Virus record (IMG/VR): IMGVR_UViG_3300020172_006270
Span: 62,001 to 126,000 of that record
Direction: 5' to 3' (one strand)
Length of the DNA stretch: 64,000 nucleotides
In this document: one piece after another, positions 1 through 64,000 of the stretch
Numbering within the stretch: position 1 is the first letter of the stretch
Layout of the letters: the number at the start of each line of letters is the position of its first letter
Translations under genes and position numbers: made by a program
Notes under the pieces: generated by a model
Databases searched by the model: none
What the model saw: the letters and a program-made list of their open reading frames with translations, nothing else
What the model was told of the DNA's origin: nothing

Positions 1-559
1 TATCGAATGGTTCGTAAACGTCAAAGGTCTTATTGAGTCTGACGGGCAGATCGGCCAACTTCCACATAGGGCTGTAGGATACAGAATAGTTGATATTTCC
101 ATCTGGTCGTGCGGCACTCTTCATGTCCTCTTTTGCAGGACCGATGCCGTGGAAGCCAACTGAAGTATCGAAGTCAACAGTGATGGTACGCTCACGCATA
201 CCGCCAGGGTGTTTCTTCTTCTCGGTCAACTTGTGAACTTCTGGATGATGATAGAGTTCCAGATATTCAAGAGGATCGGTATCGTCAGGATCGAATCGTT
301 GTGGCTCTTGAGCCTGTGCGTGAAACTCATCCAGTTGACGGCACCATGAATATTGGGAAATCACCAACTTCAATAGTTTGTATTTGTCCACCGCCTCGAA
401 GATTTGTTTCAGGGTGGTCCCTTCAGCAATCTCGCAGCGGGAGCGAAGATGGGTAATGATGCTCAGTTTTTTGGGACGCTTGCGAAGAAACATACGCTTC
501 TTGCCGTTCCACTTGTGAAGCACGAGTCCATTGGGAGTGAACTCAATATGCTCTGACAT
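1..559 (-). CDS. hypothetical protein, runs off the left window edge
   Basis: ATG at 559 (MSEHIEFTPNGLVLHKWNGKK...), open to position 1; abuts the 562..843 ORF. Confidence 0.75.
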   Translation of the reverse strand, partial: MSEHIEFTPNGLVLHKWNGKKRMFLRKRPKKLSIITHLRSRCEIAEGTTLKQIFEAVDKYKLLKLVISQYSWCRQLDEFHAQAQEPQRFDPDDTDPLEYLELYHHPEVHKLTEKKKHPGGMRERTITVDFDTSVGFHGIGPAKEDMKSAARPDGNINYSVSYSPMWKLADLPVRLNKTFDVYEPFD

Positions 560-561
560 GA

Positions 562-843
562 TTAGTCTCTTTCTATGAGTCGGGAACGGGTGCTGACAAC
601 GCCAGCTTTGTATTCTTCGGAAACCAACTCTGCGACGTTGATGTATCCTTCGCTTTCTAAGAAAGCGTTCAAGCCCCTAACGATTGAGTCGGGGCTTGAA
701 TTTTTGGACGTAGCACTAAAGGTGCGTAGGTCCGCTCGGAAATCGTCGTCATGCTTGAACCGATGAATCCAATACTGTGCAGTTCCATCTACTTCCAACA
801 AGTATATTCGGAAGGGTAAACTTTGAATAATGTCGTGCCTCAT
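562..843 (-). CDS. hypothetical protein
   Basis: 93-aa ORF in a tightly packed minus-strand run. Confidence 0.65.
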   Translation of the reverse strand: MRHDIIQSLPFRIYLLEVDGTAQYWIHRFKHDDDFRADLRTFSATSKNSSPDSIVRGLNAFLESEGYINVAELVSEEYKAGVVSTRSRLIERD

Positions 844-871
844 ACAACATTATGTACTGTTTGCCCACGGC

Positions 872-2095
872 TTACTCGTTTGTCATCATGCCCATCTTGG
901 GGAGGAATACTTCCAAAGGCAAGGTTTCCTGATCGCCCGAAGTTGATCTCATTTGCTTGAGAGTCACAGTCCTTGCGGTCTTTTCTTTTTCTCCCAAGAT
1001 GACCATATACGGTACTTTTTTCTCATACCCGATGGCAATCTTTTGTTGTAGCGTCCGATTCGAGTGATCGCATTCACACCGAATCCCTTGAGCGAGCAAG
1101 GCTTCTTTGACTTCGTTGGCGTAATCAGCAACCTTGTCGCTGATTGGTGCAATAGTAACACCGACCGGAGCCAACCACATTGGTAAATTCCCATCAGTGT
1201 GTTCTAACAGCACACCGATGAAACGCTCGAAGCTGCCATATATCGCTCGGTGAATAACAATCGGAGTTTGTTCTTTGTCTTCCTTGTCGGTGTAAGTGCA
1301 ACCGAATCGCTGCGGCAATTGGAAGTCTAACTGGATAGTAGCAGTTTGCCATTCACGACCCAGGGAGTCAGTTACAATGAAGTCGATTTTCGGTCCATAA
1401 AAAGCACCGTCTTTATGAGCCACGTCAAACTTCAAATTATTTTCACACAAGGCGTCTTCAAGGCTTGCTTCAGCATTATCCCAAGTCAATATATCGCCCA
1501 TGAAGTTATCGGGACGAGTGCTGAGTACGGATCGGAACTTCATTCCGAACCAGCCGTATACTCTGCCGATCATAATGAGAATTCGCTTGATCTCGCTTTG
1601 CAGGTTGTCCGGCGAAACGAAAATATGGGCATCATCTTGGCAGAACGCACGACAACGAGTAAGTCCACCCAAGGCACCGGAAACCTCGTTTCGATGCAAT
1701 GGGCCATACTCGGCGAACCGCACGGGCAAATCTCGATAGCTCCACTGCTTTGAGCGGAATATCTCCATATGCCCAGGGCAGTTCATTGGCTTCAAACAAC
1801 AATCTTCATGTTCTTCGTCTTGCTTCTCGCCAGTTGGCTTATCGCTGACGAAGAACATATTTTTCGCATAGTGGTCCAGATGCCCGCTGGTTGCATAAAG
1901 TTCGGACTTCCAGACGAGTGGGGTCCGAACTTCTTGGCAACCATTGGCTTCATTGAGTTGGCGAATGCGATTCAGCAATGATTGATAAAGGACAACTCCC
2001 TTCGGAAGCCAAATCGGACAGCCCGGAGATAGAGGGCTGAACATGAAGAGGTCTAGTTTCTGGCCGATTGCTCGGTGGTCCCGGTTGTTGTCCAT
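872..2095 (-). CDS. thrS: threonyl-tRNA synthetase, catalytic core plus anticodon-binding domain only
   Basis: DHRAIGQKLDLF, KPMNCPGH, HRNEVSGALGGLTR, QDDAH, GAFYGPKID, TIQLDF, IHRAIYGSFERF motifs; starts at the catalytic core. Confidence 0.97.
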   Translation of the reverse strand: MDNNRDHRAIGQKLDLFMFSPLSPGCPIWLPKGVVLYQSLLNRIRQLNEANGCQEVRTPLVWKSELYATSGHLDHYAKNMFFVSDKPTGEKQDEEHEDCCLKPMNCPGHMEIFRSKQWSYRDLPVRFAEYGPLHRNEVSGALGGLTRCRAFCQDDAHIFVSPDNLQSEIKRILIMIGRVYGWFGMKFRSVLSTRPDNFMGDILTWDNAEASLEDALCENNLKFDVAHKDGAFYGPKIDFIVTDSLGREWQTATIQLDFQLPQRFGCTYTDKEDKEQTPIVIHRAIYGSFERFIGVLLEHTDGNLPMWLAPVGVTIAPISDKVADYANEVKEALLAQGIRCECDHSNRTLQQKIAIGYEKKVPYMVILGEKEKTARTVTLKQMRSTSGDQETLPLEVFLPKMGMMTNE

Positions 2096-2771
2096 TTATT
2101 CCCTCGATTAAGCCACGCAGTTCTTTGTTTTCGGAGCGTAACTCTTTCAGTTCTCTAAGAATTTGCAGAAGCAGAGAACCGTAGTCGATATACCCTTCTT
2201 CTGATTTCTTTTTCTTTTGATATTCTTCATTCTGGCGATCTCGTTCTTCAACATATCGAGGTTTATTCTCGGTCAGTCGAGCTTCAATTTCGCCCCAAAT
2301 CTTCAGTAGCTCTTTGCGACTCGAAGATTTCTTTTGGGTTGTCGCTAGTTCACGTTCGAGTCGTCGCTTTTCGTCCGTGAGCCATTGCCGTTCTTCAACG
2401 AAAGTGTCGAAGCTGGGGATGTCAATTTCCATCTTTTGAGCTTCCGCATATTTTTGTCTCTTTCGAGGGTTGTTTGTTGTCTTGGGTGGTCGGGCGAGTC
2501 CCCGATATGTTGGTTCGTCAGCAATTACTGTGACGAGCCGATATTCATCAATTGTTACTGATTCGAGAATGAACAACACTCCGGCGTTGAAGCTGTAAAC
2601 CGATCCATCTAAACGAGGGAGCGGATAGGGCAAAGGTTCGTTTTTCTTGATGACCCTGGACGCTTTTACGGCTTGAACGATCTCCTGTACGTTGACTTCT
2701 CCTGTTTTTGACGCACGTTCTTTCCATCGCAGTAAAGCGTGGTCCGTGACGTGGACGGTTTCGGCACGCAT
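1950..2771 (-). CDS. hypothetical protein (N-terminal TDHALLRWKER motif, coiled-coil C-terminus)
   Basis: RBS GGGAG before ATG 2771; 3' end overlaps thrS by 146 nt. Confidence 0.7.
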   Translation of the reverse strand: MRAETVHVTDHALLRWKERASKTGEVNVQEIVQAVKASRVIKKNEPLPYPLPRLDGSVYSFNAGVLFILESVTIDEYRLVTVIADEPTYRGLARPPKTTNNPRKRQKYAEAQKMEIDIPSFDTFVEERQWLTDEKRRLERELATTQKKSSSRKELLKIWGEIEARLTENKPRYVEERDRQNEEYQKKKKSEEGYIDYGSLLLQILRELKELRSENKELRGLIEGINGQQPGPPSNRPETRPLHVQPSISGLSDLASEGSCPLSIIAESHSPTQ

Positions 2772-2796
2772 GTTATCTCCCTTGTAAGGTGAAAAA

Positions 2797-3063
2797 GGAG
2801 ATGCAACCGTCCGTAGCCTGGATTTTGTTCTATGTCGTCATTTATCTCGGAGTTACCTCCGGTCCTTGTGGACTGCACCGACCCGACCGTACAAACGCCC
2901 TGCTCACCGGCTCCGGTCTGTATGGCTTGCACCCTCGGTAGTTCAGACGCTAATCGCCCTTGCGGGTTTTCGCTCCTACCTTAAAAGCAGTGGTGTCCAG
3001 AACTTCCTCTATGATCTCCCCTTGCGAGGAATCACAGCGACGACTCGACCTTGTTGCATCCCC
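2797..3063 (-). ncRNA. rnpB: RNase P RNA, minimal form (about 267 nt)
   Basis: P1 GGGGAUGCAAC/GUUGCAUCUCC; P2 GUCGUC/GACGAC; P3 GCAA hairpin; CR-I GAGGAAGUUCUGGAC and CR-V GAACAAAAUCCAGGCUA forming P4; P5 CACC/GGUG followed by CAAG; P18 CGGAG-GUAA-CUCCG; CR-IV AGAUAAAUGAC. Confidence 0.92.
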
Positions 3064-3099
3064 TTATATCATACCAATGGAGCTTGACTGGTGCGATAG

Positions 3100-3128
3100 A
3101 TCATACCACGCATTGGCGAAACTGTAAA
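3100..3128 (-). promoter_or_regulatory. sigma70-type phage promoter upstream of the RNase P RNA
   Basis: TTTACA-17nt-TATGAT with CGTGG before the -10; a second TGGTATGAT lies at about 3068-3076. Confidence 0.7.
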
Positions 3129-3129
3129 A

Positions 3130-4005
3130 TCAGAAGTAGGCCCCCAGGCCGTCTGATCGGTGAAAGAAGAATTTTTCATCCATCGGGCGATCATCGACAA
3201 TCGGGCGAATCCAATTTTCGTTCATCAGTCCGTTGAAAAACGGAGTGTCATATCTCCCACCTTTAATGCCGAATATCATTTGTAACATGCCACCAAGAAT
3301 CATATGTGATTTGCGCATGTTCTTTAACTCGTGAGCAATTGGCATCGAATAAGCACCACATCCTAATAATGCTATATCGAAATCAATGCTTTTTATTTTT
3401 TCAATCAACAAATCAGCGGTTTCAAACATATTGCCATTAGGCAGAACGCAAGAAAATCTTTTGGAGTTAAATGTGATTGGCGATTTAACAATGTGCAATT
3501 GTTCAAATTTGGGATAATCAAAAGAGAACAGTCGCTTGCCATATTGCATTTTTATGGAATATTCAAACGGACTTACAGCCAATATCTTTTTGTTAGCCAA
3601 TAATGGAAGCCATTCTGACAATCTATACATTGCCTCGATCACAGAAAAATCATGCAGTCTCTTTAGTTGCAACCAACTTACAATTGGCTTCGTATCGCTG
3701 CCACCAGTTCTGAACCAGTTCAGGAATTCACCTGCCGCAAACAACATACTTGAATCTCGCACGTTGTTTTCATATAGGTCCATGAATTTTTCTAAGTTGC
3801 TTTGTTTGTTTTCCAGGTCGTAGTATCCAGAAAACTCCTTTAATTTGTCGATTGCTTTTTCGGGACTGATCTGGAAACGCCGAGAGGCGGCGAGATTATG
3901 CTCGCCGCCTCCAACACGAATAAAAGAAAAATAGTCGCTGGCTATCTGCCTCTGCATTTCCTCGACCGTTCGATCTATTGGAACTAATTTGTTAATCGGC
4001 TCCAT
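3130..4005 (-). CDS. glycosyltransferase-like protein (GT-D-fold-like)
   Basis: FDIALLGCGAYSMP..ILGGMLQMIFGIKGGRY motif; AT-rich; start uncertain. Confidence 0.6.
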   Translation of the reverse strand: MEPINKLVPIDRTVEEMQRQIASDYFSFIRVGGGEHNLAASRRFQISPEKAIDKLKEFSGYYDLENKQSNLEKFMDLYENNVRDSSMLFAAGEFLNWFRTGGSDTKPIVSWLQLKRLHDFSVIEAMYRLSEWLPLLANKKILAVSPFEYSIKMQYGKRLFSFDYPKFEQLHIVKSPITFNSKRFSCVLPNGNMFETADLLIEKIKSIDFDIALLGCGAYSMPIAHELKNMRKSHMILGGMLQMIFGIKGGRYDTPFFNGLMNENWIRPIVDDRPMDEKFFFHRSDGLGAYF

Positions 4006-4228
4006 CAACATTTTGAAATTCCTGGTTCTGAAAGCGTCTACACCCTTCTTCAAATTCTGAGCGGGTAGGCAATACTGGTGCAGTATTTAATTGCACGCCA
4101 ACAATATTTGCAATCCTTTCAAACAAATCTGGATAATACCAGCAACGGTCATGGCCTTGTTTACTATCCCATTCGAGAATAACTTCTCGAATATCTTTGA
4201 TTTGCTCCTCGCTAGATTTGTTTGACAT
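3992..4228 (-). CDS. hypothetical protein
   Basis: 78-aa ORF coupled to its neighbours. Confidence 0.65.
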   Translation of the reverse strand: MSNKSSEEQIKDIREVILEWDSKQGHDRCWYYPDLFERIANIVGVQLNTAPVLPTRSEFEEGCRRFQNQEFQNVDGAD

Positions 4229-4544
4229 ATTGTCTTATAAACCTCACTTCTGCCGGGAATAGTTCTTCAGGAATTTGGCGAGCATCACTTCCTAGAATCA
4301 ACCAAGCGACTTGGTTTGCGGTTTTTGAGCTTGCAGCAATTTGACCACTTTGAGAAATAGACAAATGCCACGCTTTGATGGTTTCGTATATCTCATAGGT
4401 CAACATGATGTCCAATTCAACTTCATCAAAAGATGCTTGCCACAAACACTCTTTAGGGGCGAAAGGCGATTTGATAGGATCGTGCGGTCGCTCTATTGCA
4501 ATGCGTTTCATTTCGTTGATTAAATCATCATCAAGTTTTTTCAT
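4212..4544 (-). CDS. hypothetical protein
   Basis: 110-aa ORF in the operon. Confidence 0.65.
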   Translation of the reverse strand: MKKLDDDLINEMKRIAIERPHDPIKSPFAPKECLWQASFDEVELDIMLTYEIYETIKAWHLSISQSGQIAASSKTANQVAWLILGSDARQIPEELFPAEVRFIRQYVKQI

Positions 4545-4553
4545 GTTGGGCTT

Positions 4554-5642
4554 CTAAAGATAATAGGGTCGGAATTCCTCAACAGCAATCCAAATCAGAC
4601 CGTTTTTTGCACGGCTGGCCGCTGTATAAGACCACCGCACGTTGTCCCACTTATCGCATCGCTGCTCATATACGATCACGTTGCCCCACTCGTCGCCCTG
4701 GGCTTTATGACAAGTAATCGCATACGCATAATCAAACGGGTTGGCAACCTGCGAGAAGTCAAACTGGTTGGAGTCCTTGCCGAATTGATCTGGGTCGTAA
4801 TGCACCTTCTCGAAGAAGTTGCCGTCCGAGATAAAGTCGAAGCGGTCGTTCTTGTGAATCTTCTGAACGACTCCCTGCATTCCGTTGAATAGACCCTGCT
4901 TCTTGTTGTTCCTCAAGCAGATAACCTTCTCGCCTTTTGCGATGAAGGTATATTGGATTTTCTTTTCAATACGCACTCGCTCGTTGAGTTGCACACGAGT
5001 CTTATTGAAGGCACAGATGATTTGATCGACCGAGGCAAGGTGTCGATCCTCGATCATCTTTTCTCGGACAATCTGAACTTGCTTCGCACCCTTAAATGAA
5101 TTCGCAGATTGGCCCTTGCGTAGATGCTCGGCAAAATATGCAATCTCGCCAGCATTACGGTGAACCGTCTCCAGCTTATACATTGGATTCTGCATAAGGT
5201 TGAATTTGGTTCCAATAGGCTCAAGCTGGCCGTGATCGCCGACATAGATAATCGGCAAGCCGAACGACATGAGATCGTCGTGTATTTCCTTGCTCACCAT
5301 CGACGCTTCATCAATGATGAAGCCATCCACACCTTTCGTCATCAGATCGGACTTATCTGTGAGGAACCATACAGTCTCTCCCTTTTCGTCTTTGTAGGGT
5401 TGATATATGGTGCTGTGGATCGTATTGGCATTCATTCCTTTTTTACGCAATACGTTAGTGGCTTTTCCGGTGAAAGCCGCTGCGCAAAAAGATCGCCCTT
5501 TGCGATGAAGGGCGTCGAGCATCACTCGAATAATTGTTGATTTTCCGGTCCCCGCATATCCACCAAGAGTTTGCATCTGGTGGTTGTCCATGTTGCCCAC
5601 CAGGAGCTTCAGAACATCTTTTTGTTCAGTTGTCAGGGACAT
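4554..5642 (-). CDS. SF1B helicase, Dda/RecD-like
   Basis: GYAGTGKST Walker A, IIDEASMV, VGDHGQLEP, YAYAITCHKAQG, YTAASRA. Confidence 0.92.
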   Translation of the reverse strand: MSLTTEQKDVLKLLVGNMDNHQMQTLGGYAGTGKSTIIRVMLDALHRKGRSFCAAAFTGKATNVLRKKGMNANTIHSTIYQPYKDEKGETVWFLTDKSDLMTKGVDGFIIDEASMVSKEIHDDLMSFGLPIIYVGDHGQLEPIGTKFNLMQNPMYKLETVHRNAGEIAYFAEHLRKGQSANSFKGAKQVQIVREKMIEDRHLASVDQIICAFNKTRVQLNERVRIEKKIQYTFIAKGEKVICLRNNKKQGLFNGMQGVVQKIHKNDRFDFISDGNFFEKVHYDPDQFGKDSNQFDFSQVANPFDYAYAITCHKAQGDEWGNVIVYEQRCDKWDNVRWSYTAASRAKNGLIWIAVEEFRPYYL

Positions 5643-6168
5643 ATCGACCTTTTCCGTAAGCCCTAATGAGGGGTTCCCACTCACTTAATTCATCACAAGT
5701 CAATTCCCACGTCTCCGGGCTGGTATTTTCACACAAGCGGAGACAGACCTCCAATTCTTCTTTGGAGATTACGTCGATGATGTGATTCATGGCGTCGGCT
5801 TTATTGGCCTCAATCTCTAGCTTGAGACTCTGCAAATAAGCCCATTTATAGGAAGACTTGATTCTAGCATAAAGGTCTGCGGGAGCATATCCCGGAATTC
5901 CAATTCCAGTGGCATGAAGCTGCTCTGCCTTCTGGTGGCAATCAAGAGACGAACCTAACCACGAGGGCTTCGTGCAGCGATCCGTACAAAGAGAAATGCC
6001 ATTGGCAGCACAATAGCCGCCGAATGGCATGTAATGGCGATCAGTGATGTGGTGAGCGTCTAATTGGTCAACGCTCTCAGGCTTATGCCCGCACATAGCA
6101 CAGGCATATCCGTCCCGTTTGAATACGGCGTTACGAAAATCGTCCCTTAGTGATTTTTTGCTGCTCAT
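5626..6168 (-). CDS. HNH endonuclease
   Basis: VFKRDGYACAMCG, DAHHI, NGISLC...CH. Confidence 0.85.
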   Translation of the reverse strand: MSSKKSLRDDFRNAVFKRDGYACAMCGHKPESVDQLDAHHITDRHYMPFGGYCAANGISLCTDRCTKPSWLGSSLDCHQKAEQLHATGIGIPGYAPADLYARIKSSYKWAYLQSLKLEIEANKADAMNHIIDVISKEELEVCLRLCENTSPETWELTCDELSEWEPLIRAYGKGRYVPDN

Positions 6169-6328
6169 TTTTGTAGCCTCGGAAGGTGAGTTTGTACCAC
6201 CACCATCGGACCCACGCTCGTAACTTTCGCCGCTTTTGTGACCGCTCGATATTGGCGAGCAGATTCATTGTGGAAGTATTCTTTTGCAGAATTTCCTGGT
6301 ATCGTTCTTCGTTTGGACTGTTGCTCAT
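6131..6328 (-). CDS. hypothetical small protein
   Basis: RBS GAGGA before MSNSPNEE. Confidence 0.55.
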   Translation of the reverse strand: MSNSPNEERYQEILQKNTSTMNLLANIERSQKRRKLRAWVRWWWYKLTFRGYKNEQQKITKGRFS

Positions 6329-6335
6329 ATTTTCC

Positions 6336-7112
6336 TCACAGGTCAATATCGAAGTCGAAATCAAACCCATCGAAAAATTCACCGCTGGCACCCATTGCGC
6401 CGCCGATGAATTGCAGTCCATAAATCAACACTGCTAGTGGGGCAAACAATATTGTCGCCACTGCAAACACGACTGGCCTGCGATGGCTCTTTGACTTCCC
6501 CTTCGCCACACGGCGATAACCAATTCCAGAAGAAAAAGCCAACGCCATTCCACCACACAATAGCCAAACGATCACGACCCAACCGACCGATGAAATGCCT
6601 TCGAGTATACCAGCCGGGTTCTTGGCTGTTCTAACTCTTGTCAAGTCGTCCTCACTTCCGAATAGTCCATCTGGACCGGCAGATTGAATGGTTGCAATTT
6701 CATTGAACCACTTTTGGTGATAGCTCACCTTGATCTGTTGACCCCAGGGGTCGGTTTCAGTCAAGCCTTCAGTCTTCTCAAATCCGAAGCCATCTTTGGT
6801 TGCTTTTTCCTGGACCATAGTGGCCCACTTAGCAACCATTTCGTCTCCGTCTTTAAGCTGTTGAGCCTGCTGTTCGTGCTGGGCCTTGATTTGCTCCTGC
6901 TGCTCCTGGCGTTGTTTGGCTTCTAATTCCTTTTGTGCTGCGATTTCTTCGGGCGTCGGGCCTCCAAACCCTAATCGCTGAAGCATTGTCTTCTTTGGCG
7001 GTTCTGCCGCTGCCACCTGTGTCGATCCCGCCACGGCAGCGTTTTCTTTTGGCTTGCCATTGCATCCAATCAACAATAGACAAGTTAAAAACACAACCTT
7101 CGTCTTCATCAT
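6336..7112 (-). CDS. lipoprotein/membrane protein with a GspG-like C-terminal motif
   Basis: lipobox LLIGC; DPWG...SAGPDGLFGSEDD; two C-terminal hydrophobic helices. Confidence 0.7.
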   Translation of the reverse strand: MMKTKVVFLTCLLLIGCNGKPKENAAVAGSTQVAAAEPPKKTMLQRLGFGGPTPEEIAAQKELEAKQRQEQQEQIKAQHEQQAQQLKDGDEMVAKWATMVQEKATKDGFGFEKTEGLTETDPWGQQIKVSYHQKWFNEIATIQSAGPDGLFGSEDDLTRVRTAKNPAGILEGISSVGWVVIVWLLCGGMALAFSSGIGYRRVAKGKSKSHRRPVVFAVATILFAPLAVLIYGLQFIGGAMGASGEFFDGFDFDFDIDL

Positions 7113-8401
7113 ACTTCCTCTGCTAGAGTTCGGAGCGAGTCTAGGGTGTCAGGAGTCTTGAGGATTTGCCCCAGGCTCACATAGCCGCCAGTCTTGTCGC
7201 TCAGATCAAAATTGGCGTCAATGAAGTCGATCACTTCTTGTGGATCAATCGAGCGATTGAACACAATATTCGGACCATGCTCTTGAAGATACACAGCACT
7301 CAAGTTGCCAAACTTTTTCAATCCCTTGCTGGTGTTCTCGCCACACTGATGCGAACCACACTCGTATTCTCTCTGCGACACCTGTGGCACGTCCGACCCA
7401 TCTTTGATCGGGCAATGGAAGTGAACGATACAATCGTATTCAGCGTGATCGTGGAATACGATTCGCTGGCTCTGGCCACCAACGCTAGGTTTTGCTCCAT
7501 AGGCAATCACACTGTCCGGGCCATCGGTTTCAATGCGAACCAAGCCTGTATTCGGCAGATCGTTGAAGTTCGACTTCCGAATGCTTGTAAGGAAAGTATG
7601 GTCATTTACCTTACAAGCAAAATGCCCTACAGTGGCTCCCCGGAAGGGCTTATAGGCCCCAGCACTGATACAGTGGTCAACCACCGTGCGAAGTGCTTCA
7701 GGCACCAATTCGGAATCCCACGGCACGGCCTCACCAGCCACCACAGTTGACCGAGTAAAGGTCAAATGGGAGCGGAGCAGTGTCATTTCGATCAGGCCCA
7801 TCAAGGCAGCTTCACGATCAGTCGTTTCGTGATACCGAGCCTCTTCCGGCGTGATGACCATGTTCAGTCGAGTCTTCACGTCGTTGGCAAGAACCAAATT
7901 GACGCTGGCCTCTTTCAGAAGGTTCAGTCCAGCGATGTATTGTTCTTCTGGCGTGGCACCCGAAGTCGTTTTGAAGGCAACTGCGAAAATATCCTTGCGG
8001 TGTTTTCGGATATTGCCAACGATCTTCTTTGAAGGCACGAAGTCCAAATGAAGTTTTGGATTCTCACGAGACTTCAATCGTTTGCCGTATTTATCGGCCT
8101 CGCCGTCCAACTCGAAGTCCACCAGAGCGGCAGTCAAGAATACGATCTTGGATGCTGGATCAGCCACGATCTCGTCAATCAGCTTGGCAATATCGGCATT
8201 GGTTTCCAGTTCGCTCCCGCCTGCCATCTTGGTCAGGTAAAGTTCGGAATTCAAATTGTGTGCTTTCACTGAACAAATACGATGAATCGTATTTGCCACC
8301 TTGCCATAGGCCGGAGCGCACAAAGCCAAATGTGGGCCAATGTGTGCGACCGTTCCACCGCCGATGATATGAATCTTTTTGTTTGCAGCCATGATATTCA
8401 C
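7109..8401 (-). CDS. CoaB(DFP)-like ligase domain fused to a class II aldolase/adducin-like domain
   Basis: IIGGGT..I, TAALVDF, AFKTT, NLVLANDV resemble CoaB; KPSV, VHFHC, QEHG resemble class II aldolase. Confidence 0.65.
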   Translation of the reverse strand: MNIMAANKKIHIIGGGTVAHIGPHLALCAPAYGKVANTIHRICSVKAHNLNSELYLTKMAGGSELETNADIAKLIDEIVADPASKIVFLTAALVDFELDGEADKYGKRLKSRENPKLHLDFVPSKKIVGNIRKHRKDIFAVAFKTTSGATPEEQYIAGLNLLKEASVNLVLANDVKTRLNMVITPEEARYHETTDREAALMGLIEMTLLRSHLTFTRSTVVAGEAVPWDSELVPEALRTVVDHCISAGAYKPFRGATVGHFACKVNDHTFLTSIRKSNFNDLPNTGLVRIETDGPDSVIAYGAKPSVGGQSQRIVFHDHAEYDCIVHFHCPIKDGSDVPQVSQREYECGSHQCGENTSKGLKKFGNLSAVYLQEHGPNIVFNRSIDPQEVIDFIDANFDLSDKTGGYVSLGQILKTPDTLDSLRTLAEEV

Positions 8402-8444
8402 CCTTCTTGCGACCTAGAGAGTTGGCAAGCCGTTCGGTTCAATG

Positions 8445-9590
8445 CTAATTCCCGTATTTTGGCCGAACACCGAAAATGTGCGGTATGAATCGACTCATGT
8501 TCCCCGTCACAAGGGTCTTGTCTTCTCGAATGCCGATTCCACATGCCCAGCCATTGACCATCCAACTCCCAATGCAGGCGTGGTTGCCGTCGAACTTGGG
8601 TAATTCCCAAAGATGCTGATATACACACGGGCCATCATAAGGACCATCAGTTTTGAGCAGCAATTCTCCATGCTCAAATATTTGCACATTAGCACCCTCA
8701 CGACTCAGAATAGGCTTCTGAACGTAAGGCTTATTGCGAAGCGGTTGGAATGATGCTTCCAACAGGTTCGGATGATCTGGAAACAACTCCCACAGCACAG
8801 GCAAGATTGCCTTATTGCTCAAGAGTGCCTTCCAAGGAGCCTCAAGCCATTTGCTTGTTTTGAGGAACAGCTTTTTGCCGAACTCATCAGTCTGCATCCA
8901 TTCCCACGGATACAGCTTGAAGCAGGTTTGAATGGGATTTTCATTCAGGTCGGTAAATGTACGGCGACCTTCGTTCCACCCAATGTTCTCAATGTCAATA
9001 TATTCCGTCTCCCAGCCAGCTTGGATGGCGGTATCACGGAGATAATTGACGTTCATGTAGTCTTCGAGATTGCCAGCAAGTGCTGTGAAGTACAACACTC
9101 CTGGCGTTACGGCTCTCAGTTCTTTCCACACTTCGATCAGTCGTTCGTGGATTGAGTTGAACTGGTTGCGATTCGGGAATTTGTCTTTGGCCCAATACCA
9201 TTGGGTTACAGCGGCTTCGATTAGGCCGGTTGGCGTATCAGCGTTATATTCCAACATTTTGGGTTGGGTTTTTCCGTCGTAGGAAAAATCAAACCGACCA
9301 TAAATGGTGTGTTCATCGTGTTCCCAACTGTCACGAATGAACTGATGGAATTCAGGCGGGATCAAGAAGGCATCGAAGAGATTATTGTCGATGACGTGTT
9401 GGACGGCCTCAAGACAACGATCATTCAGTTCGTAAGACGCCGCTTCGAGGGTGTTTATCTCGGCAGCATCAAATTCGTAGTATGCCGATTCATCCCAATA
9501 AATATCACCATCGAATGTATGAAACAACATGCCTTGACCTTCGACGGTCTTCTTCCAGTCGGGCCGAAGATCAGTTATATGGCGTTTCAT
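8445..9590 (-). CDS. glutathionylspermidine-synthase-family ATP-grasp ligase (YgiC/YjfC-like)
   Basis: YWDESAYY, YGRFDF, LEYNADTPT, FNSIHERLI, FKLYPWEWM, KPILSREGANV, GIGIRED. Confidence 0.93.
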   Translation of the reverse strand: MKRHITDLRPDWKKTVEGQGMLFHTFDGDIYWDESAYYEFDAAEINTLEAASYELNDRCLEAVQHVIDNNLFDAFLIPPEFHQFIRDSWEHDEHTIYGRFDFSYDGKTQPKMLEYNADTPTGLIEAAVTQWYWAKDKFPNRNQFNSIHERLIEVWKELRAVTPGVLYFTALAGNLEDYMNVNYLRDTAIQAGWETEYIDIENIGWNEGRRTFTDLNENPIQTCFKLYPWEWMQTDEFGKKLFLKTSKWLEAPWKALLSNKAILPVLWELFPDHPNLLEASFQPLRNKPYVQKPILSREGANVQIFEHGELLLKTDGPYDGPCVYQHLWELPKFDGNHACIGSWMVNGWACGIGIREDKTLVTGNMSRFIPHIFGVRPKYGN

Positions 9591-9811
9591 AATGCAACTC
9601 CTATTTCAGCATCTTCTGTGTTGAACATAATGTCCATTTCGTACATCAGATGTTCGCCATTGTCCCCATCGCCACCGGACTTCCAACAGAAGTAATCTCC
9701 CCCAAATTTGAAGTCGATTTCTGCTAATTTCTTAAACAGAGCGACACTTTTGGGATGATGGGGAATTCCTTGTTCCCATCGCTTTGTAATATCCGTTTCA
9801 ACTGCTGGCAT
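9587..9811 (-). CDS. hypothetical protein
   Basis: MPAVETD...WKSGGDGDNGEHLMY; sits between the lipoprotein and GSP genes. Confidence 0.65.
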   Translation of the reverse strand: MPAVETDITKRWEQGIPHHPKSVALFKKLAEIDFKFGGDYFCWKSGGDGDNGEHLMYEMDIMFNTEDAEIGVAL

Positions 9812-9812
9812 G

Positions 9813-10184
9813 TTATGCTCCCGAACCGCCAAAGGCATGACCAGAAGCGCCAAAGCCGCCACGAGCGCTGACTGATGGTGATGCTTTGAAACTTCCACCA
9901 CCGCTCCGAACGCCACTACTTGAAACTATGCCGCCACCATGCGAAGTTGTGCCGGGGTGAAACCCACCGCTATAGCCACCACCGCCGACATAACCGCCGC
10001 TGTGATGAAAATACCACCAAGGATGAATACCGCCACCAACCGGGGCCGCTTGCGGCTGACCTTCTTGGGCCGGGTCTTGCTGCGGCACATGATGCGAACA
10101 ACCATTGAGGATCAAAGAAGACGAGATCAGAACAAGTCCGACCTTCTTTGTCATCTTGTTATCCATGAATCGACTTATTGACAT
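9813..10184 (-). CDS. Gly/Ser-rich lipoprotein (YgiB/YjfM-like)
   Basis: lipobox LNGC; C-terminal SARGGFGASG motif typical of GSP-synthase partner proteins. Confidence 0.8.
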   Translation of the reverse strand: MSISRFMDNKMTKKVGLVLISSSLILNGCSHHVPQQDPAQEGQPQAAPVGGGIHPWWYFHHSGGYVGGGGYSGGFHPGTTSHGGGIVSSSGVRSGGGSFKASPSVSARGGFGASGHAFGGSGA

Positions 10185-10275
10185 GGCTCATATCCAAAAG
10201 AAAAAGTCCGACCAGACAAGCTGCAAATCGCTGCTCGCCTCTAGCCGGACCTGGGATCGGCAGCGTGTGTTTACG

Positions 10276-10494
10276 TTAGTGTACACACGAGGCGATGATG
10301 TGAGCCAGCGCCAAGAAGAATGATGCGACGACGATGGATGTTGCGAGTGGATTCCCCTTCATTTCGGCCTGGAAATCGACCTTGGGCAGAAGCCAGTCGA
10401 ACATCTTGAAGCCGCCGAGCAGCAGCACGATGCCCATGAAACCGAAAATCAACGAACCAAACACACCGATCCAAAAGTTCTCTGGCAGATTCAT
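10276..10494 (-). CDS. DUF350 (YjfL-like) small membrane protein
   Basis: two TM helices, FDWLLPKVDFQAEMKGN; context with ygiB/ygiC-like genes. Confidence 0.8.
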   Translation of the reverse strand: MNLPENFWIGVFGSLIFGFMGIVLLLGGFKMFDWLLPKVDFQAEMKGNPLATSIVVASFFLALAHIIASCVH

Positions 10495-10547
10495 CTCAAC
10501 TCCCCTGAATGTGGACTGTGGACTGAAGGTTTAGAAGCAACGAGAAG

Positions 10548-10576
10548 ATTATACCTCGATTTTGTCGGGTTGTAAA
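10548..10576 (-). promoter_or_regulatory. sigma70-type phage promoter
   Basis: TTTACA-17nt-TATAAT. Confidence 0.75.
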
Positions 10577-11184
10577 CTCGTTTTGATAAAGTCGCCCTGT
10601 CGAGGATCGTAGTAGGCAAAAAGTCTCAAATCCTTGATGGCATTCGGGTTCCATATGCACCCACTGGCACAGTCCCAGCCGTAATACCACATGGACTCAA
10701 GCCTTTTGTCCCATTGATACGGGGTAATTTCGATCCCGCCGAAAGTTTCAGCGACCTTTCCGTAGTTCATGCTGTCGAAATATCGAGTTCGACTTAGCAT
10801 TGGAGGAAGATGGAAATCGAATGTCGGAAGTCCTTCTGCCTCTCTTAGCTGCTTACGCCATTCTGGTATATCGTTGTGTGCGTCCTCGAACTTCTCGAAG
10901 TCGGGGATATTGTCGATTTTCAATATCCTGGTTTCATCCACGATCACTTCGTAGATGTATTGGTGGATTCCACCGAAATTCTCGCTGATGCACCAGTCGA
11001 TCCAGGAGTCGGCAATACCATACCAAATGCCTTTTGGTTTATGGTCGGTTACTTGTGGACGATCATAAATGTCTGCTAAAGACAACTCGGTTCTTGTCGT
11101 GTGCAAACGACGGGGCTTGCGTCGTCGAATGTATCGAGACACGAACCTTTTTGCTGCTTCATGTATGTCATCTTCACGATTCAT
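10549..11184 (-). CDS. hypothetical protein
   Basis: 211 aa; KPKGIWY and WYYGWDCASGCIW motifs. Confidence 0.75.
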   Translation of the reverse strand: MNREDDIHEAAKRFVSRYIRRRKPRRLHTTRTELSLADIYDRPQVTDHKPKGIWYGIADSWIDWCISENFGGIHQYIYEVIVDETRILKIDNIPDFEKFEDAHNDIPEWRKQLREAEGLPTFDFHLPPMLSRTRYFDSMNYGKVAETFGGIEITPYQWDKRLESMWYYGWDCASGCIWNPNAIKDLRLFAYYDPRQGDFIKTSLQPDKIEV

Positions 11185-11528
11185 CGACTTGTCCTGAAGT
11201 CTGGGGCCTCTTCAAATTCCAGAATCTCAAATCCACAATGGTAGTTGTCAACCTTATGTGGATATGTCATTTCTTTGATGACCCATCCTTTTTCTTTTAT
11301 CCACTCAATGTCACGGTCGGTCAGTTCGACACCACCGCATATCCAGTTTTTCGGAAGATTACGTTTTGCAAACTTCTTCGCAGTCAGTCCATCGTTAAAC
11401 AAAGGGACAATAGGATTCTCATCGGGGTTCGTTCTGTAAACGAATAGCGGCACCCATTTTCCTGGGACGCACTCGTTGCGAACTGCGTTGAGGTCCAATT
11501 CTCCATCCGTGCAAAGAACAGCCCACAT
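11181..11528 (-). CDS. hypothetical protein
   Basis: 115-aa ORF with ATGA overlap. Confidence 0.7.
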   Translation of the reverse strand: MWAVLCTDGELDLNAVRNECVPGKWVPLFVYRTNPDENPIVPLFNDGLTAKKFAKRNLPKNWICGGVELTDRDIEWIKEKGWVIKEMTYPHKVDNYHCGFEILEFEEAPDFRTSR

Positions 11529-11535
11529 AAATGCC

Positions 11536-11949
11536 TCACAAGGTTTTCCAATTCCCGTCCGATTCCCTTTTCAGGTAAATCACTTCCACGCCTAATGGTT
11601 TTTCTTCTTTTTTGTCGAGTTCCAACTCAGGCCAGATTCGCTTCATGATCTTAGCCCAAATGAAATACAACACCAAGGTCAGGATAACGAAGTCAATCAT
11701 GGTTCCAATAAGACGGCCCACTTCTAGGTTCATCCCAGGAAAAGGATGTGCCACCCATGTTCTCCAATCGCCGCCAGTGCCAACCACTAAGTAATTGACA
11801 AATGGCATGATGAGATAATCGGATATGCCAGATACAGCCTTTTGAAATGCTGTGGCAAGTATCAGGCCGATAGCGACTCCCAGCATATTGCGATTGAAGG
11901 CGAAGTTTTTGTATTCTTGGAACTCTTTGTTTGGATCAATAGGTATCAT
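11536..11949 (-). CDS. mscL: MscL-family mechanosensitive channel
   Basis: EYKNFAFNRNMLGVAIGLILATAFQKAVSGISDYLIMP matches the MscL S1/TM1 pattern; second TM helix present. Confidence 0.8.
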   Translation of the reverse strand: MIPIDPNKEFQEYKNFAFNRNMLGVAIGLILATAFQKAVSGISDYLIMPFVNYLVVGTGGDWRTWVAHPFPGMNLEVGRLIGTMIDFVILTLVLYFIWAKIMKRIWPELELDKKEEKPLGVEVIYLKRESDGNWKTL

Positions 11950-12555
11950 TTATTTGGGTGCTGCCTTACGAAATTTAGTTGCCAACTCATTGTATATTGG
12001 TTTGTATTTTTCTTCATAGTATGCCCACTCGTATTGTGGGTTGTGAAGAATATCAAACCAATAATGATTGGCGGCTGCGTAATCGTGGATTGCTCCCGTC
12101 TCGGCGATCTGAGCGCCAAAGTTTAGGATGCGAAGTGAGTGGAATAGGCTTTTCCAACCGATGTAGAAGTCCTTCTCTTTGTCGATCTTCTTTTTGGCTT
12201 TGACGAACGACTTAGAGGATTTCTCGCTGAGGGTGCTTCGCAATAACTTCAAGTTGATCTTGAGACGGAAGTGATTGCGACAGATTCCATCTGGAAGGAA
12301 GTAAGCCTCCAACGTATGAATCTTGTGGTCGTTTAGTTGATGTTGCCAATCTTTGTGATTGTATATGTGAATGTTCGTATCGCCGTGGCGATACTCTTCA
12401 CCAGTTTCAATTTTGCTTTGTTCGAGGATGACTGCCAAATAGTCGTGATCTGACTTTTCGCTGGCTGTCCCGTACACTCGACTCCCATAGGGGAATAGCA
12501 AAACGGCCTGATCTCTCAGGCCATAAGTTGCTTTGAATTGCTCAGTGCCGTTCAT
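11950..12555 (-). CDS. pol-beta-family nucleotidyltransferase
   Basis: YGSRVYGTASEKSDHD motif; helical C-terminus KSLFHSLRIL. Confidence 0.85.
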   Translation of the reverse strand: MNGTEQFKATYGLRDQAVLLFPYGSRVYGTASEKSDHDYLAVILEQSKIETGEEYRHGDTNIHIYNHKDWQHQLNDHKIHTLEAYFLPDGICRNHFRLKINLKLLRSTLSEKSSKSFVKAKKKIDKEKDFYIGWKSLFHSLRILNFGAQIAETGAIHDYAAANHYWFDILHNPQYEWAYYEEKYKPIYNELATKFRKAAPK

Positions 12556-13073
12556 GGGTCACTCGTTTCGTATAGCTTCAGCCAATATTCATCTGACGTG
12601 AACTCTTGTTGTTTGAGTTCATCATCTTCTTTGAAGCAATCGGGTGCCTTTAGAACTTTCTCAGTGAGATCAATACGTTCGGTGTGGCGACCGCCTAAGT
12701 GAGAGGCTTCGTAATAGACGCCCTTCTTGGTCACGTCTTCTACCAAGAGTGGTTCATCTTGGCCGACGTACATTTCATGGTCGTAATTATCGAACAACCA
12801 AAAACTGTCGCCTTCTTGAAGCTCGCTGGCGGGGATCAAAAATCGGCGTTGAGCCGCTTCGATTTTTTCCTTGGCCGATAAGACCTTTTCGCCTTTGTCG
12901 CTATATCCGTGGACTTCATATCCACCATTCGACATTTTGGCGTTCAGGTCCAACAGCTTACGCACGAGGGGTTCGGCTTCTGTTTTGATGCTTTCCCAAT
13001 GATCTGGCAAGTTCTTCTCGCCAACCATCATTTCAAACATCATGCGACCGTAATCGCCAACAGAAACTTCCAT
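12552..13073 (-). CDS. hypothetical protein
   Basis: MEVSVGDY..., starts just after the tRNA-Leu 3' end. Confidence 0.7.
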   Translation of the reverse strand: MEVSVGDYGRMMFEMMVGEKNLPDHWESIKTEAEPLVRKLLDLNAKMSNGGYEVHGYSDKGEKVLSAKEKIEAAQRRFLIPASELQEGDSFWLFDNYDHEMYVGQDEPLLVEDVTKKGVYYEASHLGGRHTERIDLTEKVLKAPDCFKEDDELKQQEFTSDEYWLKLYETSDP

Positions 13074-13075
13074 AG

Positions 13076-13159
13076 TGACCTCGGTGGGACTTGAACCCAC
13101 ACGTCCTTTCGGACACAAGTTCCTAAGACTTGAGCGTATGCCAATTTCGCCACGAGGCC
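13076..13159 (-). tRNA. tRNA-Leu(TAG), long variable arm
   Basis: cloverleaf, CAAGT-CTTAGGA-ACTTG, GGTTCAAGTCC, A73. Confidence 0.95.
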
Positions 13160-13203
13160 GTTATTTTGCGCATGAGTTCGCCAAATTTTCGTGTTCGCCA
13201 TAC

Positions 13204-13232
13204 ATTTTACCACGTTTTCGGCATCTTGTAAA
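13204..13232 (-). promoter_or_regulatory. sigma70-type phage promoter
   Basis: TTTACA-17nt-TAAAAT with CGTGG. Confidence 0.7.
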
Positions 13233-13235
13233 ACG

Positions 13236-13317
13236 TAGCCCTGGCGGGACTCGAACCCGCAATCCTTTCGGCGACAGATTTTAAGTCTGTTGTGTATACC
13301 AATTCCACCACAGGGCC
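13236..13317 (-). tRNA. tRNA-Leu(TAA), long variable arm
   Basis: ACAGA-CTTAAAA-TCTGT, GGTTCGAGTCC. Confidence 0.95.
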
Positions 13318-13319
13318 GC

Positions 13320-13508
13320 TCATTCGTCTTTATCGTCTTTGTGACAGTCGCAATGACAACCTTTGTGTTTGTTCTTGTATTCTATGTACTTCCTGTATCT
13401 GATTTTATTGTACCAGTTGGTGCCGGTCATTGTTCCTAAAATGGCAAGGATTGCTGTCACCAGGATATAACCAATTTCTAAAAAGCCACCACAAATACAA
13501 GCAATCAT
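13320..13508 (-). CDS. small membrane protein with a Cys/His tail
   Basis: RBS GAGGA, MIACICGG..., one TM helix. Confidence 0.6.
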   Translation of the reverse strand: MIACICGGFLEIGYILVTAILAILGTMTGTNWYNKIRYRKYIEYKNKHKGCHCDCHKDDKDE

Positions 13509-13533
13509 TTCACTGTTCTTTCCTCGGAGTATC

Positions 13534-13577
13534 AAAAAAATGAGCATATCACCTAAGCCTTCTTCGGTGATATGCTC
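13534..13577 (-). terminator. intrinsic terminator downstream of the rRNA-like RNA
   Basis: GAGCAUAUCACC...GGUGAUAUGCUC followed by AUUUUUUU. Confidence 0.85.
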
Positions 13578-13604
13578 CCAGGCACCAGCAATGCAATGCC
13601 GGTG

Positions 13605-13794
13605 TCGAGTGTCAGGTTGGCTCGGCCAGTGTGCTATTACGCCAAAAGGGATCGCAAACAAGGAAGGCCCAAGTTTTCTCCCTACTCTTTGAATGGACCG
13701 GATTGCTCCGGCGCTGTGGCTGCTTCTAAGCCAACATCCTGGCTGTCTTTGTTTCCCCGAAAGGCAGGTCGTACCTTACCTCTAAATCACTCGA
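13605..13794 (-). ncRNA. structured RNA containing a 23S rRNA H42-H44 (GTPase-associated centre) mimic
   Basis: AGACAGCCAGGAUGUUGGCUUAGAAGCAGCCA [20-nt insert] CCAUUCAAAGAGU [41-nt insert] GCGUAAUAGCACACUGGCCGAG, closed by UCGAGUG/CACUCGA. Confidence 0.88.
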
Positions 13795-13840
13795 TCTACC
13801 GTAGTCATTGTATTCACAATGCTTCCTACAGCGGTTTGGC

Positions 13841-14275
13841 TCACTTATCCAACTTGGCAGGCACAGTGCCTTCCTTATTGGACTTGTCGGCAGCGATCTT
13901 TGGCTCAGGAACGAGCCATCGGGTCATTGCCGTAGTCTTAGTATAGCCAAATTGCTGAATGGCAGCGTGATACCCGTCTGCATAATTGTTTTCAGCACCG
14001 CAGAGCTTCAGTGCGTCATCCCAGCCGTCTTGATACGCACCGGGGGTTTGTGGGCCACCGATGCGAATCAGGGCGGCTTTATATCCCTGATCGTAGGTGG
14101 GCTTGCCAGCAAGCTCGGAGATTTCATCCTTGAGAATACGATGCTCGGCATCGTAGATGGAGTTCACCAGCGAGAGTCGCTGATTCTCCTTCTGAATATT
14201 CCAGGTGTGCCACGTCATTGCGCCAATGCACAATGCAGAAATCCCGGCAATGGTCCATCCAGTTTTCGTACTCAT
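13841..14275 (-). CDS. hypothetical membrane-anchored protein
   Basis: N-terminal TM helix; YDQGY/YQDGW/YADGY repeats. Confidence 0.7.
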   Translation of the reverse strand: MSTKTGWTIAGISALCIGAMTWHTWNIQKENQRLSLVNSIYDAEHRILKDEISELAGKPTYDQGYKAALIRIGGPQTPGAYQDGWDDALKLCGAENNYADGYHAAIQQFGYTKTTAMTRWLVPEPKIAADKSNKEGTVPAKLDK

Positions 14276-14356
14276 TTGCAATCTTCCTTCGGGTCTTGGT
14301 TTGGAAATCAACACAAAGTCGGAGTATACAGTCATGGAAGATAAAATCAAGCCGAG

Positions 14357-14773
14357 TTAGCTTGTCTTTTTGTCGCCATCACCACGTTGACGGGCGGCGA
14401 CGTAGAAGACGTAAGAAGTCTTGCTCTGACCCATAGCCATCTTGCTGGGAGATTCGGTTTGTCGGTAGGTAACTGCAAGTTTGGTTGTCGGAGTCTCGTA
14501 GGCCAGCAGTTCTTTCATCCTGGCTAGAATTGATGCAATAAACTGAGGACTGCCTGTGAGTCGCATTCCGTCTTCGCCATATGTGGAACCCTTGTGGGTA
14601 TAGTCAATGGCTTGCATCTGAACGGGCGTATCGGGACGTAAGTTCTTCCAGTAAGCCACAATTTCGTCTTTTGTGGCTTTCCATTTGGTCGATTGCTGAG
14701 AAGGGGCCGCTTGAGGCTGTTGTGCCTGCGGCTGCATTTCTTGCGATCCCATGAATTCCTTGAACGTCATCAT
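14357..14773 (-). CDS. hypothetical protein, possible internal head protein
   Basis: MMTFKEFM..E N-terminus; TATATA-N4-ATG upstream. Confidence 0.75.
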   Translation of the reverse strand: MMTFKEFMGSQEMQPQAQQPQAAPSQQSTKWKATKDEIVAYWKNLRPDTPVQMQAIDYTHKGSTYGEDGMRLTGSPQFIASILARMKELLAYETPTTKLAVTYRQTESPSKMAMGQSKTSYVFYVAARQRGDGDKKTS

Positions 14774-14776
14774 ACC

Positions 14777-15001
14777 TTATATACCGACTTTTGATCTGAT
14801 CTTGTCGCTGTGCTTGTGGACTTTTTTGTGATCCACGCCACCTTTGCGGTATGCCTTGTTCTTTTCTTCGGAATTCTGGTCGCTACAAGCCCCAATTACC
14901 TGATAATCACTGGTATCCGTGCAGTTTCCGATATACGGACCACTGCCCATTTCCCGGAGTTTGGCTTCTCTTGTCTGCATCCAGTCTTTGAATTTAATCA
15001 T
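14777..15001 (-). CDS. hypothetical protein, possible internal head protein
   Basis: MIKFKDWM..E N-terminus; TATATA-N4-ATG upstream. Confidence 0.7.
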   Translation of the reverse strand: MIKFKDWMQTREAKLREMGSGPYIGNCTDTSDYQVIGACSDQNSEEKNKAYRKGGVDHKKVHKHSDKIRSKVGI

Positions 15002-15004
15002 GCC

Positions 15005-15724
15005 TTATATATCACTGGACAAATCTAATGCAATTCCCCACTCTCGGTTTTTATTGGCAACGTAATTTCTAGTAGTTTTCGCCTTATCCAATATTTCAGC
15101 GTTGATCCGCTGGGTTTCTTTGATGTTTTTGTTGCGAAAATTCCTTGCTCGTTCTTTTTCGTTGTGGTCAATTGCTCGGCAAAAACGGAGCGGCGTCTCT
15201 GCGTATTTCAATTTGTTGTGCATTGCTGCACGAAATTCAAAGTCTATATCATCCCAGCCCCAGCCTACGTTCATATCTTCGTTGTAGCCATTGACGCTAT
15301 AGAAGTGTTCTCGACGGACGGCGATTTTCCCACAACTGCCAGACATATTGAACATATCAAATACGGGAGCAGTCATGATGCGATCTTTATTCTGCATGAC
15401 TTCTTGGATCAACTGAACAAAGCCGTCGATCAAGAAATTGTCGGCGTCTAAATTGCAAAGAATATCGCCGGTCGCTTGGCGATGAGCAATGTTTTTGGCG
15501 TGAGATGCCTGAAAGTGTTCGGGAAGCTGAGTTCGATAGTATTTGACGGTTCCACGCTCGATCCAGGGCCGGATATTGTCACGGACCCATTCGTGCATTC
15601 CGTCTTTGCTGCCATAATTAAGCAGCACAAACTCGCAATCTGGTGCGACATGAAGGTTTATGGGCAGGGTTCTCATTAGATGATGAACCCTGCCCATGCA
15701 AGTTGTGCAAAATGATATTTTCAA
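15005..15724 (-). CDS. GT-A glycosyltransferase (GT2/GT7-like)
   Basis: NLDAD, VNGYNEDM..GWGWDD. Confidence 0.88.
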   Translation of the reverse strand: MKISFCTTCMGRVHHLMRTLPINLHVAPDCEFVLLNYGSKDGMHEWVRDNIRPWIERGTVKYYRTQLPEHFQASHAKNIAHRQATGDILCNLDADNFLIDGFVQLIQEVMQNKDRIMTAPVFDMFNMSGSCGKIAVRREHFYSVNGYNEDMNVGWGWDDIDFEFRAAMHNKLKYAETPLRFCRAIDHNEKERARNFRNKNIKETQRINAEILDKAKTTRNYVANKNREWGIALDLSSDI

Positions 15725-15725
15725 A

Positions 15726-16376
15726 TTAGCCCTTCAAGAACAAGGCCATGAATCCTCTTGATAGTGGCGAATCATAATATCCAGTACACCGAGGATGTTT
15801 GGCCAAAGCGAAAATCTTTTCTCTATATTCGCTTTGAGTTTGTGGGCTTGTCCAATCAGGAGCGGAGTCAGACCGATATGGCGAAGTATCGTGAAATACT
15901 GCAAGTTTACGCAGCGTTCCTTTGTTGAGCATAATCTCGCATTCGAGGGGTCTGATCTCAGTCAGACTATCGAAGAATCCAATATCGAATACCATATTGG
16001 ATTGTTGTAAGAATTCAAGAGAATCAACGCAATGTACTTCAGCCCATTTAAGCAAGTGTTCTTCTTCAAGAACGGTTTGCAATCGAACGCATTGGGGTGG
16101 CAGAACTTCGAGAGAATGAACCTTGCCGAAGCCATTGAGTTTGCACGCATGAGCCAGAGCAGTTGTACCGAAGCCTTCCCAGGCACCAGTTTCCAAAACC
16201 AAGTCGGGCTTCAATACTCGAATGGTTGAGTGCAGCCAATTGAGGACTTCATATTCTGTTGAGCCGCCATCGGCTACTTCAAATAAGTCTGCACGTTCCG
16301 CTGCGATGTGTGGGTGAACATCGCATTCTCTAAGAATGGGACTCCAAGCTGGTTTCCAAGTATAATCTCGTTCCAC
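15726..16376 (-). CDS. class I SAM-dependent methyltransferase
   Basis: VLETGAWEG, GFFDS, VFHDT; paralogue of the next gene. Confidence 0.85.
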   Translation of the reverse strand: MERDYTWKPAWSPILRECDVHPHIAAERADLFEVADGGSTEYEVLNWLHSTIRVLKPDLVLETGAWEGFGTTALAHACKLNGFGKVHSLEVLPPQCVRLQTVLEEEHLLKWAEVHCVDSLEFLQQSNMVFDIGFFDSLTEIRPLECEIMLNKGTLRKLAVFHDTSPYRSDSAPDWTSPQTQSEYREKIFALAKHPRCTGYYDSPLSRGFMALFLKG

Positions 16377-16377
16377 T

Positions 16378-17019
16378 TCAACCCCTTAAAAACAAAGCAA
16401 TAAATCCTCTGGATAAAGTCCACTCAAAGTAGCCAGTGCAAAGAGGATTTTTTGCCATGTCGAATATTTTGTTTCTGAATGTGTCTTGTTCTTCTTTGGT
16501 AGTATACACTGTGGTTCGAGTTGCGGCTGTGTCGTGAAACACTGCTATTTTTTTGATTATTCCACGACGCATACAAATCATGCCTTCGTCGGCTTTGATT
16601 TCAATCAAAGTATCGAAGAACCCAATATCAAATATTAGATCGGTTTCTTCTAAAAACTTCATTGAATCGCATTCGTGAACCTCAGCCCATTCACTTAACC
16701 CCTCGTCAGCAAGTCGTTGTCGAACTTGTGCGCAAGTCTCCGGGTTATGTTCAAGAGAGTGAACTTTGCCAAATCCATTTAGCTTGCAGGCGTGAGCCAA
16801 AGCAATTGTCCCCATGCCCTCCCAGGCACCAGTTTCCAAAACCACTTCAGGTTTCATGACCCTAACGGTTGCATGGAGCCAATTCAGAACTTCAAATTCG
16901 GTAGAGCTAGGATCAGCAACATCGAACAAATGTGCTTTTTCACAGGCATCATGCAGATGAATATCAGCTTCGATTTGCAATGGAGTCCATGCAGGCTTCC
17001 AAGTGTAGTCTTTTTCCAT
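16378..17019 (-). CDS. class I SAM-dependent methyltransferase
   Basis: VLETGAWEG, GFFDT, VFHDT; tandem duplicate. Confidence 0.85.
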   Translation of the reverse strand: MEKDYTWKPAWTPLQIEADIHLHDACEKAHLFDVADPSSTEFEVLNWLHATVRVMKPEVVLETGAWEGMGTIALAHACKLNGFGKVHSLEHNPETCAQVRQRLADEGLSEWAEVHECDSMKFLEETDLIFDIGFFDTLIEIKADEGMICMRRGIIKKIAVFHDTAATRTTVYTTKEEQDTFRNKIFDMAKNPLCTGYFEWTLSRGFIALFLRG

Positions 17020-17298
17020 TTAACCGCCTAAAGATATTACCGATGCTGTGACTTCTTCGCCCGCTTCTTTTTGCTTTTGGCATTCTTTGAAAACACAAAT
17101 CATGCACAAAGCCGGGACGTGAGGGTTATTGACTTTCATTGTGGTTTGGCGAGGTCCAATCCAACATCCAACTCCACAATTCTCACAGGGAATCCTACCT
17201 GAACCTGCATGTGGAACATATGGCACATCTTCCATTCCAAGTCGATCTTTGGCTTCGATTGGAATAAGTGCCAATACATTCATTCTTTGCTCGTCCAC
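17020..17298 (-). CDS. hypothetical Zn-binding protein
   Basis: CENC...CMIC. Confidence 0.65.
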   Translation of the reverse strand: MDEQRMNVLALIPIEAKDRLGMEDVPYVPHAGSGRIPCENCGVGCWIGPRQTTMKVNNPHVPALCMICVFKECQKQKEAGEEVTASVISLGG

Positions 17299-17316
17299 GA
17301 TTATTTCCTTCTTGGA

Positions 17317-17550
17317 TTATATATCGCCCCGGCGAATGATCCCGGATTTCATCAGCGATGGAACGTCATTGGGATTAAGACCATGTAATTCTTTGTAGTG
17401 CCTTTGCACCAAGTATCTTTCAACACCAATGCTGAAAGGCATCCATTCACCAAGTTCAGCGGACAGTTTGGTGATTTCCGCTTCTTTGTTTTTGTCCCGA
17501 TAGTGCAGGGGAAGGCCACAAGCACAGCGTTTGACTTGATTTCTACTCAT
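17317..17550 (-). CDS. hypothetical protein
   Basis: MSRNQVKRCACGLPLHY. Confidence 0.6.
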   Translation of the reverse strand: MSRNQVKRCACGLPLHYRDKNKEAEITKLSAELGEWMPFSIGVERYLVQRHYKELHGLNPNDVPSLMKSGIIRRGDI

Positions 17551-17914
17551 CGAACTGCCCTTTTGGAATTGGTCCATATTGTCTTGCCATGCACGCTCTG
17601 AGGTATCGTCTTGTAAGACGTTCAAGGCTTGGCAAATACATGGTGATGAAAGCCTGTCGCAGTTCGCTGATTTCTTTTTTGCCGGGGTTGAAGCCTTTGG
17701 GTCGAAGGTATCCTGATATGCTCACGCCTGTTGGCCGGTGTATCAGAAATACCGCTCGCAACTTTTTGTGTTTTTCGTTTTTGTCTGACCGGACGCAGAC
17801 TTCTCCTGGTCGTATTTTGAATTTTCCAAAAGAATAATCCGACACGCATCTTTGAAGCACGCTGTTGTCAATGTGCATTGATTCTCGAACTTGCGTGGCG
17901 TTAGGTTTTCGCAT
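17543..17914 (-). CDS. hypothetical protein
   Basis: overlap-coupled ORF; AVFLIHRPTGVSI weakly recalls the RF-1 domain but has no GGQ. Confidence 0.55.
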   Translation of the reverse strand: MRKPNATQVRESMHIDNSVLQRCVSDYSFGKFKIRPGEVCVRSDKNEKHKKLRAVFLIHRPTGVSISGYLRPKGFNPGKKEISELRQAFITMYLPSLERLTRRYLRACMARQYGPIPKGQFDE

Positions 17915-18086
17915 TGGCTTTTTGTTTCCAACAGACTGCGTGGTAAATGGCAGGCAATCCATCTATCGCTATGATTTCTGGATCGAGGACATATTTGCGG
18001 TTGATCTTGAGTGCATGGCCGCACTTACGACATTGCCGATTCTTATGCTTGCAATTTTTCGTGACTTTGTATTCGGGTCGCATCAT
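17901..18086 (-). CDS. hypothetical Cys-rich small protein
   Basis: CRKCG...YHAVC. Confidence 0.55.
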   Translation of the reverse strand: MMRPEYKVTKNCKHKNRQCRKCGHALKINRKYVLDPEIIAIDGLPAIYHAVCWKQKANAKT

Positions 18087-18361
18087 CGTTCCTCGATGTC
18101 GGTTCCCCAAAAACCAAATCGGAACCAGAAGGTCTTGCCGTCTTCGACTTGGACTTTATAGATGCGACAATTTTTGCTATGCCAGAACGGTCCAATATCG
18201 AAATGGTGTCGATCTATGCTGGAAACAACATGCTTGTTCGTCGCAGCCCAGGTATTTATTTCCTTTCGGTCGCTGGATTCCTGCGCAGGCAGAATTATGA
18301 GTGCCAATAGCAAAAACACAACAACGACGACAGCCAAAATCTTCTTTTCCATGATCTCCAT
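18083..18361 (-). CDS. hypothetical membrane-anchored protein
   Basis: N-terminal hydrophobic helix. Confidence 0.65.
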   Translation of the reverse strand: MEIMEKKILAVVVVVFLLLALIILPAQESSDRKEINTWAATNKHVVSSIDRHHFDIGPFWHSKNCRIYKVQVEDGKTFWFRFGFWGTDIEER

Positions 18362-18371
18362 CCATAAACGA

Positions 18372-18400
18372 CAAAAGCGTGGTGATTATACCACGCTTTT
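18372..18400 (-). terminator. terminator after tuf, overlapping a CGTGGTATAAT -10 element
   Basis: AAAAGCGTGGT-GATTAT-ACCACGCTTTT inverted repeat. Confidence 0.65.
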
Positions 18401-18408
18401 GCGTTTCT

Positions 18409-19581
18409 TTACAGCAGTTCCGTCACGACGCCTGAGCCAATCGTCATACCGCCCTCTCGGATAGCGAAATGACTGCCTTTTTCAATGGCAATCGGCTTAT
18501 CCAGGGTGATAAACAGGCAAGTGTTCTCGCCCGGCATAACCAATTCGATTCCTTCCGGCATTTCAACAAGGCCGGTGACGTTAGTGGTTCGGAAGAAGAA
18601 CTGCGGCTTATAACCGTTGAAGATCGGGGTGTGACGCCCGCCCTCATCCTTGCCCAAGACGTAAATTTCACTCTTGAACTTGGTGTGAGGTTTGATACTT
18701 CGTGGTTGTGCCACAACCTGTCCACGCTCCACCTGATCGGCTTTGATGCCTCTCAGCAGCAACCCGACGTTCTGACCAGCTTCGCCAAATTCCAATTGCT
18801 TGTTGAAGGCTTCGACGCTGGTGACAACCGATTCCAGAATGTCTCCCAGGCCCAAGATTTCAACTTTGGTTCCGACCGTGACGGTTCCTTGCTCGATCTT
18901 GCCCGTGACTACACAGCCACGACCTTCGATGTTGTGAACGCCCTCGATAGGCATCAAGAAAGGACGGTCAATAGAACGGCTGGGGTCAGGGATATAAGAA
19001 TCCAGAGCCGCCATCAGTTCTACGATGCACTTGCTTGCTGCGGGATCGGCAGGGTTATCCAGAGCGGGCTTTGCGGCCCCACGGATAAAGGGAGTCTTCT
19101 CACCATCGAAGCCATACTTCGTCAGCAAGTCTCTCGTTTCCATCTCGACCAGTTCGAGCAATTCCTTATCCTGAACCAGATCACACTTATTGAGGAACAC
19201 GACAATATCCGGCACGCCCACCTGACGAGCGAGCAGAATATGCTCTTTCGTCTGAGGCATAGGACCGTCTGCTGCATTGACGAGCAATACAGCGCCGTCC
19301 ATTTGAGCGGCCCCGGTAATCATGTTCTTCACATAGTCGGCGTGACCAGGGCAGTCGATGTGAGCATAGTGACGGGTATCCGTCTCATACTCAACGTGCG
19401 ACGTGGTGATCGTTACCGTTTTGGTAACGTCACGAACGGTGCCGCCCTTGGCGATGTCGCCGTATGCTTTCTTTTTTGCGAAACCCTTTTCGGCCTGAAC
19501 AGCGAGAATAGCTGCGGTCAGGGTCGTCTTCCCGTGGTCAATGTGACCAATCGTTCCGACATTGATGTGGACTTTCTTCAC
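18409..19581 (-). CDS. tuf: elongation factor Tu
   Basis: [54 protein letters not shown]; GTG start after AGGAG. Confidence 0.98.
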
Positions 19582-19705
19582 TTTACTTTCTCCTGTGATC
19601 TTTACGATAGATCACTGTTGGAGGTTTTGATCTCTATATCCCCACTACAGAATAGTGTTTCTACTCACAACGAGTAAGAGCCAAGGCATCCAGAAATCGA
19701 AACAG

Positions 19706-19789
19706 TGCCGCTCCCCGGACTTGAACCGGGACGCCGGTAAAGGCATCAGATTTTGAGTCTGACGTGTCTGCCAATTCCACCAGAGCGGC
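19706..19789 (-). tRNA. tRNA-Leu(CAA), long variable arm
   Basis: TCAGA-CTCAAAA-TCTGA. Confidence 0.95.
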
Positions 19790-19802
19790 ATAAACAAAAC
19801 AG

Positions 19803-19877
19803 TGACGGGTGTGGGACTCGAACCCACAAAACCATGATTTTAAGTCACGGATGTCTGCCTAGTTGCATCAACCCGCC
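19803..19877 (-). tRNA. tRNA-Leu(TAA), short variable loop
   Basis: CGTGA-CTTAAAA-TCATG, variable region GTTTT. Confidence 0.88.
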
Positions 19878-19883
19878 ATACAG

Positions 19884-19960
19884 TGCCAGCGGTGGGACTC
19901 GAACCCACAAAACCCCGGCTCTCGACCGGAGATGTCTACCATAGGTTGCATCACGCTGGC
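19884..19960 (-). tRNA. tRNA-Leu(GAG), short variable loop, C33
   Basis: TCCGG-TCGAGAG-CCGGG, variable region GTTTT. Confidence 0.82.
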
Positions 19961-19992
19961 ATATAGTGCCGGATCGCTCCAGCACTAATCTC

Positions 19993-20295
19993 TTAATCCT
20001 CACCACGCAACTCTTTGAGTTGTTCGTTGTAGTCCACGTCAGACTTCAATTCGTGATTGTGCTTTGACCGCTTTGGATACTTGTCGCTATGACAGATGCC
20101 GCACTGCGGATTGCCACAATCGAAAGCGTCTTTCTTACGGAATCGACCCTTCTGTTCATCACATTCACAGTCAACAACATATGCGCTGACGCCAATGCGA
20201 TTTCTTGTCCAGGTTTTGTTGCTCTCAACGTGAGAGCGCCGGTGTTTCTTCCACTCACGCAGAGTGATCTTGTAATCCTCGTGCCACCGCTTCAT
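19993..20295 (-). CDS. small basic Cys-containing hypothetical protein
   Basis: RBS GGAGG; CGNPQCGICH. Confidence 0.75.
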   Translation of the reverse strand: MKRWHEDYKITLREWKKHRRSHVESNKTWTRNRIGVSAYVVDCECDEQKGRFRKKDAFDCGNPQCGICHSDKYPKRSKHNHELKSDVDYNEQLKELRGED

Positions 20296-20376
20296 CGTTC
20301 CCTCCATAATGGGTTTGGGTAATAGGCTCGATGAAGCCGATGATTTGCGTGTGGTGAGTGTTCATGTTTATTCTCT

Positions 20377-20829
20377 CTAGTTAAGGAAGCAACAGTCCGG
20401 GTTGGGACACCAATCTCCGAACTCTTCGGATTGGGTGTCAGAAATCAATCGTGTGTAACAGCAACGGCAATGTCCTTTGACCCACCATGCTGGGCCGAAC
20501 CATCGAAAGCCGCCACGAGTTGTTTCGTAGTAGCATCCAATTCGTTCTAGCCAATCCATAATAGTGTGGGCGATCATTCGCCGTTCAGCATCACGCCATG
20601 AGTAAGGAAATTCATGCCACTCATAGCCATGACCACTTTCTCGGTATTGATGATCTCGACCGAGATACTTCCATGATTTTTGCTTGCGAACAAACTGATC
20701 GTCCCATGCCGTGGGAAGGTTTCGTCTCTTCCCACGGACATAGGGATCATTGCGGTCTTGGTTCGCTCTTATTTCTTGTGTTGTTCTCGGATACCGAAGG
20801 CACGTCGAGAACCATCTTTTCTTTGCCAT
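20377..20829 (-). CDS. basic hypothetical protein
   Basis: RBS AGGAG; RYPRTTQE..RGKRRNLPTAWDD; C-terminal Cys cluster. Confidence 0.75.
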   Translation of the reverse strand: MAKKRWFSTCLRYPRTTQEIRANQDRNDPYVRGKRRNLPTAWDDQFVRKQKSWKYLGRDHQYRESGHGYEWHEFPYSWRDAERRMIAHTIMDWLERIGCYYETTRGGFRWFGPAWWVKGHCRCCYTRLISDTQSEEFGDWCPNPDCCFLN

Positions 20830-20858
20830 GTAGCGTTTCTCCTAAGTGCGGAATGCAC

Positions 20859-20894
20859 TTAAAAGACGCTACCCAGCCTTTCGTGAATTTTCAT
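20859..20894 (-). CDS. putative 11-aa leader peptide MKIHERLGSVF
   Basis: AGGA RBS; stop codon lies in a hairpin that sequesters the RBS of the 20829 gene. Confidence 0.5.
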   Translation of the reverse strand: MKIHERLGSVF

Positions 20895-21028
20895 ACGAGT
20901 CCTTTTACTTTGTTCTTTCAAATATGTGGACTGTCGAATCCTTGACAGTTTTACTTACCGATCATAGGCGATCCTATCGCTACCGGGGTCAGCCTCATGT
21001 TCATCCTGAACATCAGCGTCCACTTCCA

Positions 21029-21541
21029 TCAACCCGTCCAAATTTCTTCTTTTCCAGTCGGCGGGTCATTCAATCTCTTCAAAAATTTACCTGTATATTT
21101 ATGGTCTTCGGGGTTCAAACCCTTCCGCAAATACCGCACATCTGGTGTTACTTCTCGTTCCGAATACTGATATTCAATGCCCAGCCGAGTGTGTTTGATG
21201 ATTTTCTTTTCTTTATCCACCCATTCGTATTCACGAGCCTGATCGACAACTACAGTGCCTTTCATGCCTTCGATGTCGATGTCATATTCGTGCATGTTCT
21301 GGATTTCAATTTCGTCTTCTTCAACCAACGCCCAACAAGGATAGCTGTACCGTTTAGGCGGTGGGTTTTCATGGATCGGTCCACCCATCAACATTCGTCG
21401 CAAGAGAGCCGAGTGGCCAACATCAGCCGAACTTGAACCTCGTTTATTGTCTTCGCAGATATTCATCCACTGGCAAACCATCTTGCAAGCGAACTCACAC
21501 TGCTCACGAGTCAACGATGTAACTTTTTCTTCGTCCATCAT
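21029..21541 (-). CDS. hypothetical protein
   Basis: RBS GGAG; lies between tRNA blocks. Confidence 0.75.
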   Translation of the reverse strand: MMDEEKVTSLTREQCEFACKMVCQWMNICEDNKRGSSSADVGHSALLRRMLMGGPIHENPPPKRYSYPCWALVEEDEIEIQNMHEYDIDIEGMKGTVVVDQAREYEWVDKEKKIIKHTRLGIEYQYSEREVTPDVRYLRKGLNPEDHKYTGKFLKRLNDPPTGKEEIWTG

Positions 21542-21555
21542 ATTCTCCAACAAAG

Positions 21556-21632
21556 TACCCAGGACGGGACTCGAACCCGTAAAACCGATATTTTGAGTAT
21601 CGGATGTCTACCGAAGGTTGCATCACCTGGGC
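21556..21632 (-). tRNA. tRNA-Leu(CAA), short variable loop
   Basis: CGATA-CTCAAAA-TATCG, variable region GTTTT. Confidence 0.88.
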
Positions 21633-21669
21633 ATATTCTACCAAATCTCGTCTTGGCTGTACAGCCAAG

Positions 21670-21757
21670 TGGACAGCGACGGAATCGAACCGCTCCGGCA
21701 CCCACCCTACTTTTTTAATGCCAACGGATTTACAGTCCGCCGTAAGGAACGCTATCC
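21670..21757 (-). tRNA. tRNA-Tyr(GTA)-like, no D-arm, enlarged variable arm
   Basis: acceptor GGATAGC/GCTGTCC-A, GCGGA-CTGTAAA-TCCGT, GGTTCGATTCC. Confidence 0.78.
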
Positions 21758-21814
21758 ATGTTTTCCTAAAAACAGGTGTTTTCCCACATAGGAAAACATG
21801 CGTTTTTAGGAAAG

Positions 21815-21888
21815 TCGCTCCGGTGGGACTCGAACCCACAGCATCCCTGGTTCTAAGCCAAGGTGGTCTGCCAATTGCCTACAGAGCG
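21815..21888 (-). tRNA. tRNA-Leu(TAG), short variable loop
   Basis: CTTGG-CTTAGAA-CCAGG, variable region GATGC. Confidence 0.88.
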
Positions 21889-21894
21889 TTCAAG

Positions 21895-21966
21895 TGGACT
21901 GTGAGGCGCTCGAATCCTCGTCTCAGCGTTTTCAGCGCTGCGCTACACCATCTCAGCTAACAGTCC
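21895..21966 (-). tRNA. tRNA-Phe(GAA), atypical T-arm
   Basis: CAGCG-CTGAAAA-CGCTG. Confidence 0.82.
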
Positions 21967-21974
21967 ATATACAG

Positions 21975-22058
21975 TGTCCGAGGGGAGAGTCGAACTCCCA
22001 CGCCTTTTACGGCACAAGGCCCTCAACCTTGCGTGTCTACCAATTTCACCACTCGGAC
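21975..22058 (-). tRNA. tRNA-Leu(GAG), long variable arm
   Basis: CAAGG-TTGAGGG-CCTTG. Confidence 0.95.
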
Positions 22059-22070
22059 AAAACAAATCAG

Positions 22071-22145
22071 TGGGCTGTCTCAGAGTCGAACTGAGTTCTC
22101 ATGTTCTTCAGACATGCGCTGAATGACCGCACTAGCTCACAGCCC
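22071..22145 (-). tRNA. tRNA-Phe(GAA)
   Basis: CATGT-CTGAAGA-ACATG. Confidence 0.88.
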
Positions 22146-22154
22146 AATATTCAA

Positions 22155-22334
22155 TTATTCTTTTGTTGCTTCTTCAAGTTCCCTGATGCAATCTCGCAAT
22201 GATATTGTTCGTCCATGCTGGACGCCCATTGCAGTCAATGGGTTCATATCTTTTGCGACATTAGGATTCTCTTGAAATCGCTTCAATCGTTCTTTCCATT
22301 TTTGAATCAATTCTTGTATATTTGTTTCTTGCAT
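22155..22334 (-). CDS. hypothetical small protein
   Basis: RBS AAGGA, MQETNIQELI. Confidence 0.65.
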   Translation of the reverse strand: MQETNIQELIQKWKERLKRFQENPNVAKDMNPLTAMGVQHGRTISLRDCIRELEEATKE

Positions 22335-22350
22335 ATTTAATCCTTCCAAG

Positions 22351-22434
22351 TCTCCGGGGGGAGAGTCGAACTCCCACGCCTTTTACGGCACAAGATTCTG
22401 AGTCTTGCGTGTCTACCAATTCCACCACCCGGAG
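22351..22434 (-). tRNA. tRNA-Leu(CAG), long variable arm
   Basis: CAAGA-CTCAGAA-TCTTG. Confidence 0.95.
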
Positions 22435-22441
22435 ATAAAAG

Positions 22442-22530
22442 CGGAAGTCAAGGGAATTGAACCCTTACCGGATATTTCACCGGGCCTGTTTTCAAGACAG
22501 GTGCAACAAACCAATATTTGCCTAACTTCC
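22442..22530 (-). tRNA. tRNA-Ser(TGA)
   Basis: CCTGT-CTTGAAA-ACAGG, long arm, G73. Confidence 0.92.
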
Positions 22531-22555
22531 ATATTGTGTCAACAACTTTGACATA

Positions 22556-22627
22556 GAGGATACACCGGCTTCGACACCGGATATGTCCCGTTTCTAGCAG
22601 GATGAGTTACATTTCTCCATGTACTCC
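22556..22627 (-). tRNA. degenerate tRNA-like element, anticodon AGA (Ser)
   Basis: GGAGTACA/TGTATCC bulged acceptor, GAG/CTC D-stem, TCCTG-CTAGAAA-CGGGA, aberrant T-loop. Confidence 0.5.
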
Positions 22628-22646
22628 ATATCGCATTTGACACAAG

Positions 22647-22733
22647 CGGAAGCCAAGGGAATTGAACCCTCACCGGGATTAACCGGGCCTGTTTTCGAGA
22701 CAGGTGCAACAAACCAGTATTTGCCTAGCTTCC
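22647..22733 (-). tRNA. tRNA-Ser(CGA)
   Basis: CCTGT-CTCGAAA-ACAGG. Confidence 0.92.
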
Positions 22734-22746
22734 ATAAAACAACAAG

Positions 22747-22836
22747 CGGAGGACAAGGGAATCGAACCCTCACCGGGTATTTCACCGGATCGGTTTAGCA
22801 AACCGACGTAGCAACACCACCATCTACCTATCCTCC
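22747..22836 (-). tRNA. tRNA-Ser(GCT)
   Basis: TCGGT-TTGCTAA-ACCGA. Confidence 0.92.
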
Positions 22837-22842
22837 ATTCAG

Positions 22843-22931
22843 CGGAAGCCAAGGGAATTGAACCCTCACCGGATATTTCACCGGACCCGCTTTCCAGGCG
22901 AGCGCAACAAACCAGTATTTGCCTAGCTTCC
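22843..22931 (-). tRNA. tRNA-Ser(GGA)
   Basis: CTCGC-CTGGAAA-GCGGG. Confidence 0.92.
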
Positions 22932-22987
22932 GTGTAATGCACTATACTTTGAACATTAACCAGGGCTAATGTTCATTCTATCGTACA

Positions 22988-23287
22988 TTATGCTTCAACC
23001 TTCACCAACTTGCCAAAGATACAGTTCCGGCCAACCCAGCCATTGATATGGCCTTTGTTGTTGCCGATCTGGAATCGGTCGCCTTGTATTGCTTTGATTA
23101 AGTGCAGGTATTGTTTGCCTGCAACTTTGCACAATACAATGTCGCCCGTATCCAAAACGCCAGTCACCGGCTCGACAGTGCATAACTGTCCTGATTCGAT
23201 CTTCCCGACCATTGAGTTGCCTCGTGGTCGAAACGAAACCGTCTCACCTGTTTGGAGTTTCGCTATGTAACCAGTCGCCCATCCCAT
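22988..23287 (-). CDS. S24/S26 peptidase-like protein
   Basis: RPRGNSM, GDIVLC, YLHLIK. Confidence 0.75.
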   Translation of the reverse strand: MGWATGYIAKLQTGETVSFRPRGNSMVGKIESGQLCTVEPVTGVLDTGDIVLCKVAGKQYLHLIKAIQGDRFQIGNNKGHINGWVGRNCIFGKLVKVEA

Positions 23288-23301
23288 AGTAATTCTCCAA
23301 G

Positions 23302-23385
23302 TGCATCCGGCAGGAATCGAACCTGCATGTCCCGAAGGAGGCTGGGTTACAGCCAGCTAGACCCACCACACTGTCTAACGGATGC
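23302..23385 (-). tRNA. tRNA-Tyr(GTA)
   Basis: GCTGG-CTGTAAC-CCAGC, long arm, atypical D-arm. Confidence 0.9.
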
Positions 23386-23395
23386 GTATGCCAAT

Positions 23396-23448
23396 AAAAA
23401 AACCCCCGGCAACTTTTTCCATCTTCTGGAGAAAGCTGCCGGGGGTTT
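23396..23448 (-). terminator. attenuator terminator directly upstream of the tRNA array
   Basis: CCCCCGGCAGC...GUUGCCGGGGG followed by U7. Confidence 0.9.
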
Positions 23449-23471
23449 GTATTTCCCCACAATTGTCCCGT

Positions 23472-23555
23472 TTAAGTCAGGACGCAGCCTTCCCCGTCGC
23501 TAAACAAATATAGCGATGAGTAAGAGAGCGACAGACTGAGGGATAAAGTGTTCAC
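23472..23555 (-). CDS. leader peptide MNTLSLSLSLSYSSLYLFSDGEGCVLT
   Basis: GGAG-N8-GTG; codons 4-19 are all Leu/Ser/Tyr/Phe; overlaps the protector and antiterminator segments. Confidence 0.85.
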   Translation of the reverse strand: MNTLSLSLSLSYSSLYLFSDGEGCVLT

Positions 23556-23611
23556 GATGAAAACTCCAATTGTGCGTGCCAATTAAAGGCACATTTATTG
23601 TGTTGTTTCTT

Positions 23612-23640
23612 ATAGTAGTTGTGTCGAAACAAAATTTCAA
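23612..23640 (-). promoter_or_regulatory. sigma70 promoter of the leader/tRNA/tuf operon
   Basis: TTGAAA-17nt-TACTAT. Confidence 0.8.
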
Positions 23641-23841
23641 GACGGAATCCGAAATTTTTCTCAACTCGCAGGCGGGTGGTCTGATTACGGCACAGACAAC
23701 CCATAGAAGCCGACGCTTGCTTATGCTTTGGTGCAAAACATTAAAACCCGGTCGTTAGGTTGACTCCCACCCTCGTCTGATAATGAGGCAAGCCTCACAC
23801 GCTCAGACTTACAAGAAGCGTTGTCCGATCAGGACGCAGGT

Positions 23842-23870
23842 ATCATACCACGGCTTTTGCCGGTTGTAAA
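23842..23870 (-). promoter_or_regulatory. sigma70-type phage promoter
   Basis: TTTACA-17nt-TATGAT with CGTGG. Confidence 0.7.
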
Positions 23871-24178
23871 GCTGCGTCCTCAATTTTCAAAATTTGCATT
23901 CGATATTCCTCTGCCAAGAATTCGTTGTATTCAGGGCAGAAGTCATCTTCCTGATACGAGGCCCAACCAAATTCTTTGACTGCCAATTCGACAATCGTTC
24001 CGGCTGGACGAATCACCTTTCTGCCTTGCTTGAGGTCTTTTTCTGACCTTATCACAAACAGGGTCACAGTTTTTGGTTCGCCCCAATCAGGGGCGCATCC
24101 ATCTTCTGTGTCTCGTCTGGCAAATCGAGCCGAAACTTTCACGCCGTCGTATAAATCTTGAAGGTTGATCGGGTTCAT
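23843..24178 (-). CDS. hypothetical protein
   Basis: MNPINLQDL... Confidence 0.65.
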   Translation of the reverse strand: MNPINLQDLYDGVKVSARFARRDTEDGCAPDWGEPKTVTLFVIRSEKDLKQGRKVIRPAGTIVELAVKEFGWASYQEDDFCPEYNEFLAEEYRMQILKIEDAALQPAKAVV

Positions 24179-24325
24179 GGGACGATCTCTTTGTCGGTCC
24201 AGAAAACCAAGCCGTTTTTGTTGTAAAGCGTGTCCATTTTGTTTCCTCAACTACCTAGAGAGCCAAAACTGATCTAGGTTCATGGTGATTTGGAAAATTT
24301 CCGATTTCCACCACTACATAAGAGG

Positions 24326-24634
24326 ATGAATACCTTCAAGAAATTTCTCGAAACCAAATTGCATGAAGCCGCACCGCCTGCTGCTCCACCGCCACCGGGC
24401 GGGGGTGGAATCGGTGGTCCTGGCGCTTTGCCTCCCGCTGGCGGCGCTCCACCAATGGGAATGCCACCGATGGGCGGCGGTATGGGCGCACCCCCAATGG
24501 GCGGCGGTATGCCTGGCGCTCCAACAGGTGGAACGGCACCCCAGAAACTCAAAGCATACAACGTCTGGGACGTTTTGGAAAGAGTTCTCAGCGGCGACGG
24601 GCAGGAACAAGAAAAGCCCGATAAGCAAAGCTGA
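24326..24634 (+). CDS. Pro/Gly/Met-rich protein, possible internal head protein
   Basis: MNTFKKFLE..LHE N-terminus; PPMGG repeats. Confidence 0.75.
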   Translation: MNTFKKFLETKLHEAAPPAAPPPPGGGGIGGPGALPPAGGAPPMGMPPMGGGMGAPPMGGGMPGAPTGGTAPQKLKAYNVWDVLERVLSGDGQEQEKPDKQS

Positions 24635-24763
24635 TCTCTCCTCTCTTTCTCGTCAATTTACTTTTATGTGTATCAAGTTTGCTTTATAGACGACTCTTTA
24701 ACGAGTCGTCTATTTTTTTATCTTGTCTTGATTGAATGCACTGGTTTATGCACAATACGCCCC

Positions 24764-25045
24764 ATGAAAACCAGTATCGTACACTGTGTTCGTGATGAGT
24801 ACGACGTTTATATCGGGCGACCTTCAATCTGGGGCAATCCTTTCAGTCACAAGCCAAGTTGCTTGGCCGAGATAAAAGTTGCAACCCGCTATGAAGCCAT
24901 CGACAAATATCGGGAATGGATAAAGACCCAACCGGATTTGATGGCTGCTCTTGAAGACCTGCGTGGCAAACGTCTGGGCTGCTGGTGTCGGCCTAAACTC
25001 TGTCATGGTGATGTCCTACTCGAACTGCTTGGAGAATCGGCATGA
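24764..25045 (+). CDS. DUF4326-like protein
   Basis: YDVYIGRPSIWGNPF, LRGKRLGCWCRP..CHGDVL. Confidence 0.88.
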   Translation: MKTSIVHCVRDEYDVYIGRPSIWGNPFSHKPSCLAEIKVATRYEAIDKYREWIKTQPDLMAALEDLRGKRLGCWCRPKLCHGDVLLELLGESA

Positions 25046-26100
25046 GCGATGAAGTCTTGATCTTTAGTGACATTCACATTCACCCGCACAAGCGGAGCAA
25101 TGACCGATTAGAGCATTGCCTGAAGGCACTCGATTGGGTATTCGATGTTGCTGAACAACGGGGTATCACTCAAATCTTATTCGGCGGCGACCTATATCAC
25201 GACCGCCAAAAGATCGAGGTTTATACCTACCAGAGAACATTTGAAACTCTGGAGAAGCGTCTTCGTGGCGGCAAATTCAAACTATATTTGCTGCTGGGAA
25301 ATCACGACCTGTGGTATAACGATAAAACCTCGGTCAGTAGCGTGATCCCATTGTCGGCCTTGCCCGGCGTGCAGATTATATCGCAGCCTGAACGACTCAA
25401 TATCGCTGGATCGAATTGGGACTTTATCCCATTCACTCACAATCCGATAACCACTCTGGAAGAACTCAAGAAAAAGTCGGGCAACCCAGAATACGCTCTG
25501 GGACATATTGCCATCGACGGTGCCATTCTTCATGGCACTCAATATTCTGATGTTGCGATTGAACACGACGGCGACATGGTGAGTGTTGGCGTTAGCTTAT
25601 TCGATCACTATAAGCACACCTTCCTTGGTCACTATCACGCCGAACAGAGGGTCAATGAGAAGGTTGAATATGTTGGATCGCCATTGGAACTATCCTTTGG
25701 CGAAGCCTTCCAGAAAAAGCACATTATCGCTTTCAATGGCAAGACTGGCAAAAGGACGTATATCCCGAACGATTTCAGTCCGGTCCATTTGGTCATTGGC
25801 ATCAAGGATAAAGACAAATACGATCTGACCAATAATTTCGTTCGTATTAAAGTGGATGACATCGGAGCAACCGATTTGGTTGCCATGCGTAAAGAGATGC
25901 TGGAATCCAACAATATGGGCAGCTTGGAAATCAAGCAGCAAAAAAAGATATTGGACCAGCATGTAATCCAAGACGCCAAAGCTATCTTATACACGGGCGA
26001 TGAAATGCTCGCCAAGTATGTTGATGAGATTGGTCCCAAGAATCTTGACCGAGATGAACTTCTCCGTATCGGTCGCAAAATATGTCAAAAAGTGGAATGA
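25042..26100 (+). CDS. gp47/SbcD-like recombination nuclease subunit
   Basis: FSDIH, GGDLY, LGNHD, GHYH, YVGSP. Confidence 0.92.
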   Translation: MSDEVLIFSDIHIHPHKRSNDRLEHCLKALDWVFDVAEQRGITQILFGGDLYHDRQKIEVYTYQRTFETLEKRLRGGKFKLYLLLGNHDLWYNDKTSVSSVIPLSALPGVQIISQPERLNIAGSNWDFIPFTHNPITTLEELKKKSGNPEYALGHIAIDGAILHGTQYSDVAIEHDGDMVSVGVSLFDHYKHTFLGHYHAEQRVNEKVEYVGSPLELSFGEAFQKKHIIAFNGKTGKRTYIPNDFSPVHLVIGIKDKDKYDLTNNFVRIKVDDIGATDLVAMRKEMLESNNMGSLEIKQQKKILDQHVIQDAKAILYTGDEMLAKYVDEIGPKNLDRDELLRIGRKICQKVE

Positions 26101-26101
26101 T

Positions 26102-26848
26102 ATGAAAAACTATGTGGTAACTGGTTTTGATGAAGAATATTGGCACTTGTGGGGTGCATCCTGGTTGGTTTCTCTTCGAGAACTCGCCAAGTTCGATCCA
26201 GAACACATAGTCATTGTTGGCTTTAATCTCTCTGACAACACAAAAGCCAAAATTCAAGAAACCGGGGCAATGCTTTTCCCCGGTGTTTCTTCTGGCGATA
26301 TACGATCCGATACGCTGCGGGCCATCACTGACTTCGCAAAAAAAGAAGCGGCCATATTTGCGTATTGGGATGCTGATGTTTATTTTCAAGAAGACATCGG
26401 TGAGGTATTCAAGATCGCCAAAGACGATTTAGTTGTATCGTCTAATCGTAGCCCTGGTTTTTTAGCTGGACCATCGTACCAGTGGATGTGCGTCCAAGAT
26501 GTTTTGAACATTATGTCGTTCATGAACGACAAGGGGAATGTTCACGAATGTCTGACAACTCACTTCAGCAAGTTCATCACAAAGATCGACAGCACTTGGA
26601 ACTTCACGGATATTCCTCATCTTAAAGATGTCGGTGGCAAGTTGGCTTATAAAGGAAAAATCCAGAAGGTTGTTCACCCAACTGGACAGATCAAACGAAC
26701 GCTCAACAATAGAAACATTTTCTTCTGGGAGCGACACAAAGAGCTATATCAGTCAGTGGACCGCAAAAAGACAGTCGTTCGTAAATTGATGCCAAAGAGT
26801 GGGCTTAATCGTATTGCAGCAATAGACTCGGATTTGCTAACTGATTGA
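26102..26848 (+). CDS. glycosyltransferase-like hypothetical protein
   Basis: YWDADVYFQ (DxD), STWNF. Confidence 0.55.
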   Translation: MKNYVVTGFDEEYWHLWGASWLVSLRELAKFDPEHIVIVGFNLSDNTKAKIQETGAMLFPGVSSGDIRSDTLRAITDFAKKEAAIFAYWDADVYFQEDIGEVFKIAKDDLVVSSNRSPGFLAGPSYQWMCVQDVLNIMSFMNDKGNVHECLTTHFSKFITKIDSTWNFTDIPHLKDVGGKLAYKGKIQKVVHPTGQIKRTLNNRNIFFWERHKELYQSVDRKKTVVRKLMPKSGLNRIAAIDSDLLTD

Positions 26849-26860
26849 ATAAAACCAAAT

Positions 26861-27211
26861 TTAAGGCGTAACAAATTTACAGATTTCAGCGTCATGGATT
26901 TCAGATGTGATAATTAGTTGTTGGGTTTGATCCACGATAAATTCAAAATTCATACCAATTCCAATCCAATTTTCTTTTCCAATTAGACTTCCAGTCTTTG
27001 TCGAACCCACTGGGCTGATTAAAGTGGGTATAGAAAAGCGCAGACTTTGATTTGGCAATCTTCCTCCAACAATCATGGCCTTTTGATTTTCAATCAATTC
27101 TAATTCGTAGCTAGAATTTTTGGTTTTTAATATGATTTTGGTTCTTGGGGGCAACTTTCCAAAATCGAATCCTTTATCTTCGCAAACATTTTTTTTCATT
27201 AAGTTAAACAT
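26861..27211 (-). CDS. hypothetical protein (AT-rich, opposite orientation)
   Basis: RBS GGGAG; KTKNSSYEL...IGIGMNFEF. Confidence 0.7.
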   Translation of the reverse strand: MFNLMKKNVCEDKGFDFGKLPPRTKIILKTKNSSYELELIENQKAMIVGGRLPNQSLRFSIPTLISPVGSTKTGSLIGKENWIGIGMNFEFIVDQTQQLIITSEIHDAEICKFVTP

Positions 27212-27374
27212 AGACTCCCTTATTGCATAACAATCACAATTTATTTACCATAAATCACTCAATTTCATTTCTAAAGTTGAGAACAATTCATGGAAGCAAT
27301 CAAACGACCAGAATTCTTAAATTGTCAAAGAGTGGGCTTAACAGCAATATAAATAACAATAAATAACAATCGTA

Positions 27375-27403
27375 TTGCAGCACATTGCGAGAAGTTCTAT
27401 ACT
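27375..27403 (+). promoter_or_regulatory. sigma70 promoter, probably giving a leaderless gp46 mRNA
   Basis: TTGCAG-17nt-TATACT, 6 nt before ATG 27410. Confidence 0.6.
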
Positions 27404-27409
27404 GTCCGC

Positions 27410-29458
27410 ATGAGAAACCTAACCTTCAAACACATTGCAGCTTGGAATTTCTTGCCCTTCGGTCCCGAAGGCATTCAGTTCCCGTTAAATAAATATGGGA
27501 ACATCATTTTGATTCGTGGAGAGAATCGAGATGCCAGGGCAATTGAGAATCAATTGCCTGATGGACAATCTGAAGAATGCAAGACGAGCAGTAATGGTTC
27601 TGGCAAAAGCTCGCTTCAAGAAATCATTGTTTACGGTCTGTTTGGCAAGACCGTAAAACAAAAATTAGGTGTCAACGATGTCGTTCATAATATTGAACGC
27701 AAAGACTGCAAGATCGAACTTATCTTTGGTGATTATCGCATCATCAGAACACGTTCTGAAGGTGGCGTTAAAACAAAAAACAGCCTGAGACTGTGGGAAA
27801 GTGCCGATGGCATTTGGGACAAAACCACAGAGATCACTCAAGGCACAATGCCGACCACTCAGAAGCAGATCGAAAGCATCATTGGCTTGTCCTATGATGC
27901 CTTTGTGAATATGTGCATATTCACGGACGATCAACGCTTGTGCTTCTTGGAGTGCGATAATCCCCACAAGAAAGAGATCGTAGAAAATCTGCTTTCATTG
28001 GGTGAATATCGAGAGTGGCATGAGAACGCCAAAGAGTTGCGTAAGGCCATCAAGCAGAATATCGACTCGAAGGCCAAAGAATATAACTTGCTATTGTCCA
28101 ACAAGGATGATGCGAATCGTCGTCTTTTGTTGACTGAGAAAAAGCATACTGATTGGCAACTCGCAAAGACGACGGAGATTGCTACACTTGAGAAGTCGAT
28201 CCTGACAAAGAAGCAAGCTCTTGCATCTACAGACAACGGAGCGGCACTTCTGGCCTATCAAGAGGCTCAGGCCAAGATTACCTCAATCAATGATGCCTTG
28301 CCTCCTTTGGAGGTTTCTAAGGCTGACTTTGAGAAGAAGCTCCAATTGGTAAAGGAAAAGGAAGCCGAGATTAAAGTCGAGGCCCAAGAACTCACCAAGC
28401 AATTCGGAGAGTTCTCCACGACTGCCAAAACCAAGTTGGCCGACCGCAAAAAGAAAGAAGCTGAGATTGCTGACTTGGAAAGCAATACGCCCGGCACCCG
28501 TTGCAATAAGTGCCGAAGTGTTGTTGAAGAGGAAAATATCGTTGAATATGTTAATGGTCTGAAATTAGAGATCAACGACATCAATCTTGATATTCAAACT
28601 GCTATGACTGGCGGTAAAGATGTCGCTGCCAAAACCGAAGAACTGAAGCGGCGACAAGACAAAGCTGCGACGATGGTAAAGGCCGTCGAAGCGAAAATTG
28701 CTTCTATCGACAATGAGCTTAGATCATTGCGAAACGATTTGGTCATCGCATCTAAAGTGCGTGAGCCAAAGGCTGACAGTTCTGAAGCTCTCCTGGAACA
28801 AGAGATTGCTCAGATCAAGAATTCAGTCGAAAGTAAGAAGACTGAATTAGCGGGTCGTTCGCCATATCAGGATATTATCGACAACGATAAAGTCGAACTT
28901 GATAGGGTTACGCTTAATGTGGCCGATAAAGAACTTGAGGTAAAAACCCTCGAAACAGAATTGCCATATCTTGATTATTGGATTGCCGGGTTCGGAGAGC
29001 AGGGCATTCGCAAATGGGTTGTGGAAGGCATTATTCCAGAACTCAATACTCGCATCAATTATTGGCTTCAGTTCCTTATCGACAATAAGATCACTCTGAA
29101 ATTCGATAATGAGTTGAACGAAAAAATTGAGCGTAATCCTGTGGATGGTGATCCGTATGTATATCACGCCATGTCCACGGGCCAACGGCGTCGGCTTAAT
29201 CTCGCCGTGAGCCAATCGTTCGCACACGTCATGACCATTAGCTCCGGGTCCATTCCGTCTATTGTGTTTCTTGATGAAGTAAGCACCAACGTCGATCCTC
29301 TGGGCGTCCAGGGCATTTACAATATGATCTGTGAATTGGCCGAGGATAAACAAGTATTTGTAACCACTCACGACCCAGACCTCCTTCGTATGCTCGAAGG
29401 AGCAGACGTTATTAAGCTGGTTCACGAGAATGGGTATACAAAATTGGTTCAAGAATGA
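27410..29458 (+). CDS. gp46/SbcC/Rad50-like ATPase
   Basis: NGSGKSS, Zn-hook CNKC, MSTGQ signature, FLDE, TTH. Confidence 0.95.
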   Translation: MRNLTFKHIAAWNFLPFGPEGIQFPLNKYGNIILIRGENRDARAIENQLPDGQSEECKTSSNGSGKSSLQEIIVYGLFGKTVKQKLGVNDVVHNIERKDCKIELIFGDYRIIRTRSEGGVKTKNSLRLWESADGIWDKTTEITQGTMPTTQKQIESIIGLSYDAFVNMCIFTDDQRLCFLECDNPHKKEIVENLLSLGEYREWHENAKELRKAIKQNIDSKAKEYNLLLSNKDDANRRLLLTEKKHTDWQLAKTTEIATLEKSILTKKQALASTDNGAALLAYQEAQAKITSINDALPPLEVSKADFEKKLQLVKEKEAEIKVEAQELTKQFGEFSTTAKTKLADRKKKEAEIADLESNTPGTRCNKCRSVVEEENIVEYVNGLKLEINDINLDIQTAMTGGKDVAAKTEELKRRQDKAATMVKAVEAKIASIDNELRSLRNDLVIASKVREPKADSSEALLEQEIAQIKNSVESKKTELAGRSPYQDIIDNDKVELDRVTLNVADKELEVKTLETELPYLDYWIAGFGEQGIRKWVVEGIIPELNTRINYWLQFLIDNKITLKFDNELNEKIERNPVDGDPYVYHAMSTGQRRRLNLAVSQSFAHVMTISSGSIPSIVFLDEVSTNVDPLGVQGIYNMICELAEDKQVFVTTHDPDLLRMLEGADVIKLVHENGYTKLVQE

Positions 29459-29499
29459 AGTTCATGCCATACTTGAAGCCAGTCAATTCGGTAGCTCTT

Positions 29500-29538
29500 G
29501 CAAGACATAAGTTACATTTAGAATAACTTATGTCTTGC
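29500..29538. repeat. perfect 15-bp inverted repeat
   Basis: GCAAGACATAAGTTA-N9-TAACTTATGTCTTGC. Confidence 0.8.
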
Positions 29539-29667
29539 CTTAAAAGACCCTAAAAGCTATTATTGTGACCCCCGACAATAATAGTCAAAAATTTCGTCTC
29601 ATAACGACTAGCTACCTTCCCAGCAAACAAGACCAACCAAGAATTTGGAAGAAGGAAAGAGGAAAAA

Positions 29668-31926
29668 ATGTCTATAAAGGCTTTACAGGAATACACTTAC
29701 GTCAGCAGATATGCTCGATTTAACGAAAAAGAAAAACGAAGAGAGACATGGAACGAAGCGGTCGAGCGAGTGATGCAGATGCACATTCGCAAGTTCCCGC
29801 ATATGGCTGAAGTGATTAAATCAGCATTTGAAAAAGTTGAGCATAAATTAGTTTTAGGCTCACAAAGAGCGCTCCAATTTGGCGGCAAGCCAATTGAACA
29901 AAAAAATGCCCGCATGTACAACTGCTGCGTGTCATTCTGTGACAGAGTTCGGTTCTTCCAGGAAACATTCTGGCTTCTATTGTGCGGTTGCGGCACAGGT
30001 TTTTCTGTGCAACATCATCATATTGCGAAACTGCCTGATTTCCACGAAAGCCGTACAAATGGACAGGCTCACAAAAAGCGAAAGCATATCATTCCCGACT
30101 CAATCGAGGGCTGGTCTGATGCTTTGGGCATTTTGTTGGCAACATACATGCCTCACGAAGAATTTTCAGAATGGTATGGTTGCGATGTAACATTTGACTT
30201 TTCAGAAATTCGACCAGCCGGTGCTGTATTGGCATCTGGCGTTGGTAAGGCCCCAGGGCCAGAGCCACTGCGACGTTCACTAGAGATTATTCGTAAGCTC
30301 CTGGATGATCGCTGCCAACACTTCAATCGTCTGCGGTCTATTGACGCATACGATATTGTCATGCACGCCAGCGATGCTGTGTTGAGTGGTGGCGTGCGTC
30401 GTTCAGCTACCATCTGCTTGTTCTCGGCAGACGACATGGAAATGCGTAAAGCCAAGACTGGTAATTGGTTTACGGACAATCCTCAACGTGCAAGGTCCAA
30501 CAACTCTATGTTGCTCATTCGTGGTGAAACCACCAAAGAGCAATTTGAAGAGGCAATGAAGGACGTAAAAGAATTCGGCGAGCCTGGATTCGTATTCGCT
30601 GACCATCGTGATTTTCTTGTCAACCCATGTGTTGAAATCGGCATGTGGCCGGTTCACTGGAAGACTGGTGTTTCTGGTTGGCAAATGTGCAATCTTTGCG
30701 AAATCAATGGTCGCAAGATTAAGACTAAAGAAGATTTTGCCATTGCCGCCAAAGCTGCTGCTATTATTGGAACGCTTCAGGCTTCATATACAAACTTTGA
30801 ATATCTTGGTCAAACATCCAAGGAGATTGTCGAACGAGAAGCGTTGTTGGGCGTCAGCATTACGGGCATGATGGATAATCCTGATATTATCTTCGATGAG
30901 AAGACTCAGCAGGAAATGGCAAAGCTCATTCTGGATACGAACGAGTGGATGGCCAAGCAGATCGGCATCAATCCAGCCGCTCGTGCAACATGCGTAAAGC
31001 CAGCCGGTACGACTAGCTGCATTCTTGGTAGCGCCAGTGGCATTCACCCGCATCACGCCAAGCGATATTTCCGTCGTATTCAGGGCAACTATATGGAAGC
31101 CCCGCTGCAATACTTCAAGGAACGCAATGGCATTGCTGTTGAAAAGTCTGTATGGAGTGCCAACAAGACCGACGAGGTTATTACGTTCTGCGTCGAAGTT
31201 CCCGATGGAGCGAAGACCAAGAATCAGTTGTCTGCATTGAAGCTCCTGGAACACGTTAAGAGTACACAGGCAAATTGGGTCATGGCTGGAACACGTCCTG
31301 AGCTTTGCACCCAGCCTTGGCTTACTCACAACGTCTCCAATACGATCAACGTGCGTCTCGACGAATGGGAAGGCATCACAGATTACATCTACGACAATAG
31401 GAATTTCTTTGCAGGCATTGCATTGCTTCCTCAGTCGGGCGACCTGGATTATCCCCAGGCTCCAATGTGTACGGTACACACCGCCCGTGAAATTGTTCAG
31501 ATGTATGGCGAAGGCAGCTTGTTCGCCAGCGGACTTATTGTCGATGGCCTGCGTGCCTTTGATGATAATCTATGGGCAGCGTGCGTAACCGTTCTTGGTC
31601 ATGGCGAGCCTTTGGTTGAACCCAAAATGCCCGAATCGCCACGCTTGCCTGAAAACTATGAAGAGTGGAGCCAATGGGAAGCTCTGCATTGTGTTTGGGA
31701 GGCGAAGAAGGATTTTGTCCGTCGTGCCGTTCAATTCGCCAACCGATATTTTGAAGGCGATGCTCGACATATGACGCATTGTCTCAAGGAAGTTCACAAT
31801 TGGAAGCTCTGGCAAGATTTGAACAGAGAATATAAAGATGTGGATTATTCGACGATGATCGAGGAAACCGACGAAACTAAGCCGATGGACACGATTGCGT
31901 GTGCCGGTGGAGCTTGTGCAATCTGA
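29668..31926 (+). CDS. nrdJ: ribonucleotide reductase large subunit, class II (NrdJ-like)
   Basis: YNCC, GVRRSA, NPCVEI, CNLCE, TCVKPAGT, C-terminal ACAGGAC. Confidence 0.88.
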   Translation: MSIKALQEYTYVSRYARFNEKEKRRETWNEAVERVMQMHIRKFPHMAEVIKSAFEKVEHKLVLGSQRALQFGGKPIEQKNARMYNCCVSFCDRVRFFQETFWLLLCGCGTGFSVQHHHIAKLPDFHESRTNGQAHKKRKHIIPDSIEGWSDALGILLATYMPHEEFSEWYGCDVTFDFSEIRPAGAVLASGVGKAPGPEPLRRSLEIIRKLLDDRCQHFNRLRSIDAYDIVMHASDAVLSGGVRRSATICLFSADDMEMRKAKTGNWFTDNPQRARSNNSMLLIRGETTKEQFEEAMKDVKEFGEPGFVFADHRDFLVNPCVEIGMWPVHWKTGVSGWQMCNLCEINGRKIKTKEDFAIAAKAAAIIGTLQASYTNFEYLGQTSKEIVEREALLGVSITGMMDNPDIIFDEKTQQEMAKLILDTNEWMAKQIGINPAARATCVKPAGTTSCILGSASGIHPHHAKRYFRRIQGNYMEAPLQYFKERNGIAVEKSVWSANKTDEVITFCVEVPDGAKTKNQLSALKLLEHVKSTQANWVMAGTRPELCTQPWLTHNVSNTINVRLDEWEGITDYIYDNRNFFAGIALLPQSGDLDYPQAPMCTVHTAREIVQMYGEGSLFASGLIVDGLRAFDDNLWAACVTVLGHGEPLVEPKMPESPRLPENYEEWSQWEALHCVWEAKKDFVRRAVQFANRYFEGDARHMTHCLKEVHNWKLWQDLNREYKDVDYSTMIEETDETKPMDTIACAGGACAI

Positions 31927-32052
31927 TTTGTTGCCGCATGGTTGTATAGTCCATGCGGCGTAGAGATCGCTTGCTTATTTTCTCGGATTGCATTATGCTT
32001 TACTCCCATATGTAAGCAACTGGAAAAAGGCCAACTATATGTGGGAGCGAGC

Positions 32053-33702
32053 ATGTGCAAGTATTTAATTGTCGTCGGTGGTGTGATCTCAGGAACGGGG
32101 AAGGGCGTCTCAGCAGCGAGTGTTGGCCTTTTGTTGAAGTTTCGTGGCCATAATATCACCCTTGTAAAATTTGACCCGTATCTGAACACCAATGCCGGAA
32201 TTCTGGCTCCCCGTGAACACGGGGAGTGTTTTCTCTGCGATGATGGCACGGAAACTGACCTCGATCTCGGCCACTATGAGCGTATTGCTGGCATCAATGT
32301 CAACAAGATGAATATTTGCACGTCCGGGACGTTGCACAAGGAGTTGATCGAGGAGCAGGAATCAGGCAAATACCTCGGCCAAACCATTCAGCTTATTCCC
32401 CATTTGACGGATAAAATCCAACAACGTCTGGTGGATTTGGGCAAAGATAAAGATGTCGTTATTGTTGAGATTGGTGGCACTGTTGGCGATAGCGAGAGTT
32501 TCGCCTTCTTTGAAGCCATGCGACAATTCAAACAGAAGTTCAAAGACGACGTATTGATCGCTATGGTCGCTCCCATTCTGTGGGTGAATACGATCAAGGA
32601 ATTCAAGACAAAGCCCCTCCAAAACAGCGTGAAAGAGCTTCAGCGGCATGGCTTGCAGCCCGATGTGATTTTCTGCCGTGTAGATCGAGCCATCCCAGAG
32701 AAGTTGTTGGCCAAAGTCTCAATGCTCACCAACGTAAAGCGTGAGTGCATTTTCGACGCTCCAGACGTTCAGAGCATTTATCAAGTTCCGCTGGAGTTCT
32801 ATGATCGGCACGTTGACGATCTTTTCGTTGACCTTTTCCGATTGAATCGGAGCGCTTGCCGCATTCACAAATATCGTGAAGTTGTAGAAAAATACGTTGC
32901 TAACCATATGCCAGCTATCGAGATCGGTGTATTTGGCAAGTACGACAATTGCGACGAAGCGTATATGTCCCTGAAGGAATCTTTGATTCACGCCGGTATT
33001 GCCAATGATGTTCGTGTAAACATCAAATGGATCAGGGCTGATGAATTGGAGAAATATAAAGACCTTCGAGGTATTCATAAGCATTTTGAGGGCTTGGATG
33101 GCATCGTTGTCCCCGGTGGCTTCGACAATCGAGGTACTGAGGGCAAGATTAAAGCTATTCAATACGTTCGTGAGAAGAAGATTCCGTTCTTGGGTATTTG
33201 CCTGGGCCTCCAGTGTGCAGTTATTGAATTCGCCCGAAATGAGTGCGATTTAGACGGAGCCAATAGCCTTGAATTTAACAAGGAAACTCCGTATCCGGTC
33301 ATTCACTTCGTTGAAGGGCAAGAAAAGCTGAACAAAAAATCAGCCAATATGCGATTGGGGTCGTATGAGTGTGAATTGACCAAGGATAGTATTGCCGCCG
33401 AAGTTTATGGCAAGCCTCTTATTAGCGAACGCCATCGCCACCGATATGAAGTCAATCCAGAGTTTGCCGATCAATATGCCAAGCGTGGATTGAAGATTAG
33501 CGGTCGAAATCCTGATTCTGGACTCATTGAAATGATGGAATTGGATCGCAATATCCATCCTTATTTCATTGGCACCCAAGCTCACCCGGAATTCAAAAGC
33601 AGGCTAATGAACGCCGCTCCGTTGTTCCGTGGGCTGATTGCGGCAGCAGTTCAGCACCGAGGATTGAAACTTCAGCCAGAGATTCCCGTAGAGTCTCAGT
33701 GA
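32053..33702 (+). CDS. pyrG: CTP synthase
   Basis: GGVISGTGKG, KFDPYLN, DLDLGHYER, GICLGLQ, ERHRHRYE, QAHPEF. Confidence 0.97.
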   Translation: MCKYLIVVGGVISGTGKGVSAASVGLLLKFRGHNITLVKFDPYLNTNAGILAPREHGECFLCDDGTETDLDLGHYERIAGINVNKMNICTSGTLHKELIEEQESGKYLGQTIQLIPHLTDKIQQRLVDLGKDKDVVIVEIGGTVGDSESFAFFEAMRQFKQKFKDDVLIAMVAPILWVNTIKEFKTKPLQNSVKELQRHGLQPDVIFCRVDRAIPEKLLAKVSMLTNVKRECIFDAPDVQSIYQVPLEFYDRHVDDLFVDLFRLNRSACRIHKYREVVEKYVANHMPAIEIGVFGKYDNCDEAYMSLKESLIHAGIANDVRVNIKWIRADELEKYKDLRGIHKHFEGLDGIVVPGGFDNRGTEGKIKAIQYVREKKIPFLGICLGLQCAVIEFARNECDLDGANSLEFNKETPYPVIHFVEGQEKLNKKSANMRLGSYECELTKDSIAAEVYGKPLISERHRHRYEVNPEFADQYAKRGLKISGRNPDSGLIEMMELDRNIHPYFIGTQAHPEFKSRLMNAAPLFRGLIAAAVQHRGLKLQPEIPVESQ

Positions 33703-33740
33703 TTTGGAGAAATTATGTGAATCCGTTCTCTAAATAGAGC

Positions 33741-34268
33741 ATGAGGTTCAAACAGTTTCTACTTAACGAGTCACAAGCCTATCTCGGTCAGAAGGTCGGC
33801 GATATATTGACCGCTGCGCAAGAATTGCGTGACGATGCTAACAATATGGGAACCAGGGACTTAACCCGATTCTCAGAGCGTATTGTCAATCAAATTCGCC
33901 GAATATTGCACAGTAATTGGCCCAGGGAAGAAAAGAAGCATTTATTGACGCTTCAAAAGGTCGGCGTTGCCTTAATGAAATCCATTGAGGAAAAAGACGA
34001 TCTACCTGGGACCGTTGCTGGTTGTGCTGCATCTCTTGAAAAGCTAGTCGGCGATCTTGGCGTGCCAATTCACAAATTGGCTACTACGGATTCGGCTCCA
34101 GAAGAAGACAATAAAGGCACAGATAAGCCACAAGACCAGTCCACTCCACCACCACAATCGACTACAATTGATAAAGCTGGCCCTGTCGCACCGCCAGCAG
34201 GTGGCACCGGCCAAGATTTGGCGGCACCGCCATTGGGTGGTAGCTCTGGTCCTATGGATGGCTTTTAA
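33741..34268 (+). CDS. hypothetical protein, possible internal head protein
   Basis: MRFKQFLLNE; TAAATA-N4-ATG upstream. Confidence 0.75.
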   Translation: MRFKQFLLNESQAYLGQKVGDILTAAQELRDDANNMGTRDLTRFSERIVNQIRRILHSNWPREEKKHLLTLQKVGVALMKSIEEKDDLPGTVAGCAASLEKLVGDLGVPIHKLATTDSAPEEDNKGTDKPQDQSTPPPQSTTIDKAGPVAPPAGGTGQDLAAPPLGGSSGPMDGF

Positions 34269-34720
34269 TGTACGATATAGAAAAAGAAAAACGTAAACTT
34301 GAACATATCAGGGATCGTTACTTTCGCCCTGTGATTGCATATCCTGCTGGTCATTTATGTCATCATGGGGATTGCAGTGTTCACAGAGCAATTGACGTTT
34401 ACGGCACAGCGGCTTGCACTTGTGGTTTCCTTCATGATTTAAGGATTGTGACTGAAAGCCTTAAATCAAAGTTGCATCCCGCCTTTTATGAAGAATTGTG
34501 TTTGGAAGATGGTCCTCCAAGAACTCCAACTCCAGAAGACAAAGAAGAAATGGAAAAGCTATTGGATAAGTTGGGGTTCAAACCTGCGGTCGGGCCATCA
34601 CCACAAGAATGGGAAGCTACTTGCATTCAAGATTGGGCGCTAGTCGAAGATGTCTTTGGAGAAGACTTCCGCAAACGAAAAGAAATTGAATGGCTGGCGC
34701 TAGATGACGAGGGGTACTAA
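34268..34720 (+). CDS. hypothetical protein
   Basis: CHHGDC..CTCG..HDL. Confidence 0.7.
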   Translation: MYDIEKEKRKLEHIRDRYFRPVIAYPAGHLCHHGDCSVHRAIDVYGTAACTCGFLHDLRIVTESLKSKLHPAFYEELCLEDGPPRTPTPEDKEEMEKLLDKLGFKPAVGPSPQEWEATCIQDWALVEDVFGEDFRKRKEIEWLALDDEGY

Positions 34721-35907
34721 TGTGTGGAATTGCTGGGTATATTGGCGAATCAAAAAAGCCCGTTCTTACCTACCAACTTATAACGAAGCTATTTGAGAAA
34801 AGTGAATGCCGAGGCATTGATGCTGCTGGTTATTGGGGAACAGAAAGTGGCGTCAACGGCAATGTCCTTTATCACAAAGAACCGGGCAAATCGAGTGCCT
34901 TCGTCAAGAAGGATGTTTGGAAGTTAGTGTCCAAGCATAATCCAAATCTCTTATTGGTTCATGCCCGTGGTGCATCCAAGGGTGTTGGCGAGCCAAGTAA
35001 CAATCACAATAATCATCCATTTACCAGCTTGGACAAATCAATAGGTTTGATTCACAATGGTCGTGTTGATGATTGTGAATATCATTCTCTGAAACAGAAA
35101 TACGGACTGCAAACTCAATGCGATTCAGAAATCCTACTCAGGATATTTGAATCTGGCGAGAGCTATTCATCTAAAGAATTAAAAGACTTCTTTGGTGATG
35201 CTGACCATCCTCAAAGGTTGGCTGGCATTCGTGATGTTTTCGGCCTCATCAATGAAGGACACATGGCCGTTGCTGTGGGTGAGCGAGGGCTGAATGGTAG
35301 TCGTATGCTATGGCTCTTTCGCAATCGTCACCGTCCCTTGTGGATTGTTGATATGCGAGAACCATTAGGTCAGGTCTTCTTTGTCTCCGAGCCGACCATA
35401 TGGGAAGAAGCCATTCATGAATGCTCAGGCATAAAAAGCCTAGCTCGCACACAGAAACTCATTGAGTTACCAACTGAAGAGATTTGGCAGTTCAAAGTTA
35501 CGCCTGAAGAAGCGTGTCCTAAGAATGTGCAGCGATTTGAAGTTTGCAAAGAAGGCTCAACGCCCTGGCAGTTTGATGGCAAGAAACACGATCCAGTTCA
35601 TCGCAATGGTTCGTTTGAAGTCATCACTGGCCTCGATGATAATGATCGTGTCCTTCATCCAGGCCAAAAGCCACAACCGGCTAAAGAGCGACCACTTCCT
35701 AAGATCGTTGAATGGGAAGAGTTCCCTTTATCCGAAGTGGAGAAGAAGTGCGATGAGATGATTGATGTGATTAACAATATACGCACATATACAGAACAAC
35801 TGGTTCAGGAACAATCAATACAGCGGCACGATTTCGATCAATTATTGCAAGACCTTGAACAGCAACGTCAAGACCTGGAGCAATTGAGTTCCATTATAGC
35901 TCGGTGA
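34720..35907 (+). CDS. class II (Ntn) glutamine amidotransferase domain protein
   Basis: MCGIAG, RGIDAAG, HAR, NNHPF, HNG, CDSE. Confidence 0.9.
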   Translation: MCGIAGYIGESKKPVLTYQLITKLFEKSECRGIDAAGYWGTESGVNGNVLYHKEPGKSSAFVKKDVWKLVSKHNPNLLLVHARGASKGVGEPSNNHNNHPFTSLDKSIGLIHNGRVDDCEYHSLKQKYGLQTQCDSEILLRIFESGESYSSKELKDFFGDADHPQRLAGIRDVFGLINEGHMAVAVGERGLNGSRMLWLFRNRHRPLWIVDMREPLGQVFFVSEPTIWEEAIHECSGIKSLARTQKLIELPTEEIWQFKVTPEEACPKNVQRFEVCKEGSTPWQFDGKKHDPVHRNGSFEVITGLDDNDRVLHPGQKPQPAKERPLPKIVEWEEFPLSEVEKKCDEMIDVINNIRTYTEQLVQEQSIQRHDFDQLLQDLEQQRQDLEQLSSIIAR

Positions 35908-35935
35908 TCCCTATATAATAAGTAGGAGATACACC

Positions 35936-36505
35936 ATGCAAAATGATTTCGAGGATATGGATGATTTCGTCACCGATGACATCCTCAGCAAGAAGAAGGC
36001 CAAAAAAGTAGATGGCAAAAAGAAAGGCAATCGCACAGAGCTTGATCTCACGAAAGTTCTAAACACCAGATTTGGTGAGGGCTTTAGTCGTTCTGTTGGC
36101 TCCGGCAACCGCTGGGGTCAGGTCAATCATCTGCCCAAACACGCCAGGGAAGTCTTCTCTGGTGATCTAATCGTTCCCCAGGGCTTCCGCTTCGTCATAG
36201 AGAGCAAAGGCGGCTACGATGCCATCGACATGAGTTCTGTCTTCGTGCGTGGCAACAGCGAGCTAGATGGCTTTTTGGATCAAGTCACCAAAGACAGCAA
36301 ACGATGCGGACGCAAGCCGATGTTGTGTTGGAAGAAGACTCGCAAGCCGTGGTTGGCTTTTGTGCATACCAAAGATTTGGTCGGTCGCACATTCAAATAC
36401 AAACTTCAATACGGAAAATGGTCAGTTGTTGCCCTAGAGCATCTACTCAAACTTGAGGATGACTTCTTTATTGAACCTGGAATATCACCAGAAGTAAAAG
36501 AATAA
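35936..36505 (+). CDS. PD-(D/E)XK nuclease, Holliday-junction-resolvase-like
   Basis: KGNRTE, SG, GDL, IESK. Confidence 0.75.
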   Translation: MQNDFEDMDDFVTDDILSKKKAKKVDGKKKGNRTELDLTKVLNTRFGEGFSRSVGSGNRWGQVNHLPKHAREVFSGDLIVPQGFRFVIESKGGYDAIDMSSVFVRGNSELDGFLDQVTKDSKRCGRKPMLCWKKTRKPWLAFVHTKDLVGRTFKYKLQYGKWSVVALEHLLKLEDDFFIEPGISPEVKE

Positions 36506-36507
36506 AC

Positions 36508-36538
36508 AAAAAGCACCGAAGACCTCGGTGCTTTTTTC
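36508..36538. terminator. bidirectional terminator
   Basis: AAAAGCACCGA-AGACC-TCGGTGCTTTTTT between convergent genes. Confidence 0.75.
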
Positions 36539-36588
36539 TTTTTGATATACTCTTGAGATGTTCCCACCTTTTAGTGGAACATCTTTAC

Positions 36589-37092
36589 TCAAGAGACTGG
36601 TCGATCCGAATCTGCTTTCGGAAGATCATCCGGGGTCCAGTTGTTAAGAAGATTGTCCGGGACGGTCCATCCTTCATCCCAGGCAAATACATCTTCTTTC
36701 AACGGCCTGAGAGAATTGAGTGTTCTTCCCTCCATATAAGCCTTTGCAGCACAGACCGTTCGTTGATATACCGAAACGGTTTCATGTCCTGGCTTTTGCA
36801 AAAACTTCCATAGTAGAAATGCAGGATCGTTTTGGCCTTCAAAAAAGCCATTACGCAAAGCCTTACAAAACTCCGACACACGACTGTCGTTGTACTTGAT
36901 AAGACACTTGACGACAACGGCAGGCACCGCAGCACTACTTCGAGGAAGATTGTCAATAGCCCAGGAAATATGCTTCTCGTGCCGCAACTGAAAGTTCTCT
37001 TTCTGCTTATCCGTAGCAACAAGCCGTCCCGGACGACCGGCTTTCATCATTTGGCTCGCCACTTGTTCGACTAGCGCTGGTTTCGACGGCAT
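36589..37092 (-). CDS. hypothetical protein, paralogue of the C-terminal half of 44560..45783
   Basis: shared WxxxNLP, DPA..L, EDxFxWxEGW motifs. Confidence 0.75.
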   Translation of the reverse strand: MPSKPALVEQVASQMMKAGRPGRLVATDKQKENFQLRHEKHISWAIDNLPRSSAAVPAVVVKCLIKYNDSRVSEFCKALRNGFFEGQNDPAFLLWKFLQKPGHETVSVYQRTVCAAKAYMEGRTLNSLRPLKEDVFAWDEGWTVPDNLLNNWTPDDLPKADSDRPVS

Positions 37093-37158
37093 AGTAAACC
37101 TCCCTTCTGGCTGGTTTGTTGGGGAGCGACCCTCATGCGATCATGAGGGTCGCTCTTT

Positions 37159-37647
37159 TTATTGACCATCATGGAACTCCTTGGGAATAAACTCACGTTC
37201 CCATTGAAGCAATTGCGATTTTAAGTTTGGGTCTTTGACGTGATCCCACGACAGATTCAAATAGTCAGTGAAATTATTGAACTTGTTAGGTTCACCTTTC
37301 CATTTGTCGCTGATTCCATCATCCCCAATAGTTCCATTGAATCGAACAGCAACCTCATTGAGAATTGTCGCATCAATCCACCATGCGAATTGTGAACCGC
37401 CGCCGTGTCTCATTTCAAAGTGACGGCCAGTCTCAAGCCAACAAACCCTGGTTGCCCATTCTTGGCCTTCTGACTGATAGCTCAGAAGCCAAGTGTGTGG
37501 CCCCCAACCAGGGCTTTCCGGTGTAGACAAATGATATTCAATCTGAAGGTTTCCCTTGAAGAGAGAAGCATTCAGTTCATCCAACATGGCCGTGATTTGC
37601 TCAGGCTTCATTGGCTTTCGAGTTTTTGTCCAACCGTGGTTAGCCAT
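37159..37647 (-). CDS. hypothetical protein
   Basis: 162-aa ORF followed by an inverted repeat at about 37124-37155. Confidence 0.7.
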   Translation of the reverse strand: MANHGWTKTRKPMKPEQITAMLDELNASLFKGNLQIEYHLSTPESPGWGPHTWLLSYQSEGQEWATRVCWLETGRHFEMRHGGGSQFAWWIDATILNEVAVRFNGTIGDDGISDKWKGEPNKFNNFTDYLNLSWDHVKDPNLKSQLLQWEREFIPKEFHDGQ

Positions 37648-38074
37648 TTCTCAATATCCCATCTTCATCGGGACCGAATACAGTTTTGGAACCAAACATT
37701 TCGGCCACGGCATTTACAGTAGTTTTGTTGATGTTTTCCAGCTTTTTTCCGACCTGTCTTGTCTCCAGGGCATCTACTGCCCAAGGAGAATCAGGAAGTG
37801 GTTGCATTCCTTTGTTAATATCTGCCAATAACATATCGGAAGTCATTGGCGATAAAAACAATGCCGTTTTGCCCTGTGCGGTAATGATGTTGTGCATGTC
37901 ACGCTGCATCATCATTACATCGAACGGCAGGCGTGTAAGAGCCTCACGGAATGGAATCTCGACGATTACTCCGTCGATGCAAAACACCGTCACCTGAGCG
38001 TCATCTGGAGCCTCAGCTAAGATTGATTCGATCTCTTTCGGCGTCAAAGGTCGCTCAGTTGTTGACGGCATCAC
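37640..38074 (-). CDS. hypothetical protein
   Basis: coupled ORF. Confidence 0.7.
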   Translation of the reverse strand: MMPSTTERPLTPKEIESILAEAPDDAQVTVFCIDGVIVEIPFREALTRLPFDVMMMQRDMHNIITAQGKTALFLSPMTSDMLLADINKGMQPLPDSPWAVDALETRQVGKKLENINKTTVNAVAEMFGSKTVFGPDEDGILRNG

Positions 38075-38622
38075 ACTTCCTCGAAATACAGGTTGATTTT
38101 GGAAAGATGCAACCGATAAAAAGCACGAGGGTCAAGCCAATCTCGTTCACGTCCATCGTCGGGCTTCAACCCAACAACATCGTAAACTTCCGGTTCTGGT
38201 TCTGCTCGTTCATCGGCCCGTCCTGATCGACTGATGCGAACATTGCTGCCAGCCATTTGAGCGAACATTTGCTCCAAGGCTTGGAACATCTTTTCATCTT
38301 GTCGCTCATGTTCGGCTCTTTCGTGAATGGCTCGGCCACGGTGTTCGATGAACAATGAACCTTCGCCTAAGACAACGACTTCGCCTTTGTCTGGTGTGGA
38401 TGGCTTAAAGCCACGAGCGAGATCGCCCATGTGTGGAGAACGAACAGGAATCAGGACTTCGGCGACGAGTCGGCCCTGCTTGCCCTCCAGAACGTCTAAG
38501 GCTGGGTCCAGGAGAACATCCTTGTCCTTGTCGTCATTAAGACGAACCGATCCGTAGCGGTCGCTACGTCGCTCTACAGCGTCCCAGGTGAAGTAACCAG
38601 TTGCCAGCAGTGTACGGTTCAT
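38071..38622 (-). CDS. hypothetical protein
   Basis: ERRSDRYG, SPHMGDLARG, WLDPRAFYRLH. Confidence 0.7.
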   Translation of the reverse strand: MNRTLLATGYFTWDAVERRSDRYGSVRLNDDKDKDVLLDPALDVLEGKQGRLVAEVLIPVRSPHMGDLARGFKPSTPDKGEVVVLGEGSLFIEHRGRAIHERAEHERQDEKMFQALEQMFAQMAGSNVRISRSGRADERAEPEPEVYDVVGLKPDDGRERDWLDPRAFYRLHLSKINLYFEEV

Positions 38623-39798
38623 CTAAATACTCCAAAGAAGTTCTTTTCCGGCCTGCGTGGAAAGCAATTCCGGGTTCGGGATAATACCAACTCTCGTCAG
38701 GTCCAAACGATCTGCATCCCAGCAAACCCCAATAGTAGGGTCGTCAGTGATCTGTCCATCGTTGTGAAACTTGCAGGCTTCCATCAACACAGCGAGTTGG
38801 CTTTCAGTAATATCCAACTTTCCCTGTTTGAAAAGTTCTTCGGCGTATACCGCTGAACGATGACCATGTTCCGGGTCTTCATCTTCGTTTTGTCGTTTTG
38901 TATCGTGGATCAAAGCAAACAACTGTGCCACCAGTTTGTCGGCACCAGGAGTTTTCTTCGCTAGGATCAAAGCGTTCTTTTCAACCTTCTCCCAATGCCA
39001 CGGTCCATGAACCGACATATGCCCATTACGTCGGCCTAGACCCAAGGAAAAAGTGTTCTCGAATTCTTCCTTGGCAGCTTCAAGCCAACGTGGTCGCTTC
39101 ATGGTCTTGCGTACCGTTTCAATTTTCAGGTGTTTGGGCGAGGCGACAATCTCAAATTCGTTACGGCCCAACAGTGCGGCAACGACGTGTTCCTTTTTGA
39201 TTTTTGCTTTTACGACGCCTTGGCCTTTTTGATCGAAGCGTTTAGCAAACCACTTGGCTCGCCAATAGCTTAATGTCCAAGAATATCCAAGGCGATTTTT
39301 AGTTTGATGCCCACGATAGATTGTGAATTCGTCCGGCAGCTTTGCCAAGAACTCTTTCTCGTGTTCATCCATCATGGCTTCACGGCCAGGACGATCCTTG
39401 TTGATAAACCAGCCCAGGATCGAGCCGTACTGCCATAGGTTTTCACTATCTGACCAAATGCTTCCTAGCAGTTCCCAATATTCTTGGTCTGATAGTTCGC
39501 CTTCAATCTCCGAGAACTTTTCCAGTCGATAAGGACGCTCGTGAATCCAAATATAACTGGACCAGTTCTTTTGTGTTTTTGCCCGTTCAATATATTCGAG
39601 TTTGGCTTTATATTGAGCGTTGTACATGGCGTTCATACCTTCGTGGTAGAACAAGCCAATGATTAGTGGGTGCTTGAGACATTGCCCAAAGGAAGTGTTT
39701 TCAATCCAAGGCACGAGATCAGGGTGGAGGTCTTCCTTCCGAGTCATCATGTCTACGAAGTCGGGCGGCAAAGTCCCAATTTGTTTTTCATCGTCCAC
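38623..39798 (-). CDS. ADP-ribosyltransferase-like domain fused to an HD-domain phosphohydrolase
   Basis: IYRG..SWT..NEFE; HGPWH..IHD..HG..CWDADRLDL. Confidence 0.72.
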   Translation of the reverse strand: MDDEKQIGTLPPDFVDMMTRKEDLHPDLVPWIENTSFGQCLKHPLIIGLFYHEGMNAMYNAQYKAKLEYIERAKTQKNWSSYIWIHERPYRLEKFSEIEGELSDQEYWELLGSIWSDSENLWQYGSILGWFINKDRPGREAMMDEHEKEFLAKLPDEFTIYRGHQTKNRLGYSWTLSYWRAKWFAKRFDQKGQGVVKAKIKKEHVVAALLGRNEFEIVASPKHLKIETVRKTMKRPRWLEAAKEEFENTFSLGLGRRNGHMSVHGPWHWEKVEKNALILAKKTPGADKLVAQLFALIHDTKRQNEDEDPEHGHRSAVYAEELFKQGKLDITESQLAVLMEACKFHNDGQITDDPTIGVCWDADRLDLTRVGIIPNPELLSTQAGKELLWSI

Positions 39799-39840
39799 AG
39801 ATCACCTTTGCCTATGCAAATACAAAAATCTCCGTGGTAG

Positions 39841-39869
39841 ATTGTACCACGGAGATTTCTAGTTGTACA
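39841..39869 (-). promoter_or_regulatory. sigma70-type phage promoter inside an inverted repeat
   Basis: TGTACA-17nt-TACAAT with CGTGG. Confidence 0.65.
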
Positions 39870-39876
39870 GCAAAAA

Positions 39877-41295
39877 TTAAACCGTCTTGAATTCATCAGG
39901 CGGTGCAATCAGCGAGAACTTTTGCCCATCGTCAGTCAGGGCGTCGATCTGGATCATATTCGATCCAAGATCGACTACCTTTACTATTTTGCCTTGAGTT
40001 CCAGGACCAACAGGACATTCTTCTGCTTGAACAATCTCAATCCTTTGCCCTGCTTTCAATCCTGGTTCTGGCGGCGGCAATTGCGTCGGTGTATTGGCTA
40101 ACATTTCTGGTGGCGGCGCTGGTTGAGGATTCGCCCGACCTGGATGGATCGTATAAGTAACGCTGGCGTCCTTAATATCCCCCAGAAAGTATTTGGCTCG
40201 AATCAATACCGGCTTACGGAAGATCATCCGTCGTTCACGGCGACCAATGCCACAAGGTTGCATTGCAAAATGCCCACGTCGCCAGTGAGATCGAGGCGAC
40301 TTATGCAGCTTTTCAATATCGACGCCTTGTGCCACTTCGATTTGTTCTTCAACCTCATCATAGAATTCAACCTTCTGGTCAAATTGAATGAGTTGCATAG
40401 CAGCAGCCAGTTTTTGCTGTGCTTCTACTGCCCTATTGGTTGGAACACCGCCACGTCGAACCGCTCTTGCTTCTTGTTGCCAAATCTTGTAGTTTTTAGC
40501 ATCCAAGGGTCCGGCCACTTTTACAGTGTATAGCGACATCATCATGGCGAAGTTAATGCCAAGTCGCTGCACGTTCTCAGCAGCATCGAATTCACCTTCG
40601 GTACTGCCTTGAATGGCTGGATTGCCGGGCATCAAAAATCGTCCAGCCTCAACTTCTTGTACGTCGTCTTGGCGGCGATCACGGTTCCGAACTAGGCTTT
40701 CTTCAATCGTTGCATATTCAGCCCGGTCAGGCGTAATATGCGTGATGATATTTCCTTTGTTATAAAAGGCACTTACGGTAATGAATCTGTTCTTGTCATC
40801 GTGATTGACTAGAACATATCGAGGCGATTCATCAATGCCGTATTTTTGTTGAAGCTGCTGCCGATATTCCTCCGGTATTTCCAGAGTGATGACCGGGAAC
40901 GGCTGTTTGTAATCCTTAAAGGCATACCGTGCTTCAGCGTGTTGCAACGCTTCGCACTGAAGCGGCGTAGGACGAAAAATCTTCGGCCCGCCCGCCAATG
41001 CTTTGGCGAGCGTGTTGTACCAAAGAGTTCCCACTACATCGAACTCAAGGACGTTCATGATCTCCCGCAACACCTTCCACATATCTGCGGGGTAGCGGTT
41101 GAATTCTTTTTCACCCACAGTAATTGGAGACTCAGGCCCAGGAGCAGGAAATTGCTTGGGCTTGAGTACCAATTTGCGTGGCTTGGCGCTGATGGCTCGT
41201 TGGGCTGGAATGTCTTGGTAGAGCATCCAGTCTTTACGACCCAACCATGTGAGCGCCGTCATATGCTCACGATGGTCGAATACTGTGAAGTCCAT
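39877..41295 (-). CDS. hypothetical protein (SPRSHWRRGH motif, C-terminal DUF4314-like domain)
   Basis: motifs recognised by eye. Confidence 0.75.
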   Translation of the reverse strand: MDFTVFDHREHMTALTWLGRKDWMLYQDIPAQRAISAKPRKLVLKPKQFPAPGPESPITVGEKEFNRYPADMWKVLREIMNVLEFDVVGTLWYNTLAKALAGGPKIFRPTPLQCEALQHAEARYAFKDYKQPFPVITLEIPEEYRQQLQQKYGIDESPRYVLVNHDDKNRFITVSAFYNKGNIITHITPDRAEYATIEESLVRNRDRRQDDVQEVEAGRFLMPGNPAIQGSTEGEFDAAENVQRLGINFAMMMSLYTVKVAGPLDAKNYKIWQQEARAVRRGGVPTNRAVEAQQKLAAAMQLIQFDQKVEFYDEVEEQIEVAQGVDIEKLHKSPRSHWRRGHFAMQPCGIGRRERRMIFRKPVLIRAKYFLGDIKDASVTYTIHPGRANPQPAPPPEMLANTPTQLPPPEPGLKAGQRIEIVQAEECPVGPGTQGKIVKVVDLGSNMIQIDALTDDGQKFSLIAPPDEFKTV

Positions 41296-41304
41296 TGTTG
41301 CCCT

Positions 41305-42747
41305 CTATTCAAAGTCACCCAGGTTATAGAAGTTACATGCCCGGTCGATGTAACTTTTCACACCACCCTCAGTGATAAACCAATACCAGTTATCCGGCTT
41401 ATCGGGCTTGATGGCATTGCCATATCCGTCAGTGATAACGAATACAGCTTCGGGATACTTCGTAATCATCGGCACTTCTTTGCCATCAAGGGTTTTCTTG
41501 GTGCCGCCGCCTTTGCGGAGTTCGTTCTGAATTTCGGATTCGAGAATATCGAATGCCGTTCCACCACCACCGTATACCTTTCGGCTTTCGAGGGTGGTTT
41601 CTTCGACCTTCGTATCGAAGCAGAAAAGACGGACGTTGAACCGTTCCGTAGGCAGGCTAAGTGCCGCCTCGAAGAAGCGATCCTTCAATCCCCAACACGA
41701 TCCTGACGTGTCGAGATAGAACCATACGTCTATCTTCGTCTTTTCCTTTTCGTTATCTTCGACTTCCATTTCAGTTGGCAGGAACATATTCCTCGGCAGC
41801 ATAGCCATGCGCCGCTGAAGTCTGGCCCACTGTTCAACGTCTTTGTCTTTGTCAATCAGGTACTTCCTGCTCCATTTCTTGATGACGGTTTCCCACTTGG
41901 CCTTTTTCTTTACCTTTCCGACGTTGGAAAATACCCACTGACCGCCCGTGCCGACGCCTGCGGGTTGGTTTTTCTTGGACTTCGGTTCCGACTTCTGAAA
42001 GTGCTTGTTGACGGTAGCCTTGAGAGATTCCTTCTCTTCTTCCGACATGCCTTCGTTCAGTTGGTCGATAACCTTGTCCCAATTGTCGGAACCTTCGCCC
42101 ATCATTTCGTGGTCATCAACAAGACCTGGGCCACCACCTTCTCCGTCGCCCATGCCGCCGTCGCCATAGACCTTATCGAAGAGGTTGTAGTAATACTCGT
42201 ACATTTCGTTTTCAGGCGGCAACGGTTTCTTGTCTTTGAATACCGTATCCACCCAACAATAATCTTGCCACCCTTCGATATTGTTCCGGTCAAATCCGAA
42301 GTTGTTGGCGAGGGTGTGATTCACTACAACGTCGAGAGCGACATTGGTGGCCCGACGATTCGAGCCGCAATCTCTTGTGCGAAGTCCGTGGTTCAAGACA
42401 ATGTGCAATGCTTCGTGACAGATCACGAATAGTTTGTCTTTGAACTGGAGTCGCTTCCAGAAATGGGGATTGAAATGGAACCAAATGAAGTTTCCATTTT
42501 CATCGAACTGCACAGCAGCAGTTTCGATTTCATCGTTGAAAATCGGCTTTCCCATCTGCCACACTTTGTAGAAGACAGCGTGGTGAGGTTCGAGCGCCCG
42601 GCTGATCTCAAACCATTCTTCGTTTGAGATTTTTACTTTGTACTTATTGGACGAAGCAACATCCAACGTGCCGTCTGCGGCTACGCTAGGAACATTGTCC
42701 AATTCGCCTTCGGCGTCGTCGTTTGCTTCGATATGGATCATGCTCAT
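41305..42747 (-). CDS. HEXXH metallopeptidase-like plus VWA domain protein (DUF2201-type)
   Basis: CHEALH, NVALD, LDTSGS, GGGGT, ITDG. Confidence 0.88.
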   Translation of the reverse strand: MSMIHIEANDDAEGELDNVPSVAADGTLDVASSNKYKVKISNEEWFEISRALEPHHAVFYKVWQMGKPIFNDEIETAAVQFDENGNFIWFHFNPHFWKRLQFKDKLFVICHEALHIVLNHGLRTRDCGSNRRATNVALDVVVNHTLANNFGFDRNNIEGWQDYCWVDTVFKDKKPLPPENEMYEYYYNLFDKVYGDGGMGDGEGGGPGLVDDHEMMGEGSDNWDKVIDQLNEGMSEEEKESLKATVNKHFQKSEPKSKKNQPAGVGTGGQWVFSNVGKVKKKAKWETVIKKWSRKYLIDKDKDVEQWARLQRRMAMLPRNMFLPTEMEVEDNEKEKTKIDVWFYLDTSGSCWGLKDRFFEAALSLPTERFNVRLFCFDTKVEETTLESRKVYGGGGTAFDILESEIQNELRKGGGTKKTLDGKEVPMITKYPEAVFVITDGYGNAIKPDKPDNWYWFITEGGVKSYIDRACNFYNLGDFE

Positions 42748-42793
42748 GTGTGTATCCTAAAAAAACAGGAGGCTGGGTTGTCCCAGCCTCCCG

Positions 42794-42822
42794 ATTATAC
42801 CACGATTTGTGCCGCTTGTATA
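42794..42822 (-). promoter_or_regulatory. sigma70-type phage promoter
   Basis: TATACA-17nt-TATAAT with CGTGG. Confidence 0.7.
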
Positions 42823-42826
42823 TCGT

Positions 42827-44428
42827 TTATGGCGTATACAACCGGGAAGACAACCCGCCGATTTTGATCTTCTCCAGCAACGTCTTGAAGTGAACGCCAT
42901 GCTTGCTGAGAATCGTAGTCCAGTCCGATCCGGTATTCCGGTGGATTTCTGCGATGCAGTGGTTCACAACTCCCATCAGCTTTTCAAAAGGCTTGGCAGT
43001 GATGCTAGAGGCAAACTGGTTGCCGCTAAACACTACGTTGAGAAGTTCCAACGTCGCCAATGCCTCATCTGCCGTTTGCTTCTCCGGTACATTGGATGCA
43101 ATCTTGTCGTAAATCTGGATGCGTTGTTGCGACGTATCCTGCGGAGCGGTCTTCAATTCGGCCAAGGTAGCACTCCAACTTTTCGACCCTACCTTGGCCT
43201 TGTTAAAATGCGATTCAGCCGGAGGCACTGAAGCATCAGATTCAGATGCGAATGCCGTTGCCAAATCCTGATTCTCCGTCAACGCCCGGCGAATCTTCTT
43301 GTTGAGACGAACATTGGTGTTGGCGTTGAGAATTTCCTTACACACCGCTTTGAACACCGGCACCTTGTCGGTATTGGCGATGATGTAATTGCACGTCTTG
43401 TCGTCGTCGTTCATCAACGCTGCCATCTTTTCCTTCGGCAGCAGCGGAATGAAGTATGCCGTCAATGTTTCCGACTTCGGGATAAACTTCATCGCCGCCG
43501 TGTAGTTGTTTTCGTTGTTGAGGAAAGTCCGTGCCTCGGCAACGTCCTTTGATTTCATCAACGCTTCCAACTTCTCGGTAATCGGTCCAGTATTCAACGC
43601 CGTAGTCAACTTGCTGACGTTGATATTGGCAGGCAGAACGTCTCTCATATCGCCACGCTCACGATATACATCGAGAGCATATTGAAGCCGACGAGGACTG
43701 ACCCGGTTCTTGTCTTCTTCGCCCAAGTCATCCCACCACTGGATTGCAGCGTCACCCACTCGCTGACCATATTCCCCACGGAACCAGTCGGCATTCGGAC
43801 GATACGGAACCTCTACGGTGACGTGGTATCGGTCGGCCTGGGCAGGGTCGAGACGTTCAACGTCGTAGGTTTCGTTTTCGTCTTCGTCCGGGTTGATTGC
43901 CGCCCATACGATACGAAGGTTTGGAAACTTCATGCCGTTGATGGATTTGAACTGAATCAGTTCCATCACAGCGTTACGAACCTTCTTCGGCGAACGATTG
44001 TATTCGTCAAAGAACAGTGCCTCTACTTCGCCAGCAGCGAAGGTTTGAGGACGAACCAGATCGAGGTAGGTCAATCCTTGCTCACGGTTCATGGCATGAT
44101 CGACCACACGTTTAGCCGAGTCCTGGCCGAGCTTCCAGTTGTTCTGGACCCACTCGTAGGCAAGAGCGAAATCAAGAGTGGCGAGTTCCTTGATGATCTC
44201 GAATTGTTCGGGAACCTTGTTATCGGTTTTTTCTCGTGGCACACCGATGAAGTCAACCCACGGGTCCATCGTGGAAGCAGAAAAGTAGCGCCAGTTCAGA
44301 CCGTGACGGTCAAATGTGTCTTTGACCATAGCTGTTTTGCCGACGCCGTGTTTTCCGATGAAAAGCACGTTCTTGTTGTGCTTCACCCAGAAGTCTAACT
44401 TCGTCGTCAATACGCTGTTGTTCGCCAT
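42827..44428 (-). CDS. MoxR-like AAA+ ATPase
   Basis: GKHGVGKT, FFDEYNR, AAINP, LDPAQADR, SPR. Confidence 0.9.
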   Translation of the reverse strand: MANNSVLTTKLDFWVKHNKNVLFIGKHGVGKTAMVKDTFDRHGLNWRYFSASTMDPWVDFIGVPREKTDNKVPEQFEIIKELATLDFALAYEWVQNNWKLGQDSAKRVVDHAMNREQGLTYLDLVRPQTFAAGEVEALFFDEYNRSPKKVRNAVMELIQFKSINGMKFPNLRIVWAAINPDEDENETYDVERLDPAQADRYHVTVEVPYRPNADWFRGEYGQRVGDAAIQWWDDLGEEDKNRVSPRRLQYALDVYRERGDMRDVLPANINVSKLTTALNTGPITEKLEALMKSKDVAEARTFLNNENNYTAAMKFIPKSETLTAYFIPLLPKEKMAALMNDDDKTCNYIIANTDKVPVFKAVCKEILNANTNVRLNKKIRRALTENQDLATAFASESDASVPPAESHFNKAKVGSKSWSATLAELKTAPQDTSQQRIQIYDKIASNVPEKQTADEALATLELLNVVFSGNQFASSITAKPFEKLMGVVNHCIAEIHRNTGSDWTTILSKHGVHFKTLLEKIKIGGLSSRLYTP

Positions 44429-44484
44429 TTTTCTTGCTCCCTTTATATTCCTGGGGATATTCGAGTGCCACGATTGATGGGAAT

Positions 44485-44513
44485 ATTCTACCACGGAAAT
44501 TCAGGAGTGTAAA
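44485..44513 (-). promoter_or_regulatory. sigma70-type phage promoter
   Basis: TTTACA-17nt-TAGAAT with CGTGG. Confidence 0.75.
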
Positions 44514-44559
44514 CCCGAAACAAAACTGGCCCGGATATTTCCGGGCCAGCCTTTGGAAT

Positions 44560-45783
44560 TTACTCGTGGTTGTTCGCCCACCACGACCCATGCGGGAGTT
44601 CCCATCCCTCTTGCCACTGGAAAATATCCTCATCCCGTTCATACAGTCGAGAAAGAGGCTTATTGGTCATTGTGGCTTCGACACTTGCCAACGTCTTCTT
44701 GTATGCGACCAGAGCGACGTTGATGCGATTGATTTTGGCTTTGGTCAGAGCCAAATACAACGCTCGTGCCGGATCGCCATCTTCCGTGAACTTCACTTCT
44801 CGAAGACGCTCGGCGAACGGTTCGATCTTCTCCGGGCCATACCAGAGGTATGCCTTTGCGACTGCCGCCTGAACTTCTGCTCGTGCGCCGGGCAGATTGG
44901 TGCTGATCCAGGCAACCAAATCCTGCCACTTGTGGGCGAATTCGGCGATCTCCGTCTCTGTATATCGAACCTTGTTCTGAAGACCTTTCATGATGGCCTT
45001 GCAGAAGCCAGTGGTTCGATTCCCTAGCTTCGTGTCGATCACGAGTCGCAACTTCTCTGCGGAGTTGCGCTTTGCCCCGGAATCGACCGTGAACTTGGCC
45101 TCTTCCAAGCAATTGAACGTGACGTAGAACGGCCACTCTTTGCCCGATTCCATCAGAGCGGTCAGGCGGTGTCGCCCGTTGTACACCACTCCATTGAAGT
45201 CGATGCCGATGGCCTCGTCTGAGGGAATCCAGCGATCCCCATCAATGTCACGCTTGTAGGCATCCTTCAGCCAGACCTTCAGCTTCCGGTTGCCTTCCGT
45301 TTCGGTCCAGATGCTTTCAAGCAAAGCCTTGGCCATATCCGTCGTGAGCATCACGAATTCAGAATACTGGCTCTCTTTGCGAACATAGCGGAACCACGGC
45401 AATTTTTCGCCGTCTTCCAATTGCTTCATGAGGTAGAAGTCACGGTTCTCGGCAGCTTCCCGAAAGATCATCTCTTTGTGTCGAGCGCTGGCAATGATGG
45501 GGTCGGGTGTGGCCACGACCGGCTTTTCGAGTGCTGGTGATGCAACGCTGGGCTTGTCACCCGGAGTCTTCGTCAGAGGGGGCGCAGGTGGTGCCTGAAC
45601 TACCTGTACAGAGGGTTTTTCGGGATGAAGGAACCTAGTTCGGGCCAGGATCAGATCAGCTACCGAAGTGCGGCCCACGTTTCCGGTTAGCTTGTTGGAC
45701 TCAGCCATTTCTCTCTCCTGATGTTCAAGTTTCTGACGTGCGATACGCTCGTTCCGTCTGCGAAGACCTCGCTTTGATGCCAT
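44560..45783 (-). CDS. ParB/Srx-like domain protein
   Basis: NRKL..YKRDI..W..NGRHRLTA..VDSGAKR; promoter TTTACA-17-TACTAT at 45824-45852. Confidence 0.7.
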   Translation of the reverse strand: MASKRGLRRRNERIARQKLEHQEREMAESNKLTGNVGRTSVADLILARTRFLHPEKPSVQVVQAPPAPPLTKTPGDKPSVASPALEKPVVATPDPIIASARHKEMIFREAAENRDFYLMKQLEDGEKLPWFRYVRKESQYSEFVMLTTDMAKALLESIWTETEGNRKLKVWLKDAYKRDIDGDRWIPSDEAIGIDFNGVVYNGRHRLTALMESGKEWPFYVTFNCLEEAKFTVDSGAKRNSAEKLRLVIDTKLGNRTTGFCKAIMKGLQNKVRYTETEIAEFAHKWQDLVAWISTNLPGARAEVQAAVAKAYLWYGPEKIEPFAERLREVKFTEDGDPARALYLALTKAKINRINVALVAYKKTLASVEATMTNKPLSRLYERDEDIFQWQEGWELPHGSWWANNHE

Positions 45784-46023
45784 TGCACCCTCCTTTCGTG
45801 AAGAAGGTCGATTGCTCCCACAGATAGTACGTCAAAAATGTTGGGTTGTAAATGCCGAAGAGAAAAATTCTTTGATGGGAGACTCTTCTCTCCCATCAAG
45901 TTTTCCAGCCTAAGTTCCTTTGGCAGCAAAGAGTTACGGAAAATTGGCGTCGAGTGATTTTACACGAAAAAAGGCTCGCCAATTGGCGAGCCTTCTGATT
46001 GAACTTCGGGAGGATTCTTCGAT

Positions 46024-46539
46024 TTAACTGTTTTCTGTGTCGTCTTTGGGCTTTCTGGCTACTCGTTTCACGCTTTTGCCCTTATGCCCTTCTGGATGGA
46101 CTCTTTCGATGTGGGTGAACTGGACGGTGACTTTGTGTTCGAGATTATCTGGCGAATCAATCCCGTAGGCATTCTGTGAATTGCTCATATTGCAGGTGTG
46201 TTCAAAAACATAAAGTCCTTCCATGACCAATATGCACCTGTGTTTATTGTCTTCGTCTAAGAAGAATAGCGTAACGACTTCATCTTCAGGCACTTCTAAA
46301 AGCCAGTCAATCCAATTGTATTGACCGTTCTCAATGGTATTGAAGATCAGTTCCTTACGGCCCAGGTCAAGCAATAGTCCATGTACGCTGTCGCCCAAAT
46401 ACGGGTCGGACTTAAAGACCAATTGAAACTTGTTTGGCATAACTTTCGATGCCATTTGTTCTGCTGAGGGGGCCTGTGCAGTTTGTATTGCTTTTCCTGC
46501 TGGCGAATCCGGCTCATCGGGCAGATTAAAAATTGCCAT
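46024..46539 (-). CDS. hypothetical protein
   Basis: coupled to the upstream structural gene. Confidence 0.7.
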   Translation of the reverse strand: MAIFNLPDEPDSPAGKAIQTAQAPSAEQMASKVMPNKFQLVFKSDPYLGDSVHGLLLDLGRKELIFNTIENGQYNWIDWLLEVPEDEVVTLFFLDEDNKHRCILVMEGLYVFEHTCNMSNSQNAYGIDSPDNLEHKVTVQFTHIERVHPEGHKGKSVKRVARKPKDDTENS

Positions 46540-47282
46540 TAGCTGTATACCTGGAAAGAGTTTTTGTCGGATACGAACACGTTTTCACCAAAGGCAAGTT
46601 CAAACCAAATATTGTAAATGCCTTCATCATATTCTTCCGTATCGAGGAAGAAATATGCGTAACCTTTTTCACGATAGTCCACGAGAGTCCGATCTTCTAT
46701 CAGGCGCAAGTCTTGCTCTGCCGGGACACACTCCCCACATGCAAGCTCTATAGATACCCGTAAATCTGAGACTATGGCGAGATTTTCGTAGTAGGGAAGA
46801 ATCTCGGACCCTCGTGGAACATTCGGGACGACCTGGATCAGCAGATAACGCTTTGATCCTTTTCGTATTTTGTTAGGACGGAAGTTGAAATTAAAGTCGT
46901 ATATTGGCGGGATTGGCGTTGTGAACCACAAATCAGAATAAATCTGAAAGTTGTTCGCAACCTGGGCAGTTTCACATTCGCCGTCCTCGAAGACAACAGA
47001 CCAAACATCTCTATAAGAGCCGATTGTATACAGTGGGTCTGAAACCGCTAACTGTATAAGATATTGACCTGTTGCTTCTTGCACGACATCATCGCCAAGA
47101 ACAGTTTGAACTAATCGCAATCCTTGCGGGTTGTCAGCCGACTTGAAGGTATCGTCGTAAGTGTAAATGTCCACTTTCTCGATAGACTGCACATCTCTCC
47201 GGTTGTTGCTGTTGTAAGTAAACAACCGGAGATTTACTGAATCGCCGCAGGAAGGATTTTGGTATCGTTCTTTTGTTGCCAT
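46539..47282 (-). CDS. hypothetical, probable virion structural protein
   Basis: beta-rich Ig-like pattern; tail-gene context. Confidence 0.7.
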   Translation of the reverse strand: MATKERYQNPSCGDSVNLRLFTYNSNNRRDVQSIEKVDIYTYDDTFKSADNPQGLRLVQTVLGDDVVQEATGQYLIQLAVSDPLYTIGSYRDVWSVVFEDGECETAQVANNFQIYSDLWFTTPIPPIYDFNFNFRPNKIRKGSKRYLLIQVVPNVPRGSEILPYYENLAIVSDLRVSIELACGECVPAEQDLRLIEDRTLVDYREKGYAYFFLDTEEYDEGIYNIWFELAFGENVFVSDKNSFQVYS

Positions 47283-47285
47283 TTT

Positions 47286-47525
47286 TTATCGCCTTGACTT
47301 TGATTGAGACTGCGCTTTTCTGCGTGAGGCTTCCATTGCCTCGTTTTCTTTTTCTTTTTGCTCGATAAAACGCTCGATCATCCATTTCCGCAGATTGATC
47401 GGCAGACTCATTGATCCTGACATAGCTAAGTGTAAGTGATATTGGAAGAAGAATATTTCTTCCGCTAGTCCCTTCCAGAGTTCTATGCTTGGGTCTTGGT
47501 TTTCTTCCGTCGAGGGAAGAAAAAA
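47286..47525 (-). CDS. -1 frame extension of the hub/chaperone gene (gp51-like)
   Basis: open -1 frame after T TTT TTC: ...EEIFFFQYHL..SLPINLRKWMIERFIEQKEKENE. Confidence 0.65.
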   Translation of the reverse strand, partial: FFLPSTEENQDPSIELWKGLAEEIFFFQYHLHLAMSGSMSLPINLRKWMIERFIEQKEKENEAMEASRRKAQSQSKSRR

Positions 47526-48667
47526 TTTGCCTCCAGTGGGAGATCAACCTCAAAGTCCTGAAGACAGCTAGGGCAAGTAATTTCTACGTTTGTATCAACA
47601 CCGAATGGCGGCTCGTTGATGCAATTGCGGATATACGACACGTCGCTGATTGGCAGATTTTTCAAGAGGATTTGCAGTTCTCCCTTGTTGGTCAAGCCGT
47701 CGATATTATCGAGCAGCATAGACGTTCTGTAAATCAGAGTATCGTCAGCCGAAGCGTCACCGAAAGCCTTGATGCGACGATCACGGTATTCCGTGATCTC
47801 TTGCTCATCTCGGCCAGTTGAAAGCCGATATGAGAAAGGCAACTTGGTTGTCGGCAATACATCCTGCAATACTGGACCATAATCGGCAGGGCATGGTTCA
47901 ACATATAGCGTGTTGAGGTCAATGGTTGTTCCGAACTTCTTTTCACATTCAGGACACTTTACCTCAACGTCGTAATTCGGGGAATACGAAATACCACGCA
48001 GGTAAATAAGCATGTAAGTTCGGTCGATGGTGAGAAGCTGCTCTGGACGGAACTGCTCCTTCAGACATCGTTGGAAAATCATGTTGATGGCCTGACCCTT
48101 ACGAACGAATCGAGGGGTAGCAAGAATTTGTTCTTCTTCGCCCGTCATTGGACGAATAGAAACAACACCATTAGCAGGACCATCGGTGTCGTCATAGAAA
48201 CGACCCTTGGAAGGCAATTCAATCTCTTCATAAATTGTGGTTGAACCTTTCAGTCCTTCCAACAATTCCTTCAAGTGACCAGAGCTTGATGAAACAGCAT
48301 CTCGCTTCTTTGCAGGTGCGGCAGGAGTCGAACCAGGGCCTTCGCCACCACCAGACATCTGACCGAAGCCACGTCTTGGTTCGTTTCCAGATGTTTCACG
48401 CTGAACTTTTTGCTGCGGGCCACCCTGAGCGGCCTTTAGTGCTTGCATGAATTCAGGCGGGGCGTTTTCCATGCCCTTGATGTTGAAGTTGCCAGATAGC
48501 TTAGGACCGTCATCTGAGTGACCTTCCTCGCCAGCGGCCTGTTGTCGCATCTTCTCTGCCATATTCAAAGCGGCCATGCCGCCTTCATTCTCTTCGCCAG
48601 CACCAACTTGATCGTCATCGTCTTGCGGTGCTTGTGGCCGTCTTGGACGGAAAGTATCATCAGCCAT
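47483..48667 (-). CDS. baseplate hub/tail assembly chaperone (T4 gp26-like)
   Basis: EIELPSKG, RPMTGEEEQIL, LRGISY, CPEC, CPSC, NFFFP. Confidence 0.78.
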   Translation of the reverse strand: MADDTFRPRRPQAPQDDDDQVGAGEENEGGMAALNMAEKMRQQAAGEEGHSDDGPKLSGNFNIKGMENAPPEFMQALKAAQGGPQQKVQRETSGNEPRRGFGQMSGGGEGPGSTPAAPAKKRDAVSSSSGHLKELLEGLKGSTTIYEEIELPSKGRFYDDTDGPANGVVSIRPMTGEEEQILATPRFVRKGQAINMIFQRCLKEQFRPEQLLTIDRTYMLIYLRGISYSPNYDVEVKCPECEKKFGTTIDLNTLYVEPCPADYGPVLQDVLPTTKLPFSYRLSTGRDEQEITEYRDRRIKAFGDASADDTLIYRTSMLLDNIDGLTNKGELQILLKNLPISDVSYIRNCINEPPFGVDTNVEITCPSCLQDFEVDLPLEANFFFPRRKKTKTQA

Positions 48668-48727
48668 ATTTGTCTCCTTAGATTACTAGCTTATTGCAAG
48701 TCATCATCTTGGGGTTAACATAGTGTC

Positions 48728-49087
48728 ATGGAAATAAATCTGCAAAATATCGAGGAGCTAATTTTCTTCGACAAAAAGGCACACGCCTTGTTCCCCGAAT
48801 TTCGCCACCTTTTCGACCAGTGGCAGTTGGGCCAACGTATTCCAGGAATGAAAACCCTTGGTCAACGCAGTGTATTGGAATTCCTCAACTCGCTTGACGA
48901 AATTCGTATTCGCAAATTAGAAGAGTATTTCTCCGATACAATTCTAGTGGATAAAATAGATCATCGGCTGGCAGCTTGTTATAACTGGCAAATCGGTGAA
49001 GCTGACGAACTCTGCGAGTTCACTGGCTACAGGGATTTTTGTATCCACAGAGATAAGGATAGAATCTACGCTACATTTTGGCGGTGA
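48728..49087 (+). CDS. hypothetical protein
   Basis: 119-aa ORF. Confidence 0.7.
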   Translation: MEINLQNIEELIFFDKKAHALFPEFRHLFDQWQLGQRIPGMKTLGQRSVLEFLNSLDEIRIRKLEEYFSDTILVDKIDHRLAACYNWQIGEADELCEFTGYRDFCIHRDKDRIYATFWR

Positions 49088-49119
49088 TTTTTCCTCCAAA
49101 ACCTAAATAAAGGAAAGCT

Positions 49120-49458
49120 ATGAGCATTGAAACTTTGATTTTGTTTGCCTTGAGTACCATTGGAATGGCCCACATCATTGTAGATGGGTCCATAATGGAA
49201 TGGTTTCGCACACTCGTTAAGTCCCTTACCGCTAAGATTGGCGTGCCTAGTCTGGGTGGCGTAGTGGACTGTTACCTATGTTGCGGTACTTGGTGTGGAT
49301 TTTTAATGGGTGCAATATGGATTTCATATAGCCCACTTCAAATCTTTGCCTGTGGCTGCGCAGGTGGGTTTTTGGCAAACTTAGCTGCCGTTGTCCTCAA
49401 TTGGCTTGAGGCGGCAACTATTGTCAACTTACCAAATGATGAGAAACATGAGTCTTAA
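49120..49458 (+). CDS. membrane protein with CxxC (DUF1360-like)
   Basis: CYLCCGTWCG, several TM helices. Confidence 0.65.
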   Translation: MSIETLILFALSTIGMAHIIVDGSIMEWFRTLVKSLTAKIGVPSLGGVVDCYLCCGTWCGFLMGAIWISYSPLQIFACGCAGGFLANLAAVVLNWLEAATIVNLPNDEKHES

Positions 49459-49768
49459 AACATATCAGTTCTTTTGTGACAATTGCGGCTACAAAAGATT
49501 CACCAAGGGCGACGACATTCAGGATTTAGTCCAAGTTAAACAAGCGGCTGTGCCTCGTGGATCGCCCTTTGTTGACCCCTTTACAAAAAAAGTAGTCATT
49601 CCTCCATCCATGAATCGGGCAAAATCATTCAAATGTCCTGGTTGTGGATATGTGATTAAAGCGACAAAATTGACCTTAGTGGAGACAACACCAGATGAGC
49701 AGACCAATCGGATTGATGGACGTGAAGCAGGCCCTACGGGACAAGCGCTTCCGGGAGAGCTTGTCTAG
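49448..49768 (+). CDS. Zn-ribbon hypothetical protein
   Basis: CDNC...CPGC. Confidence 0.7.
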   Translation: MSLKTYQFFCDNCGYKRFTKGDDIQDLVQVKQAAVPRGSPFVDPFTKKVVIPPSMNRAKSFKCPGCGYVIKATKLTLVETTPDEQTNRIDGREAGPTGQALPGELV

Positions 49769-50075
49769 TGACTTTATAGACGACATACAGAAATATTTGC
49801 AAAATCCTGGCTGTGCTTGTAATGTGCCGATTTACAAAAAGATAATGATTCATGCAAAGGAGCAACTTCAAGCATATTACCCAAGCAGATCAGTGGCAAA
49901 CTTAGATGAAGAAGCTAAAAAGTTAGCCGACAACAACTTTAGCGTCATCAACTGTCATGTTGATGAATTAGAGGCACGCCTCAGAAAGTTGCCACCTGGA
50001 CGTAAACAGCTTGCTGTGGCACGGTTTGAAGACACAGTTACGGTAGTCGTAAATGAATTAGATGTTGTTTATTGA
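49695..50075 (+). CDS. hypothetical protein
   Basis: RBS GGAG; NPGCAC. Confidence 0.7.
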   Translation: MSRPIGLMDVKQALRDKRFRESLSSDFIDDIQKYLQNPGCACNVPIYKKIMIHAKEQLQAYYPSRSVANLDEEAKKLADNNFSVINCHVDELEARLRKLPPGRKQLAVARFEDTVTVVVNELDVVY

Positions 50076-50100
50076 GGATATATAATTTGGGAGGTAGATT

Positions 50101-50580
50101 ATGATGAACGATCAAGAAGAATACAAAGACTTGTATGAGATGGCACCAGTGGGTCTATGGCGAACCCACATTGACAATGGACATTTTATTCATGCCAATG
50201 AAGCCGCCATAAGCATACTTGGTTTTTCTGATTTTGATGATCTTTCAACGCACTCTGCCACTGATTTTTATGACGAAAAAGAACGAGAGGAATTGATTAA
50301 AGAGCTTCGTAGACATGGGGCAATATCTGATTTTCAAGTGGCCATGAAACGCAAAGATGGCAAAGAAATCACTGTCAGTCTGACTGCCAAGCTCAATGAA
50401 GAAAAAGGTTATATTGAAGGAACGATTCGTGATGTGACCGGCATCATAAGCATAAAAGCATCAGCCATAATTCCTCATTTGGAAAAGATGTCCGAACTCA
50501 AGAGACATATTCTTGAGAAGATCAAGGGCGATTGTTGTGACTCTGATTCTTTGACCCATAGAATCGCAAAGACTGCTTGA
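50101..50580 (+). CDS. stand-alone PAS-domain protein
   Basis: YKDLYEMAPVGLW..ANEA..LGF..RKDG..GTIRDVT. Confidence 0.88.
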   Translation: MMNDQEEYKDLYEMAPVGLWRTHIDNGHFIHANEAAISILGFSDFDDLSTHSATDFYDEKEREELIKELRRHGAISDFQVAMKRKDGKEITVSLTAKLNEEKGYIEGTIRDVTGIISIKASAIIPHLEKMSELKRHILEKIKGDCCDSDSLTHRIAKTA

Positions 50581-51508
50581 TCTTTTTGCAGCCTTCAATC
50601 ATTTTCTGAGGGTATTCTTTGTATTTGGATATTTCTAGCGGCCAACCATCATCCTTGAGCCGCCTACTTCCCAAAAGTATGGCGTTTTCATAAAACGTAT
50701 TTGCTCTGTCATAATCTTTGATTGCATAATACGCATCTCCCAATAAACACCAAAATTCTGCCATTGTTGGCTTTTTAGCCAAGCATGGAAGCAATGACTG
50801 TATTGCGTGTTGGTAATCTTTTTTAATGTAGCAGTTTACCATCGAGCAATAATAGTGCGTCATATACACAGACATTGCATCGGATTTTTCTTGATGCAAA
50901 TACAGTCCAGCCCAATTCAAAAACGTATCCCAATTCTTGCCATTCAGGTGAGAGCAAGCGGTGTAATAGATTGGCTCAGTTGCCAACGGACAACGATCTC
51001 GCCACTTCTCGACAAGTTCTAAATATAGGCTTGAGTTGTTGTTTGGCCCCACGGCGATATATGCTGGAAGGTCTTTGGCGTCTTCATTTGTCAATGTTTC
51101 AAACACTGGATTCTTAAATCTCAGACCTGTGTTTTTGTGCCAAAGCCTGATCTGTTTGGTTATCACATCTCCCTGAATAATGCTCATTTTGTAGGCTATT
51201 TGTGGTCCTAGTAGAGCCTGTTGGATGACTTCATGCCCGGTCAGAATTGTCTCCCAAGGTTCAATGTGCAAATTCCATTTGGAGTCTGAGGACTTCAACA
51301 AATGGTTTCTTGCCTGGGATAGATCATCGTTTAGAGAAAGCCGAACAATAGTCGCTCCGTATTGGCGACATTTGCTTACAGTTTCGTCTTTACACCCAAG
51401 ATCACCGACCAAGATATTGGCGTTTAATGGCAACAAGGACTCAAGGGTGTGTTCAATCGTCTCTTCGTTGTTCTTGATTATCAGGTAGATCGTTAGGGGT
51501 ACTGACAT
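50522..51508 (-). CDS. GT2-like glycosyltransferase with a TPR region
   Basis: LIIKNNEETI, DLSQARN, AEFWCLLGDAY; DxD motif degenerate. Confidence 0.75.
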   Translation of the reverse strand: MSVPLTIYLIIKNNEETIEHTLESLLPLNANILVGDLGCKDETVSKCRQYGATIVRLSLNDDLSQARNHLLKSSDSKWNLHIEPWETILTGHEVIQQALLGPQIAYKMSIIQGDVITKQIRLWHKNTGLRFKNPVFETLTNEDAKDLPAYIAVGPNNNSSLYLELVEKWRDRCPLATEPIYYTACSHLNGKNWDTFLNWAGLYLHQEKSDAMSVYMTHYYCSMVNCYIKKDYQHAIQSLLPCLAKKPTMAEFWCLLGDAYYAIKDYDRANTFYENAILLGSRRLKDDGWPLEISKYKEYPQKMIEGCKKIKQSLRFYGSKNQSHNNRP

Positions 51509-51659
51509 CTTTTTTCTCGAACTTCTTCTCTATTAAGTGACTGATGGCAGATGCCTCATGCTCCATACCAATGGTTTGGTAGTGTTGTCGAAGCTCACGA
51601 TAGAACTTCGGCACATCGGGCTTGTCCAATATGGCAAGTAGTATCTGATAGATTTCCAT
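51453..51659 (-). CDS. hypothetical protein
   Basis: MEIYQILL... Confidence 0.6.
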   Translation of the reverse strand: MEIYQILLAILDKPDVPKFYRELRQHYQTIGMEHEASAISHLIEKKFEKKDVSTPNDLPDNQEQRRDD

Positions 51660-51680
51660 AAATGAAATAGAGCGACACAA

Positions 51681-52529
51681 GTGAAAAAGGATTTGGCCCC
51701 GATTAGAAATGTCCCCCAATGGCAACAACCTTGGGAGGGTAATTGCACTAAGAAGCCTTGGCAGTATCGTGTAACGGCAGTAGTGCCGGTTCTTGATACC
51801 TATGACCAGCTAGAAATATGCGTTCGCTTATTGCAAATGCAGACAGAGCGACCATATGTATTGATTATCGACACAGGAAGCTCTCCAGAGCAATACGCTC
51901 AAATTGAGACTCTTCGTGACGAAGATGTGGAAGTACATGCCATCCGACTAAATGGTGTGTTGCACCCTTCTGACTTCCCAGCTATGGCAATGGATATGGC
52001 CTTTAGCTTGTGCCGCACCGAACTTTTATTTGCCACTCACGCCGATGTGTTTTTACGTCGGCGTGATTTCGTAGAACATCTCACAACCTTATGCCCAAGC
52101 AAATCACCTGTTGTTGGATACGAAATCAGTCCCCGCTGTCATGCAGATTGGCACGGCATGGTTTCTCACACGGCCAGCATGTATCACATGCCAACTATGG
52201 ACCGAATTGGATTTGGCTGGAGCATGAGAAGATTATGTAACTATTACAACATTCAAGATTACAGGCCCAATGTCTCTCGCCCTCAATGGCCGGACACAGA
52301 GATATTGGGCAATTACATTTTGAGATCGTTCAAGATCAAACCTCATTTGATCGGCAGTGAACAAAACTTTGAAAGAAAGAAAGACGAGAACATTGACCAT
52401 CTTCGTAGTTTCACTTCGGGCAAGTTATACAGCCCGGATTACTACGAAAGGGTTAACAAATGGTACGAGGATGCCAAGATTGAAGCTCTTGAAAGACTGA
52501 GAAGTTGGGAGCAAGCGAGCGAGAAATGA
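51681..52529 (+). CDS. GT2 glycosyltransferase
   Basis: AVVPV, IIDTGS, THADVF. Confidence 0.8.
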   Translation: MKKDLAPIRNVPQWQQPWEGNCTKKPWQYRVTAVVPVLDTYDQLEICVRLLQMQTERPYVLIIDTGSSPEQYAQIETLRDEDVEVHAIRLNGVLHPSDFPAMAMDMAFSLCRTELLFATHADVFLRRRDFVEHLTTLCPSKSPVVGYEISPRCHADWHGMVSHTASMYHMPTMDRIGFGWSMRRLCNYYNIQDYRPNVSRPQWPDTEILGNYILRSFKIKPHLIGSEQNFERKKDENIDHLRSFTSGKLYSPDYYERVNKWYEDAKIEALERLRSWEQASEK

Positions 52530-52598
52530 CTATAGGCGCAGTATATAGATACCCCAATTTCTTTATCACGGACCCCTTGCGGGGCCTCAAGGAGCTTG

Positions 52599-53147
52599 AT
52601 GGCAACAACAGAATATCTAAACAATAAGACGTTCGAGAGTCTGATTGTGAAATTCCAGCAAGCCAAGAAAGAACGTACCAAATACCAGATGTTTATGGAT
52701 GACATCGCTGCAACTGAACAAAGGACGTTGAAGCGGGGTAAGTACCAGAAGCCTGCCGCATGGGTCACTATTGAAAAGACCTATCATGTCGTAGCTTTTG
52801 AGTTCTCACAGGTACAAGACGAATTGGCATTAGCTTTTTACACTCTGTCGCAGAATATTGTACGCTACGCAAAGTTCAATCTCATTGACCAGGATGACGC
52901 AGTACAAGAAGGCGTCATGATTTGCTTTGAGAAGATTGATCGTTTTGACCCAAAAAAGGGCAAGGCGTTCAACTACATGACTACCTGCATACTAAACCAC
53001 TTTCGACAACTATATCGTACCGCCAGAAACTACAATGAACTAAAGCGTAAGTATCTCGATTTCTTGCAGATTCAGATGGACCAACAACTACCAGCATCGA
53101 AGGCAAAAAGCATATACAAAAAGCACAATATTGCTAATGACTCTTGA
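52599..53147 (+). CDS. late-transcription sigma factor (T4 gp55-like)
   Basis: YLNNK, DAVQEG, RFDPKKG, AFNYMT. Confidence 0.82.
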   Translation: MATTEYLNNKTFESLIVKFQQAKKERTKYQMFMDDIAATEQRTLKRGKYQKPAAWVTIEKTYHVVAFEFSQVQDELALAFYTLSQNIVRYAKFNLIDQDDAVQEGVMICFEKIDRFDPKKGKAFNYMTTCILNHFRQLYRTARNYNELKRKYLDFLQIQMDQQLPASKAKSIYKKHNIANDS

Positions 53148-53229
53148 TTCGTGGTTGTAAAGACCTAGAATTCTTTAGGCAGACCAGGGTAGATAGTTGC
53201 CCTGGTCTTTTTTCTTGGTTGTGAGGAAT

Positions 53230-53508
53230 ATGGCAAATTATATCAGTAATTCATTCGATCAGCTTGAGAATCAGGAGTTGATTCAAAAATTGATTGATAG
53301 TGGGTATGGCAATCTTGTTGATGCTTTTCTACTAAATGACGGCAAAGTGTACACAAAAAAAGGCAGACTCAACAAAAGTGGAGCCTGCCGTGTTCTTAAA
53401 TGTAAACCTAAAGAACTTGAAGATGCAATAAAAGCATGTCAAGAACTTTTGAAAAGAGAAATGAGCGAAGAAGACGAAGAAGAGGAAGAAGAAAACAGCG
53501 AAGATTAA
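53230..53508 (+). CDS. hypothetical protein
   Basis: RBS GAGG; YTKKGRLNKSG; acidic tail. Confidence 0.7.
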   Translation: MANYISNSFDQLENQELIQKLIDSGYGNLVDAFLLNDGKVYTKKGRLNKSGACRVLKCKPKELEDAIKACQELLKREMSEEDEEEEEENSED

Positions 53509-54140
53509 GCAATAATCAAATTCCTGTTTCTCTCTCTTTGCAATCTTAGGAAGTCTTGGTAGCTCAACGAGGCACCAGTGCCGCCGCCGCCGCCACCGCC
53601 ACCGCCACCGCCACCATTTTCGATGTAAGCTCGGTCATATCTGAGGGTCAAGTCGCAAGTGATTAGCTCGCTGGTGGACATATCTAAGTCGCCAAATTCT
53701 ACAGCCTGTGGCCAAACAGTCTCGAAAATCCAAGTTTCAATCTTTGAACCACATCCATCGTAAAGTTCTAGTGTGGCTTGTGGTTTTTTGAATCCATCAC
53801 AAGATGGGCCGTATTGACTATTGGATCGAGGATCGTAAAGTTCTGACAGCCATTCAAATACGGGATTGAGAGAATTCTTCTTTAGATCATAAAGTGTCAG
53901 TGTTATCGGCTTCCATTCAGGTTTGCCAGGATAAAATACTGTTTCGGTTAAGTGTTGAACTTCAATTTCTCTGAAGGACACCGAAGGACGTGCAGCTTTA
54001 GATGGAGGTAAAGAACTTACTCCGTCTGCGCTCACGTCTTGAATTTTGAATAACCAGCGGTTTTTTCTCTTAAAGCAAGCATTTGGGTCTTCTAGCCCAA
54101 AGTCAAAGCCCATACTTCTACCGCTACCACTTCTTGCCAT
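53505..54140 (-). CDS. tail tube protein (gp19-like), copy 3
   Basis: ARP..E, PGKPEW, WPQAVEFGDLD, LTLRYD. Confidence 0.88.
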   Translation of the reverse strand: MARSGSGRSMGFDFGLEDPNACFKRKNRWLFKIQDVSADGVSSLPPSKAARPSVSFREIEVQHLTETVFYPGKPEWKPITLTLYDLKKNSLNPVFEWLSELYDPRSNSQYGPSCDGFKKPQATLELYDGCGSKIETWIFETVWPQAVEFGDLDMSTSELITCDLTLRYDRAYIENGGGGGGGGGGGGTGASLSYQDFLRLQRERNRNLIIA

Positions 54141-54148
54141 GATTTACC

Positions 54149-54931
54149 TCAAAAGTTTGTTCCAGGTACTCTTAATTGAACATTCAAGGCAGAAGAATTC
54201 AGCGGAATTCCACCAACACCAGCATATAAAAAGTTCAAGTTTCCACCAACCAATCCTGGATTGTTTGATCCTTGACCACTGCCAATTCCTGCTCCCAACG
54301 GGAGCGTTTCTGGTGGTATCAAAGGGAAATTGCTGAAGCTATTATTGCCACCAACGGAAATGCCTAAGCAACCACCACAAGCAGGATTGATTGGCGCACC
54401 ACAATTTTGCAATACTTCAACGGCACTGTATCGCAAGGTCAGTTCAATATTCACTTCTTCTGATGACGAATAATCTAATTCGCCGAAGTTGATTGCTTGC
54501 GGCCACATATTGTAGAGATTCCACGTTTCCATAGTCGTTCCGCAACCATCAAAGAGCTTCAATACGCCTACTCCGGCATATGATCTTCTTGTTGACGCTT
54601 GGTGTAATCCGACTGTATCCGTGAAATTGTAAACTGAAGCGAGCCAGTCCCAGAGGGGTTTCATGGCTACCGCATTGGTGTCGTAGTAGGTAACAGAAAT
54701 AGTTTCCCACTTACCTTTACCTGGAATCCAATCGGTTCCATGTAGGTAATTGATTTCTGTTTCTTCGACATTGAGGTTGGGTCGAGCGGCCAGTTTTACA
54801 TAATGAGATGGTACATCCCCACGGACAAGACCTTGTACTTCAAACGCCCATCGAAATTTGCGCTTGAATACAAGGTCTGAGTCCGCAAGATGCCCAAGGC
54901 CCATATCCTGACCATTACCTGATCTTGGCAT
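54149..54931 (-). CDS. tail tube protein (gp19-like), copy 2
   Basis: same motifs as the other copies. Confidence 0.88.
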   Translation of the reverse strand: MPRSGNGQDMGLGHLADSDLVFKRKFRWAFEVQGLVRGDVPSHYVKLAARPNLNVEETEINYLHGTDWIPGKGKWETISVTYYDTNAVAMKPLWDWLASVYNFTDTVGLHQASTRRSYAGVGVLKLFDGCGTTMETWNLYNMWPQAINFGELDYSSSEEVNIELTLRYSAVEVLQNCGAPINPACGGCLGISVGGNNSFSNFPLIPPETLPLGAGIGSGQGSNNPGLVGGNLNFLYAGVGGIPLNSSALNVQLRVPGTNF

Positions 54932-54955
54932 GGGTATATCCTATCTGTAGGGTGA

Positions 54956-55546
54956 TTAGCAACCTGCACAGCAAGGATTGATTTGACCACCGCAAAGCGG
55001 GATGTACTGTACTTCGCTATAACGAAGCGTCAATTCAACCGTTACTTCTTCCGAAGAAGAATAGTCCAGTTCACCAAAGTTAATGGCCTGTGGCCACATA
55101 TGACTTAGGTTCCACTGTTCCATTGCAACACCGCAACCATCAAACAGCAACAGTGTGCCGTCTGCGGAATATCCGCTCGAACCTGGACCGGCTCCTCTCT
55201 TCGAGGACTGGTGCAGACCGATTGGATCGGTGAAGTTGTAAACTGTTGCGAGCCAACTGAACAAACCTGTGATACCATTACCGCCGTTACCAATGTCATA
55301 GTAGGTAACAGTAATAGTTTCCCAAGAACCCTTTCCTGGAATCCACATCTTGCCGTGCAAGAAGTTGATTTCTGTTTCTTCTACCGTTAAGTTAGGCCGT
55401 GAAGCCAACTTTACGAAGTGAGCAGGAATCAACTGGCCGCAGTACGGCTGGACTTCAAATGTCCATCTATATTTTCTTTTGAAGACTAGATCGGGACCGG
55501 CCAATTGGCCCAATCCCATATCACGTCCCCCACCTGATCTTGCCAT
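54956..55546 (-). CDS. tail tube protein (gp19-like), copy 1
   Basis: same motifs; directly after the sheath gene. Confidence 0.9.
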   Translation of the reverse strand: MARSGGGRDMGLGQLAGPDLVFKRKYRWTFEVQPYCGQLIPAHFVKLASRPNLTVEETEINFLHGKMWIPGKGSWETITVTYYDIGNGGNGITGLFSWLATVYNFTDPIGLHQSSKRGAGPGSSGYSADGTLLLFDGCGVAMEQWNLSHMWPQAINFGELDYSSSEEVTVELTLRYSEVQYIPLCGGQINPCCAGC

Positions 55547-55587
55547 AATTATCTCCTTGTGGTCTACTCTCTATCTGAGCCAGTTTG

Positions 55588-57954
55588 TTAGAAGGCATCT
55601 GCGTTCTCTGTGAAGCTACCTGTTCTGTGAATCGAGAACTCGATGAAGATGAATTCAGCGGCTCTCGTTGGCTGAACGCCAATCTGCGCACGGAACTCAT
55701 TACGGTCGATTACATCAGGAGTGTTCAATTCAGCATCGGCCTTGATGATGAAGTCGGTAACGCCCCGACCCACCTGAACCTCACGCAAAATCTGCGAAGC
55801 AATGCTTACAAACTTGCGCTGGAACGTCTCGTCGTTTGGATCGAATAGAAGCTGACGGCTCGCAGAGCGGATTCGCTTCTCTAGGTAGAACATCAATCGA
55901 CGCACGTTTACACGGTCCAAAGCTGTTGGGCGGCGTTGCAGAGTCTTTTGACCCCAAACCAAGAAGCCGTCAACATCATTGAAGTGAACGATTGGGTTGA
56001 TGCAGTTACGATTTCCATACATCAAGTCACGCTCGGCAAGCGTCGGACGGTTGTAAACGTCGGTGATCGCCGGAACGATACCACGAGTCATACCAGCCGG
56101 AGCAAACCAAGGAGCAGACAAGAAATCGCTTCGAGCGATAACTGCCATGATTGAGCCGCTAGGTGGAACCCAAACGTCAACCCGGTTGAAATTGTCACGA
56201 ATCTTAACCCAAGGCCAGTACAATGCACCGAAGTCCGAGTCAAAACGTGTGAGGTTCAATGGGTGAGTACCGTTCTGCCACGCTACGATTTCACCAACCG
56301 TTAGACCGAATGGAGGATCAATGATCGCCAAGCAGTCCATACGGGTGTTCTGGCAGAAGTCCAACAGGGCTGTTACTACGCTGGTGCTGGAGTGACCAGG
56401 AACAGCGATGAGGTCGATGTCGATCTGCTCTGGCTCGGACATCGTGTAGATGCCGGTGTAGCCGATCTGACTTCCGATAATCAAAGCGTCCTGTGCGTCT
56501 GGGTCAGCCGGAATACCGTCTGATCCACCAGACAAGCTGTAAGTACCGTCCAAAGGACCAGCACCTTCAGCAGTGTTGTCACTGATTCGGATGAAATCCG
56601 AAACCAGAGCCATGTAGGTTTCAACATAGAACCGACTTGTCTGGTTCTTTGTCAAGTTGCCCCATGCTTCTACCGATACGCCGTTATTGAAGACTTCGAT
56701 AACGAAGTGGTCTTCACGAACGTCGTTTGTAATTCTGATCTGTGTCTGATTGCCTTCGATACCAGGGCTGTCAGCATTGACGGTGAATGCGATGCTGCCG
56801 GTGTTGTTAGAGGCACCAGTTACAATACCGTAAGATGCAGTGCTACCACCAGTTATACCCTCTGGGCTATCGCCAGCGTGCGTCACTGTGTCTAATCCGA
56901 ACACAAGTTCTGCTGTGCTATCTGGCTTAATGCGAAGACGAGCATCATTTCCAGTGTGGTTAGTGTTAAACTGTACGTTGTTTCCAACAGCCACAGCCGT
57001 CCACCCACCTGGAAGCGTTCCACCGTTTTCAACCTTTTCAGCATTGATTGCGATGATAACATCAGCGATGACATTAGATGTGCCTTCGAGAGCCGACAAG
57101 TCAATTGTTTGAACAATACCGTCGATCAACACATTATCTGTGCCGTCTACGACGATCTGTAGATTCAAGCCTGTTAAGCCTGTGAAGTCAAAAACACCAG
57201 GAGTCTGATATGCCACGTTCGGATACATGCCCATTGAGCCAGTAACCGATGCTTGAGTCATACCCGTGCCAAGGCCAGTTGGGTTTCCACCGATAACTGT
57301 ATTGCCATAAATGGAACTCTGTACAGAAACCAATTCCAGCGAAGCGTCAGGACCATATGCCCAAGTGGTTTTAACACCAATTGAACCGATTCCTGTCTTG
57401 TAGAATTGAATGCCGTCGTTTTCAAAGTCAAGCTGTGCGTTCAAGTCATCAACGACTTCTTGAACTAGGTAAGTTCCTTCCAAGACAACCAGTGTCTTAG
57501 CGGACAGATTACCATTCAGTCTCCAGCGGAAGAACGAGTCTGCGTCGAACGTGTAATATCCGTTACTTCCTGGTCCTGTGTAAGCTGATTCAATCTTTAC
57601 CAATGTGCCAGCAGCAGGTACATCAACCGTAGCGGATAATGCCTGTTCATCACTGACCGGATCGGTATCCGCAACTCGAACGACGAATAGCTCATTAGCA
57701 ACAAGCAAATACTGCTCGGCTGCATAAATGAGGAACGGATCGCCAACGTCCGGGTGTGGATTGCCAAATGTAACGTGCAATTGACGGTTCGTCGCAATAA
57801 GAGTCGGCAGATTGACTGGACCCTTGGAAGCGAAGCCGACCAAGCCCGCACGGTGGAAGGACTGGTCAGGAGCAATGTAGCTCAAGTCTTTCTCAGTGAT
57901 TCTAACACTTGGGCTAATGGTGTTAGAAGGCGGGAACCCCTGTAGAATCGCCAT
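55588..57954 (-). CDS. contractile tail sheath protein (gp18-like)
   Basis: SPSVRITEKD, WFAPAG..RG, INPI, WGQKTL, DRVNVRRL, EFI. Confidence 0.96.
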   Translation of the reverse strand: MAILQGFPPSNTISPSVRITEKDLSYIAPDQSFHRAGLVGFASKGPVNLPTLIATNRQLHVTFGNPHPDVGDPFLIYAAEQYLLVANELFVVRVADTDPVSDEQALSATVDVPAAGTLVKIESAYTGPGSNGYYTFDADSFFRWRLNGNLSAKTLVVLEGTYLVQEVVDDLNAQLDFENDGIQFYKTGIGSIGVKTTWAYGPDASLELVSVQSSIYGNTVIGGNPTGLGTGMTQASVTGSMGMYPNVAYQTPGVFDFTGLTGLNLQIVVDGTDNVLIDGIVQTIDLSALEGTSNVIADVIIAINAEKVENGGTLPGGWTAVAVGNNVQFNTNHTGNDARLRIKPDSTAELVFGLDTVTHAGDSPEGITGGSTASYGIVTGASNNTGSIAFTVNADSPGIEGNQTQIRITNDVREDHFVIEVFNNGVSVEAWGNLTKNQTSRFYVETYMALVSDFIRISDNTAEGAGPLDGTYSLSGGSDGIPADPDAQDALIIGSQIGYTGIYTMSEPEQIDIDLIAVPGHSSTSVVTALLDFCQNTRMDCLAIIDPPFGLTVGEIVAWQNGTHPLNLTRFDSDFGALYWPWVKIRDNFNRVDVWVPPSGSIMAVIARSDFLSAPWFAPAGMTRGIVPAITDVYNRPTLAERDLMYGNRNCINPIVHFNDVDGFLVWGQKTLQRRPTALDRVNVRRLMFYLEKRIRSASRQLLFDPNDETFQRKFVSIASQILREVQVGRGVTDFIIKADAELNTPDVIDRNEFRAQIGVQPTRAAEFIFIEFSIHRTGSFTENADAF

Positions 57955-57958
57955 AGTC

Positions 57959-58180
57959 TTATTCTCCCTTTCTTAACTTGTTTGGTATGTGCCTTGTGGA
58001 AATCAATCCATCCTTTTCTGCTCTATCTATGTATTCAGTTGCTCTTTCATCTTCGAGAAGATAAATATTTTTTCCGCAACCTATTCCTGGCACATTCAGT
58101 ACCGTGAAAGAGCGTGGGGCCGTCCTCGACCTTATGACTAATTGAACCGGAAATTTCTGTTTGTTTTTGATTTCTAGCAT
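57959..58180 (-). CDS. hypothetical protein
   Basis: coupled ORF. Confidence 0.65.
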   Translation of the reverse strand: MLEIKNKQKFPVQLVIRSRTAPRSFTVLNVPGIGCGKNIYLLEDERATEYIDRAEKDGLISTRHIPNKLRKGE

Positions 58181-59175
58181 TCTAATTCCTTGACAGATTC
58201 TTCTATTCTCGCCATAACCTCAGTTATTTCTTCCTCGGTCATACCGTCAACAAAGTCAATCTTCATTTTTAGGACTGCCTTCTTGCGTTCAATCGGTTGA
58301 GGTATATAGGTCTGAGCCGTCATATTAAATTCGTATTTAATTACTCGAATTGCTTGATCGCCCGGTTCAACTTCCAGGTTATTAGCAATAGAGTCCAGCT
58401 TGACCATGACCTCCCAAGGGACACCTGTTACTCGTATGTATGCCGCATGGCTGAATTTTGTTAGAATTTGTTCCACTATCTGATTCATATCTTCACGGTA
58501 CATGGTCCATGCCGTGATTGAATAACCAATATTTACTGGAACGCCTCTTGCCAAACCGAATACTGTGTCTTTGTTATATTTTTCGCTAATCGCTAAACCT
58601 GGACGGTCATTGCTGCCGTTGCGAAATAGATTGATTGCTTTGTGGTATGTATAGCGATCAAGATCATAATCAATTTGAGTTTGTGTTAATGCCAGCAACG
58701 GCAACTTGAGTCGATCAACAACCAACGTCTCGTCTTTGTGAACATTATCTTGAACAATCGCAGCAACCGCTTTCTCTGGCGGTCCCAACATCACCGGAAT
58801 GGGCCAAGCCTTGCCATCCTCGTCAATGACAACAATGTTGTTAAACATATCCAACATGGCTTCATCTGTACCACGAATTGATTTAGAATAACGATAGAGG
58901 ACATTCCGCTCAGGATTCTCCAGGTCGTTAATAATGAAACCACGCTGCATCGGGTCGCAGTCAACTCTGGCCCCGAAGCCGGTCTTTTTCATTGTTTCGT
59001 CTTTGAGGAAATTCAAACTGTCGTCATTGATTCCTCTTCGATTGTCTGCGTCTCGTTCTGGGTCTTTACCACAGTACGGAGGAGAAGGATCGAGATTTAC
59101 GTCCGCAGGAATTCCTGGAACAGCGCAATTGTCCAGATTTCTTTGCTGATGATTTGGGTTATTGGTGCTGCTCAT
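58174..59175 (-). CDS. tail sheath stabiliser/completion protein (gp15-like)
   Basis: IPV..GPPEK, LPL, YDLDR, PVNIGY, DMNQIVEQIL. Confidence 0.75.
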   Translation of the reverse strand: MSSTNNPNHQQRNLDNCAVPGIPADVNLDPSPPYCGKDPERDADNRRGINDDSLNFLKDETMKKTGFGARVDCDPMQRGFIINDLENPERNVLYRYSKSIRGTDEAMLDMFNNIVVIDEDGKAWPIPVMLGPPEKAVAAIVQDNVHKDETLVVDRLKLPLLALTQTQIDYDLDRYTYHKAINLFRNGSNDRPGLAISEKYNKDTVFGLARGVPVNIGYSITAWTMYREDMNQIVEQILTKFSHAAYIRVTGVPWEVMVKLDSIANNLEVEPGDQAIRVIKYEFNMTAQTYIPQPIERKKAVLKMKIDFVDGMTEEEITEVMARIEESVKELEC

Positions 59176-59214
59176 TGTTTCTCCTACAATTAGGTATTCA
59201 GGTGAAAGTCAAAT

Positions 59215-60063
59215 ATGAATAAGCTCGAAATCAAATATCGGTCTTGGTACAAGGGCATTCCTCCTCGACCAATCAAACTTCAAATTCCTGGCTGGGCTGG
59301 CGAGCCTAACGATCATACTACTGGCGACAAACCGCAGCCGTGGCATTGTCCACCATTTGTTGATGGTGCCACTTATGGGTTGGAACTCTGCTACCCATTT
59401 GAAACAGAGTGTCGAGTTAGTATGGTTAATGACCAAGTTGTATTTGACGGTGATTTCACTGAAGAACAAAAAGAATGCACTGATGTTTCTTTGCCGCCTT
59501 TCATGTGCTTTGCACCCGGACACTTTGGTATGACTTCGGCTCTCGATATTAAAGTGCCAACAGGATACGTTCTCAGAACAGAATGTCACCCAAGGTACTA
59601 CACTGATACCACATACACAGTTCCTTGTTGCTTGCCGGGCCATATTCAGACCGAATGGTGGCCCAAAATCTTCTTTGTGGTATTCAAAAATCCAATGCCA
59701 GGGCAAACTCTAATCTTTAGGAAGGGCGAGCCATATGGACAGGCTCTCGTGCTTCCCAAGAAAGTCAGCTATGACATTAAAGAAATGACTATTGCTGAAG
59801 CAACCCAGCGTGTAACAACTGATGACAAGCTAGGTAAATATTGCAAGAGATTTGTCAAAAATGATTGGTATGACCATTTGGGCCATAATTTCGATGACAA
59901 ATACAAGGTGCTAAGTGCTGTTTTCAATAAAAATGGCGCAAAAGGCGTTCAAGAGTTTATTGATGCCGTGGCAAACAAAATTGAAAACAAAAAGAAATTC
60001 CGTGGCAAATTGGTCATGAAGAGGAAAGATGAAGGCATTCAAGATAAAGAAGAGAAGTCATAG
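59215..60063 (+). CDS. hypothetical protein (DUF6065/dUTPase-fold-like)
   Basis: HCPPFVDG..YG, GHIQTEWW, KGEPYGQ. Confidence 0.7.
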   Translation: MNKLEIKYRSWYKGIPPRPIKLQIPGWAGEPNDHTTGDKPQPWHCPPFVDGATYGLELCYPFETECRVSMVNDQVVFDGDFTEEQKECTDVSLPPFMCFAPGHFGMTSALDIKVPTGYVLRTECHPRYYTDTTYTVPCCLPGHIQTEWWPKIFFVVFKNPMPGQTLIFRKGEPYGQALVLPKKVSYDIKEMTIAEATQRVTTDDKLGKYCKRFVKNDWYDHLGHNFDDKYKVLSAVFNKNGAKGVQEFIDAVANKIENKKKFRGKLVMKRKDEGIQDKEEKS

Positions 60064-60358
60064 GCAACCAGTGTTTATCATTGGCCCGCCTATAACTTCT
60101 TTCTCGAAACCTAAATTACCACAAATGTTCTTTGGTCGTGTTCACCAACCAGCTTTGTTCAAACCTCAGCCTACTTTTGAGGTTATTGAGGTTGACCCGG
60201 TTGACCCGGTTGACCCGGTGGTTGAGCCTGCGTCTGTCCTGGACCTGGAGAAGCCTGAGCTTGCGGCGATGCTGGACTTTGTTGCGGGGAACCTCCAGGC
60301 TGGATTCCAGCGGCTTTCTGGAATTGTTGAAACGCCTGCTGAATTTTCGGGTCTTTAA
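60029..60358 (+). CDS. hypothetical protein (3' half antisense to the next gene)
   Basis: RBS GAGG; overlaps the upstream gene end. Confidence 0.45.
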   Translation: MKAFKIKKRSHRQPVFIIGPPITSFSKPKLPQMFFGRVHQPALFKPQPTFEVIEVDPVDPVDPVVEPASVLDLEKPELAAMLDFVAGNLQAGFQRLSGIVETPAEFSGL

Positions 60359-60602
60359 TGCCGGAGATTGTCTGGAACGCCTGAGCAACTTTAGGGTCAG
60401 ACATTGGATTTGGTGGTACAGGCGGGGAAGTTTGCCCACCCTGTATTGGTGCAGCCGGTGCATTGGGCTGACCTGGGGCCGGTTGGCCAGGAGCAGCACC
60501 AGGAGCCGGAGCGCCAGGAGCCGCACCTGGGGCTGGTGGCTGACCAGGAACCGGAGCGGCTTCCTTCAACATTTTCTGATAGAACTGATAAAACGATTGC
60601 AT
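60183..60602 (-). CDS. Pro/Gln/Ala-rich protein, possible internal head protein
   Basis: RBS GAGGA; MQSFYQFYQKMLKE; PGQ repeats. Confidence 0.72.
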   Translation of the reverse strand: MQSFYQFYQKMLKEAAPVPGQPPAPGAAPGAPAPGAAPGQPAPGQPNAPAAPIQGGQTSPPVPPNPMSDPKVAQAFQTISGIKDPKIQQAFQQFQKAAGIQPGGSPQQSPASPQAQASPGPGQTQAQPPGQPGQPGQPQ

Positions 60603-60616
60603 TGTGGTGTCCTCGA

Positions 60617-61159
60617 TTAAACGATTTTGATTTTCAAATCTGGTTGTTTTTGTGTAACTTTGCCTTCGCCTGTTACCACGTCTTCCTGGAATCGTTGGCA
60701 AATCAGTTCAATACGGAGTGCGCCCCATAGTTTGAACTCGCCCAGGTTTCTTTGAACAATGACCCAATTTTCTCTAAGGTGTGGGGTAAACAGCCTTGAT
60801 CCAATTTTGGGTGGATGCCCGACGCTCTGTAGTACAGATCGGTAGTTAAGCTCGAATTTCATTTCGTCGGGGGCATCAATGCCAAACTGATTGACTAGGT
60901 TTTGTGAAGGAATTGGCTCGTAGTTGCACCATAATTGAACAGGGTTGTTTGAAAACAATTTACCACGAGCTTCCAAATACACCGGATCAATCATGTTAGG
61001 GGTGATAACCACTTCATAGTAGTAAAGCGGCGATCCACCCCGTAAGATCGCTTCTTGATCCCACAGATTGAAAAGATCGTGCGTTCGATCATTTGGATCA
61101 AACATTTGCACGCTTCCACGCAATTGATACGGTGTCCCGTCTAAGTTCTTCAGTCCCAT
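60617..61159 (-). CDS. neck/head-closure protein (gp14-like)
   Basis: DPVYLE, QFGI..DE, PKIG; TATATA-N4-ATG upstream. Confidence 0.7.
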   Translation of the reverse strand: MGLKNLDGTPYQLRGSVQMFDPNDRTHDLFNLWDQEAILRGGSPLYYYEVVITPNMIDPVYLEARGKLFSNNPVQLWCNYEPIPSQNLVNQFGIDAPDEMKFELNYRSVLQSVGHPPKIGSRLFTPHLRENWVIVQRNLGEFKLWGALRIELICQRFQEDVVTGEGKVTQKQPDLKIKIV

Positions 61160-61240
61160 ACCTTATATAGAACCATCAAAAGAAAAAGCTCGCCCCTTTC
61201 GGGACGAGCCATTCAATAGTCAAAATGTCAAAGCTGAAAA

Positions 61241-61672
61241 TCAATTAAGTGTAAAGCGTGGGGATATTGCGATCTCGCCACCGCCTGCTGGCAAAGTGTA
61301 CGGAGCCGTGGAAAATCTTTCCACCCACAATAATCTAGGTGTAGCTTCAATTGTAGTAACGTAGTAACCGTAAATGGTCACACCTGTTGTAAATGAAAAA
61401 GTATGTTCGCTGTATACTGCGGAGTTTACACCGAGCGAAGAAGTCGTTGTCCAACCGCTTCCTAGCATTGTATAAGGAGCGTAACCAGTTGGTGCCGTTG
61501 CCTCAGTAATATTTGCTGCCAAATCGGTTGTTTTACCGGGCGTCAAATTATTTGTGAAAAGGCGAAGCAGGCGTTGACCACCCGAAGGGGCAGCACCGCC
61601 ATCTTGTCCAATCATGTTTACAATGTATTGAAGCATGAGAACATCGGACATATTTGGAACCACTAGCGACAT
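61241..61672 (-). CDS. probable virion structural protein
   Basis: LRLFTNN..P, IYGYYV, LLWVERF. Confidence 0.7.
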   Translation of the reverse strand: MSLVVPNMSDVLMLQYIVNMIGQDGGAAPSGGQRLLRLFTNNLTPGKTTDLAANITEATAPTGYAPYTMLGSGWTTTSSLGVNSAVYSEHTFSFTTGVTIYGYYVTTIEATPRLLWVERFSTAPYTLPAGGGEIAISPRFTLN

Positions 61673-61718
61673 AATTCATTCTTCCTTTTTTCTAATCACC
61701 AATCGACGTATATAGTGC

Positions 61719-62345
61719 ATGACACTACGCAATAAAGATGGCACTGTATATAAGCTCGCTGGACCAAATCCGGTTATGAAGACCCAAGAAATATGGGAAG
61801 GCTTCAAAGTCCATAATATGCAGTGGGATGGCGAAACCGCCAAAGACACTAATCAAGTTACCCCTTTAGCATCCGATTTTGATGTTCGGGATACCTTTTT
61901 GTCTGCATTAGACAAAGCTAAGGCCGATATTAAGGTGTCTGAGGCTAAGACAGAATCCACTCCTCAACCTCAAATTGAAAGAAAGCCTGTCGTTCAGCCC
62001 GATCTACAAAGAGAAGAACTCAGAGCATCTACAGACAGCGGAATTGAAAAGACGTTTATTCACTGTCTACCTGCCGTTCTAAGAACCAGAAAAGATTCTC
62101 TTTATGGTGATTCGTACACCACTGTCCAATATGGAAGGCCAACTTCTTTTGAAGGAGTGATTCTTAATCAGCAAGATTTGTTCATTGAAGTTTGGACTGA
62201 CACCGATGCAATCAACGCTGGGTCGATCCTCTTTCCGAAGCAAGGTTACAAACGATGGTGGCGAGTCCAGGGAAAAGAGCAAAAAGGAGGGGGCTGGGTC
62301 TTATCGGCAACGCCTTCAGATCACCAGCCCTCTTTCGATCTATGA
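61719..62345 (+). CDS. hypothetical protein
   Basis: TATATA-N4-ATG; N-terminus NKDGTVYKL resembles that of the 61159 gene. Confidence 0.7.
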   Translation: MTLRNKDGTVYKLAGPNPVMKTQEIWEGFKVHNMQWDGETAKDTNQVTPLASDFDVRDTFLSALDKAKADIKVSEAKTESTPQPQIERKPVVQPDLQREELRASTDSGIEKTFIHCLPAVLRTRKDSLYGDSYTTVQYGRPTSFEGVILNQQDLFIEVWTDTDAINAGSILFPKQGYKRWWRVQGKEQKGGGWVLSATPSDHQPSFDL

Positions 62346-62609
62346 CTTTCCTGGCGGTACGATCCGTGCAACCAGTCCTGCCTTTTGAAGTTGTTCTCTA
62401 TGGTCGTTGACAGCTTTCAAATAAGCCATCTCGTAAATGTCACCGACCATTTTCAAAAATGCAGTAAGGTCGTTCTCTGTAAGGAGGGTGACTCCCATTC
62501 TTTCAATTATCTGCTCATTCTGTGCGTATCTTTCTTGCAATACTTCAAACATTGTCTTCTTTAAGTAATGCCCACGGGGGTTACTCATGTAATCCATCCA
62601 ACTTGCCAT
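62340..62609 (-). CDS. hypothetical protein
   Basis: 89-aa coupled ORF. Confidence 0.7.
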   Translation of the reverse strand: MASWMDYMSNPRGHYLKKTMFEVLQERYAQNEQIIERMGVTLLTENDLTAFLKMVGDIYEMAYLKAVNDHREQLQKAGLVARIVPPGKS

Positions 62610-64000
62610 TAGGCTTCTCCCCTTATTGATTTTTCAAGATTAGCAACAGCCGAAGCATATTCGTGCGGTTGGTATTTGTCCTTGTTTGTATGGAAGTGAT
62701 TGAGTAACTTCTTCTTCTGTTCTATCAAAGCTGGCGAGTGAGTTCCCAAATAATGTGGGTGGTGAGCAACACCAAGCCAATTCTTTTTAGCAAATAACTC
62801 ACTGACGCTTTCTGTAGGCGCAGGCACTTGCTGTCCGGCTGGTGCCGTAGCCGGGGCTGGTGCTGGTGCTGCTGTAGCTGTAGCCGCTGCCGGTGTAGGA
62901 GCAGGAGCTACCGGATTTGCTTCTGGCGCAGCGGTTTGTCCCAGCTTTCGTTTGGCAATAGTATCCCTCAAACGAGTGCCTTGAGCTTTTGTATCTACAT
63001 CTGCCGTTGGCTTTGTCGGAGGCGTAATTTCTCTAGCCGCTTGTGATGCCGCTGGTGCTGGCAAATTAAAGCGTCGATTGATTTCAGCCTGAACTCGATC
63101 CATTACATTGGTGTTGTCCTTACCGACAATTTTTTTGGATACAAGTTCTTGTATAAAGTTGCCATATTTTGCGCCCCGCTTTGCCAGCAAGTTGAATTTC
63201 ATTTCATCTTTTTCTTCAAAATCAGCTTCTTCCATATTGTCGAATGCCAATTGCAAGTAATGCAAAGCACTCTTTAACTCTTTGTCTGATTCTTGACCGT
63301 TATCAACGGGACGAATTTTTCCAGGATCGCCTGATCCAACTTCGATTGCTTGTTTTACCAAGGGGTGATTTTGGAACGCAGACATCAATTGTTCGGATGT
63401 TCTAAGTCCATCTTCATCAATCCAACCCTTAACTAACCTCTCTGCGGTTTCTTTGGCCTCTTCTTGCGACATTCCGGTGTTTCTATACAGAGTGCCAAGT
63501 GTGTTGCCTAAGAATAACTTGAAGTCAATTTGCGAGTTGATGCCATCACGAATCATTTTAATGATGTGAACACCAGTTTCATGATTGCTTAGTTCTTTTG
63601 CTGTATGAGTAAGTTCATCGGCCTTTGCTGCATCTTGTTGCATTTTCAGTATGGCGTCACGCATAACGGAAATGTTGTATGGAGTTTGCAACCCACTTGT
63701 GTCCCACGCCCGTTCGCCTTTGCCACGCTTTTTTTTGCCAATACCGCCGCCAGATTTAACTCGACTCATTAGATCGTCTTCAATGTTGGCATCTCCACCA
63801 TCACTAAAGCTGACTGTGTGAGCATCCTCTCCACCACCTAGCATTCTCATGCGACGACTGCCACCACCTTTGCCTTGGTCTTTTTGCATGAGGTTTGATA
63901 ATTTACCTTTCGCAAACTTCCTGCGACCCTCTGGCGTGAGTAGCTCAGGGTCGTCCATAGATTGAATCATTTTTGAATAGATGTATGAGTGCAATCCTTC
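62609..64000 (-). CDS. large hypothetical protein, start beyond the right window edge
   Basis: open frame to the edge; Ala/Pro-rich linker. Confidence 0.75.
   Translation of the reverse strand, partial: EGLHSYIYSKMIQSMDDPELLTPEGRRKFAKGKLSNLMQKDQGKGGGSRRMRMLGGGEDAHTVSFSDGGDANIEDDLMSRVKSGGGIGKKKRGKGERAWDTSGLQTPYNISVMRDAILKMQQDAAKADELTHTAKELSNHETGVHIIKMIRDGINSQIDFKLFLGNTLGTLYRNTGMSQEEAKETAERLVKGWIDEDGLRTSEQLMSAFQNHPLVKQAIEVGSGDPGKIRPVDNGQESDKELKSALHYLQLAFDNMEEADFEEKDEMKFNLLAKRGAKYGNFIQELVSKKIVGKDNTNVMDRVQAEINRRFNLPAPAASQAAREITPPTKPTADVDTKAQGTRLRDTIAKRKLGQTAAPEANPVAPAPTPAAATATAAPAPAPATAPAGQQVPAPTESVSELFAKKNWLGVAHHPHYLGTHSPALIEQKKKLLNHFHTNKDKYQPHEYASAVANLEKSIRGEA

Follow-up and report, generated by a model that had tools for sequence, protein, structure and literature searches.

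A minimal RNase P RNA gene in a jumbo phage and related huge phages

A 223-kb uncultured phage (IMG/VR contig IMGVR_UViG_3300020172_006270), and a clade of related huge phages, encode a shrunken copy of the RNase P ribozyme that trims tRNA 5' ends. This RNA keeps the whole catalytic core of bacterial type A RNase P RNA but has lost nearly all of the domain that reads the tRNA elbow, and in the literature that could be searched, which leaves out most subscription journals, we found no earlier description of a phage RNase P RNA. Two jumbo-phage overviews, one from June 2026, contain no mention of RNase P, and the only viral case we found is the inactive camelpox RNase P-like RNA (PMC3001073).

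An RNase P RNA of type A ancestry with a reduced specificity domain

An earlier note, made from sequence alone, had proposed that positions 2797-3063 of a 64,000-nucleotide stretch of this contig (positions 62,001 to 126,000 of the record, henceforth the window) encode a phage RNase P RNA lacking most of the specificity domain. Its observation held: the coordinates, the helices it named (P1-P6 and P15-P18), the recognisable CR-I, CR-IV and CR-V and the 58 nt between the two P5 strands (positions 75-132 of the RNA), containing P7 (GGUAG/CUACC) and a CCC-GCAA-GGG hairpin, are all confirmed. We add one extra hairpin and the strand, which the note did not give: the RNA lies on the minus strand, from 3063 to 2797. 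A search with the Rfam RNase P models had been named beforehand as a test of this assignment. At the Rfam gathering thresholds only tRNAs are reported in the window, so that an ordinary annotation pipeline would not call the gene. However, with an E-value threshold on positions 2500-3400 (901 nt), the best clan member, the bacterial type A model RF00010, matches the minus strand at 2798-3058 over model positions 1-367 with 47.4 bits (E 2.1e-13, roughly 1e-11 scaled to the window), below the gathering score of 100. In this alignment about 110 model positions (P8-P14), the specificity domain, are deleted and replaced by about 20 aligned nucleotides. The RNA folds more stably than shuffled sequences (MFE z-score -3.0), is about 267 nt long (P1 can extend to 2795-3065) and occupies the gap at 2772-3129 between two minus-strand ORFs (3130-4053 and 1950-2771).

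The phage origin of the window is clear from a tail sheath, a Dda-like helicase, an SbcC-like nuclease, ribonucleotide reductase and the 223-kb IMG/VR contig. The window also encodes CTP synthase. No close relative exists among 50,697 GenBank phage records: megablast of 20 kb and blastn of the RNA gave no relative, and a single 35-nt hit in a Stenotrophomonas phage is chance-level. The 273-residue ORF just downstream of the RNA brought in three related IMG/VR contigs, each with an RF00010 hit at the same place, and a CR-IV to CR-V pattern scan of IMG/VR found only these four contigs. In metagenome contigs the same pattern revealed further members of this clade (group A) and two more divergent sets, group B (loci L058, L062, L070, L084 and L095) and group C (L094 and L086). 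In 185,579 species genomes it gave 22 stretches, none with the 32-nt spacing seen in the phage RNAs. A second IMG/VR scan, from CR-I to GCAAG with a short gap, gave 51 stretches, of which 47 lacked a nearby CR-IV plus CR-V pair in a pattern check, although our covariance model later showed that three of the 47 (L008, L025 and L039) do carry an RNase P RNA. Finally, the downstream protein has 45 homologue clusters, with longest contigs of up to 673 kb on record, and inspection of their contigs revealed nine more distinct RNAs in the same position, in the order helicase, RNA, this ORF and usually a class II aaRS. In total we collected 13 syntenic homologues besides the window RNA. One lineage (L127/L128) shows what a dead copy looks like, keeping only P1, P2, CR-IV and CR-V with the core deleted. 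A lead from 'Microcystis phage MaAM05' was not counted as a phage RNase P, since the region carries fabI, engB, mtgA and a full 400-nt RNase P RNA and looks bacterial.

A covariance model built from the 14 sequences (R1) finds one copy in the window, at 2797-3062 with 279.7 bits, and also recovers groups B and C, a cut copy in a 532-kb IMG/VR contig (L008) and two larger RNase P RNAs in viral contigs L039 and L025. With the Rfam model, relatives score 41-82 bits (up to 81.9 bits for L123), while L124 and group C give no hit at E 0.001.

Covariation, selection and conserved nucleotides

To probe the structure, we scored the pairs proposed from the window sequence on a MAFFT alignment of the 14 group A sequences. 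Of all cells, 91.7% are paired, compared with 35-46% when the 3' partners are slid, and 41 of 80 pairs show changes on both sides, against 19.5 +/- 2.8 in shuffles (0 of 500 as high). On a model-based alignment of 23 sequences including groups B and C, 94.2% of cells pair and 58 of 71 pairs show double changes; P4 and P6 were not part of the aligning model, yet are 95-97% paired (96.6% for P6). RNAalifold recovers P3, P4, P15 and P16 on its own.

The 5' strand of P1 (3053-3065) forms 13 consecutive pairs with 2795-2807, and P1 covaries across homologues (10 of 10 pairs with double changes in the 23-sequence alignment). In group A, P2, P4, P5, P6 and P17 are 100% paired. P2 (3039-3044 with 2834-2839) has double changes in 5 of 6 pairs, and the P3 hairpin with its GCAA loop (3010-3036) in 8 of 11. 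CR-I (2997-3009) comprises J3/4 (GAGGAA) and the P4 5' strand with the bulged U at 3001; G57-A62, U65 and C66 of the RNA are invariant in the 14 sequences. The P4 3' strand (2815-2821) lies with J2/4 (AACARAA) in CR-V (2814-2829). P4 has the canonical geometry of 3 bp, a bulged U and 4 bp, and 5 of its 7 pairs have double changes: L124, for example, has C-G where the others have G-C, and A-U where the others have G-C. An alternative register with U64 bulged was rejected in favour of U65, which gives 100% pairing. Within 2985-2995, the P5 5' strand (2992-2995) pairs with 2930-2933, with 2 compensatory pairs, and the P6 5' strand (2985-2990) forms the pseudoknot between J5/7 and the loop of P17 (2900-2905), with 3 compensatory pairs; U-A changes to C-G in L120 and L134, and three pairs are swapped in group B. 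This P6 pseudoknot with P16/P17 distinguishes type A from type B.

J5/15 CAA (2927-2929) occupies the position of the adenosines that contact tRNA N-1 in type A enzymes, and G136, C137, A138 and A139 are invariant. In the P15-L15-P16-P17 arm (2877-2926), P15, P16 and P17 each have compensatory pairs, and the L15 GGU (2881-2883; G183, G184 and U185), the motif for the tRNA 3' end, is invariant in the 14 sequences and also present in groups B and C. CR-IV (AGAUAAAUG, J18/2, 2839-2847; AGAnnAAUG), followed by the P2 3' strand, has invariant A219, G220, A221, A224, A225, U226 and G227. The invariant nucleotides thus sit where catalytic and substrate-binding residues of type A enzymes lie. By contrast, two small hairpins, the extra one before P18 at 2862-2873 (ACAA loop) and P18 at 2848-2861 (GUAA loop), show compensatory pairs but are both absent in L124 and in groups B and C, and are therefore dispensable.

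What is left of the specificity domain is a 44-nt extended P7 hairpin at 2937-2980, comprising the 5-bp P7 (2976-2980 with 2937-2941; 3 pairs with double changes), two inner pairs (2972-2973 with 2949-2950) and a 3-bp hairpin with a GCAA loop (2957-2966), flanked by conserved purine-rich internal loops. One inner pair, C94-G116, covaries strongly (CG 8, AU 5, GC 1). P8 and P10-P14 with CR-II and CR-III are gone, and 44 nt stand in place of about 150. Most members are 219-304 nt long, compared with about 340-400 nt for typical bacterial type A RNAs. The family continues to shrink: L124 has 219 nt, and group C (about 190 nt) also lacks P3 and appears to form P2 with a strand placed 3' of P4, although this last point rests on two near-identical sequences and has no covariation support.

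We next asked if the RNA is under selection. Between the window and the six most distant group A relatives, fourfold degenerate sites of the adjacent ORF are only 22-37% identical, which is saturated, while the RNA remains 57-75% identical over the same comparisons.

Genomic context: promoter motifs, tRNA genes and the neighbouring protein

A sigma-70-type promoter, TTTACA-17-TATGAT with a TG extension, lies directly upstream at 3100-3128 on the minus strand (10 of 12 matches; mean of shuffles 0.4), and the same TTTACA-N17-TGnTAnnAT element was read by eye upstream of the RNA in most related loci. A second extended -10 element (TGGTATGAT, 3068-3076, minus strand), read from the sequence, lies 4 nt before P1 and would put the transcription start at about 3063-3060, the 5' end of P1. 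In L123, L124, L125, L133 and L134 the only -10 lies 5-8 nt before P1. The 5' end is therefore probably made by initiation, an inference from these motifs. No terminator follows the RNA, and the RBS of ORF 1950-2771 lies about 15 nt after it, with the ATG within about 25 nt, so that the RNA is probably the 5' part of an mRNA.

The window carries 14 tRNA genes on the same strand (ARAGORN; 13075-23385; seven Leu, four Ser, two Phe and one Tyr), some only 5-13 nt apart, so that every internal tRNA needs RNase P to be released. It also encodes a threonyl-tRNA synthetase with the catalytic and anticodon-binding parts only (872-2095, minus strand; TIGR00418 thrS, 464.6 bits; Pfam tRNA-synt_2b and HGTP_anticodon) and a full EF-Tu (18409-19581, minus strand; NCBIfam EF-Tu, 624 bits; Pfam GTP_EFTU with D2 and D3). 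In group B the RNA is wedged between tRNA genes with 1-3 nt spacers: in L058 the order is tRNA-Gln (1854-1928), RNA (1930-2192) and tRNA-Ser (2195 onward), and in L062 the RNA ends at 1734 and tRNA-Ala starts at 1736. In viral contig L039 a 318-nt RNase P RNA (182.5 bits), which keeps P7-P11 but has shrunken P12 and P13/P14, lies between tRNA-Cys and tRNA-Gly. Nearly all tRNAs in those arrays encode CCA. By contrast, none of the window's tRNA genes does, so that the canonical L15-CCA contact cannot form on primary transcripts; instead, 13 of 14 read N73-C74-U75, which could pair with the invariant L15 GGU through one G.U wobble, an inference.

The co-oriented downstream ORF (1950-2771, minus strand) has a conserved N-terminal domain of about 85 residues, with invariant H7, H11, R15, W16, R19, E70 and E76, and a Lys/Arg-rich tail. 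Its AF2 model (pLDDT 82) matches RelE1/RelE2, T. thermophilus RelE, BrnT, HigB2 and a CdiA-CT tRNase at modest scores only (Foldseek TM 0.5-0.6, E 9e-3 at best), and phage proteins of unknown function match better. Sequence searches gave no Pfam, NCBIfam or PDB hit, and a protein atlas gave nothing decisive. The ORF accompanies the RNA in all group A loci but is absent near groups B, C, L039 and L025, and it persists where the RNA has decayed (L127/L128). An obligate partnership is therefore unlikely, though not excluded. We found no RnpA domain (PF00825) among about 50 ORFs scanned in the window, which covers 64 of the 223 kb.

A putative ribozyme for phage tRNA maturation

We are reasonably confident that this is a functional, phage-encoded RNase P ribozyme subunit derived from a bacterial type A RNase P RNA. 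In this view, it would be transcribed from its own sigma-70 promoter, with the start at or near P1, run on into the mRNA of the next gene, and most likely remove 5' leaders from the phage's own tightly packed tRNA precursors during infection. Without the elbow-reading domain, substrate binding would rest on the acceptor stem, the contact between L15 GGU and the tRNA 3' end, and a protein cofactor, presumably host RnpA. Homology, structure, covariation, purifying selection, the promoter motif and the genomic link to tRNA genes are shown by our analysis, whereas catalysis, expression, the RNA ends, the substrates, the 3'-end pairing and the protein partner are inferred. The interpretation offered in the earlier note is thus partly supported: the type A ancestry, the intact catalytic domain and the reduced specificity domain hold, its comparison with archaeal type T is apt, and its suggestion of host RnpA remains an inference, but its idea that the enzyme may mature elbow-atypical tRNAs is not supported, since all 14 tRNAs have G18G19 and a TTCRA T-loop, although 6 fall below the Rfam tRNA threshold.

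[quoted passage not shown] Type T, however, has an archaeal catalytic domain with a 3-bp P2, a shorter P15 and no L18, and works with Pop5, Rpp30 and Rpp29, whereas the phage RNA has a 6-bp P2, P18 with a GNRA loop and L15 GGU, matches the bacterial model and lies on a tailed-phage contig with a sigma-70-type promoter. The two are a convergent outcome, not the same lineage. Engineered C-domain-only type A RNAs are catalytically active, showing that a type A catalytic domain without the S-domain can still cleave substrates, but they are poor enzymes in vitro (PMC5839562); those are laboratory deletions, whereas the phage RNA is a natural form under selection that keeps a P7 hairpin. The camelpox/orthopoxvirus RNA showed no pre-tRNA processing activity and only loose structural similarity to RNase P RNA (PMC3001073), whereas the phage RNA has a complete, covarying catalytic core.

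A bolder and unlikely reading, which the evidence does not rule out, is that huge phages and mobile tRNA arrays carry their own lineage of progressively miniaturised RNase P ribozymes, from 318 nt down to about 190 nt, and that in the window's clade the ribozyme works as a new holoenzyme with the co-transcribed, predicted RelE-fold, Lys/Arg-rich protein in place of RnpA. This would give the phage a tRNA-processing activity independent of the host, possibly alongside destruction of host tRNAs.

Among the alternatives, all of which explain less of the conservation pattern, a re-targeted ribozyme is unlikely but survives best. Having lost the elbow-reading domain, the RNA might cleave phage polycistronic mRNAs, its own transcript (to separate itself from the downstream mRNA) or host RNAs, as the stub-like S-domain in every member, the fusion to an mRNA without a terminator and the RNase-toxin-like predicted fold of the neighbouring ORF would allow. 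Against this, L15 GGU and the J5/15 adenosines, which serve tRNA 3'-end and N-1 recognition in type A enzymes, are invariant, group B and L039 are embedded in tRNA arrays, and archaeal type T enzymes with the same reduction belong to genomes whose only detected RNase P RNA is type T (PMC3579882). Slightly less likely is a decoy that sequesters host RnpA or pre-tRNAs to shut down host tRNA maturation, an idea similar to one raised for the camelpox RNA (PMC3001073). All known RnpA-contacting regions (P2-P4, CR-IV, CR-V and P15) are kept and no phage RnpA was found in the window, but a decoy does not need the bulged U of P4, the P6 pseudoknot or exact J3/4 and J2/4 sequences, which are invariant or covarying, and the phage carries 14 tRNA genes of its own that need RNase P. 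A cis-acting leader that senses tRNA or stabilises the mRNA of the RelE-like gene and ThrRS operon, in the manner of a T-box, is less likely still. The missing terminator, the nearby RBS, the synteny of RNA, RelE-like ORF and class II aaRS, and the remnant that survives as the leader in L127/L128 speak for it, but groups B and C and L039 have no such ORF downstream, a leader does not need the full catalytic core, and the L127/L128 protein survives without the RNA core. A non-functional relic of a captured host rnpB gene, suggested by the large internal deletion, the score below the Rfam threshold and the loss of the core in L127/L128, is very unlikely given the same reduced architecture across phages whose adjacent gene is saturated at silent sites, the dozens of compensatory changes and the conserved promoter.

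A natural bacterial-type enzyme without a specificity domain would be an evolutionary experiment that parallels archaeal type T, and it makes two old questions testable: how much of RNase P is needed for tRNA recognition in vivo, and what compensates when the elbow-reading domain is lost. The family also provides very small natural bacterial-type RNase P RNAs (219 nt in L124, about 190 nt in group C) for structural work. If the inferred function is correct, tRNA 5' maturation would join the translation functions that huge phages bring with them, alongside tRNAs, aaRS and EF-Tu.

Translation-related and auxiliary genes of the phage

The phage encodes a full-length EF-Tu (18409-19581, minus strand), which scores 624 bits to the NCBIfam EF-Tu model, and a ThrRS (872-2095, minus strand) that lacks the N-terminal editing/TGS part and matches thrS positions 170-559. 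The 14 tRNAs (13075-23385, minus strand) cover only Leu, Ser and Tyr, the three long-variable-arm classes, plus Phe. None of these tRNAs encodes CCA, and 13 of 14 have C74-U75 after the discriminator. Six of them (4 Ser, Tyr and 1 Phe) are found by ARAGORN, but fall below the gathering score of the Rfam tRNA model. The window also contains auxiliary genes that are uncommon in phages: a glutathionylspermidine synthase (8445-9590), an MscL channel (11536-11949), a sigma-70 region 2 protein (52596-53147) and a PAS-domain protein (50101-50580).

Genes flanking the RNA and a decayed copy

The gene directly downstream of the RNA in all group A loci (the clade of the window; 1950-2771, minus strand, in the window) encodes a conserved phage protein with a RelE/BrnT-like predicted fold, invariant His/Arg/Glu residues and a Lys/Arg-rich tail, and we reason that it could be an RNase or an RNA-binding protein. 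In the related loci L127 (2417-2518) and L128 (same), a decayed copy of the RNA is found: P1, P2, CR-IV and CR-V remain as the leader of the RelE-like gene, while CR-I, P5, P15-P18 and the stub of the specificity domain are deleted. On the upstream side, the Dda/PIF1-like helicase carries an intein with a LAGLIDADG domain in one relative, L124 (1-1831).

Size variation among the RNAs and their association with tRNA arrays

Lineage-specific insertions of about 100, 30 and 14 nt are present in the RNAs of loci L129 (about 1400-1500), L004 and L002, all at the same point between P16 and P17, where they form an extra hairpin. The RNA of the divergent group C (L094, 113-306, and L086) is about 190 nt long and has no P3. 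In this RNA the strand after CR-IV appears to pair with a strand located 3' of the P4 3' strand, which would be a relocated P2 strand, although only two near-identical sequences exist and there is thus no covariation to support this pairing.

Two IMG/VR contigs, L039 (3890-4207) and L025 (58-364), carry larger RNase P type A RNAs that score above the Rfam threshold (182.5 and 214.6 bits, respectively). The RNA of L039 lies inside a tRNA array and keeps P7-P11, but has P12 and P13/P14 shrunk to 8 and 12 nt. The flanking ORFs are mostly ORFans, plus a Dam methylase and a helicase. An unannotated 400-nt bacterial-type RNase P RNA (251.8 bits) is also contained in the GenBank record 'Microcystis phage MaAM05' (L135; MW495066.1, 112323-118400), but this stretch also harbors fabI, engB and mtgA and looks like bacterial DNA.

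The mini RNase P RNAs of the divergent group B (L058, 1930-2192; L070, 144-408; L062, 1525-1734) are about 210-265 nt long and have no P18. They sit between tRNA genes with spacers of 1-3 nt, in arrays of up to 21 CCA-encoding tRNAs in 4.4 kb, an arrangement in which processing of the flanking tRNAs would release the RNA.

What the first reader, a model, noticed from the sequence alone, without database searches (positions are those of the whole stretch)
13534..13840. Free-standing phage RNA mimicking the 23S rRNA GTPase-associated centre (L10/L11 site)
Seen: 13748-13621 (minus) matches the 23S H42-H44 sequence (about E. coli 1047-1112, recalled) almost perfectly, including the A1067 loop UUAGAAGCA, the A1095 loop GUAAUA and the Kt-42 flanks. 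It is split by two inserts at natural bulge positions. One is a GCCGGA-GCAA-UCCGGU hairpin after A1077; the other is an AGGGA...UCCCU stem near 1090. A non-rRNA helix (UCGAGUG/CACUCGA) closes the domain, with further hairpins on both sides and a strong terminator. No other rRNA sequence is present. Inference: self-contained hairpin inserts that preserve the core indicate selection on the fold, not a decaying rRNA scrap. Possible roles are sequestering L11 or L10-(L12)n (blocking RelA activation or de-repressing rplJL), scaffolding translational GTPases such as the phage EF-Tu, or acting as a decoy for thiopeptides or rRNA-targeting toxins.
Basis: partly seen in the sequence, partly recalled or inferred. 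Interest (0 to 1): 0.93.

Follow-up and report, generated by a model that had tools for sequence, protein, structure and literature searches.

The report
Phage RNA copying the ribosome's L11 site
This jumbo phage carries a small structured RNA that copies the ribosomal RNA domain bound by protein L11, and it belongs to a large family of such RNAs that I could not find described, carried by phages mostly among their tRNA genes.

Summary
On the minus strand, 13743-13625 reproduces the 58-nt uL11-binding domain of 23S rRNA (E. coli 1051-1108). Identity is 52/58 once two inserted hairpins are removed, and nothing else in the window resembles rRNA. It is neither an rRNA scrap nor an assembly chimera. 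All members place a variable domain between positions 1090 and 1091. The helices covary strongly (score 0.409 against 0.111 shuffled, 0/500). The nearest tRNA is on the same strand in 83 of 83 loci. Rfam 15 has no family for it, and ten literature searches found no description. The tertiary core and the uL11 C-terminal-domain contact nucleotides are near-invariant. The factor and thiopeptide pocket (1067-1070, 1096-1097) varies, and the L10/Kt-42 flank is unique to this copy. My best guess, unproven, is a trans-acting decoy of the ribosomal uL11 site. The function needs experiments.

The parts
13534..13840 (-). Whole non-coding region that holds the RNA, from the stop codon of the upstream ORF to the end of the terminator U-run
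   Evidence: No credible ORF on the minus strand. MFE -108.6 kcal/mol, z = -3.64.
13625..13743 (-). GAC-like core, equivalent to 23S 1051-1108 plus two inserts, and a member of the phage family
   Evidence: Covariance model R1 gives 83.9 bits, E 1.6e-23, and this is the only hit in the window. Identity to 23S is 52/58 after the inserts are removed.
13744..13750 (-). H42-like 5' flank AAAGACA (rRNA 1046-1050 = AGACA)
   Evidence: Identical to 23S. Unique to this copy among 105 members.
13721..13729 (-). H43 loop UUAGAAGCA (1065-1073, with the A1067 equivalent)
   Evidence: It is flanked by GGC/GCC and by the covarying lower stem AUG/CAU.
13696..13715 (-). Insert 1: hairpin GCCGGA-GCAA-UCCGGU in the 3' strand of H43, between 1078 and 1079
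   Evidence: A hairpin at this site occurs in about 9% of an unbiased family sample. It lies inside the uL11 C-terminal-domain footprint 1075-1083 (PMC1802607).
13684..13695 (-). 1079-1090 equivalent, CAUUCAAAGAGU (H43 3' strand, junction, A1088)
   Evidence: G1087, A1088, G1089 and U1090 are invariant in the family sample.
13647..13683 (-). Insert 2: the family's variable domain, here a short bulged hairpin with basal helix AGGGA/UCCCU
   Evidence: The basal helix covaries across the family, with 5 of 5 pairs showing double changes.
13643..13646 (-). Conserved UUUG linker between the variable domain and H44
   Evidence: U42/U43/U43/G40 of 44.
13633..13642 (-). H44 stem-loop GCGUAAUAGC (1091-1100, with the A1095 equivalent)
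   Evidence: G1091-C1100, C1092-G1099 and G1093/A1098 are invariant or nearly so.
13617..13624 (-). H42-like 3' flank CGAGCCAA (rRNA 1109-1112 = CGAG)
13788..13794 (-). Outer helix, 5' arm UCGAGUG (pairs with 13605-13611)
   Evidence: MFE and centroid fold.
13605..13611 (-). Outer helix, 3' arm CACUCGA
13755..13781 (-). Hairpin AGGUAAGGUACGACCUGCCUU plus the UCGGG arm, which pairs with CCUGA at 13612-13616
   Evidence: Predicted from a single sequence, with no comparative support.
13799..13831 (-). 5' hairpin
   Evidence: Prediction only.
13583..13604 (-). 3' hairpin CACCGGCAUUGCAUUGCUGGUG
   Evidence: Prediction only.
13534..13579 (-). Intrinsic terminator: 12-bp stem with an inner 3-bp helix, then AUUUUUUU
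   Evidence: The simple terminator scan missed it because the loop is longer than 8 nt.
13841..14350 (-). Upstream ORF (169 aa, predicted membrane segment, no Pfam family); context only
13320..13513 (-). Downstream small ORF (about 62 aa, hydrophobic N-terminus, Cys/His-rich tail); context only
13235..13317 (-). Nearest tRNA (Leu-UAA), same strand, 217 nt beyond the terminator; context only

Best explanation
Shown: the element is one member, of the shortest class, of a large family of phage-encoded structured RNAs that I could not find described. The family's only universal part is a copy of the 58-nt 23S rRNA domain H43/H44, which in ribosomes binds protein uL11. A variable domain of about 25 to over 350 nt is always spliced into the 5' strand of H44 between positions 1090 and 1091. 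A plain closing helix replaces H42. The genes sit on the tRNA strand, often within 20 nt of a tRNA.

Inferred: the RNA is made with the phage tRNAs and is probably trimmed by tRNA-processing nucleases. In this phage it instead ends at its own terminator. It then accumulates as a stable RNA that folds like the ribosomal GTPase-associated centre.

Inferred: it acts in trans as a decoy of that ribosomal site. Its most likely ligand is host uL11, through the protein's C-terminal domain. Binding would form a small RNP that draws exchangeable uL11 away from ribosomes, or competes for factors that read the uL11-rRNA surface.

Speculative: the outcome I think most plausible is blunting of uL11-dependent RelA activation (the stringent response) late in infection. 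A shift in RF1-dependent termination is a second candidate.
For: Identity of the fold:
- The core matches 23S at 52/58 positions and gives an LSU model hit.
- Covariance model R1 scores the window copy at 83.9 bits.

Family and selection:
- 110 of 124 H43-loop hits are complete elements.
- RNAalifold recovers H42-distal, H43 and H44 plus the basal helix of the insert, with 13 of 21 pairs compensated.
- On 95 distinct sequences, 92.4% of cells are paired against 72.6% shuffled. The covariation score is 0.409 against 0.111 (0/500), and slid controls reach at most 0.106.

Pattern of constraint:
- G1059, U1060, A1077, C1079, A1084, A1085, G1087, A1088, G1091, G1093, U1094, A1098 and C1100 are invariant, and C1092 and G1099 nearly so (43 of 44).
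- These cover the uL11 C-terminal-domain contact set 1058-1060, 1062-1065, 1075-1083 and 1088 given in PMC1802607.
- The uL11-NTD, thiostrepton and EF-G pocket (1067-1070, 1096-1097) is relaxed.

Expression context:
- The nearest tRNA is on the same strand in 83 of 83 loci, and 41 of 117 elements have a tRNA within 20 nt.
- In pf16 the element lies between tRNA-Asn and tRNA-Pro.

No phage partner:
- No neighbouring protein family recurs in more than 17 of 219 loci, which points to a host ligand.

Established knowledge:
- The isolated 58-mer folds on its own and binds uL11 tightly (Draper laboratory; PMC1802607).
- uL11 is needed for RelA activation (relC).
- uL11 is among the exchangeable ribosomal proteins.
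Against: No binding, expression or phenotype data exist.

The nucleotides that uL11 contacts are also those the tertiary fold needs, so their conservation cannot separate 'binds uL11' from 'just folds this way'.

In this window, and in about 9% of the family, an extra hairpin emerges between 1078 and 1079. That is inside the uL11 C-terminal-domain footprint 1075-1083 and could hinder binding.

A sponge would have to compete with tens of thousands of ribosomes within one infection cycle.

The role of the variable domain, which makes up most of the RNA in typical members, is unexplained by a simple sponge.

The RelA and RF1 consequences are conjecture.
Confidence: 0.4

Rival explanations
1. The RNA is a decoy or sink for a host enzyme or toxin that attacks the ribosomal GAC. 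An abundant phage copy of the target would soak up, or competitively inhibit, a GAC-directed ADP-ribosyltransferase, nuclease or other defence effector and so keep ribosomes working. This would parallel phage tRNAs that bypass tRNA-targeting defences.
For: GAC-directed bacterial toxins exist. Tre23 ADP-ribosylates H44 at 1095-1098 (PMC8661411). The element sits in tRNA and RNA-repair neighbourhoods: a PNK-phosphatase-Rnl1 fusion in 5 loci and a 2'-5' RNA ligase next to it in XacN1. It is co-oriented with tRNA arrays, which fits high copy number. No phage partner protein was found.
Against: No anti-phage system that targets the GAC is known to me. A catalytic enzyme is poorly titrated by a substrate decoy. 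The H44 loop positions 1096-1097 and A1067 drift in the family, which is odd for a faithful target copy, although it could also reflect non-modifiable inhibitor variants.
Confidence: 0.2
2. The GAC fold is only a chassis. It is a compact, very stable junction captured from rRNA that holds and presents the variable domain, where the real function lies (ligand binding, oligomerisation as in ROOL/GOLLD, or base-pairing). No ribosomal ligand is involved.
For: The factor-facing loop nucleotides are relaxed compared with rRNA. Inserts reach more than 350 nt, and subfamilies share motifs of their own, such as CACCCCG-N4-YGGUAAGG in 32 of 146 members at a fixed position. The genomic habit (phage, beside tRNAs) matches ROOL and GOLLD (PMC5737381).
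Against: The variable domain is not conserved across the family. It shrinks to a 25-37-nt hairpin in the shortest members, including this window. The only universal and nearly invariant part is the GAC core. A mere scaffold would not be expected to keep more than 20 single-stranded or non-canonical positions identical to rRNA across phages of very different hosts.
Confidence: 0.2
3. The RNA directly engages translational GTPases, RelA or the tRNA elbow: EF-G, EF-Tu (including the phage's own EF-Tu here), IF2 or RelA. It would act as a free factor-binding site that modulates or sequesters them.
For: The window encodes an EF-Tu, a class II aminoacyl-tRNA synthetase and 14 tRNAs. From my own knowledge, oligonucleotide mimics of this domain were reported to bind EF-G in vitro (Munishkin and Wool 1997). 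The element is linked to tRNA arrays.
Against: A1067 and 1095-1097, the factor contacts, are the least constrained loop positions. No SRL partner is present apart from two unverified SRL-like hairpins in 2 of 110 members. As far as I know, most cultured carriers encode no EF-Tu (not checked).
Confidence: 0.1
4. The element is a cis-acting ribosomal-protein-responsive leader or attenuator, like the L10 leader. Binding of uL11 or uL10 to the mimic would control the terminator at 13579-13534 and so control read-through into the small ORF and the tRNA-Leu genes.
For: In this window the mimic is directly followed by a hairpin and a strong terminator, then an ORF and tRNAs on the same strand. rRNA-mimic leaders are a known kind (PMC10931766).
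Against: No alternative antiterminator pairing is evident. In the family the element usually abuts tRNAs with no terminator, or is followed by unrelated genes. No r-protein gene lies downstream. The Rfam L10 and other leader models do not match.
Confidence: 0.05
5. The element is a decaying fragment of host 23S rRNA picked up by the phage, or an assembly chimera with host rRNA.
For: There is a 32-nt run identical to enterobacterial 23S, and uniquely rRNA-like H42 flanks in this copy.
Against: Only about 67 rRNA positions are present, interrupted by two structured inserts at family-specific sites. The same design occurs in hundreds of independent contigs and in finished genomes of cultured phages, with compensatory changes.
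Confidence: 0.01

Closest known systems
The 58-nt uL11-binding domain (GTPase-associated centre, H43/H44, E. coli 1051-1108) of bacterial 23S rRNA
   Same: The helices are the same: the H42 end, H43 lower and upper stems, and H44. The 9-nt and 6-nt loops are the same. The tertiary-contact nucleotides are kept (U1060, A1088, G1071, C1072, U1082-A1086 or its covariant C-G, G1093/A1098). The window copy matches at 52/58 positions.
   Different: It is free-standing, not part of a 2.9-kb rRNA. It always carries a foreign domain between 1090 and 1091 with a UUUG linker, and 1101 is A (pairing with U1090) instead of U. H42 with Kt-42 is replaced by a plain helix. A1067, 1068, 1070, 1096 and 1097 vary. 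It is encoded by phages.
Ribosomal-protein autoregulatory mRNA leaders that mimic rRNA sites (L10 leader RF00557, L1 and other leaders)
   Same: An RNA outside the ribosome reproduces an rRNA protein-binding site, and by inference would compete with rRNA for a ribosomal protein.
   Different: Those leaders are cis-acting 5' UTRs of the cell's own r-protein operons and are loose structural mimics. This RNA is a near-exact copy, it is not upstream of any r-protein gene, it is phage-encoded and it sits among tRNAs. uL11 is not known as an autoregulator; uL1 controls rplKA (PMC10931766). No Rfam leader model matches.
GOLLD and ROOL large ornate RNAs
   Same: They are phage or prophage ncRNAs often next to tRNA genes, possibly co-transcribed with them, of unknown function and with elaborate variable structure (PMC5737381).
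   Different: There is no sequence or structure relation. The Rfam GOLLD and ROOL models do not match the window or 30 family loci. This family is smaller, 87 to about 410 nt, and is built on an rRNA domain.
Phage T4 stable RNAs rnaC and rnaD (species 1 and 2) in the tRNA cluster
   Same: They are small stable RNAs of unknown function encoded within a phage tRNA gene cluster and released by tRNA-processing enzymes.
   Different: The T4 sequences have none of the GAC signatures.
Targets of GAC-directed agents (thiostrepton and micrococcin; the Tre23 ADP-ribosyltransferase)
   Same: The RNA contains the H43/H44 cleft and the H44 loop that these agents recognise.
   Different: The pocket nucleotides are not strictly kept in the family, and no link to such agents is shown.

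Membership tests
Bacterial LSU rRNA (Rfam RF02541) | Score at or above the gathering threshold (50 bits) over the multi-domain 2.9-kb model | tested here: not met
   21.8 bits, covering only model positions 1084-1153. There is no hit at gathering threshold and no other 23S similarity in the window.
23S GAC 58-mer fold (uL11 site) | H42-end helix 1051-1055/1104-1108, H43 lower stem 1057-1059/1079-1081, H43 upper stem 1062-1064/1074-1076, and H44 1091-1092/1099-1100 | tested here: met
   All are present in the window and are kept by compensatory changes in the family.
23S GAC 58-mer fold (uL11 site) | Tertiary-core nucleotides (U1060, A1088, G1071, C1072, A1073, U1082-A1086, A1084/A1085, G1093/A1098) | tested here: met
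   Identical in the window. Invariant or near-invariant in family samples that were ascertained from the opposite side of the RNA. U1082-A1086 covaries to C-G.
23S GAC 58-mer fold (uL11 site) | Uninterrupted strands at 1078-1079 and 1090-1091 | tested here: not met
   The window has a 20-nt hairpin at 1078/1079 and a 41-nt hairpin plus linker at 1090/1091. The second interruption is universal in the family.
23S GAC 58-mer fold (uL11 site) | Universally conserved factor-contact adenines A1067 and A1095 | tested here: inconclusive
   Both are present in the window. In the family, A1067 is A in 79% and G in 18%. A1095 is A in 44 of 44 in the filtered scan-1 subset, but several scan-1 members outside that subset carry G, C or a shifted loop.
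23S GAC 58-mer fold (uL11 site) | High-affinity binding of uL11, and of thiostrepton | not testable with these tools
   This needs EMSA, ITC or a pull-down.
uL10 site / Kt-42 of H42 | K-turn with a C-stem, a 3-nt bulge and tandem G-A pairs in register | tested here: not met
   The window keeps AGACA and CGAG, but the predicted C-stem (UCGGG/CCUGA) is 8 and 5 nt away. The flank is absent from the 104 other members.
Ribosomal-protein leader (e.g. L10 leader RF00557) | Rfam model match, and location in the 5' UTR of an r-protein operon | tested here: not met
   No such hit up to E = 10. The downstream genes are a small membrane-type ORF and tRNA-Leu. No rplK or rplJ turned up among the 50 larger ORFs scanned.
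GOLLD / ROOL | Match to RF01998 or RF03087 | tested here: not met
   No match in the window or in 30 family loci.
DUF805b RNA (RF02914) | Gathering score of 35.6 bits | tested here: not met
   21.3 bits over 13711-13679, spanning insert 1 and the junction. Judged a chance resemblance.
Phage GAC-like RNA family (defined here) | Closing helix, then H43 with a U-U-R-R-A-R-G-C-A type loop, then (A/G)GAGU, then a basal helix of a variable domain, then UUUG, then GCGUANNAGC-ACAC, then the closing helix | tested here: met
   The window matches every element and scores 83.9 bits against model R1. The window copy was one of the 28 sequences the model was built from, so this score is partly by construction.
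Phage GAC-like RNA family (defined here) | Same strand as nearby tRNA genes, and close to them | tested here: met
   In the window, tRNA-Leu lies 217 nt downstream on the same strand. In the family, 83 of 83 are on the same strand.

The most novel reading that the evidence does not exclude
Many large phages of very different hosts carry a dedicated 'ribosome-piece' RNA, a trans-acting copy of the uL11/GTPase-associated domain fused to a lineage-specific module and expressed with their tRNAs. It would engage a host ligand of that ribosomal site, either uL11 itself or a GAC-directed factor or toxin, to reprogram or protect translation during infection. That would be the first viral decoy of an rRNA functional centre and a new layer of phage control over the ribosome.
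Probability: 0.45. Interest if true: 0.92.

Novelty: categorically new. Interest (0 to 1): 0.86.

Why it matters
If the family does what its shape suggests, phages manipulate the ribosome's factor-binding stalk base with an RNA decoy. No such strategy has been described. It would add an rRNA-domain mimic to the known phage translation toolkit of tRNAs, tmRNA, bS21, EF-Tu and synthetases. It would also make testable how phages handle the stringent response, or GAC-directed toxins.

Independently of function, this is a widespread covarying ncRNA class. It occurs in hundreds of contigs and in cultured jumbo and T4-like phages, yet it is absent from Rfam 15 and unannotated in GenBank records. It also offers natural 'insertion-tolerant' variants of one of the best-studied RNA tertiary folds. 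The principle of rRNA mimicry is itself known from r-protein leaders. What is new is a viral, trans-encoded, near-exact copy.

Tried and rejected
- **Rfam 15.** I ran it at gathering threshold and at E up to 10 on the window, and on 30 family loci. It returned only tRNAs, tmRNA, one abiF hit, weak YrlA hits and the partial LSU H43 hit. The DUF805b hit is below threshold and was rejected.
- **blastn and megablast against the phage collection.** The 10-kb neighbourhood has no close relative. The element itself first hit only contaminating 23S records.
- **Spacer N{20,50} between the two loops.** Nothing was found. L004 was a chance match inside a coding region.
- **T4 rnaC and rnaD.** They are not related.
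- **A second rRNA-like module in the inserts.** The LSU model finds none. The CACCCCG-N4-YGGUAAGG motif has no significant 23S match. SRL-like hairpins (AGUAC-GNRA-GGA) occur in only 2 of 110 members and were not pursued.
- **A conserved protein partner within 2.5 kb.** None was found; the largest cluster covers 17 of 219 loci.
- **Literature.** Ten full-text searches and seven papers read gave no description of a phage GAC-like RNA. The supplement of the csRNA catalogue is not held, so presence there under an uninformative name cannot be excluded.
- **Not attempted.** 3-D modelling of where the two inserted helices point relative to uL11, because no RNA structure tools or coordinates were available.
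Full report
**1. What is in the window**

The stretch 13840-13534 on the minus strand is non-coding. It lies between a 169-aa ORF (13841-14350) and a small ORF (13320-13513), which is followed by tRNA-Leu.

- The Rfam bacterial LSU model aligns 13751-13621 to model positions 1084-1153 with a 67-nt insertion (21.8 bits, E 1.1e-4 in that search).
- Against Salmonella LT2 23S, 13748-13717 is 32/32 identical and 13642-13613 is a second piece. Nothing else in the 64 kb resembles 23S.
- Rfam at gathering threshold reports only tRNAs.
- With the two inserts removed, the match is 52/58 over E. coli 1051-1108 and 61/67 over 1046-1112.

The parts are mapped:

- H43 loop UUAGAAGCA at 13729-13721.
- A 20-nt hairpin (GCCGGA-GCAA-UCCGGU) between 1078 and 1079.
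- The junction CAUUCAAAGAGU.
- A 37-nt hairpin (AGGGA...UCCCU) plus a UUUG linker between 1090 and 1091.
- H44 GCGUAAUAGC at 13642-13633.

An outer helix UCGAGUG/CACUCGA, further hairpins and a strong intrinsic terminator complete a 307-nt unit. Its predicted fold is more stable than all 100 shuffles (z = -3.64). Of Kt-42 only the letters AGACA and CGAG remain, and the predicted C-stem is out of register.

**2. It is a family, not an accident**

A DNA pattern that requires both loops with a longer-than-rRNA spacer found the window's own 223-kb IMG/VR contig and ten unrelated phage contigs.

Of the 124 matches, 110 are complete elements and only one has rRNA spacing.
- A covariance model built from 28 members recovered 108 matches in 100 sources. 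It found exactly one in the window (13625-13743, 83.9 bits, E 1.6e-23).
- In 185,579 species genomes a stricter signature gave 39 hits, about 27 of them real. Nearly all are MAG contigs packed with tRNAs, and three are Clostridia isolates. The family is therefore essentially viral.
- Cultured phages carry it unannotated: Pectobacterium CBB, Serratia BF, Cronobacter GAP32, Erwinia pEa_SNUABM phages, Yersinia fHe-Yen9-04, Xanthomonas XacN1/XaC1/XbC2, Acinetobacter ME3, Ralstonia RSP15, Aeromonas 4_4572, and Pseudomonas pf16, Astolliot and Milchi.

**3. Anatomy of the family**

Every member reads in the same order:

- a closing helix;
- the H43 lower stem;
- GGC, a 9-nt loop, then GCC;
- A-(U/C);
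- the H43 3' strand;
- UAARGAGU;
- the basal helix of a variable domain;
- UUUG;
- GCG-UANN-AGC-ACAC;
- the closing helix.

The spacing between the loops runs from 57 to 362 nt in the pattern scans. Whole elements are 87 to about 410 nt, with a median of 190, and the window copy is among the shortest.

RNAalifold independently recovers the closing helix, both H43 stems, H44 and the basal helix of the insert. Thirteen of its 21 pairs show compensatory changes. On 95 distinct CM-aligned sequences:

- 92.4% of cells pair, against 72.6% after shuffling;
- the covariation score is 0.409 against 0.111 (0 of 500 shuffles reach it);
- versions with the partner slid by 1-3 columns reach at most 0.106.

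Examples include G1055-C1104 changing to A-U, 1057-1059/1079-1081 as AUG/CAU, CUG/CAG, AGG/CCU, ACG/CGU or GGG/CCC, and U1082-A1086 changing to C-G. About 9% of an unbiased sample carries, like the window, an extra hairpin at 1078.

**4. What is and is not constrained**

I used the side of the RNA that was not used for ascertainment. On that basis G1059, U1060, A1077, C1079, A1084, A1085, G1087, A1088, G1089, U1090, G1091, G1093, U1094, A1098, C1100 and A1103 are invariant. C1092, G1099, A1101 and C1102 are nearly so, at 43 of 44.

By contrast, the rRNA-identical H43 loop occurs in only 35% of members. A1067 is A in 79% and G in 18%. 1068 is G or A, 1070 is A or G, 1096 is A or G, and 1097 is U, C or A.

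According to PMC1802607:

- the uL11 C-terminal domain contacts 1058-1060, 1062-1065, 1075-1083 and 1088;
- the N-terminal domain and the thiostrepton pocket involve 1067-1070 and 1095-1098.

The family therefore keeps the tertiary core and the uL11-CTD surface, and relaxes the factor and antibiotic pocket. Only the window copy keeps the rRNA-like H42 flanks, 1 of 105. The L10 site is thus not a family feature.

**5. Context**

- The window belongs to a T4-like jumbo myovirus, with tail sheath, gp15, gp19 and baseplate genes.
- It invests unusually heavily in translation: EF-Tu (18409-19581), a class II aminoacyl-tRNA synthetase (872-2095) and 14 tRNAs.
- Across the family the nearest tRNA is on the same strand in 83 of 83 loci. 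In 41 of 117 elements it lies within 20 nt. In pf16 the element sits between tRNA-Asn and tRNA-Pro.
- No protein family recurs beside the element (at most 17 of 219 loci). The neighbours are homing endonucleases, an RNA-repair fusion (PNK-phosphatase-Rnl1), TerD and others.

**6. Interpretation**

Shown: this is a covarying phage ncRNA family, previously unannotated, whose universal core is the uL11-binding GAC fold and which is co-oriented with tRNAs.

Inferred: it is co-expressed with tRNAs, processed alongside them, and stable.

My preferred mechanism (confidence 0.4) is a trans-acting decoy of the ribosomal uL11 site that binds host uL11. Blunting of RelA activation is the most plausible consequence, and altered RF1-dependent termination is a second.

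The main objections are these:

- Fold and uL11 contacts cannot be separated by conservation alone.
- The hairpin at 1078 lies inside the uL11-CTD footprint.
- The variable domain is unexplained.

The rivals are:

- a sink for a GAC-directed host toxin, with Tre23 as precedent, at 0.2;
- the GAC fold as a mere chassis for the variable domain, at 0.2;
- direct engagement of GTPases, RelA or tRNA, at 0.1;
- a cis attenuator, at 0.05;
- an rRNA scrap or chimera, at 0.01 or less.

**7. Comparison and novelty**

- It works like an rRNA-mimic r-protein operator, but it fails membership of that kind. It has no Rfam leader match and no r-protein gene downstream, and it is phage-encoded.
- It shares its genomic habit with GOLLD, ROOL and T4 rnaC/rnaD, but neither sequence nor structure.
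- Rfam 15 has no model for it, GenBank records leave it blank, and ten literature searches found nothing.
- I rate it categorically new as an RNA class. The principle of rRNA mimicry itself is known, and a catalogue entry under an uninformative name cannot be excluded.

Noticed in passing
window 18409-19581 (-): A full-length phage-encoded EF-Tu (Pfam GTP_EFTU, D2 and D3; 390 aa). A 402-aa ORF on the opposite strand (18469-19677) overlaps it and is probably spurious.
   Followed up: partly
window 872-2095 (-): A class II aminoacyl-tRNA synthetase (tRNA-synt_2b core plus HGTP anticodon-binding domain; 407 aa) in a phage. Its amino-acid specificity was not determined.
   Followed up: no
window 13075-13317, 19705-19877, 21814-23385 (-): Fourteen tRNA genes, all on the minus strand and strongly skewed: 7 Leu, 4 Ser, 2 Phe and 1 Tyr. 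Rfam at gathering threshold sees only 8 of the 14 that ARAGORN calls.
   Followed up: no
window 8445-9590, 11536-11949, 31942-33702: Unusual auxiliary genes for a phage: glutathionylspermidine synthase (E 5e-146), an MscL mechanosensitive-channel homologue, and CTP synthase.
   Followed up: no
family inserts, e.g. L128:2610-2650, L083, L091, L200, L182: A second conserved module, CACCCCG-N4-YGGUAAGG, occurs in 32 of 146 members, in most of them 18 nt before the 3' end of the variable domain. It has no significant 23S match. The window lacks it in the insert, but GGUAAGG occurs in its 5' flanking hairpin (13781-13761).
   Followed up: partly
L006, L007, L011-L013, L035, L064, L009/L010 inserts: A subfamily shares GUGCGAAAUG ... 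(A)UGAUGUGC around a hairpin, resembling a box C/D or loop-E type internal loop. It was not analysed structurally.
   Followed up: no
L050 and L088, largest inserts: Hairpins of the form AGUAC-GNRA-GGA, the sarcin-ricin-loop pattern, lie inside the variable domain of two of the largest members. At 2 of 110 this could be chance.
   Followed up: no
L219:3999-4336 and 5207-5383; L143:3776-4082 and 4836-4939; L060:5138 and 5456: Some phage contigs carry two copies of the element about 0.3-1 kb apart on the same strand.
   Followed up: partly
L136, L146, L181, L211, L216 (e.g. L211:3131-3217): Minimal members of only 87 nt, with a GGA/UCC H43 stem, the loop UUGAAAGCG and a 25-nt insert. These would be useful as a natural minimal construct.
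   Followed up: partly
L231:2522-4714; L127:1828-2478: RNA-repair genes lie next to the element. One is a 730-aa kinase-phosphatase-Rnl1 ligase fusion, found in 5 loci including Flintibacter muris. The other is an annotated 2'-5' RNA ligase immediately upstream in Xanthomonas phage XacN1.
   Followed up: partly
L088:8163-8535; L050:4144-4232; L057:5015-5109: Other ncRNAs occur in the same tRNA islands: a phage tmRNA (100 bits) near the element in L088, a tmRNA-like fragment in L050, and sub-threshold YrlA (Y-RNA-like) hits in L057.
   Followed up: no
L026:3724-3740: One IMG/VR 'viral' contig (42 kb) has the H43 loop with true rRNA spacing to H44. It probably carries real 23S rRNA, so it may be a misclassified or chimeric contig.
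   Followed up: no
window 13711-13679 (-): A sub-threshold Rfam DUF805b match (21.3 against 35.6 bits) spans insert 1 and the AAAGAGUAGG junction. The shared AAAGAGUAGG-like string is probably coincidental.
   Followed up: partly
phage collection records (e.g. KM209255, OR84xxxx, AFYI01, NR_076079): The 'phages' collection contains bacterial 23S rRNA records and short contaminant contigs labelled as phages. These dominate blast hits to any rRNA-like query.
   Followed up: no

What the first reader, a model, noticed from the sequence alone, without database searches (positions are those of the whole stretch)
19706..23385. tRNA set restricted to Leu, Ser, Tyr and Phe
Seen: 16 tRNA(-like) genes in the array (7 Leu, 5 Ser, 2 Tyr, 2 Phe) plus 2 more Leu at 13076-13317, none with encoded CCA. 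Established: Leu, Ser and Tyr are the bacterial long-variable-arm (class II) tRNAs. Inference: the set looks like a response to a host activity that targets a structural class of tRNA, not like codon-usage optimisation.
Basis: partly seen in the sequence, partly recalled or inferred. Interest (0 to 1): 0.75.

Follow-up and report, generated by a model that had tools for sequence, protein, structure and literature searches.

The report
Huge-phage tRNA island with own EF-Tu
This is one of two tRNA gene islands of a very large virus that infects Planctomycetota bacteria; it holds only Leu, Ser, Tyr and Phe tRNAs plus the virus's own copy of elongation factor Tu, an arrangement conserved among relatives and not explained by codon usage, but nothing yet shows that it answers a host attack on one structural class of tRNA.

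Summary
The array holds 12 solid tRNA genes, 2 well-supported ones and 2 decayed ones. Two more tRNA-Leu lie 6 kb away. All are Leu, Ser, Tyr or Phe, and none encodes CCA.

- A full EF-Tu gene ends the array, giving an operon-like unit of about 5 kb.
- Four of the nine Leu genes lack the long variable arm, so they are not class II.
- The 223 kb contig is only about half of a ~0.5 Mb phage genome.
- Diverged relatives keep the same Leu/Ser/Tyr/Phe-plus-EF-Tu island, apart from a second island with tRNAs for the other 16 amino acids.

In this contig the second island is missing at its syntenic site.

The EF-Tu and the short-arm tRNA-Leu are of Planctomycetota type, so the host is a planctomycete. 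Host chromosomes have similar Leu–Tyr tRNA operons. Codon bias does not explain the set. No tRNA-repair genes or clear nuclease-escape changes were found.

Verdict: a lineage-conserved translation island of a huge phage. The general kind is known. The split by tRNA class and the EF-Tu with an altered amino-acid pocket are new details. The counter-defence idea is untested.

The parts
13075..13159 (-). tRNA-Leu(UAG), type II (85 nt), outlying pair
   Evidence: ARAGORN; Rfam 52.5 bits
13235..13317 (-). tRNA-Leu(UAA), type II (83 nt), outlying pair
   Evidence: ARAGORN; Rfam 61.4 bits
18372..18401 (.). 13-bp hairpin directly after the EF-Tu stop codon; likely end of the transcription unit
18409..19581 (-). 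Elongation factor Tu, 390 aa. Belongs to a phage-associated clade nested in Planctomycetota tuf. Pocket motif is EGVH instead of EDVF (D217G, F219H).
   Evidence: Pfam three domains; TIGR00485 601 bits; tree and motifs
19705..19789 (-). tRNA-Leu(CAA), type II
19802..19877 (-). tRNA-Leu(UAA), type I (76 nt, 4-nt variable loop)
19883..19960 (-). tRNA-Leu(GAG), type I, with C33 in the anticodon loop
   Evidence: Rfam 35.5 bits; the same C33 loop recurs in L005, L007 and L034
19993..20307 (-). 104-aa Cys-rich ORF inside the array, function unknown
   Evidence: Conserved in L001-L003, L006 (71%) and L008 (52%); no family hit
20377..20829 (-). 150-aa ORF that also recurs inside tRNA arrays of relatives, function unknown
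   Evidence: 61% identical to an ORF inside G002 cluster B; phrog_12793, unknown function
21029..21538 (-). 169-aa ORF inside the array, function unknown
21555..21632 (-). tRNA-Leu(CAA), type I; missed by ARAGORN and Rfam
   Evidence: 73-77% identical to 19802-19877 and 19883-19960; fits the covarying cloverleaf; R1 79.6 bits (it was in the training set)
21670..21758 (-). Decayed tRNA-Tyr-like element (GUA loop, no proper D arm)
   Evidence: tRNA-Sec model 31.4 bits, below cut-off; not the homolog of the L002 tRNA-Tyr
21814..21888 (-). tRNA-Leu(UAG), type I (75 nt)
   Evidence: close copies in host arrays L192 and L196
21894..21966 (-). tRNA-Phe(GAA)
21974..22058 (-). tRNA-Leu(GAG), type II
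22070..22145 (-). tRNA-Phe(GAA), second copy, with G37
22350..22434 (-). tRNA-Leu(CAG), type II, A37; 87% identical to the Leu(GAG) gene
22441..22530 (-). tRNA-Ser(UGA)
22556..22626 (-). Decayed tRNA-Ser-like remnant
   Evidence: R1 18 bits; read by eye
22646..22733 (-). tRNA-Ser(CGA)
22746..22836 (-). tRNA-Ser(GCU)
22842..22931 (-). tRNA-Ser(GGA). The four Ser genes are 75-90% identical paralogs.
22988..23287 (-). 99-aa S24-peptidase-like ORF (GNSM motif), conserved within the island
   Evidence: Pfam PF00717 at 22.8 bits, just under the cut-off; 53-80% identical in L006, L007, L009 and L034
23301..23385 (-). tRNA-Tyr(GUA), first gene of the unit
23395..23450 (-). Long hairpin plus T-run immediately upstream of tRNA-Tyr; boundary of the unit
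   Evidence: Read; weak CopA-like Rfam hits there

Best explanation
What it is. The stretch is the class-II-tRNA island of a huge phage (about 0.45-0.5 Mb) that infects Planctomycetota. A minus-strand unit of about 5 kb runs from tRNA-Tyr (23385) to the EF-Tu stop (18409) and is bracketed by hairpins. Two more tRNA-Leu genes lie 6 kb downstream. Together they encode:
- a complete type II Leu set (UAA, CAA, UAG, GAG, CAG);
- a second, host-style type I Leu set (UAA, CAA, UAG, GAG);
- all four Ser anticodons, tRNA-Tyr and two tRNA-Phe;
- the phage lineage's own EF-Tu.

How it most likely works (inferred).
1. The unit is transcribed like a bacterial tRNA-tufB operon.
2. Host RNases trim the tRNAs and the host CCA-adding enzyme completes the 3' ends.
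3. Host LeuRS, SerRS, TyrRS and PheRS charge them. Discriminator bases and long arms are canonical, and planctomycete LeuRS already serves a type I tRNA-Leu.
4. The phage EF-Tu adds delivery capacity.

Translation of the 16 codons for these four amino acids, about 22% of phage codons, then no longer depends on the host's single-copy tRNA genes.

Why only these four amino acids. The make-up is inherited organisation. The lineage keeps its tRNA genes in two islands, and this contig carries only this one. The island grew by local duplication and anticodon switching, which is easy for Leu and Ser because their synthetases ignore the anticodon. It also resembles host Leu-Tyr and tRNA-tuf operons. 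It is not codon compensation. Why the lineage separates this class, and here seems to keep it preferentially, is not shown.
For: Phage identity and host:
- Tail sheath, RNR, SbcCD.
- The EF-Tu clade nests in Planctomycetota tuf.
- Type I tRNA-Leu is native to Planctomycetota. It is the only Leu-UAA gene in G009 and G101.

Fragment status:
- CheckV estimates 46% completeness.
- The contig is collinear with about 222 kb of the complete 533 kb relative G003.

Conserved island:
- Ten loci with EF-Tu 67-98% identical have only Leu, Ser, Tyr and Phe tRNAs around it.
- Two-island partition in G002 and G003: Fisher p = 1.7e-14 and 8.5e-12.

Growth by duplication:
- Ser paralogs are 75-90% identical to each other but 67-75% to host tRNA-Ser.
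- Leu-GAG and Leu-CAG are 87% identical.
- 19 of 20 pairs of the type I Leu cloverleaf show compensatory changes.

Host precedents: Leu-Leu-Leu-Tyr operons and paired Ser genes, and the tRNA-Thr-Tyr-Gly-Thr-tuf-tRNA-Trp context.

Unit boundaries.

Not codon bias.

Kind already known: PMC7162821 reports tRNAs, synthetases and EF-Tu in huge phages.

Charging precedent: one LeuRS charges both tRNA-Leu types in Streptomyces, PMC6614811.

Possible expression: an RNA-library contig spans two adjacent tRNA-Ser genes of a ~96% identical relative, while the neighbouring genes are uncovered.
Against: - Inheritance does not explain why the lineage sorted its tRNAs by class in the first place, nor why class I tRNA-Phe always travels with the class II genes.
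- At the site where G002 and G003 carry the second island, this contig has 10.6 kb without any tRNA. The class II island may therefore be preferentially retained, which hints at a specific function that this explanation leaves open.
- Other planctomycete-associated arrays are mixed, not partitioned (G076, G021).
- In relative G001 the EF-Tu sits in the other island, so EF-Tu and Leu/Ser/Tyr/Phe are not strictly coupled.
- Transcription as one unit, processing and charging are all inferred.
Confidence: 0.6

Rival explanations
1. Counter-defence. Planctomycete hosts, or competing elements, carry a tRNase or tRNA-modifying toxin that recognises long-variable-arm tRNAs. Alternatively, the phage itself destroys them for host shut-off. 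The island replaces the lost Leu, Ser and Tyr tRNAs.
For: - Complete isoacceptor sets rather than selected codons.
- The island is conserved, and here apparently retained while the other island is missing at its site.
- An extra armless Leu series exists for the one class II amino acid whose synthetase can do without the arm.
- Recurrent loop differences from the host sample: A37 in 8 of 8 phage type II Leu-CAG genes against G37 in the host, and C38 in half of the phage Tyr genes.
- Phage tRNAs are known to neutralise tRNA-cleaving defences (PMC10264068, PMC11555353 and PMC11464382, listed).
Against: - No tRNase of that specificity is known in these hosts, and none was sought here.
- Phe is class I yet always present.
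- The armless Leu form is native to the host, so it is not a phage escape invention.
- Long-arm copies are kept alongside it.
- No RNA-repair genes in the contig.
- The bacterial Schlafen paper reports no class II specificity.
- The host sample for the loop comparison is very small.
Confidence: 0.2
2. Assembly artefact. The phage has a full tRNA complement, the rest lies in the unassembled half, and nothing is special about this set beyond gene clustering.
For: - 46% completeness.
- The relatives' second island.
- A ThrRS gene with no tRNA-Thr in the contig.
- The contig covers only G003 coordinates ~301-528 kb.
Against: - The syntenic site of the second island lies inside the contig and holds no tRNA.
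- In G003 the part that has no counterpart here holds only three odd tRNA-like genes.
- Close relatives L002 and L003 also show only Leu and Tyr near EF-Tu.
- Even if true, the class-wise partition itself remains.
Confidence: 0.3
3. Private delivery channel. The pocket-remodelled phage EF-Tu (D217G, F219H) is specialised for aminoacyl-tRNAs of this island (bulky Leu, Phe and Tyr, and Ser), so tRNAs and factor co-evolve as a unit.
For: - The EGVH motif is confined to the phage-associated clade, whereas all canonical tuf genes, including Planctomycetota, have EDVF.
- These residues line the amino-acid pocket, and D217A/G with F219Y/G are the changes used to admit bulky or phosphorylated side chains (PMC6386890 and PMC4150793).
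- The factor lies inside the island in most relatives.
Against: - In G001 the same EF-Tu type sits among Gly, Glu, Lys and Asp tRNAs.
- A stand-alone copy exists in an Aquisphaera chromosome without tRNAs nearby.
- T-stems of the island tRNAs look like the host's.
- No binding data exist.
Confidence: 0.1
4. Codon or amino-acid supply compensation for a 46% GC phage in a GC-rich host.
For: - TTG, TTT, TAT, CTT, TCT, TTA and TCA are among the codons the phage uses more than the proxy host.
- Tyr and Phe are used more by the phage.
Against: - Only 8 of the 26 most over-demanded codons are covered, and the top four are not.
- Six covered codons are under-used by the phage.
- Lys, Asn and Gln show mismatches as large as or larger than Tyr and Phe.
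- The island is the same in relatives with different GC content (G003 52.7% against 45.8% here).
- The true host is unknown, so the test uses a proxy.
Confidence: 0.07

Closest known systems
Translation gene sets of huge phages (Al-Shayeb et al. 2020, PMC7162821)
   Same: A phage of several hundred kb that encodes many tRNAs, an aminoacyl-tRNA synthetase (ThrRS here) and EF-Tu. The paper proposes that these sustain or redirect translation during infection.
   Different: That paper, as far as I read it, does not describe sorting of tRNA genes into a Leu/Ser/Tyr/Phe island and an island for the rest, planctomycete hosts, or an EF-Tu clade with pocket changes.
Bacterial tRNA-tufB operon (thrU-tyrU-glyT-thrT-tufB)
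   Same: tRNA genes directly upstream of tuf on the same strand. Planctomycetota keep this layout, and the phage EF-Tu derives from their tuf.
   Different: The tRNAs here are Leu, Ser, Tyr and Phe, with small ORFs interspersed. Only Tyr is shared.
Anti-defence phage tRNAs (T5 tRNA-Tyr against retron PtuAB, T5 tRNA-Lys against PARIS, mycobacteriophage loop variants)
   Same: Phage-borne tRNA copies whose composition is not explained by codon usage.
   Different: Those cases involve one or a few tRNAs matched to a known nuclease, with resistance-conferring changes. Here there is no known nuclease, whole isoacceptor families are present, and loops are largely canonical.
Type I tRNA-Leu of Streptomyces coelicolor (PMC6614811)
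   Same: [quoted passage not shown]
   Different: - The lineage is Planctomycetota and their phages.
- The native host form is Leu-UAA, with several isoacceptors in some genomes.
- The phages carry up to all five anticodons in type I form.
Engineered EF-Tu variants EF-Sep, EF-pY and Doi's D216A
   Same: Substitutions at the same two pocket positions (D217G; F219 to another ring or a smaller residue).
   Different: The phage variant is natural, keeps H67, E216, T229 and N274, and has His at 219. Its specificity is unknown.

Membership tests
Phage-encoded tRNA gene array | Several genes that fold as tRNA cloverleaves with canonical anticodon loops | tested here: met
   14 ARAGORN genes; 15 Rfam hits above cut-off with permissive filters; covariation for the type I Leu family
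Phage-encoded tRNA gene array | Located in a phage genome | tested here: met
   Tail sheath and other PHROG hits; IMG/VR virus record; synteny with a 533 kb viral genome
Phage-encoded tRNA gene array | tRNAs are expressed and charged during infection | tested here: inconclusive
   One RNA-library contig spans two tRNA-Ser genes of a relative. Charging is not testable here.
Codon-compensating phage tRNAs | The tRNAs match codons that the phage over-uses relative to its host | tested here: not met
   Proxy-host comparison: the top over-used codons are uncovered, and six covered codons are under-used.
Anti-defence (nuclease-evading) phage tRNAs | The host carries a tRNase or toxin acting on the cognate host tRNAs | not tested
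   No search for tRNases in candidate hosts. PADLOC scan of island ORFs found only a weak, uninformative hit.
Anti-defence (nuclease-evading) phage tRNAs | The phage copy differs from the host tRNA at the site of attack | tested here: inconclusive
   Some recurrent differences (A37 in Leu-CAG, C38 in Tyr, C32 in Ser), but the host sample is small and the site of attack is unknown.
Anti-defence (nuclease-evading) phage tRNAs | Loss of the tRNA sensitises the phage to the defence | not testable with these tools
   Needs a cultured phage-host pair.
Elongation factor Tu (TIGR00485) | Three domains and a score above the equivalog cut-off | tested here: met
   601.4 bits against a cut-off of 522.4; Pfam GTP_EFTU, D2 and D3
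Elongation factor Tu (TIGR00485) | Canonical amino-acid pocket residues (E216, D217, F219) | tested here: not met
   E216 is kept; D217G and F219H occur throughout the phage-associated clade.
Bacterial tRNA-tufB operon | tRNA genes upstream of tuf on the same strand in one unit | tested here: met
   Layout and flanking hairpins. Co-transcription is inferred.
Bacterial tRNA-tufB operon | The tRNA set is Thr-Tyr-Gly-Thr | tested here: not met
Type I tRNA-Leu | Leu anticodon, 4-5 nt variable loop, Leu-type D arm, A73 | tested here: met
Type I tRNA-Leu | Leucylated by the resident LeuRS | not testable with these tools
   Inferred from its being the only Leu-UAA gene in G009 and G101 and from the Streptomyces precedent.

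The most novel reading that the evidence does not exclude
Class II tRNAs plus tRNA-Phe are kept as a separate, preferentially retained island together with a pocket-remodelled EF-Tu, because in planctomycete infections these host tRNAs are selectively lost. The cause would be a structure-class-directed tRNase or tRNA toxin, or phage-driven shut-off. The phage EF-Tu would be tuned to deliver the replacement set. This would be a conflict fought over a structural class of tRNA rather than over single anticodons.
Probability: 0.15. Interest if true: 0.85.

Novelty: new variant of a known kind. Interest (0 to 1): 0.5.

Why it matters
Huge phages are already known to carry tRNAs and translation factors, so the general kind is not new. 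Three details are, as far as I could find:
- The tRNA genes are sorted cleanly by structural class across a whole phage lineage.
- A phage-borne EF-Tu clade carries natural changes at the two pocket positions that protein engineers alter to change amino-acid acceptance.
- Planctomycetota and their phages use short-arm (type I) tRNA-Leu, previously documented only in Streptomyces and animal mitochondria.

If the class-wise island turns out to be functional, it would point to an unknown vulnerability or bottleneck of long-arm tRNAs. It would also give a natural test case for EF-Tu specificity. If it is only inherited gene order, the finding is a useful annotation of an under-studied phage group and its host link.

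Tried and rejected
1. Lit-protease escape. The EF-Tu switch I lacks the universal RGITI motif, with KTV at the Lit cleavage site. I rejected this as a phage adaptation. The same switch I is the normal tuf sequence of Planctomycetota and some other phyla.
2. Short-arm tRNA-Leu as a phage invention to escape arm recognition. Rejected: it is native to host chromosomes.
3. Codon bias. Rejected for a proxy host.
4. Phage-encoded helpers. No CCA-adding enzyme, EF-Ts, LeuRS-type synthetase, RtcB, T4 Rnl1 or MiaA was found in the contig. The Rnl1 search had no positive control.
5. The 201-aa nucleotidyltransferase at 11950-12555 as a CCA-adding enzyme. There is no support beyond phrog_388.
6. An integrated relative in host genomes that have phage-like low-GC arrays. 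Only weak (about 30%) tail-sheath hits were found.
7. The genome-contig scan with EF-Tu was swamped by canonical tuf and gave nothing specific.
8. DNA search of the phage collection found only isolated tRNA similarities. EF-Tu hits there were bacterial contamination.
9. The Tyr-like element 21670-21758 is not the homolog of the 91-nt tRNA-Tyr of L002 and L003.
10. Bacterial Schlafen defence as a class II-specific nuclease. The paper reports no such specificity.

Full report
**1. Observation**

ARAGORN finds 14 tRNA genes in the window, all on the minus strand. Two are tRNA-Leu at 13075-13317. Twelve lie between 19705 and 23385. Rfam with permissive filters adds 19883-19960 as a tRNA above its cut-off, and a sub-threshold tRNA-like hit at 21670-21758. 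A third extra gene, 21555-21632, is a clear paralog of the short Leu genes. A Ser-like remnant lies at 22556-22626.

All anticodons are Leu, Ser, Tyr or Phe. Discriminator bases are canonical: A73 for Leu, Tyr and Phe, and G73 for Ser. No gene encodes CCA. These are the only ARAGORN tRNAs in the 223,268-base contig.

**2.

Directly downstream of the last tRNA, on the same strand, lies a complete EF-Tu gene (18409-19581). It has three Pfam domains and scores 601 bits with TIGR00485. A hairpin with a T-run sits just upstream of tRNA-Tyr, and a 13-bp hairpin follows the EF-Tu stop codon. The array and EF-Tu therefore look like one unit of about 5 kb, laid out like the bacterial tRNA-tufB operon.

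Four of the nine Leu-anticodon genes are 75-78 nt long with a 4-5 nt variable loop, so they are type I rather than class II. The window also encodes a ThrRS that lacks the N-terminal part (872-2095).

**3. What the genome is**

The contig has a tail sheath, ribonucleotide reductase and SbcCD. It is an IMG/VR virus record estimated 46% complete. It is collinear with about 222 kb (coordinates ~301-528 kb) of a complete 533 kb relative, G003. The rest of G003 has almost no counterpart here. So the contig is roughly half of a huge phage genome, and 'restricted genome-wide' cannot be claimed outright.

**4. Relatives**

The EF-Tu retrieves viral contigs at 96-98% identity (L001-L003) and 67-74% identity (L004-L011, L034). 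In ten of these loci the tRNAs within 10 kb of EF-Tu are again only Leu, Ser, Tyr and Phe, with both long and short Leu genes. The exceptions are one CUA-anticodon gene and one Val.

In the two large genomes the tRNAs form two separate islands:
- G002 (436 kb): 16 Leu/Ser/Tyr/Phe genes with EF-Tu at 12-32 kb, and 41 genes for the other amino acids at 165-192 kb.
- G003: 14 Leu/Ser/Tyr/Phe genes plus one CUA gene at 473-497 kb, and the others at 0.1-55 kb.

The partition is highly non-random, with Fisher p = 1.7e-14 and 8.5e-12. In fragment G001 the EF-Tu lies in the other island.

In this contig, the genes that flank the second island in G002 and G003 lie only 10.6 kb apart, with no tRNA between them. 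One flank is only 36% identical and the other match is weak. The second island therefore seems absent at its expected place, though it could lie in the missing half.

**5. Host**

The nearest named EF-Tu sequences (75-77% identity) are from Gemmataceae and Isosphaeraceae. I first took the unusual switch I ([13 protein letters not shown] instead of APEE..RGITI) for a phage adaptation. It is in fact the normal tuf sequence of Planctomycetota, in their canonical tRNA-Thr-Tyr-Gly-Thr-tuf-tRNA-Trp context.

In a tree, the phage EF-Tu forms one clade nested within planctomycete tuf. That clade also includes copies on large uncultured contigs and a stand-alone copy in Aquisphaera. Only this clade has EGVH where all canonical tuf genes have EDVF, that is D217G and F219H. 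These residues line the amino-acid pocket. They are the positions changed in engineered EF-Tu variants that accept bulky or phosphorylated residues.

**6. The short tRNA-Leu**

Twenty-seven short Leu genes from the phages fit one cloverleaf, with compensatory changes at 19 of 20 pairs. A model built from them finds 73-79 nt tRNA-Leu genes in planctomycete chromosomes. In G009 (a complete 3.1 Mb chromosome) and in G101, the CAA, UAG, CAG and GAG isoacceptors are long, and the only Leu-UAA gene is the short form.

Some genomes have operons of several type I Leu genes followed by tRNA-Tyr, and paired Ser genes. A precedent exists in Streptomyces coelicolor, where one LeuRS charges both types and E. 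coli LeuRS cannot charge type I. The short form is therefore a host trait that the phages copied and extended to more anticodons.

**7. Tests of the interpretations**

- Codon bias. Against a 67% GC planctomycete segment, only 8 of the 26 most over-demanded codons are covered, and the top four are not. Six covered codons are used less by the phage than by the host. The host is a proxy.
- Growth of the island. The four Ser genes are 75-90% identical to each other but 67-75% to host tRNA-Ser. Leu-GAG and Leu-CAG are 87% identical. This points to duplication and anticodon switching within the phage lineage.
- Counter-defence. No RtcB, Rnl1 (that search had no positive control), CCA-adding enzyme or MiaA was found. 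PADLOC gave only a weak, uninformative hit among the island ORFs. Anticodon loops show some recurrent differences from a small host sample, such as A37 in all phage type II Leu-CAG genes and C38 in half of the Tyr genes. These are not interpretable without knowing a target.
- Expression. The phage occurs in freshwater and sediment metagenomes. One RNA-library contig of a ~96% identical relative spans two adjacent tRNA-Ser genes while the neighbouring genes are uncovered. This is a weak sign of transcription.

**8. Conclusion**

The finding is a real, lineage-conserved island of class II tRNAs, their type I Leu derivatives, tRNA-Phe and a phage-clade EF-Tu, in a huge phage of Planctomycetota.

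The general kind, translation genes in huge phages, is known. The new details are:
- the class-wise partition;
- the apparent retention of this island alone in this lineage;
- the EF-Tu pocket changes;
- the planctomycete type I tRNA-Leu.

The proposed host activity against class II tRNAs remains an untested possibility, which I rate at about 0.2.

Noticed in passing
window 872-2095 (-): Phage ThrRS of 407 aa. It aligns only to positions 170-559 of the 565-position thrS model, so the N-terminal TGS and editing region is missing. The contig has no tRNA-Thr. The overlapping upstream ORF 1950-2771 has no family hit.
   Followed up: partly
window 18409-19581 (-); motif at residues ~213-216: The phage-associated EF-Tu clade has EGVH instead of EDVF (D217G, F219H) in the amino-acid pocket. 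These are the positions altered in the engineered variants EF-Sep and EF-pY. Canonical planctomycete tuf keeps EDVF.
   Followed up: partly
L216 (G009:C1:2736296-2736368), L224 (G101), L228:3550-3912 (G030): Planctomycetota use a type I (short variable loop) tRNA-Leu. It is the only Leu-UAA gene in two genomes. G030 has a chromosomal operon of three type I Leu genes (CAG, UAA, GAG) plus tRNA-Tyr. I found no paper describing this for the phylum.
   Followed up: partly
L210 (G009:C1:1014198-1014280): An 83-nt tRNA-Cys(GCA) with a long variable arm in a planctomycete chromosome. A similar Cys-anticodon variant of a Tyr-like gene lies in G016 (L226:484).
   Followed up: no
window 19883-19960; L005:11659-11734; L007:8629-8705; L034:4567-4643: Type I tRNA-Leu(GAG) with C instead of the near-universal U at position 33 (loop U-C-GAG-A-G). 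It is conserved in four diverged phages while the anticodon stem covaries.
   Followed up: partly
G003 491736 (91 nt, CUA), 121393 and 121467 (CUA); G002 191389 (UCA), 219242 (CUA): The large relatives carry tRNAs with stop-codon-reading anticodons. One of them has a long arm and sits inside the Leu/Ser/Tyr/Phe island. This suggests stop-codon recoding in those phages. No such tRNA occurs in this contig.
   Followed up: no
window 11950-12555 (-) and 12552-13118 (-): A 201-aa Pol-beta-type nucleotidyltransferase (phrog_388, E = 1e-15) and a 188-aa ORF lie just downstream of the two outlying tRNA-Leu genes. The larger ORF's reading frame overlaps the tRNA at 13075. Function unknown.
   Followed up: partly
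window 8445-9590 (-), 11536-11949 (-), 15005-17019 (-), 32053-33702 (+): Auxiliary genes near the island: a glutathionylspermidine-synthase-like protein, an MscL channel homolog, a glycosyltransferase, two paralogous methyltransferases and a CTP synthase. The CTP synthase is 67% identical to a gene of the 595 kb uncultured phage LR756511.1.
   Followed up: no
window 22657-22870: In RNA-library run X15 a 215-nt contig (8 differences, 3 gaps) spans tRNA-Ser(CGA), the spacer and tRNA-Ser(GCU), while EF-Tu and the ORFs have almost no coverage. It may be a dicistronic precursor from a related phage.
   Followed up: partly
L229 (G076:C1:4903975-4905560) and L196 (G098): A 46% GC array of 15 mixed tRNAs lies in two planctomycete chromosomes. 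Its type I Leu(UAG) closely resembles window 21814-21888. It may be a remnant of a related element. No close phage structural genes were found in these genomes.
   Followed up: partly
G002 95839 and 195520: Two long (88 and 81 nt) tRNA-like genes that ARAGORN reads as Phe(AAA), outside or at the edge of the islands. Their nature is unclear.
   Followed up: no
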